From positions 1 to 29,277 of the forward strand of contig CBFGIT010000031.1 in the NCBI GenBank assembly GCA_965648905.1: a stretch of 29,277 bases of DNA, in the 5' to 3' direction. The translations under genes and the position numbers were made by a program. Within the stretch, counting starts at the first letter, position 1; every line of letters begins with the position of its first letter. The notes beneath the pieces are model-generated. The model made no database searches, was not told the DNA's origin, and saw only the letters and a program-made list of their open reading frames with translations. Below are positions 1 through 29,277 of this stretch, one piece after another. This DNA comes from a candidate division WOR-3 bacterium (lineage in GTDB: Bacteria > Hydrothermota > Tepidihabitantia > Tepidihabitantales > Tepidihabitantaceae).

Positions 1-234
1 GGTGAACCCGCGGTGGCCGTAGTTGATAATGAGCGAGCCGAGCGCGCCGAAGATGCCCGCAACGCCGATGCCGACCGGACAGCCGGGATTGCCGCAACAA
101 GGGCAGGTGCCGCCTCCCATCGCCGCGTAGGCGGCGGAGATTCCGGCCCAGAGTCCGAGGAAACGGAGTAGGTTCGCAAGCACACGCGCGGCCCGACTTC
201 CGGGGACGACGGACGGTGCCGCTGCCGGCGTCAC
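1..234 (-). CDS. Small Cys-rich membrane protein with CPCCGNPGCPVG motif (runs off the left edge)
   Basis: Not in the ORF track. Manual translation from GTG at 234 (GTGA overlap with the upstream stop) gives MTPAAAPSVVPGSRAARVLANLLRFLGLWAGISAAYAAMGGGTCPCCGNPGCPVGIGVAGIFGALGSLIINYGHRGFT..., two hydrophobic segments around a Cys cluster, no stop before base 1. Confidence 0.75.
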   Translation of the reverse strand, partial: MTPAAAPSVVPGSRAARVLANLLRFLGLWAGISAAYAAMGGGTCPCCGNPGCPVGIGVAGIFGALGSLIINYGHRGFT

Positions 235-476
235 TTTGGGCTGCAGTGTGGGCATGTGCAGCCGTCTGGTTCCTTCGTGCCGGTTTCCTCCTTGAGAATG
301 ACAATGATGTCCGGGATGCAGCAGGTACCCTTCGGGTTCAGCTCCTTGCAGCGGTCGCCGACTCCAGCGCCGGTTGTTTCCTGAATCTGCTTGAGCGTCG
401 TCGCCCCGGCGCGGATGGCGGAGACAATCCGACCGCGCGTTACCTTGCCGCAATAGCAGACGAGCGGGTCGGTCAC
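231..476 (-). CDS. BFD-like (2Fe-2S)-binding protein
   Basis: VCYCGKVT...AIRAGATTLKQIQETTGAG...C...NPKGTCC motif typical of BFD-like/CopZ-associated 2Fe-2S domains; GTGA overlap with the upstream gene. Confidence 0.8.
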   Translation of the reverse strand: MTDPLVCYCGKVTRGRIVSAIRAGATTLKQIQETTGAGVGDRCKELNPKGTCCIPDIIVILKEETGTKEPDGCTCPHCSPK

Positions 477-871
477 GGCTTCTGCGCCAGCGCGTCCACG
501 ACCGCGGCGACGACCTTGGCGATGTCGTCGTTGGTGTGGTCGAACTGGCCGTGCTTCCTGATGCCGAGTTCGGTGACTACGACGTGGACCGCCGGCTTCA
601 CGCCGACGTTCTCCAGTGACCTGCGTACGCAGGCAACCGGGCAGCCGTCAATCGCGACGCAGGGCTTCTCGTTCACGCTCTTGACGAAGCTCTCCAGTTG
701 CGCGCCGACCCCGATGGCGCAGTACATCGAGCCCTGGCCGTAGCCGTCTAGGGCCTTGGCCGCATCGTTGGCAATCTGGCCGACGTTGGAGCCGCCGGAG
801 CAGGCAAGCAGGAGCACGTCTCTCGTGCCGCAGGCGCAGCTTGGTTCGTTCGAGGTGCAACACCCAGCCAT
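473..871 (-). CDS. DGC-domain putative zinc-binding protein
   Basis: ACSGGSNVGQIAN, MYC and AIDGCPVAC motifs of the DGC family; Cys-rich N-terminus. Confidence 0.9.
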   Translation of the reverse strand: MAGCCTSNEPSCACGTRDVLLLACSGGSNVGQIANDAAKALDGYGQGSMYCAIGVGAQLESFVKSVNEKPCVAIDGCPVACVRRSLENVGVKPAVHVVVTELGIRKHGQFDHTNDDIAKVVAAVVDALAQKP

Positions 872-873
872 GG

Positions 874-1113
874 CTACTTGCCTCCGCCGAGGAGCTTCTT
901 AAGCTCGTCGTTGGACGGTATCTTGCCCTGCGAGATGACCTTGCCGTCAACCACCAGACCGGGCGTCATGAAGATACCCAGCGCGGCGAACTTCTTCAGT
1001 TCGGTGACGTGTTCGACCCCGGCGGCGATGTTGAGCTCCGCCAGAGCGTCGATGACGTGCTTCTCAAGTTCGATGCAGCGGGGACAGCCGATACCGACAA
1101 TCTTGATGTCCAT
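874..1113 (-). CDS. Small redox-active disulfide protein (MTH895/ArsE-like thioredoxin), copy 1
   Basis: MDIKIVGIGCPRC...FMTPGLVVDGKV; AGGAGG RBS before ATG at 1113 (track start 1260 is overextended). Confidence 0.92.
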   Translation of the reverse strand: MDIKIVGIGCPRCIELEKHVIDALAELNIAAGVEHVTELKKFAALGIFMTPGLVVDGKVISQGKIPSNDELKKLLGGGK

Positions 1114-1121
1114 CGTTCCTC

Positions 1122-1424
1122 CTATTGTATCTTGCCTTCCTTCTTGAGTTCCAGTTTGACCTTTGCCCAGACCCCATGCTGCTTGTAAGCCTGTCGCAGC
1201 TCTTCGAGCGAGGGAAAGGAGATGCACTTCCCCTGGCAGAGGTTGGCGCAGGTCGAGCAACCTACTATGCAGTTCAGAGGACGTGCGACCTTCGGTCCAT
1301 CTTCAGTCCAGTCGTACACCTGCTTTCCGCAGTTCATGCACATGCCGCACTTGACGCAGTGGTCATGGTCAATGGTCGGGTGCCAGACGATTTCACCTCG
1401 CGGGATGCCGACAAGCCAGGGCAT
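1122..1424 (-). CDS. 4Fe-4S dicluster ferredoxin family protein
   Basis: CVKCGMCMNC and CIVGCSTCANLC motifs; AGGAGG at 1436-1431 supports ATG at 1424. Confidence 0.88.
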   Translation of the reverse strand: MPWLVGIPRGEIVWHPTIDHDHCVKCGMCMNCGKQVYDWTEDGPKVARPLNCIVGCSTCANLCQGKCISFPSLEELRQAYKQHGVWAKVKLELKKEGKIQ

Positions 1425-1451
1425 TATCAACCTCCTTTGCAGTTCGTGTTT

Positions 1452-1590
1452 CAGTCTTTCTTCGGATTGCCGTCCAGCGGCACCAGCAGCACCGTCTGGC
1501 GGCGCTGTGAATCTCCGCGGTGGCGACCGCCGCGGGCAGGTACTCCGAAGCCGGGGAGAGGTCGGTTGCTACGAGGATTCTGCGAAACAT
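1452..1590 (-). pseudogene. Universal stress protein remnant (internally deleted/frameshifted)
   Basis: RBS plus MFRRILVATDLSPASE closely matches the N-terminus of the intact USP (MFERILVATDLSDTSE). Similarity is then lost, and a shifted frame ends RRQTVLLVPLDGNPKKD*, like a USP C-terminal strand. Confidence 0.65.
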
Positions 1591-1611
1591 GGATTTCTCC
1601 TTTGCATGATT

Positions 1612-4600
1612 TCAGTCCATAGCGGGGGCGTCGGGTTGGGCGGGAACCGACGCGGCCGGTTGTGGCGCGCCCCGGTTCTTCCTTCCGAGTACCAGCGAGT
1701 AGGCGGCAGGCATGAAGAACAGGGTTACGGCCAGCGAGTAGATGAGTCCGCCGATGACCGCGATGGCCATCGGCTTGAGCATGTCGCCGCCCTCGCCGAG
1801 GTTGAGGGCGAGCGGCACGAGTCCGAGTATTGTCGTCAACTGGGTCATCAGGATTGCCCGCAACCGGACCGGCGCGGCCCGCAGGACCGCTTCGTTCGCC
1901 GGCACTCCGGCCCGGCGATGGGACTCGGCCAGGCTGAGCAGCACCACGCCCTGCGACATGATCGCGCCCATCATCACCACCATGCCGATTTGAACCGTTG
2001 ACCCGAGCGCGCTGCCGCTCAGGGCGAGCGCGGCGAATGTGCCGGTCAGCGACAGGGGAATGCCGACGAGTATCAGCAGCGGCAGCAGCAGGGACTCAAA
2101 CTGGATGGCGAGGACGACAAAGGCAAGCAGCGCGGCAAAGGCGATTATCAGGCTCATCGTGCGCTGGTTCTCGGCCATCATCTGGGCCTGTCCGCCCATC
2201 ACGTACTCGACGCCGGGCGTCCGTTCCATCGCGGCGACCGCTGCCGCTGCACGCCCGGTGGCTTCGCCGACGCTCTTTCCCAGCCGGTCGGCACCGACGA
2301 CCACTTCCTTGACCTGGTCGGTGCGGACAATCTCCACCGGGCCGACCGAAGGCACAACCTGCGCGACGTCGCGCACGTACACCGGCCGGCCGTTCCGTTG
2401 CTTGACGACAAGCCCTTCCAGGTCGGTGCGGCTGGTCAGCCTCGATTCCGGCACGATGACCCGGATGTTGTAATAGTCGGTGCCGACGCGATACCGGCTC
2501 GCGACCGTTCCGCCGACCTGGGCGCGGAGAGCGGCGGCGAACTCGTTCACCGTGACGCCCAGAGCCGCGGCCCGGGTCCGGTCGAGCCGGCAGCGGTATT
2601 CAGGCTTGGTCATGTCCACCGCGAGCGTGACGTTGGTCAGGCCGGGAACAGTGTCGAGGGTGGCGGCAACCTGGCGGGCGAACGCATAGATGTCGCTCAT
2701 CTCCGGGCCCCGCACGCGGACCTCGACTTCCTGGGTTCCTACCTGGCGGATGCCCTTGACTTTCATCTGCGCTACCCCGATTCGGCCGCCCGGGGCCGGG
2801 ACCTTGCCGACAATCGGCCGGATGCGGTCCATGAACTGGCGGGTCGTTACCCGGCGGCGGGAGCGCGGGACAAGCTGGATATCGAGCTCGCCTTCGTTGG
2901 CGACCTCGTAGGTCGCAAGACCCCAGACCCGGCCGCCGGCCATGGCAAAAATGCTGGCGATCTCCGGCTCGTCTTTGACCGCTGCCTCAAGCCGGGAGAG
3001 AATGGAGTCGGTCGTGGCGACCGAAGCCCCGCTGGGAAGGCGGACCTTGACCATTACCCGGCCGTCATCCACCGCGGGCAGGAACTCGGAGCCGATCCGT
3101 CCTGCGAAGAAAAGCCCGACCGCGAGCAGCAGCCCGGCGATGATGACCACCGGCCAGCGGGCCCGGGCGAGCAGCCGGCCGAGCAGAGCCGCGTAGCGCT
3201 CAGTGGCTCGGCTGATGCCGTTCTCTACTGCCCGCATGAACGGGAGGGAACGGGCGTGGCGTTCAGACCGGAGCAGTCGGTCGGTGAGGAACGGCGTCCA
3301 GGTCAGGGCCACGGCAAGCGAGATGAGCACGATGCCGGCGATCACCAGTACGAGTTCCTTGAACAAGATGGCGGCGAGGCCGGGAATGAAAACGAAAGGC
3401 AGGAAGATGGCGACAAAGGTCACGGTGGAGGCGACGATGGCCGAGCCGACTTCGCTGGTGCCGCGCACGGCAAAGTCGGGCGCGGACAGCTTGCGCTGGC
3501 GGGTGATACTCTCGAGCACGACAATCGAGTTGTCGAGAATCACGCCCAGCGCGACGACCAGTCCGCCGAGTGAGAAGAGGTTCAGGGAGAATCCGGCCAG
3601 CCGCATCAGCAGGAAGCTGGCCAGCAGGGTGAGCGGCATCGCGGTTCCCATCACTACCACCGGTCGCCACTGGCCGAGGAAGAGGTAGACGATGAAGATG
3701 ACCAGTATCGCGGCGAGTATCGCGGAACTGCCGACGCTGTTGATTGCGGCCATCACGTACTCGCCCTGGTTCTCGACGTAGTTGAACGAGACGCCCTCGG
3801 GCGCCTCGGCCTCCAGTTCCGCCAGCCGGGCCGCGACTGCTTTGGAGACCGCGACCGTGTTGGCGTCGGCCTGCTTCAGGACGTTGAGCTTCACGCAGGC
3901 CCGGCCGTTGAACCGGGTGATGACCCGCGCTTCCTCGTGTGAGTCCTCGATGGTGGCGATGTCCCTGACCCGGACTTCGCGGCCGTCCGGGCCGCGGAGC
4001 ACCACGACTTCGGCCATTTCGTCAAGGGACCCGAACTCACCCGCGGTGCGGGCGATGATTTCGCGCGCGCCGACCGTGACGCGGCCCGCGAACATCTCGC
4101 GGTTCTCTTCCTGCAGCGCCTTCGCCACCGCGGCGGGCGTGAGTCCGTACGCGGCAAGGCGGCGGGCGTCGAGCAGCACCCGGATTTCGCGCTTGAGCCC
4201 GCCGACCGCTTCGACGCCGGCCGTGCCGTCAACTGCGTTGAGGCGGTCGGTTAGCCAGTTCTGCGACCAGTCGCGCAGCCAGACCAGGTCGTGCCGGTCG
4301 GAACTGACGGTGACTTCCATCACCGGCAACTGTGAAGGGTCGGCCTTGATGATGACCGGCGGGTCCATGTCGGTGGGGAGCTGGCGCGCGACCCGGCCCA
4401 TCGCGGTGGTGACGTCGGCGTAGGCGTCCTCGATGTTGACACCGTACTTGAAGTTGACGAGCAGGGTGTACATGCCCTCGATGCTCGACGATTCCAGGTA
4501 GTCGAGGTTGTCCACGGTGGCCATCACGCGCTCAATCGGTTCGGCAATCGTGGTCTCGATTTCCTCGGCCGTGGCCCCGCGATACCAGATGTGAATCTTG

Positions 4601-4734
4601 ACCATCGGGTAGGTGACTTTGGGCAGGTAGTCCACTTCAAGGGTCTGGAGGCTGAAGAACCCGATGACCGCGACCGCGACCGCGAGGACGCTGACCGCTA
4701 TTGGGCGCCTGATGGAAACGGACGAGAGCTTCAC
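1612..4734 (-). CDS. RND efflux permease (AcrB/AcrD/AcrF family)
   Basis: 1040 aa; N-terminal SIRRPIAV, LGVILDNSIVVLE (TM4) and RLRAILMTQLTTILGLVPLAL (TM11) signatures. Confidence 0.95.
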   Translation of the reverse strand: MKLSSVSIRRPIAVSVLAVAVAVIGFFSLQTLEVDYLPKVTYPMVKIHIWYRGATAEEIETTIAEPIERVMATVDNLDYLESSSIEGMYTLLVNFKYGVNIEDAYADVTTAMGRVARQLPTDMDPPVIIKADPSQLPVMEVTVSSDRHDLVWLRDWSQNWLTDRLNAVDGTAGVEAVGGLKREIRVLLDARRLAAYGLTPAAVAKALQEENREMFAGRVTVGAREIIARTAGEFGSLDEMAEVVVLRGPDGREVRVRDIATIEDSHEEARVITRFNGRACVKLNVLKQADANTVAVSKAVAARLAELEAEAPEGVSFNYVENQGEYVMAAINSVGSSAILAAILVIFIVYLFLGQWRPVVVMGTAMPLTLLASFLLMRLAGFSLNLFSLGGLVVALGVILDNSIVVLESITRQRKLSAPDFAVRGTSEVGSAIVASTVTFVAIFLPFVFIPGLAAILFKELVLVIAGIVLISLAVALTWTPFLTDRLLRSERHARSLPFMRAVENGISRATERYAALLGRLLARARWPVVIIAGLLLAVGLFFAGRIGSEFLPAVDDGRVMVKVRLPSGASVATTDSILSRLEAAVKDEPEIASIFAMAGGRVWGLATYEVANEGELDIQLVPRSRRRVTTRQFMDRIRPIVGKVPAPGGRIGVAQMKVKGIRQVGTQEVEVRVRGPEMSDIYAFARQVAATLDTVPGLTNVTLAVDMTKPEYRCRLDRTRAAALGVTVNEFAAALRAQVGGTVASRYRVGTDYYNIRVIVPESRLTSRTDLEGLVVKQRNGRPVYVRDVAQVVPSVGPVEIVRTDQVKEVVVGADRLGKSVGEATGRAAAAVAAMERTPGVEYVMGGQAQMMAENQRTMSLIIAFAALLAFVVLAIQFESLLLPLLILVGIPLSLTGTFAALALSGSALGSTVQIGMVVMMGAIMSQGVVLLSLAESHRRAGVPANEAVLRAAPVRLRAILMTQLTTILGLVPLALNLGEGGDMLKPMAIAVIGGLIYSLAVTLFFMPAAYSLVLGRKNRGAPQPAASVPAQPDAPAMD

Positions 4735-4737
4735 GCT

Positions 4738-5769
4738 CTAGTCCTTCTTCTCCGGAGCGCCCGCCTTGCCCGATTGGACGCGCACCGCCGCGCCGTCGCG
4801 AAGCCGTTCGTTGCCCGCGGTTATCACCGATTCGCCCGCGGTCACGCCGCCGAGCAGTTGCACCCGGCTGCCCGACTCGATGCCGGTCCTGACCTGGCGC
4901 TGCCGGGCAGTGTCACCGCTCACGACATATACCACCTGCTGGCCGTTGGGCGTGACGGTGACCGCGGCCACCGGCACGATGACCGCAGAGTCGGCCTGCG
5001 CGGTAGCGATGGACACCCGGACCATCATGCCGGCCCTGAGTTCGGGGAAGGGCGGCTGCGGCACGATTTCCACCATCCCGGTGCGGGTCAGTTCGTCGAG
5101 TCGCGGGTGAACTCGCTCCACCCGGCCGGAGAACTCCCGGCCGGGCCAGGCATCGGCGCGCAGCCTGACAACTGAGTTGCGGGTGACGCCGGAGATGCTC
5201 AGCTCGGGCACGGTTACGTCAATGCGGAACGACCCGGCACTTTGTACTTCGAAGAGTTTCTGGCGGGGGACGACCATGTCGCCGATGTCAGCGGAGCGCT
5301 GGGACACGACCCCGGTCATTGGCGCGATGAGCGGGGACTCCCGATACTCGGCGAGGGCGAAGCGGAGATTCTCCTCGGCCTCGGCCAGCAACTGTCCGCC
5401 GGTTGCGCGCAGTGATTCAACCGCCACGCGCGCGGCGTTGACGATGTCCTCGCGCACCAGCGGACTCACGTAGGCGAGCACCGCCCCTTCCTCGACCCGG
5501 TCACCCTCGCGGGCAAGGAGACGGCTGATTCTGCCCTCGGTCGGCGACAGCACGCCGGCGACGGTTGTCGGCCGGACCGTGCCGGGCAGTTCGATTTCCT
5601 GCCTGATTGTCCCCAGTTGGGCGACCGCGGTCTTGACCAGGGGCGGTTTGGGTCCGCCGGTCTCAGCGGCCTTGCGGCGGCAGGCCGTGTGAAGCAGGAC
5701 GGCCGCGACCAGGGCAAAGAGAAAAACATTCTTGACTCGGTGGGACATGCGGCTCAGGTATCGGGTCAT
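4738..5769 (-). CDS. RND periplasmic adaptor (membrane fusion protein)
   Basis: Lipoyl-like EGRISRLLAREGDRVEEG and IAPMTGVV motifs; C-terminal RQVRTG...GVTAGESVITAG; RBS AGGAGG. Confidence 0.93.
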   Translation of the reverse strand: MTRYLSRMSHRVKNVFLFALVAAVLLHTACRRKAAETGGPKPPLVKTAVAQLGTIRQEIELPGTVRPTTVAGVLSPTEGRISRLLAREGDRVEEGAVLAYVSPLVREDIVNAARVAVESLRATGGQLLAEAEENLRFALAEYRESPLIAPMTGVVSQRSADIGDMVVPRQKLFEVQSAGSFRIDVTVPELSISGVTRNSVVRLRADAWPGREFSGRVERVHPRLDELTRTGMVEIVPQPPFPELRAGMMVRVSIATAQADSAVIVPVAAVTVTPNGQQVVYVVSGDTARQRQVRTGIESGSRVQLLGGVTAGESVITAGNERLRDGAAVRVQSGKAGAPEKKD

Positions 5770-5784
5770 TGACAGACCTCCTGT

Positions 5785-7047
5785 CTAGAGCAGTCCGAGC
5801 AACGCCAGCAGCCGGGCGCGGGCGTTGTGATAACCTTCATAGAGCCCGGCCAGCGTCAGCTCGGTCTCAAGCAGGCTCTGCTGTATCTGAATGGCGTCGG
5901 TAGCGGAGCGGCGTCCGGCGGAGTACTCCAGGTCCGCGGTACGCAGGTTGGCGCGGGCCTGCTCGACCGCACGGCGCTGCACGGCGATGCGTTCCGGGTA
6001 CTCCTGAAGCGCGGCCAGCGCGCCGGCCACCTCGGCCTGAAGTCGCAGCTTCGCGTCTTCTTTCCGGAGTTGCGCGGCGCGCAGGGCGGAGTTGGCCGAA
6101 CTGAGACGGTTCCGGGCGGTGCCGCCGTCGAGCAGCGGAACCGCGGCCCGCACCCCGGCGTAGTAGCGGCCGTTCCTCTGCAAAGAGAAGCTGTCCGGCC
6201 CGAACTCCCATCCGTACCAGGCAGCCCCGTCAACGCTCGGCAGCAGCGCGGCCCGGGCCGAGGTGACGCTCGCACGGGCCTGCTCAACGTCGGCCGTGCG
6301 CTGTACCTGCTCAGGGCTTTCGTCAACCAGCCGGCGCGCATCTTCCGGCCCGGGCAGGGCCAGACCGGCGGTATCGGCGACCAACGAGTCCGCAGGCACA
6401 AGGATTGCGGAGTCTGACCGGCCGAGCAGCGCGACCAGACTGCGAGAAACGGCCTCGTACTGGTTGCGGGCGGCAATCAGGCGATTATCGAGGCCGGCCG
6501 CCTCGACCTCGAGCCGGCCCAAGTCGAGCGCCGATGCCCGGCCGGCGGCGTGGAGCAGCCGGGTCCGCTTCAGCCGGGCGGTCATGTTGTCGCGGCTGTG
6601 CTCGAGCACCGCGGTCTCCTGCCTGAGACCCTGGAGCCGGCGGTAGAGACGCTGAGCCTCAAAGCGCACCGCCATCGCCTCGGCCGAGAGCCCGGCCGAA
6701 TCCTGCTTGATGCGCGCCCGGGCCGAGGAGTACCGGGCAGCGGCTCGGCCGCCGTCGTAGAGCGGCTGGCGTACGCCGACCGTTGTTAGGAAATCGTGCG
6801 GCGAGTCGCCGATGAACGGCTTCTTGGCCTGGGGGATGATGTCGAGCCACGTGTATTCGCCGCTGATACTCAAATCGGGAATCCACTCGCCGCGCGCCGC
6901 ACGCAGCTCGGCCTGCGCACCGGCAAGGCGCGCCGACGCTGCCTGCAGGCGCAGGTTCTCGGTGGCGACTGCGGTCAGCACCTGGTCCAGGCTGATGACG
7001 GTCGAGTCGGCAGCGACCAGCGTGACGAGCAGGAGCAGCGCGGTCAT
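5785..7047 (-). CDS. TolC-family outer membrane efflux protein
   Basis: Signal peptide, two OEP repeats (QPLYDGG / VPLLDGG, AGRASALD / AGRRSATD), adjacent to MFP and RND. Confidence 0.92.
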   Translation of the reverse strand: MTALLLLVTLVAADSTVISLDQVLTAVATENLRLQAASARLAGAQAELRAARGEWIPDLSISGEYTWLDIIPQAKKPFIGDSPHDFLTTVGVRQPLYDGGRAAARYSSARARIKQDSAGLSAEAMAVRFEAQRLYRRLQGLRQETAVLEHSRDNMTARLKRTRLLHAAGRASALDLGRLEVEAAGLDNRLIAARNQYEAVSRSLVALLGRSDSAILVPADSLVADTAGLALPGPEDARRLVDESPEQVQRTADVEQARASVTSARAALLPSVDGAAWYGWEFGPDSFSLQRNGRYYAGVRAAVPLLDGGTARNRLSSANSALRAAQLRKEDAKLRLQAEVAGALAALQEYPERIAVQRRAVEQARANLRTADLEYSAGRRSATDAIQIQQSLLETELTLAGLYEGYHNARARLLALLGLL

Positions 7048-7811
7048 TCTTTGTTGGTGCAGTACAGGGCCGCGGAATAGGCGCGATTCACCGCGTCCAT
7101 CAGGCCCTTACCGGCGTCGGCGAGCGTGGCGTCCCGGTAATGCCGGGCCAGGACGAAATGGTCCACAGCCGGGGAGATGCCGCTCAACGCCCTCCGGTAG
7201 CACTGACACCGGCCGGCGTCCTTGGGATACGGGCATGGCCCGAGGAGCGCGCGGTTGCGGAGCTCCAGAACCCGAGAAACCAGCGAGTCGGCGCGGCCCG
7301 ACCCAGCCGAGTCCTTCGCCGCCGCGATGGCGTCCTTGGCGGTGCGGCGCAGGTGGTAGATCCGGTCAGCCGCATAGTCGAGTCCGTTCTCTTCATGCAT
7401 CCGGATGAACTCCGCGCAGCCTTTGCCGCACGCCTTGAATGAACCCGCGTGGTCGCCGGCGCGCAGCAGCGATTCCATCTGTCCCATGGCCTTGCCGATG
7501 CCCTCCAGCCGGTCCGCGAACCCGGCGTCGGACCCGTACTCGGCCGGCGGATTCTTCCCGTAGGTCGCGGCGACCTTCTTCCAGATGGCGCGGGCGCGAC
7601 TGAGGTGCTTCAGCGTGCTGTCGGTCAGCCTGGGCGTACCGATGGAGTCGAGTTGCTGGACCAGGGTGCAGTAGGCGCGGAGTTCCAGTCGCGCCGCGGT
7701 CACGGTGCTATCGAAACTCGAAAGCGGCGGCGGATTGGGCCCGGCCTGAGTCAGTCCGACCAGGCCGGCCAGCGCGACCGCCATCATCCCGAGGCGCGTC
7801 AGTTGTCTCAC
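7044..7811 (-). CDS. Secreted Cys-containing helical hypothetical protein
   Basis: N-terminal signal peptide; amphipathic helices with CGKGC, CPYP and CQC; 4-nt overlaps with both neighbours. Confidence 0.75.
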   Translation of the reverse strand: MRQLTRLGMMAVALAGLVGLTQAGPNPPPLSSFDSTVTAARLELRAYCTLVQQLDSIGTPRLTDSTLKHLSRARAIWKKVAATYGKNPPAEYGSDAGFADRLEGIGKAMGQMESLLRAGDHAGSFKACGKGCAEFIRMHEENGLDYAADRIYHLRRTAKDAIAAAKDSAGSGRADSLVSRVLELRNRALLGPCPYPKDAGRCQCYRRALSGISPAVDHFVLARHYRDATLADAGKGLMDAVNRAYSAALYCTNKE

Positions 7812-8050
7812 GCCTTTCCTCCGGCAAGCAGCTTCTTCAGTTCGTCCTTGGACGGGACCTTGCCCTGAGCAACGACCTTGCCGTCAATCACCAGCCCGGG
7901 CGTCATGAAGACGCCCATCGCGGCGAACTTCTTGAGGTCGGTGACGTGTTCGACTTCGGCCGCGATGTTCATCTCCGCGAGCGTGTCGCGCACGCGCTTC
8001 TCGAGTTCCTGACACCGGGCACAGCCGATTCCGAGTATCTGGACTTTCAT
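7808..8050 (-). CDS. Small redox-active disulfide protein (MTH895/ArsE-like thioredoxin), copy 2, intact
   Basis: MKVQILGIGCARC...FMTPGLVIDGKV; AAAGGAG RBS; clear paralogue of 874-1113. Confidence 0.92.
   Translation of the reverse strand: MKVQILGIGCARCQELEKRVRDTLAEMNIAAEVEHVTDLKKFAAMGVFMTPGLVIDGKVVAQGKVPSKDELKKLLAGGKA
7991..8046. repeat. 56-bp exact direct repeat, copy A (5' end of thioredoxin gene)
   Basis: cacgcgcttctcgagttcctgacaccgggcacagccgattccgagtatctggactt is identical to 9055-9110. Confidence 0.97.
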
Positions 8051-8074
8051 CTTGATCTCCTTTTCAGAATGGTA

Positions 8075-8998
8075 CTAGACATCAAACAGACGGATGAGGT
8101 ATTCAGGTCTACGTATCTCGTCAAGTGCTTTGGCGGCCTTACCCCGCGTGGCCACAAGCGGGAGTTTCCCTTTACCCGGAAGAGGTCGCCTACGAATGCG
8201 GAAGTGGGCTGCTGCAACCGCAGTACCCATGAGTTCGGCAGAGCACCTCTGCACGCCGTGACGTTGCCAATATGCGCTCGGATCCTCGTGGACCGCCGAC
8301 ACGGCGATGCGTGCCGACCCCCGCCAGAGGGCGCGCCATTTCTCAGTCAGCCGCCGCAGTTGGGCTGCGTCGGGTTCCACCGGGTGTTCTGAGTCATGCG
8401 GCAGCAAACGAGGTATGAGTCTGGATCGTTTCAGAACATCTTCGTATGGGCGCACACCGTACATGTCATAGCACGCGCAGAGCAGGGCTAGTCCGCTTGG
8501 GAGACGAACCAGCCGATGGCTGTCCGAGAAGTCGTCCTCGCAGGAGTACCAGACAGGGTTTTGCCGTGGGCCCGGGTTCTGTGGAGGCGGGAACACCTTT
8601 CTACCTAGTCCCTTGACTCCCTTGGCATCCCAAGCTACACAAAACTCGTCTCCCCTCCAATGCTCAGTTCCACGTGCGTCGACGCCAGCGATTATCAGCG
8701 GTTGTACGGGCCGTCCGCGCTTCGCCAGCATCGTGCACGCCCGCATACAGTCGTCGGAGTAGTCCGTGACAACGATCTTTGCCATTCGTGTTTCTGTGTC
8801 GAGGAGACCCAGATGCTCCGGATGACGGAAGTACCCGCCCGGCAGCACGACGCAATCCAGGCTGTCCCATCCGTGTTCCTTGATGTCGAGGGCTATCGCT
8901 AGCAGCAGGCCCGAGCGGTACTGATTCGTGGAAGCGGACTTGGCCTTCGACCCCACTACGCAGACGGTGACAATCCGTCCGTCGTTTCTTGTACTCAC
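8075..8998 (-). CDS. Hypothetical protein with carbon-nitrogen hydrolase (nitrilase)-like motifs
   Basis: DCVVLPGGYF, GRKVFP and LLCACYDMYG line up with the nitrilase P-E / R-K / C-Y-D blocks. GGAGGT RBS favours GTG at 8998 over ATG 9013. Looks less GC-rich than the flanks by eye. Confidence 0.6.
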   Translation of the reverse strand: MSTRNDGRIVTVCVVGSKAKSASTNQYRSGLLLAIALDIKEHGWDSLDCVVLPGGYFRHPEHLGLLDTETRMAKIVVTDYSDDCMRACTMLAKRGRPVQPLIIAGVDARGTEHWRGDEFCVAWDAKGVKGLGRKVFPPPQNPGPRQNPVWYSCEDDFSDSHRLVRLPSGLALLCACYDMYGVRPYEDVLKRSRLIPRLLPHDSEHPVEPDAAQLRRLTEKWRALWRGSARIAVSAVHEDPSAYWQRHGVQRCSAELMGTAVAAAHFRIRRRPLPGKGKLPLVATRGKAAKALDEIRRPEYLIRLFDV

Positions 8999-9054
8999 GC
9001 TGATACCTCCCATGGCCGGGATTTCGCGATCACGCTGCTACGCTACGACTCCAT

Positions 9055-9110
9055 CACGCGCTTCTCGAGTTCCTGACACCGGGCACAGCCGATTCCGAGT
9101 ATCTGGACTT
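9055..9110. repeat. 56-bp exact direct repeat, copy B
   Basis: Identical to 7991-8046; abuts the intron 3' end. Confidence 0.97.
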
Positions 9111-11003
9111 GTCGAGTAGAAATCATTTCTTACCTCCCCTGGGTCATAGATTCCCCTCACAGAACCGAACGTGACCATTTCGGTCATTCGGCTCTTCATG
9201 AACACTTCCGCTAAGGAGGGGGTAACGCCGATATATCTTCGGTCGGGGAAGCGGATGATACTCCAGCCAGCGCTTGAACCGCTGCCAGTCGTAGCTCCGA
9301 AGCTGGCTCCGCCGATTCAGCCACTTGTACGCCAGCCCAACCACGTGCCGGTAGAAGCTCTGCACGCTCCGTAGATTCCCGCCTATCCCATAGTAACGAT
9401 AGTATCCCGTGACTTTCGCCGCCAGCAGCGACCACCAGTCGGCAAGCTTCATCTGATTCCGTATGCTCCTGAGCCAGTCGTTCATCTGTCCCAGTGCCCG
9501 TCGTAGTCGCTTCCGCTCTGTCTTGCGCCCCAGCTTGAAGCCGCCCGTTCGCGTCTGTTCGCAGTAGTGCGTGAACCCTAAGAAGTCGAAGGTTGCCAGT
9601 CGCTTCGCTTGTCGCCTTGCCGCTGCCCATTGGTAGCGCCCGAACTCGATTACCCGGCTCTTGGTCTCAGCCAAACGCAGCCCGAACTTTCCCAGCCGTT
9701 CCGCGAGATTTCCCATGAAACGCCGGGCCTCTTGCCCACTCTGCACGCAGACCACAAAGTCGTCCGCATACCGCGTCAGGTGGGCATAGCCTCTCGTCTG
9801 CCGCTTGACCTTGCGCTCAAACCATAAGTCGAGTACATAGTGCAGGTAGATGTTTGCCAGCACCGGACTCAGTACGCTGCCTTGGGGTGTGCCCGCGGTC
9901 GTGGCACTCTTCCGACCTTCAGTCACTACGCCCGCCGTCAGAAATCGCGCTATCAGTCGTAGAAAGGCACTGTCGGTAATGCGCTGCTCTAAACAACGCA
10001 TCATCCATTCGTGATTCACCGTGTCGAAGAACCGCTCGATGTCCGCATCCACGACGTAGTTGACCGGTCGCGTCATGATTGTCCGGTCGAGCGCGTCTAA
10101 GGCATCGTGTGCCCCACGCCCTGACCGGAATCCGTAGGATACCTCCAGAAAGTCAACCGCAAAGACCGCCTCCAGTATCAGCTTGCAGGCCATCTGCACT
10201 ATCTTGTCCTCTACCGCCGGTATGCCCAATGGCCTTCGGTCGCCATTCGGCTTCGGGATGTATACCCGCCGGGGCGGTCGCGGACGATACTGCCGAGCCT
10301 TCAGCCGCCGGACCAAGTCCTTGAGATTGACCACCAGATTCGCTTCGTAGTCCTCAACCGTTACCGCATCTATGCCCGGGGCCTTGTTACGCTTCAGCTC
10401 CCCGAAGCACGCCCGTAGGAAGTCATCAGTAAGCAGGTGCATTAGTGCACAGAATCGGCTTTGAGGATTCTTGCTGGCCCTTAGAGTAAGGGACTTGAGT
10501 CTTGTTGAGAACCGTGCTCCGGTTCTGAGTCCGGCAGTTCTGTCCCTCAAGTCCCGTCGCATTCCTGTAGGCCCCTTCGCTCCACCCGCGTTAACGGGCT
10601 TCGTCGCTACTATGGGCCTATCCGACTCCCATAACGCCGTCTGGGCCGCCTTGTCTTTCCGGGACTTGGCCGCCCATACTCTGCTGAGAGCGTCATGGGT
10701 CTCCCGAGTTCCTGGCCTATCCGTATGATACCTCGCCACGGTCTCAGACCCCGCCAGTCTCGCCGCTCCTTGCCTGACGGTGCGGAGAGTATTGCCTGCG
10801 GCTTTATGAACAGCATCGGCAACTGGGATGACAGGAATTACGGGGCTCAATCCCTTCACTTGCGTTGTGGCTCGGTAACTCGTTTCCGCTGGCTTCATAG
10901 CTTCGGTTACCCTGACTATGCAGCGTTCACTATTGAGGTGGCTGCCAACCTTCCTCAAGCCGGACTCTCACCGGCTGGACAAACCAGACTTTTCTCGGCG
11001 CAC
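9111..11003 (-). mobile_element. Group II intron (IIB-like, probably bacterial class E), 1,893 nt, apparently complete
   Basis: 5' end GTGCG at 11003; domain V GAGCCGAATGACCGAAATGGTCACGTTCGGTTC (9194-9162); domain VI with bulged A at -7 (9117); 3' end ...CTCGAC at 9111; removal restores ATG AAA GTC CAG. Confidence 0.95.
9144..10562 (-). CDS. ltrA: Group II intron reverse transcriptase/maturase (no HNH endonuclease domain)
   Basis: KAPGID, RPLGIP, SYGFR, DADIERFFD, GTPQGSVLSPVLANIYLH, RYADD, FDFLGFTHYC, then the X domain. ATG 10562 follows the DIII-like segment; the start is uncertain (track gives 10958). Confidence 0.93.
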   Translation of the reverse strand: MRRDLRDRTAGLRTGARFSTRLKSLTLRASKNPQSRFCALMHLLTDDFLRACFGELKRNKAPGIDAVTVEDYEANLVVNLKDLVRRLKARQYRPRPPRRVYIPKPNGDRRPLGIPAVEDKIVQMACKLILEAVFAVDFLEVSYGFRSGRGAHDALDALDRTIMTRPVNYVVDADIERFFDTVNHEWMMRCLEQRITDSAFLRLIARFLTAGVVTEGRKSATTAGTPQGSVLSPVLANIYLHYVLDLWFERKVKRQTRGYAHLTRYADDFVVCVQSGQEARRFMGNLAERLGKFGLRLAETKSRVIEFGRYQWAAARRQAKRLATFDFLGFTHYCEQTRTGGFKLGRKTERKRLRRALGQMNDWLRSIRNQMKLADWWSLLAAKVTGYYRYYGIGGNLRSVQSFYRHVVGLAYKWLNRRSQLRSYDWQRFKRWLEYHPLPRPKIYRRYPLLSGSVHEEPNDRNGHVRFCEGNL

Positions 11004-11043
11004 TCATCGCATCCTCCTGCTTTGGGTTGATTCGCTTTCCATG

Positions 11044-11916
11044 CTAGCGCAGCGCCGGTATCAATAGCAGCGGCACCGGCGACTGGTGGGCGACGTTGTG
11101 GCTGACACTGCCGAGGAATACCTCGCTGATGAAACCCCGGCCCTGGTTGCCCATGACGAGCAACGATACGTCGCGTTCACGGGCAAGCCTGAGTATCTCG
11201 GTGGTGGGCGCGCCGTAAGGTAGTTCGAGCGTGACATCCGTTGCCCCGTCTTCGACGAGTTGCGCCTTCAGCCGTTCCAGCCGGGCGGTGTCGATGCTAT
11301 TGAACTCGGCCAGCTTTTCCTCAAGGTACTTGCCGATGCGGGTCTTGTCCTGGACGTGCACCAGAGAGAAGCGCTTCCCGCCGGTTCGTGCCAACTCACG
11401 TACATGGCTGAAGGCGTGCTCGGCGTTATCCGAGAAGTCGGTGGCAAAGAGCACGTGATGAGCAGGCTTCAGCGGCACTACTTCGTTGACCTTCCGACCG
11501 TCGCGCTCCGCGTGGCGGATGCGCAGGATGAGTACCGGCCGACGAGCGTGGTGTAGAATGGTGCAGGCGGTACTGCCGAATGCACTCTGATACGCGAGGG
11601 AGTGACCGTGCGAGCCGATGACGATGAGCGAGACGTCGTGGGACTCGGCAACCCGATGGACCTCGCGGGCAGGCGAGCCGACGGCGACCTCGACCCTGGC
11701 CTCAAGGCCGACTTCACGGGCCAGCGCCGCCTGGCGGTCGAGCTTCGGCTGAACGAACTTCAGCATGTCCGCGGTCAGCGGCTCGGGCGCGTAGGCATTC
11801 AGGCAGTAGAGGACAATTGCCTCCCGCGCTCCATGGGTGCGAAGCGGGCCGAGGTTGCTGATTATCTGCTCCGATGTATCGCTGAGGTCAGTAGCAACGA
11901 GAATGCGTTCAAACAT
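11044..11916 (-). CDS. Universal stress protein (tandem USP domains)
   Basis: MFERILVATDLS...IVIGSHG...FGSTA and VLFATDFS...VMGNQGRG...LGSVSHNV; AGGAGG RBS before ATG 11916 (track start 12363 overlaps arsP). Confidence 0.93.
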   Translation of the reverse strand: MFERILVATDLSDTSEQIISNLGPLRTHGAREAIVLYCLNAYAPEPLTADMLKFVQPKLDRQAALAREVGLEARVEVAVGSPAREVHRVAESHDVSLIVIGSHGHSLAYQSAFGSTACTILHHARRPVLILRIRHAERDGRKVNEVVPLKPAHHVLFATDFSDNAEHAFSHVRELARTGGKRFSLVHVQDKTRIGKYLEEKLAEFNSIDTARLERLKAQLVEDGATDVTLELPYGAPTTEILRLARERDVSLLVMGNQGRGFISEVFLGSVSHNVAHQSPVPLLLIPALR

Positions 11917-11963
11917 CTGACACCTCCTTTGGTCCGTAACAACCACAGGTCTGCGGCTTGGGG

Positions 11964-13136
11964 CTAGGCAATTGCACCATAGAGCAGGCCGACGATGGTT
12001 GAGAGAACAACCACTAGTAGAATGTAGGTTGCCGCGCGGCGCAGGCCGATCATCCGGGTTATGACGATCATCGAGGGCAGGGACAAAGCCGGGCCGGCAA
12101 GGAGTAGTGTGAGGGCCGGGCCCTTTCCCATCCCTGACCCGATGAGGCCCTGCAGAATCGGGATTTCTGTCAGGGTGGCAAAGTACATCAATGCGCCCGA
12201 GACCGAGGCAAACAGGTTGGCCCAGAGAGAGTTGCCGCCGAGCAGACCCGCGATTACGTGGTTCGGAATGATGCCGGCGTCGAGGCCCGGCCTCCCGAGC
12301 AGGAAGCCGGCCACGAACACGCCGCCGAACAATAGGGGCATTATCTGCTTGGCAAAGGTCCACGTGGATGCGACCCAGGCCTTACGTTCTTCGCCGTTGA
12401 ACCAGCGCCATACCATGAGCGCGAGGGCGAGGAGCGACGCACCGGCGAGATACCAGTGAACCGAGTAGACGGCATTGTAGAAGCCGATTGGCTCTTTGGG
12501 CTTGCCCCAGGTCAGGAAGATGAGCGCGAGAATCATTGAGACGAAGTAAAGGATGTTCTGCCAGAGCCGGCGTCCGCTCGCAGCGGCTTCAAGGTTGAAC
12601 CCGGCCTGCGACTCGGCGCGCTGCTTCTCCGACCGTATGAAGATGAACGCCATTGCCAGACCGATGATGACCGAGAAAATGACCGCGCCGATGGCGCGGG
12701 CGAGGCCCAGTTCGAGCCCGAGCACGCGGCCAGTCATCAGGATTGCGAGCACGTTGATGGCAGGGCCGGAGTAAAGGAAGGTCGTGGCGACGCCAAGCCC
12801 GGCGCCGGCCATGTAGATGCCCATGAACATCGGGAGCACGGTGCAGGAGCAGACCGCGAGGATCGCGCCCGAGACTGAGGCTATCGAGTAGGCGAGTACT
12901 TTGTTGGACTGCGGGCCGAAATACTTGAGGATGGCTTCCTTGGAGATGAAGTTCTGGATGGCGCCGGCGATAAAGAAGGCGGGCACGAGGCAAAGGAGAA
13001 CATGGAGCCGGGCGTACTCCTGCAGCATCTGGAACCCTTCGAGCAGGGCACCCTGGACCCGGCCCGGCCCAAGCGGCACGAAGTAGAAGAACAGGAAGAC
13101 GCCGAGGATGATGAGGAGTTTGGTGCGTTCTTTCAT
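11964..13136 (-). CDS. arsP: ArsP-like permease (DUF318)
   Basis: LAVCSCTVLPMF, FLYSGPAIN, MYFATLTEIPI and LLAGPALSLPSM motifs; multiple TM segments. Confidence 0.88.
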   Translation of the reverse strand: MKERTKLLIILGVFLFFYFVPLGPGRVQGALLEGFQMLQEYARLHVLLCLVPAFFIAGAIQNFISKEAILKYFGPQSNKVLAYSIASVSGAILAVCSCTVLPMFMGIYMAGAGLGVATTFLYSGPAINVLAILMTGRVLGLELGLARAIGAVIFSVIIGLAMAFIFIRSEKQRAESQAGFNLEAAASGRRLWQNILYFVSMILALIFLTWGKPKEPIGFYNAVYSVHWYLAGASLLALALMVWRWFNGEERKAWVASTWTFAKQIMPLLFGGVFVAGFLLGRPGLDAGIIPNHVIAGLLGGNSLWANLFASVSGALMYFATLTEIPILQGLIGSGMGKGPALTLLLAGPALSLPSMIVITRMIGLRRAATYILLVVVLSTIVGLLYGAIA

Positions 13137-13139
13137 CAG

Positions 13140-13700
13140 CTACTCCCAGCCGAACTCTCTGAATTTCGCCACGATGGAGTCACGCGGGTACACGCCGATG
13201 TGGCGAAAGAGCTCCTTGCCGTCCGGATCGTAGAATATCTGCGTGGGGATGACTTGGATGCGGGCCTGCATGGTCTTCTCCCGGTCCTGGTAGACGTTGA
13301 TGATGCGGACGTCTACTCGGTCCTTGTACTCAGCCATCAGCGGGGTGAGGATTTTCTCCATCTCCATGCAGGGAAGGCAGTTGGTGGAACCATAGTCCCA
13401 CATCCGTGGCAAGGCCTTGGGTTTGGGCGGCGGCTCCGGCTTGGGTTCCGGTTTCGGCTCTGTGTTGGCTGGCGGCTTTGGCTCGGGCCTGGGTTCGGTC
13501 TTCGGCGGGGCCGAGTCTGGAGCAGTCGCTGCAGAGGTGGTCTCGGGTACAGGAAGTGTCTCGCAGACTTCGTCCGGGGTGGCAGGTGTTGTCTCCGGTT
13601 TCGTGCTGGTGGTTTGCACGTCAGGCTTCGGGCCGCCGCAACCCGGCGCGTAGGTCAGGGTCAATGCTGCCATAAGAACCAGCAGGAGCAGTTTCTTCAC
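13140..13700 (-). CDS. Thioredoxin-family lipoprotein with Pro/Thr-rich linker
   Basis: GTG start at 13700 after GGAGG; signal peptide ending APGC (lipobox-like); PEPKP repeats; DYGSTNCLPC and IPTQIF thioredoxin fold. Confidence 0.85.
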   Translation of the reverse strand: MKKLLLLVLMAALTLTYAPGCGGPKPDVQTTSTKPETTPATPDEVCETLPVPETTSAATAPDSAPPKTEPRPEPKPPANTEPKPEPKPEPPPKPKALPRMWDYGSTNCLPCMEMEKILTPLMAEYKDRVDVRIINVYQDREKTMQARIQVIPTQIFYDPDGKELFRHIGVYPRDSIVAKFREFGWE

Positions 13701-13716
13701 ACTCAGATCCTCCGTT

Positions 13717-14418
13717 CTAGCGCTTGAATATCTCGTACAGGAAGTACACGGCCACGAGCAGGAGCAACACACCCGAGGCCTTCTTGAGAACAACCGACAG
13801 TTTCTTTAGCCCTTTCGAGTTCACCATCGCTTCGGCAATGCCCATCGAGCTGCCCGCGACCAGCACCAGCACCGAGTGGCCGAGCGCGTAGGTGAACAGC
13901 AACAACCCGCCGTAGACTACGTTGCCCTTCGACGCAACGTAAGAAAGGATGACCGCGAGTATCGGCATGGCGCAGGGCGTGGCGATGACGCCGGTCAGTG
14001 CGCCCAGGAGGAATGCGCCGACGATACCGCCGACCTTTGGTGCGAAGCCGCGCGGCATCGGGATTTCGAAGTTGGGAAAGAGGAGTATCTGGCCGCCCAT
14101 GACCAGGCAGACGACGATGATGAGTATGGGCCAGAACTTCGACGTCGTGCCGAAGAGCGTGCCGGCGAGCGACGCAACCATACCAAGCGCAGTAAACGAC
14201 GCAGCGATGCCGAGGAAGAGGAACAGAGCCAGCAGCAGAGCATAGCCCTTGGAACGGCCGGTCGCATAGCCACCGACGAAGCCAATGGCCAGGGGTATTG
14301 ACGCAAGCACGCAGGGGTTGAGCGCGGTGACGAGACCGCCGAGAAAGACGACCGGCACGGCGAGCAGGGGCTGCGAGGTAATCAGCTTCTCGGCATTGGC
14401 AAGCAGGTTGGTGAGCAT
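13717..14418 (-). CDS. ccdA: CcdA/DsbD-family thiol-disulfide transporter
   Basis: LNPCVLASIP and ATPCAMPIL motifs with about six TM helices. Confidence 0.9.
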   Translation of the reverse strand: MLTNLLANAEKLITSQPLLAVPVVFLGGLVTALNPCVLASIPLAIGFVGGYATGRSKGYALLLALFLFLGIAASFTALGMVASLAGTLFGTTSKFWPILIIVVCLVMGGQILLFPNFEIPMPRGFAPKVGGIVGAFLLGALTGVIATPCAMPILAVILSYVASKGNVVYGGLLLFTYALGHSVLVLVAGSSMGIAEAMVNSKGLKKLSVVLKKASGVLLLLVAVYFLYEIFKR

Positions 14419-14427
14419 CAACTTCTT

Positions 14428-15264
14428 CTACTCCTTTGGCTTGGCGGCCGAGACGCCGATGCTGCGGACCGAGACTGCGGCCGACCGTAGTTCGTCTTCT
14501 GTCATCCCTGACTCGCGTACCAGCGCCTGCAAAGTGGGGTCGCTGGTCGCCGCCTCAACCGGGAAGCGGCTTTCAACCTCAACCTTGACATCACCGAATC
14601 CGGCGGCGGCAATCATCCCCCAATAGTCCTGCTTCAGGCTCGCGCCCGAGATGCAGCCAACGTAGGCGGCAGCGGAGTCGAGCAGGGCTTTCGGGAGCGG
14701 CGCGGTAAGCACGATGTCCGAAACCATTAGCCGTCCGCCCGGCTTCAGTACGCGGAACGCCTCACGGAAGACCTGAGGCTTATTCGGGGAAAGGTTGATG
14801 ACGCAGTTGGAGATGACCACATCGACCGAGTTGTCGGCGACCGGCAGGTGCTCGATCTCACCCAGCCGAAACTCGACATTTGCGAAGCCAGCCCTGGCCG
14901 CATTGGTGCGCGCCTTGTCGACCATCTCCGGCGTCATGTCTACACCGATGACGCGGCCTGCCGGGCCGACCTTGCGGGCGGCGAGAAAGCAGTCGAATCC
15001 GGCCCCGGAGCCAAGGTCGAGCATGACATCGCCGGGGCGCAGCGCTGCCAGTGCGGTCGGGTTGCCGCAGCCAAGGCCAAGGTTAGCGCCGTCCGGGACA
15101 GATGCCATTTCCTCGTCGCTATAGCCGAAGCTGCGGCTTGTTTCACGGGCGGCGCTCGTCCCGCAGCATGCGCTTGAACCTCCGCAGCACGAGCCGCTCC
15201 CGCGCGCGACCTTGGCGTAGCCTTCTCTTACCGACTTGCGGAGTGCATTTTCGTCGTTCTTCAT
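14428..15264 (-). CDS. arsM: Arsenite S-adenosylmethionine methyltransferase
   Basis: N-terminal CC..CC, NLGLGCGNP, LDLGSGAGFDCF, ISNCVINL and GCISGA; TGATG overlap with arsR. Confidence 0.95.
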   Translation of the reverse strand: MKNDENALRKSVREGYAKVARGSGSCCGGSSACCGTSAARETSRSFGYSDEEMASVPDGANLGLGCGNPTALAALRPGDVMLDLGSGAGFDCFLAARKVGPAGRVIGVDMTPEMVDKARTNAARAGFANVEFRLGEIEHLPVADNSVDVVISNCVINLSPNKPQVFREAFRVLKPGGRLMVSDIVLTAPLPKALLDSAAAYVGCISGASLKQDYWGMIAAAGFGDVKVEVESRFPVEAATSDPTLQALVRESGMTEDELRSAAVSVRSIGVSAAKPKE

Positions 15265-15614
15265 CAGTCCTCACTTCTCGACCGGGCACAGCATGCGAGG
15301 GGCGACGCCGGGCCGACCGGAACACCCCTTCCTGGGTCTAGAGACATACGGCGGGCAACTCTAACCAGCGCAGCCACCCGGCGGTCGGCAATCTGATGGA
15401 AGACGCGGCGGCCGACCTTGCGCGACCGGATGATACCGGCGTTCTCAAGCACCGCCAGGTGGCGTGAGACGACAGTCCGCTCCTGGCGGAACGCCGGGGT
15501 AATCTCACAGACACATCGCTCGCCCTCAAGGAGCAGGATGACGATGTTCAGCCGCACCCGGTGACCGAGGGCGGCGAAGATGTCTTCGGCCGGGGGGCGA
15601 CGTGATCGTAGCAT
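15264..15614 (-). CDS. arsR: ArsR/SmtB-family metalloregulator
   Basis: FAALGHRVRLNI...GERCVCEI...VSRHLAVLENAGII; C-terminal CC pair. ATG 15614 lies just downstream of the promoter (track start 15632 is inside it). Confidence 0.92.
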   Translation of the reverse strand: MLRSRRPPAEDIFAALGHRVRLNIVILLLEGERCVCEITPAFRQERTVVSRHLAVLENAGIIRSRKVGRRVFHQIADRRVAALVRVARRMSLDPGRGVPVGPASPLACCARSRSED

Positions 15615-15651
15615 ATGTGCAAAAACATACACATATAGACGCTGAAGTCAA
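15612..15651 (-). promoter_or_regulatory. arsR promoter with overlapping inverted-repeat operator
   Basis: TTGACT(15651-15646)-N16-TATGTT(15629-15624); inverted repeat ATATGTG-N10-CACATAT (15613-15636) covers the -10. Confidence 0.8.
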
Positions 15652-15670
15652 GGTAAAGTTGCCTCGCCGG

Positions 15671-15689
15671 GACGGCGCGGCGCGCCGTC
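15671..15689. other. GC-rich hairpin between operons (possible terminator/processing stem)
   Basis: GACGGCGCG-G-CGCGCCGTC perfect inverted repeat just after the stop of 15705-16322; no clear U-tract. Confidence 0.35.
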
Positions 15690-15704
15690 AACGTTGGTCC
15701 CCGG

Positions 15705-16322
15705 CTAGGTCCGCTTCAGCAGTGCGTCGAGCCGGGCGCCGATTTCGGCCTCGGTCATCTCACGAGCGGTGCGGAAAGCCTCTTTGCCGGTCGGGTCGAG
15801 GAACACGAACGTCGGGACGATTGTGATGCGGTAGCGGCGGGCCGTTGTCTCGTCGACGTTGATGTCGACGGTGCGGAATGCGGCGCGGCCGACGTATGAA
15901 GCAGCGACCTTCGCCAGCACCTTGTCCATAGCCAGGCAGCTCTCGCAACGGAAGCCCAGGAACCGGAGCAGGGTCGGCTTGGGCCGGGGCAGCCAGTACA
16001 GCAGCTCACCCAGGCTGCGGATGAGGCGGGCGGCATCGGCACCCCGGCCTGCGGCCAGCAGGGTCTCGGCGTCGGCGATGCGGCCGGAGATGAGCACGCC
16101 GCCTTCGTTCCAGCCGGCGGGGAGACCGGCTGTGTCGTCCGCGAGGCCGGCAACGGTGCCCGACCAGAGCCGGCCGGCGTTGTCGACCAACGCCAGCGCG
16201 GAGTCGGTAGCACCGGCGGCCAGGCTGGAATCGGCCCGGCGGACGCACTCGGCCACCGGTTGGAGCCGGGCGATGAGCGAGTCTTGGGGCAGCGCGAGCG
16301 CGAGTACGAGAATCACACCCAT
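15705..16322 (-). CDS. Exported thioredoxin-domain protein with N-terminal helical domain
   Basis: Hydrophobic N-terminus; C-terminal thioredoxin fold FLGFRCESC...IVPTFVFLDPTGKE. Confidence 0.8.
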   Translation of the reverse strand: MGVILVLALALPQDSLIARLQPVAECVRRADSSLAAGATDSALALVDNAGRLWSGTVAGLADDTAGLPAGWNEGGVLISGRIADAETLLAAGRGADAARLIRSLGELLYWLPRPKPTLLRFLGFRCESCLAMDKVLAKVAASYVGRAAFRTVDINVDETTARRYRITIVPTFVFLDPTGKEAFRTAREMTEAEIGARLDALLKRT

Positions 16323-16331
16323 GGTCGGTAC

Positions 16332-17333
16332 TTAGAGACGCAGGCGCGCGGCTTGGAGGACCTGCCGAGTGGCGAAGTCCTGGAGTATGACATAGACGCC
16401 GATGTTGTTCTTGTCTACGATGTGGAACGGTGTGTGGCGTGCGCTGAGCGTGTCGGGAATCGCGAGTGAGCGCTGGAACGTGCGGGTCTCACCGGCGTTG
16501 AGGCTTAAGGTGTCGGTGAAGACGAGGTCGAGAACGATGTTGCGAAAGACGCTGGTATCACCGGGGCTGTTCTCGTAGGACACCGGCCCGAGTTCGTACA
16601 GCCCGACCCCAAGCCCGACACCGGGGCCAATGCCATCGACCGCGTCAAGTTGCACCGTGGCGGTCACAGAATCGGCACCGGAACGGACCGCCTGCAGCCC
16701 GACCAGTACCGGACTGGAGATACGCAGGAGCGAGTCGACCAGCCGGCGGTAGTCACCCATGGTCTGCCGCTCGGTGCGGCCATCGAGGTAGAGCCAGCCG
16801 CCGAGGCGGAATGTCGGCGCATAGTAAAGACGGCGGGACTCTGCGGCCGGGCAGATGAACGGCTCCCAGTAGTAGGCGAGCGTGTCGTCGGAGGCGTGGT
16901 ACTCAACGTGCACGACGCTATCGCCTAAGCTGTCCACCAGCGCATAGAGCGCCATGCGCTCGGGGCGGGAGCAGACGCAGACCGTAGAAATCATCTCGGC
17001 CGCGACCCGGCGTCGGGCACTGCGGAGCACGAGGCTGACGCTGGTGGTTTCGGCCCGGGTGACAGTGCACGAGCTTGAGTCCGACAGGAACCCGGGGCTT
17101 GCGGCCCTGACCAGATAGTTCCCGGGCGTGAGGTAAGTCAGCACGAATGCGCCGAGCGAATCGGTGGTCACCGTCGCGCTGGCCGGGACGGTGGATACCG
17201 CCGCACCGGCAACCGGGGTACCGGATTCCGTCTTCACGGTCCCGACCAGTGTCCCGCTCGTCGTGTCCGCGGGACAGCCGCCCAGGGAAAGCAGAGCGAG
17301 CAGCAGGAGCGCGCCGAGTGGCAGGCGGAGCAT
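16332..17333 (-). CDS. Lipoprotein: carboxypeptidase-regulatory-like domain plus Omp28-like domain
   Basis: Lipobox LGGC; GTPVAGAAV...TTDSLGAF...LTPGNYLVRAASPGF; then AEMISTVCVC...VEYH...RRLYY...VILQD...VLQA, resembling Omp28. Confidence 0.7.
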   Translation of the reverse strand: MLRLPLGALLLLALLSLGGCPADTTSGTLVGTVKTESGTPVAGAAVSTVPASATVTTDSLGAFVLTYLTPGNYLVRAASPGFLSDSSSCTVTRAETTSVSLVLRSARRRVAAEMISTVCVCSRPERMALYALVDSLGDSVVHVEYHASDDTLAYYWEPFICPAAESRRLYYAPTFRLGGWLYLDGRTERQTMGDYRRLVDSLLRISSPVLVGLQAVRSGADSVTATVQLDAVDGIGPGVGLGVGLYELGPVSYENSPGDTSVFRNIVLDLVFTDTLSLNAGETRTFQRSLAIPDTLSARHTPFHIVDKNNIGVYVILQDFATRQVLQAARLRL

Positions 17334-17341
17334 GTTGCCTC

Positions 17342-18733
17342 CTATATCTTCAGGTTCAGCTCCAGGCCGGGCAGATGCGCGGTGTAGGCTGCGGCCGGGT
17401 CCCGGTGGCGCACGAGCGAGTACTTGAGCTGGACCGAATTCTGCAACGTGAGGCGGCGCACGAGGAGCAGCGAGCCGATGACCTCAGTTGCGTCGAGTCG
17501 CTCGTCGGCCTGCAGCGTTGCCGGGTCGTCGGTACGGGTATTGCGGCGCCATTCGCCGTCGACACCCAGGCTGGTTCCATACCACGGCTCGCAGCGGATG
17601 CTCATGGTCACGACCCGGAAGTCGCCGGGGTACTTCCCGCCCGTGAACTCGGTACCGACCATCGGCACCAGCTCACGCAGGAACTTGACGTAGCCCGACG
17701 CACTCGCGGTCACGCGGCCGAAGGCGATGTTCCGACGGGCGGCAAAGAACCGTAAGCCTTGGCGGTTGCGGCCGACGGTCAGGGCGCGGTACAGAGGCAG
17801 GAAGTTCGGCTCAAAGCGCAGGTAGTGCATCTGCAGGTCGAGGTTCTCGCGGTCGCCGAGGCGAAGCCCTGTGCTCATGCCGGCGTCGGACAGCTCGGGG
17901 TCGGCCAGGGCGAGGTTGTCGTCGCGCATACTGTACGCGACCTCGGCGACGACGGCAACCGGTTCGAGCACGGGCAGACTCAGGTCGAAGCTTGCAACGT
18001 CGCTGCGCAGCGGCGGATTTGCCGCCTGACCGACCGAGCCTTTGTCGTCGGTGACGCGCAGGCCGGTGATACCAAAGCACGCCGTCGAAGTCAGCCACGG
18101 CACCAGAGGTTCGTAGCGCAGGCGCACGCCACCCAAGTACTGGGCGTAGGACCGGCCGGCGCTGGGCAGCGCAGTGCGGGCCAAGAGCAGGGTCGCGTGC
18201 AGCGGCCCCGGAGCGAGAACGAGCCGGGTGCCTTCCAGCCGGTAGTCGGCCGAGAAGTCCTCAAGGCTGTTGCCACGCAGACCACCGACCGCAACGGCGC
18301 AGCAACTGGAGCCGGAACCAAGCGGGTTGTCGTCCAGGTCCCAGCGCATCAGGGTCAATGGCGTGAAACTCGCGTCGAAGGCGCCGGCGGTGATGTCGGC
18401 AATGCCCTGCTCGAACCGCGCCCACCACCAGCCGCCGGCCAGCCGGCCCGACACCAGGTCAGGCGGGAACAGGGTCGCATCCGCGTCCTCGTTCGACACC
18501 CGCAGCGCCGTGCCCAATTTGAGTCGTTCGGTGGCGCGAAAGGTAGCACCGAGCTCCAGGCGCGAGCGGAAGTCGAAACCGGTCTTCAGCCGCTCGCCGC
18601 TGATGCCATCGATGGAGTCGCCCGGCGCCCCGATCAGCCGAAACCGCATCCGCGCCAGCGCACTTACGTCGAGTCGGTCGCCGACCGCGAACGCCCCGGC
18701 CAGAGAGCAGAGCAGTGCCAGCGCCGTCAACAA
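17342..18733 (-). CDS. Predicted outer-membrane beta-barrel protein with SSCC motif
   Basis: Signal-like LLTALALLCSLAGAFA, alternating hydrophobic strands, C-terminal LELNLKI. TTG 18733 follows GGGAG; start uncertain (track gives 18865). Confidence 0.6.
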   Translation of the reverse strand: MLTALALLCSLAGAFAVGDRLDVSALARMRFRLIGAPGDSIDGISGERLKTGFDFRSRLELGATFRATERLKLGTALRVSNEDADATLFPPDLVSGRLAGGWWWARFEQGIADITAGAFDASFTPLTLMRWDLDDNPLGSGSSCCAVAVGGLRGNSLEDFSADYRLEGTRLVLAPGPLHATLLLARTALPSAGRSYAQYLGGVRLRYEPLVPWLTSTACFGITGLRVTDDKGSVGQAANPPLRSDVASFDLSLPVLEPVAVVAEVAYSMRDDNLALADPELSDAGMSTGLRLGDRENLDLQMHYLRFEPNFLPLYRALTVGRNRQGLRFFAARRNIAFGRVTASASGYVKFLRELVPMVGTEFTGGKYPGDFRVVTMSIRCEPWYGTSLGVDGEWRRNTRTDDPATLQADERLDATEVIGSLLLVRRLTLQNSVQLKYSLVRHRDPAAAYTAHLPGLELNLKI

Positions 18734-18852
18734 CCGCGACTCCCGGATACCAGTGGTCGCGAACCGCGCGACCCAGCGGATGCGGGGTGCGGTTGAACCG
18801 GTTGGGAAGTCGACGGTGGCGTCAGGCGATGCCGGCGCGTTTTCGGACAGAC

Positions 18853-18892
18853 CATTTGTGCACAAGGATACACATGTCGGTCAGACGGTCAA
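18853..18892 (-). promoter_or_regulatory. Promoter with second copy of the putative ArsR operator
   Basis: TTGACC(18892-18887)-N16-TATCCT(18870-18865); ACATGTGTATCCTTGTGCACAAATG matches the arsR site ATATGTGTATGTTTTTGCACATATG at 20/25 positions, in the same register relative to the -35. Confidence 0.75.
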
Positions 18893-18920
18893 GCCTTGCG
18901 CTGCGGAAGCGGCGGGGAAG

Positions 18921-19541
18921 CTATCTTGCGCCCAGCTCGGCTCGCGCGCTGTCCAGATTTTCCCGTACCAGGTCACGCAGACTGTCGAGTTCCTCTTCGG
19001 TTTCGACCGAGTCCATCTCGGCGAGCAGAGCGAGTGCCTCGGCAACGTAGCGGTGGAACGGGGCAAGCTCACTTTCGGCCCCGGGGCCGAGTCGTTCCTG
19101 CAGCAGCTCGGCCTTCTCCTGGAGTTCTTCGACGCGGGCAACCGCTGCCTCGGCAAAGTTGGGCAACCTCTCCGGCGTCAGATGTCGGTCAAGCGGGTCT
19201 GGTCTTGACGCCAGTCCGATGACCGCGGCGAGGGCGGCAAGCGTCACGGCTGAGCCGAGCACGAGCGCGGCCAGGGGCCGACCACGCGCCTTGTGCTGCT
19301 GTCGGATGAGCAGTACACCAACCACGATGCCCGGTATGCCGAGCAGCCCGAGCCAGACCGAGAGGCGTTCAAGGTCCGGGCCGGTGCCCGGCATCGTGGG
19401 TGGCGGTGGTGGCGGCCGATTCGGCGACTGGGTGTTGGCGTGAATTGTCAGCCGTTCGGTCTTCTCCAGGCGGGTTCTGCACTCTCGACAGAACCTGACC
19501 TTTGCGGGATTCTCCGCGCCACATGCTGGACAAAAAGGCAT
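18921..19541 (-). CDS. Zinc-ribbon domain membrane protein
   Basis: MPFCPACGAENPAKVRFCRECRTRL, poly-Pro linker, two TM helices, acidic helical tail. Confidence 0.8.
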   Translation of the reverse strand: MPFCPACGAENPAKVRFCRECRTRLEKTERLTIHANTQSPNRPPPPPPTMPGTGPDLERLSVWLGLLGIPGIVVGVLLIRQQHKARGRPLAALVLGSAVTLAALAAVIGLASRPDPLDRHLTPERLPNFAEAAVARVEELQEKAELLQERLGPGAESELAPFHRYVAEALALLAEMDSVETEEELDSLRDLVRENLDSARAELGAR

Positions 19542-19575
19542 TTCGTTGGCTCACTTTCTAGCGAAGTCGGGCGCT

Positions 19576-19603
19576 AGAATAGCGACCTGAGGCCGGCAGT
19601 CAA
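19576..19603 (-). promoter_or_regulatory. Sigma70-type promoter for the zinc-ribbon gene
   Basis: TTGACT-N16-TATTCT. Confidence 0.55.
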
Positions 19604-19700
19604 GAGGACGCTGTCCGTGGGCTGCGGCAGACGTTCCCGTTCTACCGAAGAACCGGCCCGGTATGCGAATCCCTTAGGACGCAGGACCAGCAGGGTCGTG

Positions 19701-22379
19701 TCAGCGGAGCACGACTAACTTCCGGGTTAGCTTCTCATCACCGGCTTGCAGTTGAAGCAGGAAGATGCCGGTTGGGAGGTCGAGAACGAATTCCCCCCGC
19801 TGGTCAAAGACCCCGGACCTTACAAGCCGACCGGCCACGTCCTGAATCGTCAGTCTAACCGCGCCACTCAGGCAGAAGTGCGCTGGCCCCGTGAGACTGA
19901 TGACTACCCGGCCGGCACGAACGTGACTGGGCAAAGTCAGTCGCCCGCCACGGGCGTCCCGGGATGTTGCGGATTGAGCACCGGTCTGTGCAATTGAGCC
20001 AGAGGCTGGAGCCTCGTGCGTCGGGACATACTGCCAGAACTCATTGCACTTGTTGCCCTTGAGCGCAAGAAACTGCTCTCGGCTGCATGCGATCAGGCTG
20101 CCGCCGCCCTTGACCCGTTTTTTCCTGCCGGTCGAACCGAATTGAGGAATCGTCTCAAGCTCTGCCCAGGAGTCGCCGGCCAGCGAGTAGCGCCAGAACT
20201 CGCATGTGTTCCCGCCTTTGAGTGCGTAGATGTAGCCGTCGGCCAACGCGCCGCTGCCGCCGTCCTTAGATTTCTTGTTCTTTCCGGCCCGGTTGACGTA
20301 GGGCATGGACTTGAGCTGGACGTCGCTCCAGGTTCCCGACGCCATATCGTACCTCCAGAGCTCGTGCCTCTTGGCCTTGTGAGCGTAGATTGTCTGCATC
20401 CCGTCGTAGGCCAACCACGAGCCTTTGTCCCACTTGGGGTTGGCACCGTTTGGAGCTTCCGTCAGCATCTCCCAGGAGTCGGTCACGGTACTGTAGCGGC
20501 AGAATTCATTCTTGTAGCCCTTGAGGAGGTAAACATAGCTGACATCGCCGACATCAGCGCATACCACGGCAGACCCGCCTTTGATCTTCTTGTTGCTGGG
20601 CCCCAGTGGAACGTCGCGCATCTGGGTCCAGGAATCGCCGGCGATGTCATAGCGCCAGAATCCCAGGCTGTTGCTGCCCTTGACCGCGTAGACGCTGCCG
20701 CGGCCATCTGCCACGCCGACCGCGCCTTTCTTGGGTGCTTTGCGTTCGCTGCCCTCAGGCCAGACGGCGAGTTGGACCCAGGTGTCCCCTTCCGGGTGGT
20801 AGCAGTAGAAATCCTTGGTACCGCCGCCCTTGGCTGCGTAGACCACGCCCGAAGCCGGGTCACGTGCCAGCCAGGCGCCGTCCCGGGCCGCTTTGCCCGA
20901 AGGCATGCTCGGGACCGCCGCGACCTCCTTCCAGCCGGTCACAGTCTGAGTGCCGCCGGTCCATACCACAAAGTGGCGGCTCATCGTGTCGTTGGCCGGC
21001 TGAGTGTCGTTGGCGGTGAAAGTGGAGCAACGAGCCAGCCACCGGCCGGTGTCCACGCCAACGTTGTGTCCTTCGAAAACCAGCACGGTGTCGGCGCCAG
21101 GAGCGAGGGCGCTGACACTGATTGACTGACTGCTGATTCTGGCTTTGGCGGGGTTCTCGATGGAGAACTGGGCGACGAAGTCAACCGCGGTCGTCGAGCC
21201 GTTATGCCAGCGCGCCCTGGGTTTGACTACCGAATTGGTGTCGACCCAGTTTCCTGGTTCCAATATCTCCGTGACTCCGACATCTCGCCCAGCCAAGACG
21301 CCGGCAACGCGGAAGCTGTTGGAGCGAACGTCGTTCTCCCGATTGATGTCATCCGTGGCGTAGGTTGAGCAGATTGCTGTCCAGCGTCCGGTATCGGTCC
21401 CGATCGTCACAGCCGGGAATGCCAAGGCCGTATCCCGCAGACCGGCGAGCGAGGCAACGATAAGTGATTCTGAGTAGACTCTGGCACCGCCTGGCCGAGT
21501 CACGATGAAGTAGGCGACGAAACTCGTCGCCTGAGCCTGGCAGTTTCGCCACCGGCCGATGGGCACGACCAGCTCGCCCGGCTGGATTGTTCCAGTCGGA
21601 GCGATGACTTGCTCGGCACTGACATCGGTTGCCGGGGGTGGCGAGTAGTAGATGGAGAGATAGGGCTGGTAGACGCCCCCGGGTCCGCCGCCGGACCCAT
21701 AGGCGTAGCCCCAGTTGGTGTTCTGGTTCTCGTACTCGTGGAGGCCGAGAGCAACCCAGTCCGACACGAGCCGTGCCTGGACCGCGGCGACACCTGTGCT
21801 ATTCAGGGTGCGGGTCTGCCAGCCGACCCCGTGACCGTAGTCAGGGGCAACGAGCGTGCCGGTAGTGATGTCGTTCCACAGGGTCGCCGCGTTCGCGGTC
21901 ACCGGGTCAGAGGTGACTAGGCGGACGTACGTTCTTGGCATCTCGCCAATCTGGTAGCAGTAGTAGTAGAAGTGAACCGCGGTGAGTGTCGCTCGGTCGG
22001 GAATCGGTGAGAGGTCGAACTTTGCCCACGCCTGACGACGGTCTTGGCTTGATGCTTGTCCGCCCCTGAAGTAGAGGTCGCCTCCGCTCTTGGTGTAGTC
22101 GGCGTTCCGAAATTTGACGTTACCTGTCCAATACTCCTCGCTTTGTGGATAAGAATTCCTTACCGAGTCGGCATCAATCGGCACCCAGGCCCCGGAGGGA
22201 CCGCGCTGGTGTATCGGCGCAGAATATACGTGGGTATTGTAACAGCCATTGTCCAACAAGAATGTCCGCGAAAACGGTGTGCGCAGTTCAGGCTGCTCGC
22301 CAGCGAAAGCCGCGGCAGCCGCCAACAACGCAAGCCAAGGTGTGGCGGTACGAACGAAGCGAATGTGGCGTTGCATCAT
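19701..22379 (-). CDS. Secreted T9SS type-A sorting domain protein (DNRLRE-like, two CARDB/Ig-like, Kelch propeller)
   Basis: Signal peptide; AWAKFDLSPIP...PYLSIYY; two DV...I..P Ig repeats; repeated Y/L-A-x-K-G...F-W-x-Y-D...W blades; C-terminal IQDVAGRLV...LPTGIFLL...RKLVVLR. Confidence 0.88.
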   Translation of the reverse strand: MMQRHIRFVRTATPWLALLAAAAAFAGEQPELRTPFSRTFLLDNGCYNTHVYSAPIHQRGPSGAWVPIDADSVRNSYPQSEEYWTGNVKFRNADYTKSGGDLYFRGGQASSQDRRQAWAKFDLSPIPDRATLTAVHFYYYCYQIGEMPRTYVRLVTSDPVTANAATLWNDITTGTLVAPDYGHGVGWQTRTLNSTGVAAVQARLVSDWVALGLHEYENQNTNWGYAYGSGGGPGGVYQPYLSIYYSPPPATDVSAEQVIAPTGTIQPGELVVPIGRWRNCQAQATSFVAYFIVTRPGGARVYSESLIVASLAGLRDTALAFPAVTIGTDTGRWTAICSTYATDDINRENDVRSNSFRVAGVLAGRDVGVTEILEPGNWVDTNSVVKPRARWHNGSTTAVDFVAQFSIENPAKARISSQSISVSALAPGADTVLVFEGHNVGVDTGRWLARCSTFTANDTQPANDTMSRHFVVWTGGTQTVTGWKEVAAVPSMPSGKAARDGAWLARDPASGVVYAAKGGGTKDFYCYHPEGDTWVQLAVWPEGSERKAPKKGAVGVADGRGSVYAVKGSNSLGFWRYDIAGDSWTQMRDVPLGPSNKKIKGGSAVVCADVGDVSYVYLLKGYKNEFCRYSTVTDSWEMLTEAPNGANPKWDKGSWLAYDGMQTIYAHKAKRHELWRYDMASGTWSDVQLKSMPYVNRAGKNKKSKDGGSGALADGYIYALKGGNTCEFWRYSLAGDSWAELETIPQFGSTGRKKRVKGGGSLIACSREQFLALKGNKCNEFWQYVPTHEAPASGSIAQTGAQSATSRDARGGRLTLPSHVRAGRVVISLTGPAHFCLSGAVRLTIQDVAGRLVRSGVFDQRGEFVLDLPTGIFLLQLQAGDEKLTRKLVVLR

Positions 22380-22482
22380 ATCCCCTTGTCTAATTGTCTT
22401 GTGTCCGGTGCGCCCCCGGGCTTACGCCGCAGCGGATTATCAAACTGACCGGCCTTACGTCAGGCCGTGACTACTGCTAATA

Positions 22483-22511
22483 ATTGTACCAGAATGAGGA
22501 CCATGGTTCAA
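22483..22511 (-). promoter_or_regulatory. Sigma70-type promoter for the T9SS protein
   Basis: TTGAAC-N17-TACAAT in an AT-richer intergenic region. Confidence 0.55.
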
Positions 22512-22556
22512 GGATGGTCGGGAACCGGCGGAATCTCAAAATGAAAGCGGGGTGTG

Positions 22557-23126
22557 TCAGCGGCCGTGTGCCAGACCGCGCGACAGTTCGATTGCCAGGT
22601 TTGCCACCCAGTCCGGGTCAGGGCCCAGAATAAAGAACAGCGGCTCTTTGCCCCAGCCGCGGGTTTCGTAGCAGATGGGCGGGACACTGCCGTGCTGCTC
22701 GACCAGGCGCCTTACCTTCCACGGGATGGAGCTACGGTCTCGGCCAATCAGTTCGTCAGGCTCGGTTGCCCGGTCGACACCGCCGAGTCTAAGTCCGTGG
22801 GCGCTGGCGTACGACCGGACGAACTCGAAGATGGTTTCGTTCCAGCGGAAGTTAAGTCCGGCCCGGATGGTCGGTTCATGCCTGCTTGCCTCGATGACCA
22901 GCCGTGCCATGTGGTCTGAGACGCCAAACCGCACCGGGCCTGAGGCTTTGGGTGCTCCACCGACCACGGTGATGCGGCCATCAACACCCGCGACCTGGGC
23001 CGGTTCATTGGCATGCTCTCTGGCGTAGACGAAGTTGACCCGCACCTCCGGGACAAGCAGGGCGAACTCAGGGCACGCCTCAAGCCGCCGTACTGCCTGT
23101 TCAAGGCGTTCGAGGACCTCGTTCAC
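22557..23126 (-). CDS. thiN: ThiN-type thiamine-phosphate synthase domain protein
   Basis: LLVPEVRVNFVYA...VAGVDGRIT...FGVSDHMAR...GWGKEP motifs. Confidence 0.85.
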   Translation of the reverse strand: MNEVLERLEQAVRRLEACPEFALLVPEVRVNFVYAREHANEPAQVAGVDGRITVVGGAPKASGPVRFGVSDHMARLVIEASRHEPTIRAGLNFRWNETIFEFVRSYASAHGLRLGGVDRATEPDELIGRDRSSIPWKVRRLVEQHGSVPPICYETRGWGKEPLFFILGPDPDWVANLAIELSRGLAHGR

Positions 23127-24169
23127 GCTCCGATTGCCTTGAAGTAAGCTGCCCAGAACGGGTCGGTGACCGGGTGAACCAGGGGTTGTTCGCGGCCGTT
23201 CTCGACCAGGGTTCGGCCCTTGCGCGTCACTTCGCCAATGACTGCAGACGGAATGCGCTTCTGCTTAAGCGCGGCCAGGATGGCGTCGGAATAGCCCGGT
23301 CGGCACATGATGATGAGCGTTCCTTCGCTGATGGACTTGTACGGGTCTATGCCGTAGAAGTCGCAGACCTCCAGAACGCAGGGCAGTACCGGCACCGCTT
23401 CCTTCACCACTCTCAGACCGAACCCGCCGGCCTGCGCCATCTCGTACAGCCCGCCCCAGAGCCCGCATTCGGTTGCGTCGTGCATGGCGGTGACGCCTCG
23501 GTCTCGTGTCCCGACACTCGTGGCGGCCAAGGCATCCTCGACAACGGTCATCTGCCAGAACAGCTTTTCAGCCCGGCGGGCAAATGCCGAGCCGAACTTC
23601 TCGGCGAGCCGGTCTGGGAACATAGCCGCGAAGATGCCGGCGGCCTCCACTGCCGGGCCTTTGGTGACGATGATTGAATCGCCGGGCCGGACAAACTCGG
23701 GGGAGACATACTCGGAAAGCCCGCCTTCGGCAATCGCGGTCGCACCGCCGACCATCGGATAACCGCAGTTGCCGTACCGCGCAGTGTGGCCGGTGACAAC
23801 CGAAACGCCGTAGCGCCGGCATTCCTGGTGGATGGTCTTCCAGACAATCTCCAACTGCTCCTCGGTCATCTGCATCGGCAGGTTCAGGTCAATCGCCAAA
23901 TACTTGGGCTTGAGCCCGCTGGTCACGACGTCGGAAAGGAGGATGTGAATCGCAAACCACGCCGCCCGTTTCCAGCCGTACTCCGGGACGATGAAAACCG
24001 GGTCGGTCGTCAAAGCCAGAGCCCGATTCCCGACCCTGATGATGCCGGTGTCAACACCATGCATCGGGCCAACAAGCACGCTGCGGCTCTTCGCGCCGAG
24101 ACGCGGATAGATGAGTTCCTCAAAGACCTGCTGGGATATCTTGCCGACCGGGGGAAGCTTGACTCTCAT
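23123..24169 (-). CDS. AIR synthase-related (PurM-like) protein
   Basis: VGKIS...GVDTG...TTDP...SDVVTSG...GHTARY...AMHDATECGLWG...ISEGTL; GTGA overlap with thiN. Confidence 0.88.
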   Translation of the reverse strand: MRVKLPPVGKISQQVFEELIYPRLGAKSRSVLVGPMHGVDTGIIRVGNRALALTTDPVFIVPEYGWKRAAWFAIHILLSDVVTSGLKPKYLAIDLNLPMQMTEEQLEIVWKTIHQECRRYGVSVVTGHTARYGNCGYPMVGGATAIAEGGLSEYVSPEFVRPGDSIIVTKGPAVEAAGIFAAMFPDRLAEKFGSAFARRAEKLFWQMTVVEDALAATSVGTRDRGVTAMHDATECGLWGGLYEMAQAGGFGLRVVKEAVPVLPCVLEVCDFYGIDPYKSISEGTLIIMCRPGYSDAILAALKQKRIPSAVIGEVTRKGRTLVENGREQPLVHPVTDPFWAAYFKAIGA

Positions 24170-24203
24170 GCTGCAATTCTACGATGCTCTGCCGGTCAGT
24201 CAA
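24167..24203 (-). promoter_or_regulatory. Promoter giving a probably leaderless AIRS-thiN mRNA
   Basis: TTGACT-N16-TAGAAT-6 nt-ATG; no RBS. Confidence 0.7.
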
Positions 24204-24300
24204 TCGCCGGCGACGGATGGTGGACATTGACAAACCGATGCTGGGACAGAGAATTAGCTGTTGCCCTTGCCGGGCAGAATTACGAAAGGACACCGCTTCA

Positions 24301-25191
24301 ATGAGAATCAGCGCATTACTGCTTGCTCTTGCGCTGGCCGCGTCGGCCAACCTGCTGGTCAACGGCGACTTCGAGCAGCCGTTCAGCGTCGGCTGGCGGG
24401 ATACGGTCAGCGACTTCGGTGGCGAGTATCGCATCGAGCGCAGCGATACTCTGGGCCAGCCCGTTCCTGGTCATGCTGCCCGAGTGTACAAGTTTCTGGC
24501 CGAGTTTGCCAGCTTGTATCAGACCGTGGACGTACCGGGCCCGGATCTGAGCCTTGAATTCGACGCCCGTTTCAGCATCGACGGCGGGTCTTCGACCTGC
24601 TGGCCGGTCGCATCGCTCTGGGTCAGATACCAGAACGCGTTCGGAGCCGAGCTGGGCAACACCAGGTTCTACCGGCACAGCCCGTACGCGACCTGGGTGC
24701 GCAGCGACACGGTCAATCTGATTGAGGTTACGGATAACGGTGTCTGGCGTCACTATTCGCTTGACATCGCCCAGGAGCTGGCCACTAATCTGAGAGGAGT
24801 CAATCCTGCCCAGGTGCGCAAGGTGACGATTGACCTGTTCGCGTACGGCAGTGGGACCTGAGGGGGCCCGATGGCGGAGGTCTCCGCCGACCAGATTACG
24901 CTCACGGCCAGTGGTGTGGAAGAAGCGTCGAACTCGGCTCGGCCGAGCGACATCAGCGTGTGCCCGAACCCGGCCCGGGGAAGAACGATAGTGAACTGCT
25001 CCTTGTCCGAGGTCGGCCCGTCGAGCTGGGCCCTGTATGACGCAGCCGGCCGCAGCGTGCTCAGCTCGACGCTCAGGTCCGGGACATCGTCATTCCCGGT
25101 CGACCTCAGGACCGTGCCAGCCGGCGTGTACGTTCTCAAGCTCTCGGGTGCGGTGAACGGGACCGCAATGATCAACCGGCTTCCAGACTAG
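24301..25191 (+). CDS. Probable secreted selenoprotein with T9SS C-terminal domain (UGA 24859-24861 read as Sec; 296 aa)
   Basis: Signal peptide + NLLVNGDFE CBM-like domain ...FAYGSGT-TGA-GGPMAEVSADQITL... is in frame with a T9SS CTD (VCPNP...LYDAAGRSV...PAGVYVLKL); SECIS-like hairpin 11 nt after the TGA. Confidence 0.72.
24873..24888 (+). promoter_or_regulatory. Putative bacterial SECIS element
   Basis: GGCGG-AGGTCT-CCGCC hairpin starting 11 nt after the TGA; same spacing and AGGUCU apex as the E. coli fdhF SECIS, but without its bulged U. Confidence 0.65.
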
Positions 25192-26343
25192 GTGAAGGGC
25201 GTGTTCCGCTCCGGCCCGGTCCTGCTCCAACTGACACTCGCCTTGACCCTGCTTGGTTGTGGGACAAAGCAGACCGTCTGGCAGAGAGTAATTGATACTG
25301 GCGGTCACGAAGACGCAGCCGCGATCGCCGTAAGCGGGTTGCATCTCTACGTTGGCAGTACGGTCCGCAATCTTCACTCGGACGCAAGCGTCTGGCTGGT
25401 CACCAAGCTGAGCCGGGACGGCAACGAGGTCTGGTCCCGCCTGTACAAAGACTCGCCCCGGGCCGTGCTCGGAGACCTGGTCGCGGACGAGCGCGGCAGC
25501 GTTTTCGTTGTCGGGCGGGCTGAGTTCGACAGCAAGCAGCTCTGCCTCGTTGCTCGATACGGGTTTGACGGAACCCTGGAATGGCAGAAAGGGCTGGCCC
25601 TGGGCGACCGAACCTGGGGAACCGGGATCTGTCGGCTGTCGGGCAATCGGCTCGCGGTCTGCGGCATGGCCGGTACGAAAGATAATGCCGACCACATGGT
25701 CGCGGTGCTCGACGCCGGCGACGGCAGGACCATCTGGACCCGGAACCATGACATTGGTCCGACCGACCTGGCCGTGCGCATCTGTGCGGACGCCCGGGAC
25801 AACCTGGCAGTTGTCGGTCAGTATGCGAAGGACGACAACTCGGATATCATCGTCATGAAACTGAACGATAAGGGCGATACGGTCTGGACCCGGTACTATG
25901 ACTCGGGCGGCAATGACGAAGCGGGTGACATTGCCTTTGACCCGTTCGGCAACGTCGTTGTCACCGGTACGGCCCGGGTCGGCGATTCGACCCGCAGCAT
26001 TATCCTCGAATACGACGGCGACGGCGGGGTGATACGCAAGGCCGCGTACGGCAAACAGGCTCAGGCGACCGGTCGAGCCATCAACATCACACCCGAGGCC
26101 GATATCTTTGTCACCGGAACGCTGCTCGGCAGACCGAGCCAGGTACTGGTCTATCAGTACGTGCCCAATGCACTGTCGGTCTGGGAGCGGCACTACACTT
26201 CGGGCGGCGATGCCTCAGGCGCTGACCTGGTCGTGCTCAAGGATGCGTACGTCGCCGCCACGGTCGAGAACAAGACCCGCGACCTGGCGGTCTACTGCTT
26301 CTCCAAGCCACCGCCACTTTCCCCTGCCGGTACGAGACAGTAG
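25192..26343 (+). CDS. Lipoprotein with beta-propeller (SBBP-like) repeats
   Basis: Lipobox LLGC; repeated K-L/Y-D..G..W-x-R-x-Y-D and IAxD..GN.VVTG blades; GTG directly after the upstream TAG. Confidence 0.8.
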   Translation: MKGVFRSGPVLLQLTLALTLLGCGTKQTVWQRVIDTGGHEDAAAIAVSGLHLYVGSTVRNLHSDASVWLVTKLSRDGNEVWSRLYKDSPRAVLGDLVADERGSVFVVGRAEFDSKQLCLVARYGFDGTLEWQKGLALGDRTWGTGICRLSGNRLAVCGMAGTKDNADHMVAVLDAGDGRTIWTRNHDIGPTDLAVRICADARDNLAVVGQYAKDDNSDIIVMKLNDKGDTVWTRYYDSGGNDEAGDIAFDPFGNVVVTGTARVGDSTRSIILEYDGDGGVIRKAAYGKQAQATGRAINITPEADIFVTGTLLGRPSQVLVYQYVPNALSVWERHYTSGGDASGADLVVLKDAYVAATVENKTRDLAVYCFSKPPPLSPAGTRQ

Positions 26344-26351
26344 TCAGCCTG

Positions 26352-26864
26352 ATGATTCTTGAGCTCGAAGGCAGCACACCGCAGATTGCGCCTGACGTCT
26401 TTGTCGCTGCTAATGCCACAGTCATTGGTCAGGTTGCGATCGGCCGAGGTTCGAGCATCTGGTTCGGCACAGTAGTACGCGGCGACATGGCCTCGATAAC
26501 GGTCGGCGTTGACACCAATATTCAGGACCTGTCGATGGTTCACGTCGACTACGATACACCGACCGTGATCGGCAATCGGGTTGTTGTCGGCCACCGCGCC
26601 ATCATTCACGGTGCGACTGTGGAAGACGACTGTATCATCGGCATGGGCGCGATTCTGCTCAACCGGTCGCGGGTCGGTGCGGGCTCAATTATCGCGGCCG
26701 GCGCGGTCTTGCGCGAGGATTTCGTGGTTCCGCCCGGCAGCCTGGTGGCAGGCGTACCCGCGGTAGTCAAGCGGCCGCTCAATGCGGCTGAGACCGACCG
26801 GATCAAACGCAACGCCCAGGACTACGCGCTCCGCGCCCAGCGCTACCGCCAGACCCTGGGCTAG
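26352..26864 (+). CDS. Gamma carbonic anhydrase family protein (YrdA/PaaY-like)
   Basis: IWFGTVVRGD, NIQDLSMVH and VGHRAIIHG hexapeptide repeats. Confidence 0.93.
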   Translation: MILELEGSTPQIAPDVFVAANATVIGQVAIGRGSSIWFGTVVRGDMASITVGVDTNIQDLSMVHVDYDTPTVIGNRVVVGHRAIIHGATVEDDCIIGMGAILLNRSRVGAGSIIAAGAVLREDFVVPPGSLVAGVPAVVKRPLNAAETDRIKRNAQDYALRAQRYRQTLG

Positions 26865-26906
26865 CTGGCGGTTGCGGACCAGCACCAGAATCGACGCGGC
26901 CAATGC

Positions 26907-26943
26907 TTGACCCGGGTCAGGAGGGTAATATACTCAGACCATG
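26907..26943 (+). promoter_or_regulatory. Promoter giving a probably leaderless mRNA
   Basis: TTGACC-N16-TATACT-6 nt-ATG(26941). Confidence 0.7.
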
Positions 26944-27582
26944 CAGGGCATCCGTCTGGAACCCGCCCAGGACCTCCTCAGCAATCTTACCGTGCCTGAG
27001 CTGCGCCGGCTGGCAAAGTCGGCGCAGGCGTCGCTGCCCGCGTCGCCGTCCAAACAACGGCTGATTGACGCTGTCTCCCGGCATCTGGATCTGGACGAAA
27101 TCGTCCAGGAGATACCCAAGAGCCTGATGCGGGCGCGAGCCCGGCGACCGGTTACAGGACCGGAACGGCTTGACCGACTGCCGCCTCGTCACGGCGAGGC
27201 CGCGGTTCACGTCTACTCTCACTCCCGGCCGGCACTGGGTCATCTCCTGCTGCAGTGGCGAGAGCAATGCCTTGCGCTCGGGCTCAGGAACACGCCGCTG
27301 TTTCTTGAGAACCGCTGGCCGGTGATGGTCACCTCGGTCGGTACCAAGCCTCGGACGTACCTCCATGCTGCTTTTGTCCGGCCCGGCCGAATTCATCAGA
27401 GCGCTGAAGTCCCGCCGCCGCGGACCCGCCCTTACATGCTCGATGAGGGTGAGTACCAGTTGCGCAATTCCCGCCTGCGGCTGGAGCTGAAGCGGTCGGG
27501 ACCGATATCTTTCTCGGTGTCATTCTTGAGGAATCTGCCGCCTGCGGGCAGACCGCAGTACCTATTCGAGCCGATCGCCTGA
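26941..27582 (+). CDS. Hypothetical protein with SAP/Rho-N-like N-terminal motif
   Basis: LSNLTVPELRRLAK...SKQRLIDAV resembles helix-extension-helix nucleic-acid-binding motifs; matching promoter. Confidence 0.6.
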   Translation: MQGIRLEPAQDLLSNLTVPELRRLAKSAQASLPASPSKQRLIDAVSRHLDLDEIVQEIPKSLMRARARRPVTGPERLDRLPPRHGEAAVHVYSHSRPALGHLLLQWREQCLALGLRNTPLFLENRWPVMVTSVGTKPRTYLHAAFVRPGRIHQSAEVPPPRTRPYMLDEGEYQLRNSRLRLELKRSGPISFSVSFLRNLPPAGRPQYLFEPIA

Positions 27583-27641
27583 GTCGTTGTTCGCGCGTGA
27601 TGAGTTTCGGGTGATAAGCGATGGGCGATGAGTGACTCGCG

Positions 27642-28421
27642 ATGACCTTCTCGCTCATCGCGCTGGCGGTCGCTCCGGCTCTGGCCCTGTTTCTCTTCTT
27701 CTACCTGCGTAACCGCTACAAGCAGGAACCGCTGCGGCCGCTGGTCACGACCTTCCTTTACGGTGCGGTGGCCCTTGTTCCTTCAATGATGAACTCAATG
27801 GCCCTGCAGCGGCTGACCGGCTGGCACTCGAGCACGCCCAACGTTCTTCACTCTCTGCTGGGCGCGGTTTTCATTGTTGGCCTGGTCGAGGAAGGCTGCA
27901 AGTACCTTGTGGTGCGCTTCTACTCCTATCGGCTTCCCGGTTTCACCGAGCCGTACGACGGCATCATGTACTCAATCAGCGCGGCGCTCGGGTTCGCCGC
28001 GGTTGAGAACATCCTCTACGTTGTCTCGGGCGGGCCGGCGACCGGCGTGCTGCGTGCCGTGCTTTCAGTGCCGAGTCATGCGTTCAACGCCGTGCTGATG
28101 GGCTACTTTCTCGGTGAGGCCAAGTTCGCGCGCAGCGATGCAGCGGCCAACTGGTTGTCGCTGCTCGGGCTCGCGCTGGCAATCATCGCCCACGGCATCT
28201 ACGACTTCATTGTTTTCTCGCTCGACAAAGCGCCGCTGCTTGTCTTCCTGCTCGTGGTTTGTGCGGTGCTGTCCTGGATTATCATCCTCATTGCCACTCG
28301 CCGCCAGGCCGAGCAGTCGGCCCACAAACACCCACAACTCGTGGACCTGCACCAGCAGTCGGCCCGCGACGCGGCTGCGGCCCGAAAGAAGAGCCGAGAC
28401 GTCAACGGCCCGCTGAGTTGA
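27642..28421 (+). CDS. prsW: PrsW-family intramembrane metalloprotease
   Basis: VEEGCKY, EPYDGIMY, GFAAVENILY, SHA and HGIYD motifs. Confidence 0.92.
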   Translation: MTFSLIALAVAPALALFLFFYLRNRYKQEPLRPLVTTFLYGAVALVPSMMNSMALQRLTGWHSSTPNVLHSLLGAVFIVGLVEEGCKYLVVRFYSYRLPGFTEPYDGIMYSISAALGFAAVENILYVVSGGPATGVLRAVLSVPSHAFNAVLMGYFLGEAKFARSDAAANWLSLLGLALAIIAHGIYDFIVFSLDKAPLLVFLLVVCAVLSWIIILIATRRQAEQSAHKHPQLVDLHQQSARDAAAARKKSRDVNGPLS

Positions 28422-29037
28422 ACTCGGCGATGGCGTCGTCTGAGAACCGGTGATTGCCCAGGCTGAGCAGCACGTCGAGCGGCATGGTCAGGTGGTGAGC
28501 GCCGGCGATGGAGGCGCGTGCCGCCTCCTCTGCGGACTTGATGCTGGCTGCGACAATCTGGGTCCTTTTGCCGTACATCTCAACAATGGCGAACATCTCG
28601 GCCACCAGTTCGCACCCGTCGTCGCCGGTCAGCCTGGTAGTTCGGTTGACGTAAGGGATGACATAGCGGCATCCGGCCTCGCACGCAACCAGAGTCTGGG
28701 CGCCGCTGTAGACCGCGGTTGCGGCACAAGGAATGTCTTCTGACAGACGGGCGGCGAGCGCCAGGTTTTCGGTCGTGGCCGGAATCTTAAGCACGACCTT
28801 ATCCGGACAAATGGCGAAGAAATCCCGGGCTTCCTGCTCGCGCTCGAGCGGGGTCTTTCCGGTTACCTGGTAGAACACCGGCCCAGGCGACAGCTCACAG
28901 ATCTGCCTGATGACGTCTCTGCGGTCGTTCTTCACCCGAGCCATGATACTCGGGTTGGTTGTTACGCCGGAGACGAATCCGAGATTAACTGCCCGCTTCA
29001 CTTCCTCGATGTCCGCGCTATCCAGGAACAGGCTCAT
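28402..29037 (-). CDS. Transaldolase / fructose-6-phosphate aldolase family protein
   Basis: MSLFLDSAD...GVTTNPS...VLKIP...IPYVNR...AASIK; GGAGGT RBS before ATG 29037. Confidence 0.92.
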   Translation of the reverse strand: MSLFLDSADIEEVKRAVNLGFVSGVTTNPSIMARVKNDRRDVIRQICELSPGPVFYQVTGKTPLEREQEARDFFAICPDKVVLKIPATTENLALAARLSEDIPCAATAVYSGAQTLVACEAGCRYVIPYVNRTTRLTGDDGCELVAEMFAIVEMYGKRTQIVAASIKSAEEAARASIAGAHHLTMPLDVLLSLGNHRFSDDAIAEFNSAGR

Positions 29038-29117
29038 CCTACCTCCGAGTCGATGGGGCAAAGACCGATGCTTATCGGGATTTCGGTCAGCAACAGGGGC
29101 CTGAAGTGCATCGTCCG

Positions 29118-29145
29118 ATTGTAGGCGGCCCGGCCGCGGTGTCAA
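29118..29145 (-). promoter_or_regulatory. Sigma70-type promoter for the transaldolase gene
   Basis: TTGACA-N16-TACAAT. Confidence 0.65.
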
Positions 29146-29277
29146 GGTTATCGGGGACGCTACCCATTTGTAACTCATGTTGTCGATATGACGCCGTGGT
29201 CGTGAGGCGTGAGGCGAAGCCGGCTTGACCCACCCGAGTTCCGCAGCGTGAAGAAGGCGGCGTTGATGAGATAGCCG

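Follow-up and report, generated by a model that had tools for sequence, protein, structure and literature searches.

Bacterial group II introns are generally considered to stay out of genes because splicing has little time where translation is coupled to transcription. Several described lineages bear comparison with the intron reported here. An IIB1/CL1 clade lies within or beside start or stop codons (Michel et al. 2007, Biochimie, pmid 17391829). As summarised in PMC12584367, its groEL insertions interrupt the stop codon itself, and since exon and intron together rebuild a stop, the host gene does not depend on splicing; the clade combines a CL1 reverse transcriptase (RT) that has an endonuclease domain with a 300-700-nt insertion in domain I close to the 5' end, and its hosts are proteobacterial housekeeping genes. 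Group IIC introns target a class of functional motifs (terminators, attC) with short EBS1-IBS1 pairing and insert after intergenic DNA hairpins, while IIC-attC introns reportedly drive expression of downstream cassettes from promoters that face outward (Leon et al. 2010, cited in PMC8876359). RmInt1, of the RmInt1-type (class D) introns, homes to one long, specific site via EBS1, EBS2 and EBS3. Homing sites, terminators and attC are the only bacterial target specificities named in the portion of a 2015 review that lists them (PMC4424553).

The intron described here belongs to a candidate division WOR-3 bacterium, in whose genome it occurs once, and was found in a 29,277-nt stretch of DNA (hereafter the window). 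Its parts and the 5' exon are as follows.

11013 to 11017, minus strand: host Shine-Dalgarno sequence (SD) GGAGG in the 5' exon, 5 nt upstream of the host start codon
11004 to 11007, minus strand: host start codon plus one base (ATGA; ATG 11007-11005, A 11004), equal to IBS1, with the intron directly 3'
9111 to 11003, minus strand: complete group II intron, 1,893 nt (GTGCG...CGAC), from Rfam matches and an empty site
10930 to 11007, minus strand: short 25-codon frame leading from the host start codon into domain I of the intron, with its stop TAG at 10932-10930
10739 to 10968, minus strand: domain I section, Rfam RF02005 (group-II-D1D4-6), 117.4 bits against a gathering score of 49
10794 to 10820, minus strand: EBS1 hairpin; the AUGA that ends the 5' exon pairs with its loop, UCAU (10809-10806)
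9144 to 10562, minus strand: intron-encoded RT/maturase, 472 aa from ATG 10562, YADD present, stop TGA 9146-9144
9162 to 9194, minus strand: domain V (DV), from sequence and Rfam
9111 to 9161, minus strand: domain VI (DVI), with an 11-bp basal helix and a bulged branch A at 9117, from a helix model and covariation

The structural hallmarks of a group II intron are present: the 5' GUGYG (GTGCG at 11003), domain V, domain VI with its bulged branch A, and the 3' AY (AC at 9112-9111, in the CGAC that ends at 9111). The DV-DVI section is matched by Rfam RF00029 at 9196-9111 (55.1 bits, gathering score 40), and across relatives the domain VI helix is paired in 93.7% of cells, with 7 pairs changed on both sides. 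The intron boundaries are proven by comparison with the neighbouring sequence.

9055 to 9110, minus strand: 3' exon, identical over its 56 nt to codons 2-20 of a thioredoxin-like gene and starting exactly at the splice junction
7808 to 8062, minus strand: intact Thioredoxin_3 gene (Pfam) with its own SD AAGGAG at 8062-8057 and a start ATGA/AAGTCC at 8050 (here and below, a slash in a target sequence marks the insertion point)

The second 56-nt copy, at 8046-7991, lies inside the intact gene, which is found about 1 kb downstream of the 3' exon fragment and represents an empty target site: the joined exons (ATGA+AAGTCC) are identical to its start at 8050. The orthologue of this gene in a relative starts with the same ATGA+AAGTCC, a second empty site.

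The RT/maturase matches RVT_1 (Pfam, E 2.6e-36) and TIGR04416 (359 bits, cut-off 300) over residues 48-418 of 472. No endonuclease domain was found in it, RVT_1 being the sole Pfam match and the TIGR04416 match ending at residue 418; mobility therefore probably uses replication-fork primers, as is established for RmInt1-type introns in the part of PMC4424553 that covers them. Among solved intron-encoded proteins, the closest in sequence belong to IIC-type RTs (E 1e-45 to 1e-46), followed by T.el4h and LtrA, which is a similarity ranking and not a class placement.

The comparison covers 159 related loci, examined with loose DV/EBS1 sequence patterns, an nhmmer alignment and a quick tree; together with the window they give 118 distinct 5' junctions. 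Eighty of these junctions lie one base after a start codon (62 ATGA, 10 ATGG, 5 GTGA, 2 TTGA and 1 GTGG), bearing out a "start codon + 1 nt" insertion rule. GGAGG stands 4-9 nt upstream of the start codon at 66 of the 80 target sites, versus 9 of 73 neighbouring control ORFs from the same loci. At start-codon targets, position -1 is A in 69/80 and G in 11/80, and position +1 is A in 50/54. Of 117 introns, 94% show contiguous EBS1-IBS1 pairing of at least 4 bp anchored at -1; in 45% the pairing extends over 6 bp, versus 9% with mismatched tails. Changes in the EBS1 loop are matched by changes in the exon tail (CCAU with AUGG, CCAC with GUGG, UCAA with UUGA, CUGUGU with ACACAG), and many cases are compensatory. 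A U located 5' of EBS1 was considered as delta partner of the +1 A and rejected, since it stays U where the 3' exon starts with C (loci L027, L100, L110, L149 and L162). No anti-SD (an EBS2-like CCUCC or GU-tolerant variant) is conserved at any position of the alignment over the first 330 nt, and none occurs anywhere in 19 full introns; target positions -5 to -10 have no information content and no EBS2-type pairing.

The lineage is widespread and mostly bacterial, occurring in many phyla, and its hosts are real genes of diverse kinds. Among 24 interrupted genes, 13 have Pfam matches, and in some the TusA, adh_short and FeoB_N domains begin at residue 1-6. One MAG holds four copies that are 99.8-99.95% identical, at four different gene starts, suggesting recent mobility.

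The present lineage resembles the clade of Michel et al. in that both are tied to translation signals under the same cost-avoiding logic; the window intron also adjoins an initiation codon, lying one base after the ATG. By the account given in PMC12584367, it differs in lacking an endonuclease domain (CL1 being compared by description, not phylogeny) and in occupying diverse genes of many phyla under a fixed start codon + 1 rule, with an SD and ATG in domain VI. Nor is there a large 5' insertion: conserved elements of domain I come immediately behind the 5' end, with the Rfam domain I model beginning at intron nt 36, and only 441 nt in all precede the ORF. Group IIC introns are alike in their functional-motif targets and short EBS1-IBS1 pairing, and IIC-attC introns, as cited in PMC8876359, are similar in supplying an expression signal. 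However, the insertions of the present lineage fall within the start of coding sequences rather than between genes, and it supplies translation instead of transcription signals, and its 5' exons consist of an SD and start codon, with no terminator hairpin or attC as IIC requires. It shares with RmInt1-type introns an RT/maturase devoid of an endonuclease domain, but not the EBS2-type pairing of RmInt1. A literature search, with Michel et al. 2007 and Simon et al. 2008 beyond its scope, did not find an SD and ATG in domain VI or the start-codon + 1 rule for this lineage, and Toro 2013 (PMC3552965) contains none of the terms sought.

The distal part of domain VI contains a second set of translation start signals, termed spare here.

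9132 to 9137, minus strand: spare Shine-Dalgarno GGAGGT, located distally in domain VI
9043 to 9126, minus strand: spare ATG (9126-9124) and its frame into the 3' exon, 27 codons, stop TAG 9045-9043

The two are separated by the spacer AAGAA, and the frame reads ATG ATT TCT ACT CGA C/AA GTC CAG, encoding MISTRQVQILGIGCARC, that is, MISTR and then Q across the junction. Reading of the minus strand confirmed what the preliminary description had seen, a GGAGGT at 9137-9132 and, in the frame of the 3' exon, an ATG at 9126-9124; the intron, its spare SD and ATG, and the frame are real, and all coordinates hold. Its further claim, that the intron cuts the host gene off from its ribosome binding site (RBS) and ATG, stands for the 5' exon, which does carry GGAGG-N5-ATGA, but not for the 3' exon, which is only the 56-nt copy and not the whole gene. 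Since the 3' exon is a duplicated remnant, the spare start yields just a 27-codon frame. The device is idle in the window: it serves nothing visible, and the intact gene has its own SD and ATG. The motif taken alone is also within chance, since 1,587 (8%) of 20,000 dinucleotide shuffles of the G/A-rich window DVI had an SD-like tetramer and an in-frame ATG with no stop, and its weight consequently rests on conservation among relatives.

Such conservation was the check proposed in the preliminary description, and it is seen among the homologues. In counts that include related introns and are not phylogenetically independent (about 4-5 independent target switches), all 61 start-codon sites with both ends known have an in-frame DVI ATG and none has an in-frame stop, and an SD is present in 60 of the 61 (GGAGG in 49, a 4-of-5 SD in 11, none in 1). 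Relative to the 3' splice site, start-codon introns have the ATG at -13 or -16, and one intron that switched target has it at -19; the frame is the same in every case. An in-frame ORF of at least 60 aa follows at 32 of 41 start-codon sites with enough sequence; at the other 9, the window included, the downstream frame is short. Among 26 complete sites at other targets, 14 have no SD and 6 have an in-frame stop, and a long ORF follows in 3 of 20. Contigs of related introns from four sequencing runs (three RNA libraries and one DNA; 0.10-0.19 of words) were 90-99% alike and lay only within 9098-11021, with none on the flanks, and held no exon-exon joint or other sign of splicing or translation.

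Together, these patterns point to an autonomous group II intron lineage that targets translation starts and carries a spare SD and ATG that keep the host gene expressed with or without splicing, a reading we consider probable from the comparative sequence evidence. The target of retromobility would be the translation start of protein genes, (A, G or T)TG-R/A, usually behind a strong GGAGG, and a 6-nt EBS1 loop (UCAUnn) pairs with the start codon and one further base. On unspliced RNA, ribosomes loading at the host SD and ATG would run on into domain I and terminate some 5-47 codons later; frames of this length occur at 78 of 80 sites, with modes of 11, 36 and 25. Ribosomes loading at the DVI site would instead produce the host protein with Met and residue 2 replaced by a short N-terminal tag, which is MSTRQ in general and MISTRQ in the window. 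The DVI ATG stands 13, 16 or 19 nt before the 3' splice site, so that the intron ends on the first position of a codon and translation stays in the host frame. Because folding of domain VI pairs part of the SD and ATG, each RNA may either fold and splice or stay open for translation from the spare start. Splicing would restore the original start and open RNA would use the spare one, with the host gene expressed both ways. Host translation from the spare start on unspliced RNA is thus probable as judged from sequence conservation, and insertion would cost the host gene little.

Alternatively, the SD-like motif and ATG may be kept for the ribozyme, serving DVI helices or a tertiary contact, with the frame coincidental and no host protein made. 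The motifs do lie inside a structured, conserved domain, and part of their conservation may therefore be structural: the consensus DVI has base pairs, with covariation, at two G of the SD and at the ATG. An archaeal clade that targets CACAG-type sites without ORFs likewise retains the ATG at -16, often with an SD-like AGGTG upstream, indicating that the motif can persist off start codons without the proposed use. However, several patterns make this explanation rather unlikely. The SD-to-ATG spacing stays functional, at 5-9 nt, while distal DVI sequence and length vary among sublineages, and the ATG is in frame at each of its three positions. The in-frame stops at non-start sites (CGA to TGA) show that the ribozyme tolerates a change never seen in start-codon introns, and the SD is gone from the target-switched sublineages GGGGTCA...CTTnA/C, L100 and L047. 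In the window DVI fold, moreover, the AT of the spare ATG is unpaired, yet kept.

The spare start could also benefit the intron itself, by providing ribosome cover at its 3' end against Rho termination or decay, with the host protein a by-product. Group II introns are described in PMC12584367 as lacking a promoter and relying on host transcripts, Ll.LtrB intron RNA is reportedly protected by ribosome association (PMC3851717), and the targets of the present lineage are biased to strong SDs, all consistent with such a role. Mere ribosome loading, however, would need neither a strict host frame nor the complete lack of in-frame stops, and we regard this explanation as quite improbable. That the motif arose by chance in one intron is scarcely credible despite the shuffle frequency given above, being refuted by the same arrangement in 60/61 related start-codon introns from many phyla.

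Returning to the spare start as a means of host expression, a broader version can be put forward only tentatively: translation initiation regions as a class (a strong SD, a flexible 4-9-nt spacer, and a start codon plus one base) may constitute a fourth group II target specificity, with an anticodon-like EBS1, a non-RNA reader of the SD, and a replacement SD and ATG that would keep any struck gene expressed. Under this broader reading, the lack of an anti-SD in the intron would imply that the SD is read by something other than RNA pairing, with the intron protein or a step linked to the ribosome as candidates. The target logo itself (GGAGG, 4-9 nt, ATGR/A), with just 4-6 bp of RNA pairing, raises the question of what reads the Shine-Dalgarno. 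Should this version hold, it would add a new target class beside the three named in the 2015 review (PMC4424553).

Entry at start codons with a replacement RBS and ATG would, if the reading is correct, sidestep the limit that keeps bacterial introns out of genes. It may also find use in gene-targeting introns that spare expression of their target and in N-terminus tagging. For annotation, the risk is that interrupted genes are easily called truncated, or are given a shifted start and thereby a spurious MSTRQ at the N-terminus.

The maturase frame of the window intron has a peculiarity of its own. As the preliminary description held, it passes through domain V and ends at 9144, with the TGA 6 nt upstream of the spare SD and 17 nt upstream of the spare ATG; the C-terminal tail beyond TIGR04416 is DV read-through. 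The extension of intron ORFs into ribozyme core sequences is termed "core creep" in PMC3073962, and would account for a frame that runs through DV into DVI after losing its original stop codon. Among 50 distinct DV-DVI sequences of start-codon introns, only 9 (the window, close relatives such as L089-L095, and in addition L027 and L106) have such a frame, and in the other 41 it stops 18-90 nt before DV. The proposed coupling of the spare start to maturase translation is therefore not a feature of the lineage; the 17-nt distance would allow it in the window's sublineage alone. Core creep is thus a side feature of one sublineage, separate from the spare-start device.

A further ORF accompanies the intron in the window.

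8075 to 8998, minus strand: ORF of about 307 aa (ORF312), belonging to no known family; its probable start is GTG 8998, preceded by GGGAGGT

ORF312 has no match in Pfam, NCBIfam or PADLOC, nor at the DNA level in the 40 relatives searched; its only homologues are five proteins, all without a name. It is located between the two 56-nt copies.

The window's genome holds one copy of the intron, on the minus strand; the intron, its parts and its surroundings are:

11017-11004, minus: 5' exon, with GGAGG (11017-11013), ATGCG, ATG (11007-11005) and A (11004); read from the sequence
11003-9111, minus: group II intron, 1,893 nt, GTGCG...CGAC; read from the sequence
10968-10739, minus: domain I section (Rfam RF02005, 117 bits)
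10562-9144, minus: reverse transcriptase/maturase, 472 aa from ATG 10562, stop TGA 9146-9144 (RVT_1; TIGR04416, 359 bits, cut-off 300 bits)
9196-9111, minus: domains V and VI (DV-DVI; Rfam RF00029, 55 bits)
9161-9111, minus: DVI, with GGAGGT (9137-9132), five bases and ATG (9126-9124)
8998-8075, minus: ORF of ~307 aa that matches no known family

Re-reading the minus strand confirmed every coordinate that the preliminary description had assigned to the intron, the Shine-Dalgarno motif (SD) and ATG in DVI, and the maturase stop. The splice boundaries are proven because the joined exons (ATGA+AAGTCC) match the empty site, which occurs where the window's intact Thioredoxin_3 gene begins (8050) and again where its orthologue in a relative begins. 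An endonuclease domain is absent from the intron ORF. Taken alone, the DVI motif in the window is not beyond chance: when this G/A-rich DVI was dinucleotide-shuffled 20,000 times, 1,587 of the shuffles gave an SD-like tetramer with an in-frame ATG and no stop. Searches with the maturase yielded related introns at 79 species-genome loci (from the best 80 of 91 relatives) and 80 metagenome loci (from the best 80 of 408); 5' ends were placed by an nhmmer profile built on ten intron starts, and 3' ends by DV and the conserved CTACYYRAC motif. Sequencing runs yielded contigs of related introns only, all confined to window positions 9098-11021.

At the level of sequence, comparison of these loci establishes an insertion rule, pairing of the exon-binding loop EBS1 with the start codon, and a DVI in which the SD, its spacing, the ATG and the reading frame are conserved and, after target switches, decay. 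Among 118 distinct 5' junctions, 80 lie one base after a start codon (ATGA 62, ATGG 10, GTGA 5, TTGA 2, GTGG 1), three directly after ATG and 35 elsewhere; of the TTGA pair, L162 groups by other features with a target-switched sublineage. A perfect GGAGG stands 4-9 nt (most commonly 6 nt) ahead of the start codon in 66 of the 80, compared with 9/73 neighbouring ORFs of the same loci, a generous control in which any of the first five start candidates per ORF was accepted. Only three parts of the site logo are informative: a purine block spanning -11 to -17, the stretch from -4 to -1, and +1 (A in 50/54 sites). Positions -5 to -10 carry no information. Host genes are ordinary and diverse: 13 of 24 tested have Pfam matches, and TusA, adh_short and FeoB_N domains start at residue 1-6 past the junction. 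One MAG carries four copies, 99.8-99.95% identical, each at the start of a different gene with 6-8 nt between SD and start codon, which is recent mobility onto gene starts. At two loci known by their 5' junctions only (L129, L146), the exon ends GGAGG-N-...AAT|G and EBS1 reads AUUGU or AUUUU; the start codon there seems to be split AT|G, with the intron's first G completing ATG.

In domain I, a hairpin (10820-10794) presents a loop, UCAU (10809-10806), complementary to AUGA. The loop is identified as EBS1 because it pairs with the 5' exon tail and covaries with the target: AUGG is matched by CCAU, GUGG by CCAC, UUGA by UCAA, ACUGGA by UCCAGU, UCUUCA by UGAAGA and, in an archaeal clade, ACACAG by CUGUGU. 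Anchored at exon position -1, pairing reaches at least 4 bp in 94% of 117 aligned introns and 6 bp in 45%, versus 9% if each intron is given the exon tail of another. The U 5' of EBS1 was ruled out as partner of the +1 base, with which it does not covary, and no anti-SD element was found in the intron RNAs searched.

The preliminary description proposed that DVI supplies a replacement ribosome-binding site and in-frame ATG, and conservation among homologues supports this reading at the level of the lineage: at 61 complete, distinct start-codon sites the in-frame ATG is invariant and an SD precedes it in 60. Ribosomes starting at the host start codon would enter domain I and terminate 5-47 codons on at 78 of the 80 sites (25 codons in the window, ending at TAG 10932-10930). 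Use of the spare start in unspliced RNA would yield a host protein that carries a tag of the MSTRQ type (MISTRQ in the window), and such translation would lower the cost of insertion.

Proposed spare start in DVI at 87 complete, distinct insertion sites (61 start-codon sites; 26 other targets)
In-frame ATG: start-codon 61/61 (50 at -13, 11 at -16); other 25/26
GGAGG upstream of the ATG: start-codon 49/61; other 5/26
Four-of-five SD upstream of the ATG: start-codon 11/61; other 6/26
No SD: start-codon 1/61; other 14/26
In-frame stop ahead of the junction: start-codon 0/61; other 6/26
In-frame ORF of at least 60 aa: start-codon 32/41 with enough sequence; other 3/20

DVI comprises a basal helix of 11 bp, which contains the bulged branch A, and a short distal helix; over 16 sequences, 93.7% of cells are paired and seven pairs changed on both sides. 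The ATG lies at the top of the basal helix, with only its G paired in the window, and the SD occupies the distal loop, where two of its G are paired. Folding of the ribozyme would therefore partly mask the spare start, which an open DVI would expose. Coupling to maturase translation, also suggested earlier, would be possible in the window's intron and eight others, whose maturases read through DV, but does not hold across the lineage: start-codon introns supply 50 distinct DV-DVI sequences, and in 41 of them the frame reading DV has a stop 18-90 nt ahead of it, so the maturase terminates before DV. The nine read-through introns, whose maturase frames end 17 nt ahead of the spare ATG, are the window's, close relatives such as L089-L095 (maturases 84-93% identical), L027 and L106. 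'Core creep' (PMC3073962) fits this extension of the maturase frame through DV, which lies outside the lineage's common design.

Sites away from start codons comprise an archaeal clade at CACAG-type targets, a clade at GGGGTCA...CTTnA|C, three single loci (L100, L047, L049) and L003 with L154, which are probably decayed start sites. We estimate four or five target switches, and site counts are not independent events. In a quick IQ-TREE of 56 maturases, the archaeal clade (support 100; backbone 81-94 SH-aLRT) is flanked on either side by start-codon lineages, so archaeal targets look derived. In-frame stops at other-target sites stem from CGA to TGA changes, and the DVI ATG of L049, at -19, is also in frame. 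The archaeal clade (L018-L038, L057-L061, L077-L080; Methanosarcinales, ANME and Methanoperedens MAGs) has 5' exons ending CACAG or CACGG within short repeats (cacagaNNacacag) and EBS1 CUGUGU. Five introns (L012, L110, L148, L149, L162) share the conserved site GGGGTCAnnyCTTnA|C, matched by EBS1 UGAAGA or UCAAGG; their DVI SD is gone and the ATG kept. The host start codons of L154 and L003 have apparently decayed (ACGA|, ATAGA|) with DVI SD and ATG intact, as expected if the spare start took over; the 3' exon is too short in L154 and closed in L003.

Group II introns that specialise in translation signals are already known, and there is a real chance that the present lineage represents an undescribed target class. 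A 2015 review names homing sites, terminators and attC as the three kinds of bacterial target (PMC4424553). On the basis of Michel et al. 2007, Gomes et al. 2025 describe a clade, IIB1/CL1, whose introns carry a 5' insertion of 300-700 nt and sit in or beside initiation or termination codons, by a route of colonisation that they call unknown (PMC12584367). The present lineage lacks two defining features of this clade, having neither the 5' insertion nor an endonuclease domain, and in contrast occupies many phyla and diverse genes. A full-text literature search returned no description of an SD and ATG in DVI or of a start-codon+1 rule for this lineage, though an intron-borne start may still be in print.

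At the window's own locus, the 3' exon is not the host gene it had been taken for. Positions 9110-9055, starting precisely at the 3' splice site, are a 56-nt exact copy, in direct repeat, of bases 5-60 of the thioredoxin-like gene (8046-7991); beyond it the frame reads MES and then TAG (9045-9043), 27 codons in total from the DVI ATG. Since the 3' exon is a fragment, the spare start would have no useful translation product here. The ~307-aa ORF lies between the two copies. In a relative (G019), an ArsP-type permease directly precedes the thioredoxin-like gene, and the Usp gene, intron and ~307-aa ORF are all absent; a DNA search of 40 relatives matched the thioredoxin-like gene and not this ORF. 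The beginning of the ORF (8998-8978) is probably a GTG behind GGGAGGT, giving (M)STRNDG-RIVT. Its MSTR equals the tag added by the lineage's DVI start, in different codons (AGT ACA AGA versus TCT ACT CGA), and five homologues begin 1-5 residues ahead of RIVT and lack STR; the MSTR start may be a lost intron's scar or a coincidence.

The DVIs of the window (9137-9123) and L044 read SD-N5/6-ATGA, a near-consensus target of their own lineage (ATGA|A in L044), and nested insertion into a DVI of its own kind seems possible from these sequences. The window's genome contains 77 empty GGAGG-N4-9-ATGAA matches, versus 14 for a reversed-pattern control, alongside its one intron; nor does any intron occupy the intact gene (AAGGAG-N6-ATGA|AAGTCC) that lies 1 kb downstream. 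A second thioredoxin-like paralogue lies at 877-1114, 81% identical in DNA to the gene at 8050-7808. Within the archaeal clade, the 5' end of another intron follows 10 nt past the 3' end of the first in L019, and two copies of DV-DVI are separated by 227 nt in L059. Elsewhere, L053, L056 and L046 span 2.6-3.7 kb from 5' end to DV; a second, distant RT ORF (31-34% identical) inside L053 and L056 suggests that these two are probable twintrons.

Follow-up and report, generated by a model that had tools for sequence, protein, structure and literature searches.

Target choice in bacterial group II introns

Group IIC introns have a short EBS1 and no EBS2; recognising a DNA hairpin, they insert behind terminators or attC sites, outside genes. 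RmInt1 of Sinorhizobium meliloti, a class D intron, is endonuclease-less and has its specific homing site within an insertion sequence. Bacterial introns of classes E and F were reportedly treated by Toro in 2002 and Simon in 2008. The part of a 2015 review drawn on here assigns three target specificities to bacterial group II introns, namely homing sites, terminators and attC sites (PMC4424553). For class E/F, the passages of PMC3753933 used here give a 5-nt domain V loop as a hallmark and describe examples whose homing sites are ordinary and whose IBS2 immediately precedes IBS1; these passages mention neither a start-codon habit nor a ribosome-binding site in domain VI. The nearest precedent is the IIB1 clade (Michel et al. 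2007), which is distinct and carries an endonuclease: its introns are found in or adjoining start or stop codons of protein genes, by a route that the corresponding part of PMC12584367 states to be unknown. The literature covered, which extended neither to Michel 2007 nor to Simon 2008 (both may bear on these points), describes no endonuclease-less lineage at SD/ATG sites and no SD-AUG in domain VI.

The intron studied here lies in a stretch of 29,277 nucleotides (the window) of contig CBFGIT010000031.1, from a candidate division WOR-3 bacterium. It is an intact IIB-like group II intron, devoid of an endonuclease domain, and from sequence comparison we consider it likely to come from a lineage that has specialised in translation initiation regions. 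It shares with the IIB1 clade the insertion at an initiation codon (ATGA^intron, the caret marking the insertion point). The IIB1 introns encode a CL1-type reverse transcriptase with a C-terminal endonuclease domain, unlike the window intron, whose lineage is further distinguished by diverse hosts, a site one base past the start codon and a Shine-Dalgarno sequence (SD) and AUG in domain VI. Like group IIC introns it appears to aim at a generic, recurring genomic signal with a short EBS1, but it keeps an EBS2 cognate to the exon and inserts inside gene starts; its 5' exon in the window is an SD and a start codon, with no hairpin of the group IIC kind. RmInt1 likewise has an endonuclease-less IEP, its specific insertion-sequence site differing from the many gene starts occupied by this lineage. 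The likeness to class E/F comprises the 5-nt domain V loop and the IEP without endonuclease domain, both looked for and found, together with a small IIB-like ribozyme whose EBS1 occupies a terminal loop and whose EBS2 an internal loop of domain Id; IBS2, unlike in the class E/F examples, is set apart from IBS1. Class E/F features are present, the label "class E" itself being a guess of the original prediction.

The intron and its encoded protein

11003..9111, minus strand: complete group II intron of 1893 nt, starting GTGCG and ending ...CTACTCGAC
9147..10562, minus strand: IEP, a reverse transcriptase/maturase of 472 aa with YADD and without endonuclease domain
9163..9196, minus strand: domain V, from the RF00029 alignment, with the 5-nt terminal loop GAAAU
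9111..9159, minus strand: domain VI, folded, with a bulged branch A at 9117 and the 3' end ...GAC

The element is a group II intron composed of ribozyme and IEP, all three features by which membership was judged being present. Its 5' exon, GCAGGAGGATGCGATGA (11020-11004, minus strand), is followed directly by GTGCG at 11003. Rfam RF02005 matches 10968-10739 with 117.4 bits (gathering score 49), which gives the domain I-IV fold behind the 5' GUGYG, and RF00029 matches 9196-9111 with 55.1 bits (cut-off 40). Ahead of the IEP start the ribozyme measures 441 nt in all, and the match to the Rfam domain I model sets in at intron nt 36; some relatives have an insertion of 25-80 nt ahead of the model start. 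The tip of domain V reads GACC-GAAAU-GGUC here and GG-GAAAU-CC in relatives. Exon joining in silico yields ATG AAA GTC..., that is MKVQILGIGCARCQ. The IEP matches the profile TIGR04416 with 359 bits (cut-off 300). A Pfam search finds RVT_1 (E = 3.4e-36) and no endonuclease domain; the protein terminates shortly past the maturase region, with its stop codon (9146-9144) inside domain VI. By analogy, priming by such an endonuclease-less IEP probably depends on the replication fork.

Pairing of the intron with its 5' exon

10801..10814, minus strand: EBS1 hairpin GCU-GUUCAUAA-AGC, assigned from the Rfam structure, helix covariation and EBS1-exon covariation
10809-10806, minus strand: EBS1 core UCAU in the terminal loop of the hairpin, complementary to AUGA
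11004..11007, minus strand: IBS1 ATGA, the start codon and base 1 of codon 2 of an ArsE-type thioredoxin-like gene
10831..10837, minus strand: EBS2 UUCCUGU, in the internal loop flanked by helices d' (GAGCCCCG) and d'' (CCAGU)
11014..11020, minus strand: IBS2 GCAGGAG, positions -17..-11, overlapping the SD of the host gene

The intron is inserted between bases 1 and 2 of codon 2. A hairpin GCT-GTTCATAA-AGC at 10814-10801, displaying TCAT at 10809-10806, had been proposed by eye to carry an EBS1 UCAU facing ATGA. Its coordinates are confirmed, RF02005 models a hairpin at this place, and the assignment is right, backed by covariation with the exons: the anchored pairing reaches 4 bp or more in 58 of 65 introns, with a mean of 5.5 versus 4.0 for permuted exons (p = 2e-4, overstated like the other p-values given here as related sequences are not independent). 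Matched EBS1 and exon sequences are GUGG and CCAC (L027), CUUGA and UCAAG (L079), UCUUUA and UAAAGA (L012), and UGUCCC and GGGACA (L291); relatives inserted at non-start sites have an EBS1 changed to match. The 4-bp pairing in the window is the weakest of the ATGA group and unremarkable taken alone. The helices flanking the EBS1 and EBS2 loops show compensatory changes across 25 relatives, with 91.8% of cells paired and a covariation score reached by 0 of 500 shuffles. RNAalifold recovered the EBS1 hairpin unaided and missed d'/d'', which were entered by hand and then tested. A covariation-supported hairpin (helix 5) comes after EBS1. A column covarying with exon +1, as expected of EBS3/delta, was sought beside EBS1 and to either side of helix d', where no consistent partner was seen; exon +1 is A in 19 of 24 cases, which may simply reflect a common Lys codon.

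For EBS2, the segment TTCCTGTCATCC (10837-10826) had been read in two ways, as pairing with the SD CAGGAG or through CAUCC with GGAUG. RF02005 makes 10840-10827 the unpaired 5' strand of an internal loop. The SD pairing stands, extended to GCAGGAG:UUCCUGU, and fits the EBS2 position in relatives: the window EBS2 aligns with UUGAC (L012, L079), UCACC (L054) and UACCUCA (L042), all of which pair with the exons of their respective introns. CAUCC:GGAUG is rejected by homology, as its bases belong to a conserved CANC motif and to the beginning of the helix that follows. The retained 7-bp helix (-9.2 kcal/mol) lies 6 nt upstream of IBS1 rather than adjoining it; the energy of the host gene SD against ACCUCCUUA is -10.3. 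As many as 596 of the 18,791 ATGA sites of the same genome (~3%) pair with the window EBS2 loop as well or better, and 221 of these precede an open frame of at least 60 codons. Since hundreds of sites pair equally well, base pairing alone cannot explain start-codon specificity, and since the window has an EBS1 of 4 bp and an EBS2 match common to ~3% of ATGA sites, significance comes from the relatives and not from this copy.

Across the lineage, EBS2 pairs better with the cognate exon than with permuted ones (-5.1 versus -4.2 kcal/mol; p 0.002 for 37 introns and 0.008 for 31 distinct loops). Strong pairings overlapping the SD reach 8 bp in L042, 7 bp in L008 and L046, and 6 bp in L052, L054 and L056. 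The proposal that the intron reads the SD as a generic signal through EBS2 holds for some members, the window intron included, but not for all: L009, L015, L016, L062 and L215 have strong SDs with which EBS2 does not pair, and across the lineage the loop does not exceed shuffles as a generic anti-SD mimic (p 0.15-0.4).

Insertion sites in relatives

Among bacterial relatives, 38 of 43 are inserted after a start codon, 35 as NTGR^ and 3 as NTG^, compared to 0 and 6, respectively, at 65 control junctions of other group II introns with the same 5' motif. The mean SD pairing energy is -9.3 kcal/mol in the lineage versus -2.6 in controls; values of -6 kcal/mol or below are found at 32 of the 38 lineage sites, 6% of controls and 12.5% of ATGA sites of the window genome (sample of 6,000 sites). 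Spliced exons stay open for at least 42 codons or to the locus end at 17 of 21 informative sites, many of them encoding MK... signal peptides. The host genes are unrelated (signal-peptide proteins, an SDR-like protein, a TusA-like protein and others) and the carriers come from many phyla. In a quick tree, start-site members occur across the backbone and departures form 5 groups. Genome G272 has exactly four copies, 99.8-99.95% identical, with unrelated flanks and at four different gene starts; all follow SD-N6-8-ATGA, and three of the four targets contain UGGAGG, the exact complement of the EBS2 loop UCUCCA.

Tabulating the sites of relatives, a check that the original prediction had suggested, gives mostly start codons with strong SDs and genuine downstream N-termini. 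The central proposal that the intron targets translation starts (SD...ATGA) is borne out by the 38 of 43 junctions, the SD energies and the four G272 copies. The accompanying remark that arsP, arsM and the intact thioredoxin-like gene also begin ATGAA is correct, though it is not evidence of targeting.

A putative ribosome-binding site and AUG in domain VI

9137-9133, minus strand: GGAGG in the distal loop of domain VI
9126-9124, minus strand: ATG, 16 nt ahead of the 3' splice site and in the exon frame (MISTRQ-VQIL...)

Members of the lineage have GGAGG in the domain VI loop and an AUG 13 or 16 nt ahead of the 3' splice site, in the phase of the insertion. Of 52 domain VI rows from loci found by protein similarity, 48 have an ATG at a distance of 13, 16 or 19 nt from that site, always in phase 1, and a phase-1 ATG at that position occurs in 0 of 23 control introns. 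The combination of an SD with an open in-phase AUG is found in 23 of 26 bacterial start-site introns versus 1 of 6 at other sites. A metagenome scan with the 14-nt domain VI tail gave 120 matches, of which 19 passed a domain V filter that lost some true introns with a long domain VI, and 6 loci with a 5' end; its domain VI rows are biased by the search pattern and are excluded from this evidence.

Probable targeting of translation starts and its alternatives

On balance we lean to the view that this lineage, present in many phyla, inserts one base past the start codons of arbitrary genes, EBS1 pairing with AUGA and, in many members, EBS2 with the SD. The RNP would pick start sites by EBS1 and a flexible pairing of EBS2 with the SD or the spacer, probably with additional help. 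The portable SD and in-frame AUG of domain VI would replace the lost start, so that even unspliced RNA could yield the product of the downstream gene, lengthened by MSTR or MISTR and altered at residue 2; the host gene would no longer be splicing-dependent and start codons would thereby become a low-cost harbour for the intron. The same pairings could cover the SD and AUG of the host and protect the ribozyme, stopping ribosomes from running into it.

A similar distribution could arise by selection instead of targeting, if the intron recognised little beyond AUGA, inserted widely and persisted only at true start codons, where its domain VI SD and AUG keep the gene expressed, the SD association being a by-product. 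This agrees with the short EBS1 (4-6 bp), with several members lacking EBS2-SD pairing and a generic anti-SD likeness that is not significant, with the hundreds of non-start sites of the window genome that pair equally well and with L044, which sits on a real start without SD. It is nevertheless unlikely, given that all four very recent G272 copies (at least 99.8% identical) are at starts and that no copy turned up at intergenic ATGA sites away from starts, where it ought to be harmless; the advantage of cognate over permuted EBS2 pairing and the exact EBS2 complement in three of four G272 targets also speak against it.

Starts could be recognised by means other than EBS2, the pairing seen here being incidental: the IEP could supply the specificity, as could a further RNA element or some property of initiation regions (open DNA, or the coupling of transcription to translation). 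Such a scheme would accommodate the variable spacing between SD and ATGA (6-8 nt in G272), a window pairing no better than the top 3% of genomic ATGA sites and the dispensability of EBS2-IBS2 for in vitro self-splicing of class E/F introns, as given in the part of PMC3753933 used here. We give it little credence because of the cognate-versus-permuted signal, the EBS2 helices of 6-8 bp overlapping the SD in L042, L008, L046, L052, L054 and L056, and a domain I alignment in which no further conserved, single-stranded anti-SD-like motif was seen. Ordinary homing to a single specific site in the thioredoxin-like gene, with likeness among sites due to homologous targets or chance, would suit the empty homologous site of a relative (L350) and the single copy in the window genome; it is most improbable in view of the unrelated genes flanking the relatives and the four G272 copies, and of the 0 of 65 controls at NTGR^.

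If true, a lineage that seeks start sites and brings a ribosome-binding site to replace the lost one would represent a fourth target specificity, and would explain how introns live inside genes even where splicing is inefficient. Three questions become testable: by what means a short RNA guide locates real gene starts, whether domain VI can act as a translation start as well, and whether such introns rewire the translation of genes that they enter. Gene callers will begin the downstream gene at the intron AUG (MSTR...), concealing the intron, and the design could serve as an insertion tool directed to gene starts.

The interrupted gene and unoccupied sites

9043..9110, minus strand: 3' exon remnant, 23 codons in all, the frame closing at TAG 9045-9043
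7808..8050, minus strand: intact thioredoxin-like gene of the MTH895/ArsE family (TIGR00412, 98.1 bits)

The window genome has one intron copy despite its thousands of ATGA sites, which include the start of the intact paralogue, AAAGGAGATCAAGATGA^AAGTCC, an unoccupied candidate site 1 kb away. In the related genome L350 the homologous site is also unoccupied and reads, after the USP stop and an SD, acaggaggatacgATGA^AAGTCC, that is ATGA^AAGTCC. In public peat, wetland and lake runs the intron body is found at 90-99% identity only, and none of their reads spans the intron flanks. Over its first 56 nt (9110-9055) the remnant matches the start of the intact gene exactly. The intron probably entered the native start of an ArsE-type thioredoxin-like gene downstream of the USP gene; foreign DNA then cut this gene copy after 56 nt, the second, intact copy lying beyond.

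Anatomy of the intron

The minus strand of the window carries a full-length, reverse transcriptase-encoding member of a group II intron lineage. Its features, including exon-binding sites (EBS) 1 and 2, are the following.

11003 (GTGCG) to 9111 (...CTACTCGAC), minus strand: complete group II intron, 1893 nt
10968-10739, minus strand: domains I-IV (Rfam RF02005, 117.4 bits, gathering score 49)
9196-9111, minus strand: domains V/VI (Rfam RF00029, 55.1 bits, gathering score 40)
10562-9147, minus strand: reverse transcriptase/maturase, 472 aa (TIGR04416, 359 bits, cut-off 300)
11020-11004, minus strand: 5' exon end GCAGGAGGATGCGATGA
10814-10801, minus strand: EBS1 hairpin GCT-GTTCATAA-AGC
10837-10826, minus strand: EBS2-region segment TTCCTGTCATCC
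9137-9133, minus strand: GGAGG of domain VI
9126-9124, minus strand: ATG of domain VI, reading MISTRQ-VQIL... into the exon

Joining the exons gives ATG AAA GTC ..., that is MKVQILGIGCARCQ..., the N-terminus of a MTH895/ArsE-family thioredoxin-like protein. The intron-encoded protein (IEP) matches Pfam in its reverse transcriptase domain alone and is thus without an endonuclease domain, none being found in that search. The domain V loop, GAAAU, has 5 nt, a length that PMC3753933 treats as typical of class E and class F introns. The IEP frame crosses domain V and its stop codon lies within domain VI (9144-9200), unlike L005 and similar related loci where the stop is upstream of domain V.

Insertion at translation starts

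A scan guided by the protein, with each species represented by one genome, found 79 related loci (L numbers) with 40-63% IEP identity to the window. The carriers are MAGs labelled as many phyla (Omnitrophota, Aerophobetes, Planctomycetia, Actinomycetota, Nitrospirae, Elusimicrobia, delta-proteobacteria and others). Where 5' ends were located with a profile and the motif GUGYG, 35 of 43 bacterial-group introns follow a start codon plus purine (NTGR), three follow NTG directly and five have other junctions (L003, L012, L243, L069, L050). Counted apart are the distant L051 and L055 and the later find L291, all away from starts, and an archaeal-type clade of about 22 junctions. This clade (L018-L038, L057-L061, L072, L077, L078, L080), mostly from Methanoperedens/ANME-type archaeal MAGs, begins with GCGYG or GAGYG in place of GUGYG and sits after ...CACAG or ...CACGG, not at start codons; in its member L019 a second copy begins 10 nt into the 3' exon, a tandem insertion. 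In the control set, group II introns from viral contigs that have the 5' motif GTGYGCCGAGNAAAGC but belong elsewhere, 0 of 65 distinct junctions are NTGR and 6 are NTG.

Shine-Dalgarno (SD) strength, as pairing energy of the 18 upstream nt with the 16S tail motif
Lineage start sites (n=38): mean -9.3 kcal/mol; <= -6 in 84% (32/38)
Control introns (n=65): mean -2.6 kcal/mol; <= -6 in 6%
ATGA sites of the window's genome (6,000 sampled of 18,814): mean not compared; <= -6 in 12.5%

The frame stays open for at least 42 codons or to the locus end in 17 of 21 informative spliced sites. Among the spliced N-termini there are many signal peptides of the form MK..., an SDR-like one (MKKDLKGKVAIITGAS) and a TusA-like one; four spliced frames are short (9 codons in L014, 29 in L027, 3 in L070, 23 in the window). 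From these sequences we read the spliced exons as real gene starts. The original prediction, that the target is a generic SD...ATGA start signal, is supported by these junctions, strong SDs and N-termini; the observation behind it is confirmed, all its coordinates being correct on re-reading of the minus strand.

Tabulating all copies of one genome, a check named with the original prediction, agrees with this target. Genome G272, the carrier of L004, has exactly four, 99.8-99.95% identical and with unrelated flanks, all preceded by GGAGG-N6-8-ATGA. In the window's genome the intron occurs once, and of the 272 genomes from this phylum just two more have a relative. The G218 relative (IEP identity 84%) is truncated at its 5' end by the edge of the contig, and its 3' exon would read as a signal peptide, provided ATGA precedes; that of G214 (69%) is inserted after ...TGTCCC. 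Contigs of peat, wetland and lake sequencing runs (X1, X4, X8, X15) match the window intron at 90-99% and none of its flanks, and one follows the window up to 11008 (GATGA) before departing, the pattern that insertion at a different start would give. In L053 (about 1500-3400) and L056 the IEP gene is itself split by a second, unrelated group II intron (twintron).

The interrupted thioredoxin-like gene

In the same-family genome locus L350, the USP stop is followed by ...acaggaggatacgATGA joined to AAGTCCAGG..., the empty form of the window site, indicating that the intron inserted into the thioredoxin-like gene at its native start. An intact copy (8050-7808) lies 1 kb away, behind a different SD (AAAGGAGATCAAGATGA before AAGTCC) and with its start unoccupied. 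The 3' exon matches it perfectly over 56 nt (9110-9055 = 8046-7991), a direct repeat whose one unit begins exactly at the 3' splice site and whose other unit begins at the fifth base of the intact gene. Beyond it the two diverge, so that the interrupted copy is a 23-codon stump. The approximately 1 kb between the repeats (8051-9054) has no DNA match among 43 other family genomes and includes a 312-codon ORF without Pfam or NCBIfam match. This ORF probably starts at a GTG behind GGGAGG (8999-9013), reading V-S-T-R-N; the likeness to the lineage's domain VI peptide MSTR is probably coincidental since the codons differ. The putative start, GTGA, is itself an NTGR site.

Exon-binding loops

The Rfam alignment places 10814-10801 in a hairpin and 10840-10827 in an unpaired internal-loop strand between helices GAGCCCCG/CGGGGUC and CCAGU/ACUGG. 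In 25 relatives these helices have standard pairs in 91.8% of cells and two-sided changes in 18 of 28 base pairs; none of 500 shuffles matches the covariation score, and pairing drops to 34-51% when partners are slid out of register. Both candidate exon-binding sites therefore sit in real loops.

EBS1 pairing with the end of the exon, counted from -1, reaches at least 4 bp in 58 of 65 introns and averages 5.5 bp, versus 4.0 bp with permuted exons (p = 2e-4). The strongest support comes from the exceptional introns because their EBS1 changed to match the exon.

Exon ends and EBS1 loops of the exceptional introns
L027: GAGUGG (GUG start); loop CCACUC
L079: CUUGA (UUG start); loop UCAAG
L012: UCUUUA; loop UAAAGA
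L065: CUCUUAUG; loop CAUAAGAG
L291: UGUCCC; loop GGGACA
Archaeal clade: ACACAG; loop CUGUGU

This covariation supports the proposed pairing of UCAU with ATGA. In the window the 4-bp core UCAU:AUGA is the whole helix, the weakest within the ATGA group.

The position of EBS2 is fixed by the unusual-target members L012 and L079, which pair UUGAC:GUCAG from the aligned internal loop. There the window offers UUCCUGU to GCAGGAG at -17..-11 (7 bp, one G-U, -9.2 kcal/mol). Other strong cognate helices likewise overlie the SD: UGAGGUAU in L042 (8 bp), UGGAGGU in L008 and GGAGGAU in L046 (7 bp each), GAGGAG in L052 and GGUGAU in L054 and L056 (6 bp each). Cognate pairing is stronger than permuted pairing (-5.1 versus -4.2 kcal/mol; p 0.002 with 37 introns and 0.008 with 31 distinct loops). 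Pairing is absent in several strong-SD members (L009, L015, L016, L062, L215), and the loops are no more 16S anti-SD-like than their own shuffles (p 0.15-0.4). Of the two options first proposed, SD pairing stands; CAUCC:GGAUG is rejected since its bases belong partly to a conserved CANC motif and partly to the beginning of the following helix. The gap between the intron-binding sites IBS2 and IBS1 is 5-8 nt in the window and G272 copies and nil in L042 and L054, so spacing is flexible.

Selection of real starts

EBS1 and EBS2 as modelled cannot alone single out real starts: at 596 of 18,791 ATGA sites of the window's genome EBS2 pairs at least as well as at the true site, and only 221 of these 596 precede an open frame of at least 60 codons. 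Either a further determinant exists or selection clears the other insertions. Pure selection, removing afterwards whatever landed away from starts, appears unlikely because all four very recent G272 copies are at starts and no copy in any genome is seen at a harmless intergenic non-start ATGA. A further determinant would probably help to distinguish real starts from the remaining ATGA sites.

A putative spare start in domain VI

In 48 of 52 domain VI rows from loci found by protein similarity an ATG precedes the 3' splice site by 13, 16 or 19 nt, always in phase 1, that of insertion after ATGA. In bacterial members GGAGG precedes it at ordinary SD spacing. Such a phase-1 ATG is found in the last 22 nt of 0/23 control introns with a recognisable 3' end. 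Among bacterial introns with both ends known, 23 of 26 at start sites combine an SD (<= -8 kcal/mol) with an open in-phase AUG, versus only one of six at other sites (L003, near-start ...TTATAGA). In the predicted fold of the window's domain VI, the distal loop holds the SD and branch A (9117) stays bulged. The intron would supply a replacement for the start that it severs, and this AUG, if used for translation, would make the host gene translatable without splicing. The putative spare start is new here; none of the full texts searched, nor the papers combed for specific terms, describes an SD-AUG in domain VI.

In the archaeal-type clade the AUG persists at a distance of 16 nt, and in seven rows an in-frame TGA closes it. 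The domain VI start of the window reads GGAGG-N6-ATGA (9124-9140), versus ATGT in most relatives, and so resembles a target for the intron itself. In L003, L009, L053, L056, L193 and L215 domain VI is lengthened to about 120 nt and still ends in AAAGGAGG-N8-10-ATGTCTACTCGAC.

Lineage history and known systems

In a quick IEP tree the start-site members are scattered over the whole backbone and five changes of site type are needed (archaeal-type clade, L051/L055, L012, L003 and L291, the last being the window's nearest relative). Start-site targeting looks ancestral to the group, with ordinary retargeting several times. PMC4424553 recognises three target specificities of bacterial group II introns. 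A IIB1 clade at start/stop codons has, according to PMC12584367, a large domain I insertion and an endonuclease-bearing reverse transcriptase; the window intron has neither. An endonuclease-less lineage at SD/ATG sites is likewise absent from the full texts and papers searched.

L016, L027, L044 and L048 have an insertion at the domain I base (intron nt about 38-110), the same place as in the IIB1 clade; it is shorter in L010, L011, L012 and L079. In four introns the insertion holds its own SD-N7-ATGA and a short conserved frame (MKQLEL...), resembling a target-site mimic.

Follow-up and report, generated by a model that had tools for sequence, protein, structure and literature searches.

In a 29,277-nt window from a candidate division WOR-3 bacterium (the window being the whole stretch of DNA that was analysed), three genes for a predicted outer-membrane β-barrel, a lipoprotein and a thioredoxin are likely co-regulated by ArsR, because their promoter carries a site with a unique match to the arsR operator and because the barrel gene lies downstream of arsR in relatives. 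The first-pass annotation of this DNA had proposed such control, and arsR and the barrel gene indeed form one same-strand gene run at 8 of 15 distinct WOR-3-clade loci. A tentative reading, which falls just short of an even chance, is that an ArsR-co-repressed dithiol pore, serviced by CcdA and thioredoxin, has been recruited into the arsenic operon and binds trivalent arsenicals and passes them out. The features are collected in Table 1.

Table 1. Features of the window discussed in the text
Feature	Position	Strand	Remarks
Second MTH895/ArsE-family copy	874-1113		followed by the DGC-domain gene
DGC-domain gene	473-871		
MTH895/ArsE-family thioredoxin-like protein	7808..8050	-	TIGR00412 above cut-off
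ArsP_1-family permease	11964..13136	-	PF03773 247.8 bits
Second thioredoxin	13140..13793	-	ORF limits; true start probably further in
CcdA/DsbD-type transmembrane electron carrier	13717..14421	-	PF02683 75.9 bits, cut-off 27.1
Arsenite methyltransferase ArsM	14428..15264	-	PRK11873 361.4 bits, cut-off 263
ArsR/SmtB-family repressor, 116 aa	15264..15614	-	NF033788 79.9 bits, cut-off 55
arsR promoter palindrome (9-6-9)	15612..15636	-	covers -10 (15624-15629) and start codon; -35 at 15646-15651
Thioredoxin, hydrophobic N-terminus (likely exported)	15705..16322	-	helical N-domain, invariant C126-x-x-C129
Predicted lipoprotein, invariant C20	16332..17333	-	HBP35/Omp28-like
Predicted 20-stranded outer-membrane β-barrel, 463 aa	17342..18733	-	no Pfam/NCBIfam family
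Leader, ~120 nt, site to probable barrel start	18734..18855	-	
Second ArsR-type palindrome	18853..18877	-	covers -10 (18865-18870) of barrel operon promoter; -35 at 18887-18892

The annotation had noted that the 25-nt site of the arsR promoter recurs over the -10 of the barrel operon, at an equal distance from the -35. Both observations hold: the reverse complements of the two sites are identical at 20 of 25 positions, and each palindrome overlaps a -10 hexamer that lies 16 nt past a TTGAC -35. In the genome-wide motif scan that had been suggested, the two sites were reciprocal best matches in the 3.01-Mb genome (next best 18/25), and the exact core TGTGYA-N6-TRCACA was found at these two places only. 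Scored against the arsR site, the 476 genome-wide TTGAC-N17-TANNNT sequences gave 25 (the site itself), 20 (the barrel operon site) and then values of at most 14. Promoter-like sites number three between positions 15000 and 20000, versus 0.3 ± 0.7 in shuffles. The identity persists when the -10 and the ATG are left out (13/16), and the upstream sequences of the two other full ArsR genes of this genome differ from the shared palindrome. Symmetry is stronger at the arsR site (16 of 24 positions self-complementary) than at the barrel operon site (12/24).

The weaker symmetry of the latter is one of three points in favour of regarding the second site as a chance match or as what is left, without function, of a promoter duplication, with the barrel genes outside ArsR control; the others are its lack of conservation in relatives and the additional arsR that the sister genome has in the corresponding place. 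We consider this highly improbable. The similarity is limited to the site and the -35 and excludes the spacer and flanks, as selection would predict, and the match of 20/25 to this genome's own arsR site exceeds that of the sister arsR2 site (14/24). The spacers after TTGAC match poorly (6/15 including TTGAC), and a recent duplication of the whole promoter was rejected, as the local alignment spans 23 nt only.

A second copy of the locus's own arsR palindrome was found before the barrel gene at none of 17 relative loci examined, three of which (L110, L079 and L087) are weak tests, the best palindrome picked there not being the promoter one. The second operator is thus peculiar to this genome among the relatives examined. 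In the sister genome, contig-end overlaps give the order arsR'-arsM-truncated ccdA-barrel-lipoprotein-trx-arsR2-ccdA-trx-arsP, from which a ninth arsR-barrel run is inferred. Probably the second site once served as promoter for an arsR copy that lay upstream, and it was retained in a rearrangement when that gene was lost. Binding of ArsR to it is very likely, and induction of the barrel genes by arsenic is probable.

The start codon of the barrel gene is probably that at 18733 or 18730, where relatives begin, and not the ORF-list start 18865, which leaves a leader of ~120 nt. This leader begins with an ATG where a leaderless arsR would start. The arsR gene of the window itself appears leaderless, with its ATG (15614) within the palindrome, a geometry also seen at the relative loci L013 and L025. 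The idea that the leader is a decayed arsR found no support: although for two of ten ArsRs the best single protein score was equalled in 3 and 7 of 500 shuffles, 51/500 came up to the sum of the scores, and the DNA scores were unremarkable.

The genes next to the module form an ars operon, with an ArsR/SmtB gene that has a palindrome over its own promoter and an ArsM that passes its model; the Acr3 proteins scanned at clade or sister loci (n = 3; L015, L020 and L050) all pass TIGR00832. The ArsR has four cysteines, Cys34, Cys36, Cys108 and Cys109. The As(III) site of type 1 (R773) repressors is described as Cys32, Cys34 and Cys37 (PMC11868830); the protein here has Cys34 and Cys36 as equivalents and no cysteine at 39, and it is without the Cys80/Cys82 site given there for ArArsR. 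By position, Cys108-Cys109 may correspond to the C-terminal vicinal pair of type 2 (AfArsR/SpArsR) repressors, which have a third cysteine for As(III); no further cysteine follows the pair here. Two cysteines are reported as sufficient for arsenic binding in R773 ArsR, and the CxC here is their counterpart (bioRxiv 10.1101/2022.10.17.512643).

Alternatively, the channel might be one for a different soft ligand (Hg, Cu, Sb, Se, sulfane sulfur), which the ArsR-family repressor would sense, with arsenic genes sharing the operon. Membership of the ArsR family leaves the inducer unfixed, and the general model NF033788 alone is over its cut-off; the permease also scores, below cut-off, on Cu/Zn (SO_0444) and SaoE models. 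In relatives, hgcAB lies 3.5 kb downstream in L020, a Fur-family gene follows the module in L031, L033 and L034, and the divergent ArsRs beside fused barrels mostly have no CxC. Nevertheless, arsM directly follows arsR, Acr3 recurs in the clade, as does an ArsC-like gene, and the CxC corresponds to the R773 arsenic-binding pair, so that we regard a different ligand as quite unlikely.

The WOR-3 relatives have the module within arsR-ccdA-trx-arsP(-acr3) operons or next to them. Within 6 kb, the 15 distinct clade loci have ArsR in 10, ArsP in 10, CcdA in 13, thioredoxin in 14, Acr3 in five and an ArsC-like gene in one, which supports a link to CcdA and thioredoxin and fits ArsR co-regulation. 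The lipoprotein is absent from four of these loci. Across the family, a redoxin is the constant partner: of 76 distinct barrels, 57 have one as a fusion or a neighbour (for 18 of the remaining 19, the upstream DNA amounts to <650 nt), and an AhpC-TSA/Redoxin domain is present in 45 of 73 scanned homologues. Another partner is a long DUF1573 protein, the C-terminus of which might be CcdA-like (pairwise E 0.043, no Pfam match). The ars-linked barrels form one clade (16 rows in a quick tree), and the ars-linked loci are therefore not independent. Outside the clade, ten loci have at least 4 kb on both flanks; Acr3 occurs at one and ArsR alone at two, and none of ArsR, ArsP, Acr3 and ArsC was found within 6 kb at the remaining seven. 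Even in the window's own subclade, one barrel-thioredoxin pair (L027) lies beside nifS/nifU with no ars gene 7.5 kb upstream or 10 kb downstream. Of the proposed arsenical-handling envelope module, co-regulation is likely and the CcdA link is supported; arsenicals are a candidate substrate, the ars-linked barrels being one clade.

This distribution, with a redoxin throughout and ars genes nearly limited to one clade, is an argument for a general envelope thiol-redox module, in which redoxins would service the barrel as a conduit or redox-gated pore, and the barrel would bring reducing power to surface proteins or repair thiols of the envelope. ArsR would then induce it because arsenic damages thiols, and arsenicals would not traverse the barrel. 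The HBP35-like thioredoxin fold of the lipoprotein fits this explanation, as does a published parallel, the DsbD-thioredoxin-DUF3570-DUF4266(CxC) clusters (PMC8238504). Conversely, the CC/CxC/CxxC spacing in a glycine-rich loop would better suit a chelating dithiol than a fixed active site, and the barrel gene, present in 12 of 272 genomes across the phylum, is uncommon compared with the DUF6029 barrel (42 of 44 genomes of the family). We hold a purely redox role to be possible, if on balance improbable.

The annotation had named the products as a barrel, an Omp28-like protein and a thioredoxin, each with a cysteine motif, and models and family searches agree. The barrel model has 20 strands (pLDDT 77) and places C144-C145 (18299-18304) in a 42-residue third loop. 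The structure prediction that had been proposed thus locates the pair in loop 3, which the model positions with low confidence (pLDDT <50). In other porins, loop 3 folds into the lumen, and by analogy it is reasonably likely to do so here. Of 76 distinct relatives, which had been retrieved by a pattern containing no cysteine, 74 retain the pair (CxC 43, CxxC 28, CC 3). One homologue, P0034, has no cysteines at all. In neither the window protein nor 73 homologues did the barrel part reach the cut-off of any Pfam family, and a scan of genome contigs returned the sister genome only. Fold searches gave no close solved relative; the best structural matches were OprD/Occ, AlgE and Campylobacter MOMP (Z 17.5-19.4, rmsd 4.0-4.3 Å over 309-331 residues), although many unrelated barrels also reach Z 12-18. 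These porins have 18 strands, versus the 20 predicted here, and share at most 13% identity with the barrel among the matches listed; the conserved loop with its cysteines and the redoxin as a partner set it apart from them.

DUF6029 (PF19494) barrels, the third Atlas feature match (0.95), are of similar size, with an upstream redoxin in this genome and a cysteine pair. Their CxxxxC lies near the C-terminus, however, and this genome has a DUF6029 gene of its own elsewhere. No homology was detected: profile comparison gave probabilities of 0.5% and 5%, and PF19494 did not match.

The lipoprotein combines a carboxypeptidase-regulatory-like domain with a predicted thioredoxin fold followed by an Ig-like domain, as in Omp28/HBP35, and its C119-x-C121 is invariant, at the start of the first helix. 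Its top Foldseek match is 5y1a, HBP35/Omp28 of Porphyromonas gingivalis (E 1.8e-8, TM 0.49-0.51), and it matches Atlas Omp28 clusters at 0.92. It differs from HBP35 in its low identity (16%), its CxC and its additional N-terminal domain. PF11551 was not above cut-off in the Pfam scan, and a PDB sequence search with the lipoprotein profile matched the N-terminal domain only. A complex prediction for barrel and lipoprotein scored 0.01, which speaks neither for nor against their pairing.

One barrel cluster looks like a selenocysteine form, judged from protein ends and split halves: in four of its five members the protein stops directly ahead of the first cysteine, the fifth continues through CC, and downstream halves lie on contigs of the same lengths. 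SelA exceeds its cut-off in 41 of the 44 genomes of the family. No TGA was seen at the cysteine position in the loci with DNA examined, frameshifted copies aside; stops close to the motif in L055, L077 and L083 proved to be broken copies or artefacts in another frame, and selenocysteine was rejected for the loci examined at the DNA level.

Under the dithiol-pore reading, ArsR would repress the barrel, lipoprotein and thioredoxin genes together with arsR-arsM-ccdA-arsP, and the three products would build an outer-membrane channel. A CcdA-fed periplasmic thioredoxin would keep the conserved loop-3 cysteine pair reduced, and the reduced pair would bind trivalent arsenicals and pass them out. Electron flow from CcdA via thioredoxin to the barrel is quite probable; an arsenical substrate and outward transport are somewhat less likely than not. 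We think it rather unlikely that this is a new type of arsenic-resistance component in full, i.e. a 20-stranded pore with a constriction-loop dithiol (selenol-thiol in some relatives) that takes periplasmic trivalent arsenicals delivered by ArsP/Acr3 and is reset by CcdA-thioredoxin.

Parts of the locus resemble known systems. Castillo and Saier described ars operons with CcdA and thioredoxin genes, saw no extracytoplasmic target and, since ArsC resides in the cytoplasm, considered a flow of electrons across the membrane unlikely (PMC2963123). As described there, these operons group arsR, arsP, ccdA, thioredoxin and MTH895/ArsE-type genes, as here, and no outer-membrane barrel or thioredoxin-fold lipoprotein is named; the exported cysteine proteins of the window are a candidate for such a target. 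The arsenic-up-regulated arsR5-arsP-arsE-DGC operon of Pseudodesulfovibrio mercurii ND132 (bioRxiv 10.1101/2022.10.17.512643) shares genes for ArsR, ArsP, a PF13192 thioredoxin-like protein and DGC, and as described has four genes, without barrel, lipoprotein, CcdA and ArsM. The DsbD-thioredoxin-DUF3570-DUF4266-ApbE clusters, whose function was left open (Meheust et al. 2021, PMC8238504), likewise combine a DsbD/CcdA-type carrier, an exported thioredoxin, a secreted CxC protein and a ~420-aa partner. Here, the reactive group is a cysteine pair. The [ST]GA[ST] flavinylation motif occurs anywhere in only 8 of 80 barrel rows, ApbE was not found among the 24 window proteins scanned, and PF12094 (DUF3570) has no match in this genome. 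Homology to DUF3570 was looked for and not found. Our search found no published description of this barrel or gene combination; supplementary gene lists lay outside it and could include such genes.

The reason for CcdA and exported thioredoxins in ars operons of anaerobes was left open (PMC2963123), and the locus bears on the route by which arsenicals, once in the periplasm, leave a cell with two membranes. The candidate target that it offers is a family of barrels without annotation, in which a cysteine pair is nearly invariant. The new type of arsenic-resistance component, if real, would explain a transmembrane electron carrier in ars operons despite a cytoplasmic ArsC, and the bacterium may use an undescribed thiol-lined channel for arsenic at its surface. 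Should arsenic not be the substrate, the barrels still represent a widespread family of redoxin-coupled outer-membrane channels with no Pfam model and with possible selenocysteine members.

The genome that holds the window (3.01 Mb, completeness 99.6%) carries the palindrome over the -10 hexamer of arsR (site 1) a second time, over the -10 of an operon encoding a barrel, a lipoprotein and an exported thioredoxin (site 2), as proposed in the first-pass annotation. The copies are identical at 20 of 25 positions, and a genome-wide comparison returned them as each other's best match, the next one reaching 18/25; the core TGTGYA-N6-TRCACA occurs only at these two sites in the genome. Each overlaps a -10 hexamer located 16 nt after TTGAC, the common geometry claimed earlier, and among 476 promoter-like sites of this geometry the next-best score against site 1 was 14/25. 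The likeness of the two promoters is confined to the palindrome and the -35. Two further full ArsR genes of this genome have differing upstream sequences, and no second palindrome copy was found upstream of the barrel in the 17 relative loci examined. The second operator is real and genome-specific; that site 2 is dead appears very improbable. A third TTGAC promoter-like site, in front of a zinc-ribbon membrane gene, lacks the palindrome.

Site 2, its leader and the barrel-lipoprotein-thioredoxin run lie on the reverse strand. The gaps within the run are 8 and 9 nt, and 90 nt, including site 1, separate the thioredoxin gene from arsR. Further downstream on the reverse strand follow arsM (product above the NCBIfam cut-off), ccdA, thioredoxin, arsP, usp, a group II intron, arsE-like genes, an RND cassette and a DGC gene. 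The P. mercurii arsR-arsP-arsE-DGC operon is described, in the excerpted text of bioRxiv 10.1101/2022.10.17.512643, as arsenic-induced. The window's ArsR has Cys34, Cys36, Cys108 and Cys109; missing are the third cysteine of the R773 site and the Cys80/Cys82 pair of ArArsR, as these are described in part of PMC11868830, so that the inducer of this ArsR is left undefined by its cysteines. A site of two cysteines would be compatible with MAs(III), as for SpArsR (same excerpt).

The intron interrupts a truncated arsE-like copy behind its fourth base; the exons of this copy would yield about 23 codons that agree with the beginning of the arsE-like gene at 7808-8050. The sister genome has an arsP-arsE-DGC run without the RND-MFP-TolC cassette, the ferredoxin or the 255-aa protein. 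In a second arsenic cluster, the genes after arsR resemble arsD and arsA.

Coordinates of features in the window, in its own genome (G000) and in two relative loci (L020, L038)
Feature	Coordinates	Strand	Remark
Site 1	15612-15636
Site 2	18853-18877		Followed by leader of ~120 nt, then barrel
Barrel	17342-18733	-
Lipoprotein	16332-17333	-
Thioredoxin	15705-16322	-
Third TTGAC site	19576-19603	-
Zinc-ribbon membrane gene	18921-19541
Group II intron	9111-11004	-
Reverse transcriptase ORF	9144-10958		Intact
arsE-like gene	7808-8050
RND-MFP-TolC cassette, ferredoxin, unknown 255-aa exported protein	1122-8050	-	Between two arsE-like copies
312-aa ORF	8075-9013	-	Lower GC; no Pfam or NCBIfam match
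Second arsenic cluster	G000:C53, ~4600-9900	-	arsR first; thioredoxin-like lipoprotein and ABC transporter genes at end
Redoxin and DUF6029-like barrel	G000:C1:118681-120729	+	Barrel with C-terminal CxxxxC
hgcA, hgcB	L020:8923-10343		After acr3, in barrel's run; both above NCBIfam cut-off
Fusion protein gene	L038:5733-7643		After barrel

The window's barrel matched no Pfam or NCBIfam family. A structure prediction, recommended in the first-pass annotation and built from a 19-row alignment (pLDDT 77), has 20 long strands with links that mostly alternate between long and short; C144-C145 lies in a 42-residue link after strand 5 (pLDDT <50), predicted from barrel topology to be extracellular loop 3. 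Loop 3 of classical porins folds into the lumen. The best fold matches were OprD/Occ, AlgE and MOMP porins (Z 17.5-19.4, rmsd ~4 Å), with many other barrels close behind. No kinship with DUF6029 or DUF3570 was detectable; a DUF6029-like barrel family occurs in 42 of 44 genomes of the taxonomic family.

A profile search yielded 111 relatives, and 45 of 73 near-full-length ones chosen for scanning have an N-terminal AhpC-TSA/Redoxin domain. Both cysteine columns are invariant in an 80-row alignment (fragments and the cysteine-free relative P0034 left out). Among 91 loci, 80 of them found by a pattern without any cysteine, the pair is present in 74 of 76 distinct motif segments, spaced as CxC (43), CxxC (28) or CC (3); the remaining two are broken copies.

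The cysteine motifs claimed for all three products are present. In the lipoprotein, C20, C119 and C121 are invariant in 12 homologues, and the CxC is kept also in 19; in its model (pLDDT 88.5) the CxC begins the first helix of a thioredoxin fold. HBP35 is the best fold match, and in the Atlas this region falls among Omp28 clusters. The CxxC of the thioredoxin is invariant across 12 homologues, each of which has a hydrophobic stretch at its N-terminus. Merging barrels of >90% identity left 76 distinct loci. A thiol oxidoreductase is fused to the barrel in 26 of these, a redoxin adjoins it in 16 and a thioredoxin lies nearby in 15; of the 19 loci without such a partner, 18 have <650 nt of upstream DNA. 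In other clades (L038, L041, L042, L047, L050) the gene behind the barrel encodes a protein that joins DUF1573 (CxC) to two glutaredoxin-like CxxC domains and to a two-cysteine membrane domain resembling CcdA.

The barrel is present in 12 of 272 genomes of the phylum; among the matches listed, a broader profile gave the same 12 genomes for the barrel part, besides 120 weaker matches. The expected co-occurrence with ars genes held in most of the window's clade and in few loci outside it. Fifteen loci group with the window in the tree and have, within 6 kb, Trx (14), CcdA (13), lipoprotein (11), ArsR (10), ArsP (10), Acr3 (5) and ArsC-like (1) genes. In eight, arsR and the barrel share a single same-strand run with the barrel on the downstream side, and in L018 and L035 the barrel is the gene next to arsR. 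For the sister genome, contig-end overlaps indicate arsR'-arsM-truncated ccdA-barrel-lipoprotein-trx-arsR2-ccdA-trx-arsP, an order inferred from a collapsed repeat; site 2 thus occupies the position of an arsR promoter in the sister. Exceptions in the clade are L027 (genome G222), where barrel-trx adjoins nifS/nifU with no ars gene, and L031, L033 and L034, where the module points away from ccdA/arsP genes and a Fur-family gene follows. Of the ten loci outside the clade that are flanked on each side by 4 kb or more, seven carry none of the markers and two a divergent ArsR alone; L050 combines Acr3, CcdA, Trx and ArsE. The redoxin-fused barrels of L066, L071, L079, L087, L088, L090 and L092 have a divergent ArsR-family gene upstream, whose product mostly lacks CxC but has CxxxC at its C-terminus; the palindrome of this gene was not repeated at the barrel promoter in those tested.

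Some barrel relatives (P0015, P0121-P0125, P0010, P0012) appear in several records as two pieces that part precisely at the first cysteine of the loop, which may reflect a UGA-encoded selenocysteine. In one cluster, four of five members stop exactly before this cysteine and one continues past it; two downstream halves were located on contigs equal in length to those of two truncated members, and SelA is above cut-off in 41 of the 44 genomes of the taxonomic family. Together, these observations suggest selenocysteine at this position. No selenocysteine codon was found there in the barrel loci whose DNA was examined. In excerpts of two selenoproteome reviews (PMC13188914, PMC9312934), MtrB/PioB-type and TonB-dependent selenoproteins are listed, as is DUF1573, the domain found in the partner of this barrel in other clades; this barrel is not among the selenoproteins named there.

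ArsR probably binds both sites and would be released by an arsenical. Electrons would pass from CcdA to the exported thioredoxins, a transfer established for the DsbD family (PMC8238504, in part), and the barrel cysteine pair is probably the thioredoxins' target, since redoxin fusion is family-wide. The main rival, a general thiol conduit or redox-gated pore turned on under arsenic stress, is a genuine possibility that we consider doubtful. The variable spacing and glycine-rich loop fit a dithiol for soft metal(loid)s; a channel for a soft ligand other than arsenicals is rather unlikely. ArsM would make trivalent arsenicals that ArsP or Acr3 would export into the periplasm, so in the window's lineage the barrel may most simply serve to capture these compounds and pass them across the outer membrane, a reading held tentatively, at slightly short of an even chance.

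CcdA, thioredoxin and ArsE-type genes are already known in ars operons, where transmembrane electron flow was deemed unlikely (PMC2963123, excerpt). The nearest published architecture to the module is that of the DsbD-thioredoxin-DUF3570 clusters, which differ in using flavin (same part of PMC8238504). In the main texts of the literature searched, no account of this barrel was found. The barrel represents a conserved, unannotated cysteine-loop family that is probably serviced by redoxins and was recruited into ars operons in WOR-3.

Follow-up and report, generated by a model that had tools for sequence, protein, structure and literature searches.

A probable selenoprotein family with a predicted type IX secretion tail in candidate division WOR-3 bacteria

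The window, that is, the whole stretch of 29,277 nucleotides analysed here, comes from a candidate division WOR-3 bacterium and contains at positions 24301-25191 of the plus strand a frame of 296 codons that is broken only by a TGA at 24859-24861. When translated with table 11 this region appears as two open reading frames (ORFs), 24184..24861 and 24871..25191, and the preliminary description of this DNA had already pointed out that they run in a common frame with only TGA-GGG-GGC-CCG between them, an arrangement that is confirmed by the ORF coordinates and by the fused translation. The methionine that opens the putative signal peptide of the first ORF is located at 24301, and translation from this ATG with the TGA written as U yields 296 residues followed by a terminal TAG at 25189-25191. 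An orthologue from the same genus is 72% identical over residues 1-296 and likewise carries one TGA. The features of the gene are collected in the table below.

Features of the candidate selenoprotein gene and their positions in the window
Feature	Position	Strand	Details and basis
Whole gene of the probable selenoprotein	24301..25191	+	296 codons plus TAG stop; ORF translation
Putative signal peptide, residues 1-16 (MRISALLLALALAASA)	24301..24348	+	By inspection; likely cleavage after ASA
N-terminal CBM-like beta-sandwich, residues 17-203, with the selenocysteine inside	24349..24909	+	AlphaFold2, VIA-align, Foldseek
TGC, Cys100 of GGSSTCWP; sole Cys of the N-domain; candidate partner of the selenocysteine	24598..24600	+	
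TGA probably read as selenocysteine, residue 187	24859..24861	+	Column conservation in homologues
SECIS-type hairpin GGCGGA-GGUC-UCCGCC	24873..24888	+	Covariation, RNAalifold, fdhF match
C-terminal sorting domain of T9SS type A, residues 222-289	24964..25167	+	PF18962, TIGR04183

The genes that surround this frame have also been inspected. Upstream and in divergent orientation lies an AIR-synthase-related gene (23123-24169, minus strand) that the selD model recognises weakly, its 53 bits falling short of the cut-off, and that is followed by a ThiN gene (22557-23126, minus strand), a neighbour that makes it probably thiamine-related rather than part of selenocysteine metabolism. Downstream, a gene on the plus strand (25192-26343) begins directly after the TAG, and its product displays a lipoprotein-like leader (LTLLGCG) and weak matches to beta-propeller repeats (SBBP, PQQ_2). 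This downstream gene is kept only in the closest relatives (L012 and L078), and the neighbourhood formed by the AIR-synthase-like, ThiN and propeller lipoprotein genes is common only to L012, L015 and L078, giving no clue to function.

Regarding the architecture of the protein, its N-terminus (MRISALLLALALAASA, followed by NLL) resembles by eye a Sec-type signal peptide. Residues 17-205 match no Pfam family at E up to 0.1, and in NCBIfam release 20, which we take to contain the NF0-numbered models of the selenoprotein catalogue compared further below, only sorting-domain matches were obtained, none of them to the N-domain. The fold was approached by structure prediction, employing as AlphaFold2 input residues 15-212 plus an alignment of 50 rows. 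The resulting model is confident and all-beta (pLDDT 95.3, pTM 0.90) and places the selenocysteine in the loop that connects the penultimate strand with the final one, which corresponds to model residues 177-189. VIA-align relates it to 5w6h (Z 15.2), 8xmz (14.4), 2zew (12.8), 4bj0 (12.1) and 2xom (11.6), with 134-147 aligned residues and identities of 12-22%, and Foldseek gives E values of about 1e-6 against CBM-like structures; profile comparison added a weak match, with E 7.6e-5, to the C-terminal module of 5x7o. The beta-sandwich fold is thus shared with CBM4, CBM16, CBM61, a porphyran-binding CBM and the C-terminal domains of phage tailspikes, although, unlike the beta-sandwich CBMs, the N-domain falls into no Pfam CBM family. 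We know of no CBM module of this fold that holds a selenocysteine. Judging from the model, the term CBM-like is right for the fold and putative for carbohydrate binding.

At the other end of the protein, the sorting domain reaches 27.4 bits with PF18962 (cut-off 27) and 33 bits with TIGR04183 (cut-off 23). Like type A cargo of type IX secretion systems (T9SS) in the FCB group, the protein combines a putative signal peptide with a C-terminal Por_Secre_tail domain; unlike the cargo proteins found described in the literature searched, it has a predicted selenocysteine. The genome encodes a homologue of the SprA/Sov translocon (456 bits against a cut-off of 200) and dozens of frames bearing a C-terminal sorting domain; the GldM model found no match in the genome, its controls being equally silent. 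The family has eight paralogues in this genome, all of them with a similar hydrophobic leader at the start, and in the family the domain invariably takes the first place behind the putative signal peptide. Three of the paralogues are short (294-301 aa) and consist, in the form of the window gene, of the domain plus the sorting tail; four are long (616-1145 aa), with a sorting tail recognised by Pfam in three; and one is a stand-alone domain. In the middle regions of the long paralogues Pfam identifies Kelch repeats in the one located on contig C52 and gives otherwise no matches.

A first line of evidence on the nature of the TGA comes from its conservation. A six-frame search with the fused protein revealed seven more copies of the N-domain in the genome, with one in-frame TGA each, and the same kind of search in relatives found an in-frame TGA in nearly every one. 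An alignment was made of 51 copies of the domain, 43 belonging to relatives and 8 to this genome; five of the regions were taken on purpose because the search had flagged them as stop-free. In this alignment the column of the putative selenocysteine is occupied by TGA in 47 copies and by Cys, Ile, Ala and the end of a contig in one copy each, and conservation is seen on both sides of it. When a profile of the domain was run over 272 genomes of the phylum, 107 of them matched; exactly one TGA is present in 149 of the 150 best matches and none in the remaining one, with 114 further matches below these. In metagenomes, 47 loci were recovered, and the column is covered by 44 domain copies, with TGA in 40 of them and TGC in four. 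Neither TAA nor TAG was ever encountered at this position in the 51 aligned copies, the best 150 phylum matches or the 44 metagenome copies, which are kin sampled non-independently, so that all these counts overstate the number of separate events. The natural replacement in close homologues is TGC, encoding Cys, which occurs in five of them (L053, L071, L072, L073 and L074), and none has Trp; the five TGC homologues have their full-length database counterparts in P0007-P0010 and P0012. The two metagenome loci L071 and L072 show the short protein in tandem on a single contig, once as Sec form and once as Cys form, a natural pair for comparing both chemistries.

Beyond the TGA, 45 of the 47 Sec copies continue without a stop for 106 codons or more; the two others are a copy on contig C27, which ends after 28 codons, and one that meets the end of its contig. 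The best-conserved strand of the domain (WAEVSADD or WAKVFADD) stands on the 3' side of the TGA. In distant relatives that lack selenocysteine the column contains assorted residues, with Cys in 6 of the 22 proteins inspected, which indicates that selenocysteine or cysteine at this place is a specialisation of the clade and no requirement of the fold.

A second line of evidence is provided by the RNA that follows the TGA. A hairpin predicted by RNAfold opens 11 nt past this codon (spacer 24862-24872), with stem strands at 24873-24878 (GGCGGA) and 24883-24888 (UCCGCC) that enclose a GGUC loop at 24879-24882. The fold of the single sequence is unremarkable (z = -0.40, 68 of 200 shuffles being equally stable), so the significance of the hairpin resides only in comparative data. 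These were obtained from an alignment that starts at the TGA and includes 45 of the 47 Sec copies, L023 being left out because its contig ends there and L050 because of its much longer spacer. Columns 18-23 form standard pairs with columns 28-33 in 269 of 270 cells (99.6%), and four of the six pairs exhibit compensatory two-sided changes, pair types including GC/AU in 40/5 copies, GC/AU/CG in 23/21/1 and AU/GC in 37/8. The covariation score of 0.373 compares with 0.176 +/- 0.015 in shuffles and was reached by 0 of 500; when the 3' partners were slid as a control, only 21-64% of the cells paired; and RNAalifold independently predicts the identical helix. The loop is GGUC, with AGUU in some copies. 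From this covariation it can be concluded that the hairpin is under selection as RNA.

The same nucleotides also encode the (M)AEVSA of the last beta-strand. Since the codons for Ala-X-Val-Y-Ala supply the helix, its compensatory changes emerge in the protein as the residue pairs E/S, K/F, R/L and Q/C. In the Cys forms, two of the six hairpin pairs are lost in four of the five, while L053 retains five of the six. At the level of known elements, the E. coli K-12 record of fdhF has the UGA at codon 140 followed, after 11 nt, by GGUUGCA-GGUC-UGCACC, and the preliminary description had been correct in equating the spacing and the loop of both elements. The likeness to fdhF comprises the in-frame UGA, the 11-nt spacer, a short stem closed by A-U and the GGUC loop. 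The two elements differ in that the WOR-3 helix is perfect, without the bulged U and with no extended lower stem conserved, and in that it is built from conserved strand codons (A-E/K/R/Q-V-S/F/L/C-A); furthermore, the product of fdhF is a cytoplasmic molybdoenzyme, whereas the WOR-3 host protein is predicted to be secreted. An Rfam scan of 24700-25050 with E up to 10 returned two noise hits and no SECIS family. A covariance model of the hairpin (R1) run over the whole genome recovered only its eight training sites and no other selenoprotein families.

The genome also possesses the machinery for selenocysteine insertion. selA, selB, selC and selD are all present with scores above the curated cut-offs, SelA reaching 482 bits, SelB 348 bits (cut-off 242) and tRNA-Sec 72 bits (gathering score 47). 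For SelD, two genes are encoded that contain one in-frame TGA each (C4:87631-88554 and C8:88040-88942, listed as L037 and L038); their Sec motifs are AAGU-AAK and CAGU-ASK, and the one on C8 adjoins selB (C8:89013-90884). In the phylum SelA was detected in 122 of the 272 genomes. Family and SelA occur together in 101 genomes, the family only in 6, SelA only in 21 and neither in 144, a tally made by hand to which no statistic is attached because related genomes are non-independent. The six genomes with the family and no SelA match (G022, G058, G186, G191, G203 and G223) are drafts, 74-96% complete. Regarding the use of stop codons, all eight paralogues terminate in TAG, and where the true stop of a family member is reached, in 27 cases, it is TAG in 21, TGA in 4 and TAA in 2; TAG closes 46% of the long frames genome-wide. 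This preference of the family for TAG may reflect the avoidance of a second UGA.

Taken together, the comparative evidence makes it very probable that 24301-25191 is one gene encoding a selenoprotein of 296 residues with a canonical bacterial Sec-insertion signal. UGA187 would be decoded as selenocysteine by the bacterial route, in which the 6-bp hairpin with its GGUC loop, 11 nt downstream, would recruit SelB carrying Sec-tRNA(Sec). To judge from its domains, the preprotein would cross the inner membrane by means of its signal peptide and would fold into a CBM-like beta-sandwich with the selenocysteine in the loop before the last strand, and the C-terminal sorting domain would then hand it to the type IX system for display on the cell surface or release. 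The central proposal of the preliminary description, a new secreted selenoprotein composed of signal peptide, CBM-like domain, selenocysteine with an fdhF-like SECIS, and T9SS tail, is thereby supported by comparative and domain data, as are its expectations that the genome would hold the Sec machinery (SelA, SelB, two SelD and tRNA-Sec) and that homologues would keep TGA or Cys at this column. Observations that count against decoding as selenocysteine are the unremarkable stability of the hairpin in the single sequence, the lack of an Rfam match, the absence from the hairpin of the bulged U of the fdhF fold, the existence of drafts that gave no SelA match among the family bearers (6 of 107) and the five hairpin pairs retained by the Cys form L053.

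Termination at UGA is always in competition with selenocysteine insertion, and the sorting domain lies wholly downstream of the TGA. Both facts speak for the suggestion, also made in the preliminary description, of a selenium-dependent localisation switch in which a periplasmic product of 186 residues and a T9SS-secreted Sec product would both be functional. This suggestion found no support in the analysis, and we regard it as improbable. The TGA is placed inside the folded domain, before a last beta-strand that is conserved in every copy, so that termination would give a truncated domain instead of a second functional product; in addition, the long paralogues continue for 429-515 codons past the TGA, which makes a stump unlikely as a designed product.

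Even less likely is a selenium-free read-through, by which the hairpin would stimulate a near-cognate tRNA (Trp, Cys or Arg) to decode the UGA. In general, read-through of a stop codon can be favoured by a stable hairpin that follows it. Against this reading, the family tracks SelA, which is present in 101 of its 107 bearers and absent from 144 of the 165 family-free genomes; the spacer and the GGUC loop equal those of the SelB-binding element of fdhF; and close homologues have Cys as the natural replacement at the column.

A true stop, which would mean that there are two distinct genes, that the gene is a pseudogene or that the assembly is wrong, is highly improbable and was rejected. It agrees with the behaviour of gene callers, which annotate two genes, with the 115 of the 120 best database relatives that end at the TGA, and with the ATG located in the window 9 nt past the TGA (24871), preceded by a purine-rich stretch. 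Nevertheless, among 45 aligned copies only 6 have a start codon (ATG or GTG) at this position, and this, together with the continuation of the domain past the TGA, implies that the second ORF is no gene of its own. Moreover, TAA and TAG never substitute for the TGA in the copies compared, the last strand of the domain is downstream of it, and the arrangement recurs in eight paralogues and in 107 genomes across the phylum. Finally, a change in the meaning of TGA throughout the genome, of the kind known from genetic codes 4 or 25, has nothing but the in-frame TGA itself in its favour and was discarded as having a negligible probability, given that TGA is a normal stop in this genome that terminates 478 of the 1082 open frames of at least 400 codons, that the SelA and SelB frames are free of internal stops, and that each family member contains one TGA, always at the same column.

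If, as the conservation and the hairpin argue, residue 187 is a selenocysteine, the distribution of cysteines around it becomes informative. In 30 of the 47 Sec copies the Cys of the GGSSTCWP motif is present and no Cys adjoins the selenocysteine, whereas 15 of the 47 lack the GGSSTCWP Cys and carry instead a Cys at the position immediately before the selenocysteine (Sec-1), often within C-U-x-G-H-C; the remaining two have neither and show a Cys at -3 or +4. In the metagenome Sec copies the distal column has a Cys in 39 of 40. The remaining one, L084, counts against the need for a partner, since Ser occupies its Cys column and no Cys is found up to 4 residues away from the selenocysteine. This either/or pattern, which depends on few old paralogue splits, fits with the idea of a selenol that needs one thiol neighbour, and pairing of the selenocysteine with the Cys of SSTCWP, as contemplated in the preliminary description, is plausible. 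That Sec187 and a nearby Cys would constitute a redox-active or a ligand- or metal-binding centre on an extracellular scaffold of the glycan-binding type is a possibility whose chances we put slightly below even.

A subfamily from other families of the order (L055, L056, L060 and L062-L069) is characterised by N-G-C-U-x-G-H-C and lacks Cys in the TCWP column. Judged by the motif, its Cys, Sec, His and Cys within six residues look like a metal site. In the database protein P0136 the selenocysteine is replaced by Ala, the flanking C and GHC being kept.

At the annotation level, the family is numerous and has been recorded in truncated form. Entries named "hypothetical protein", with a length of 179-194 aa and their end at the TGA, account for 115 of the 120 nearest in the databases, and the nearest relatives with a named source are labelled candidate division WOR-3 bacterium. 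Among representatives clustered at 50% identity the number of matches is 461 with E at or below 0.001 and 105 with E at or below 1e-30, and for 130 of the 150 representatives listed the match reaches no further than the Sec column. To several truncated family members (P0041, P0060, P0063 and others) one database source attaches the name "uncharacterized protein (DUF779 family)" or else "opacity protein-like surface antigen", labels that look spurious because the window protein gives no such Pfam match. The family was found in 107 of the 272 genomes of the phylum and is confined to one phylum among the genomes searched.

Nearly all bacterial selenoproteins known, according to PMC13188914, are intracellular or periplasmic redox enzymes, many of them with thioredoxin-like folds. 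The same work includes envelope examples in its catalogue of 119 families, such as a TonB-dependent receptor with the motif FCYXU and families with a CU motif. No similar family, motif or secretion tail appears in that catalogue as given in its Table 1, and passage searches of PMC13188914 and of the BSepDB paper (PMC13326102) brought up no secreted or extracellular selenoprotein of this sort. The WOR-3 proteins resemble families of PMC13188914 in having a single selenocysteine that adjoins or is paired with a Cys, with a C-U dyad in one subfamily. In the literature on T9SS cargo no selenoprotein was found described, and in that on WOR-3 and selenocysteine nothing relevant was found. We could not find this large family of selenoproteins with predicted T9SS export described, the Haft 2023 and 2025 families having been compared through Table 1 of PMC13188914.

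The WOR-3 family differs from the known selenoproteins in three ways, namely another fold, the predicted export by the type IX system and its multi-copy nature, with eight paralogues in this genome. Because gene callers systematically split its members, predictions of proteomes and functions in the phylum miss real proteins. The interlacing of the SECIS-type hairpin with the codons of a beta-strand constitutes a clean natural example of coupled constraint on RNA and protein, and the coupled residue pairs that result from it provide a simple signature for finding more members. In a wider and clearly more speculative reading, T9SS surface proteins throughout this uncultured phylum would bear an N-terminal "selenol cap", a CBM-like module whose exposed selenocysteine would act chemically outside the cell together with its partner Cys; we consider this rather doubtful, and the same tentativeness applies to the functions that might be imagined for it, such as capturing sulfur or selenium species or oxidised glycans covalently, reducing them or, equally conjectural, the binding of metals through the C-U-x-G-H-C variant. 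If true, the cap would represent the first extracellular catalytic selenoprotein family in bacteria and would supply a reason to spend scarce selenium on exported proteins. The family also makes testable the question of why anaerobic, uncultured bacteria would export selenium.
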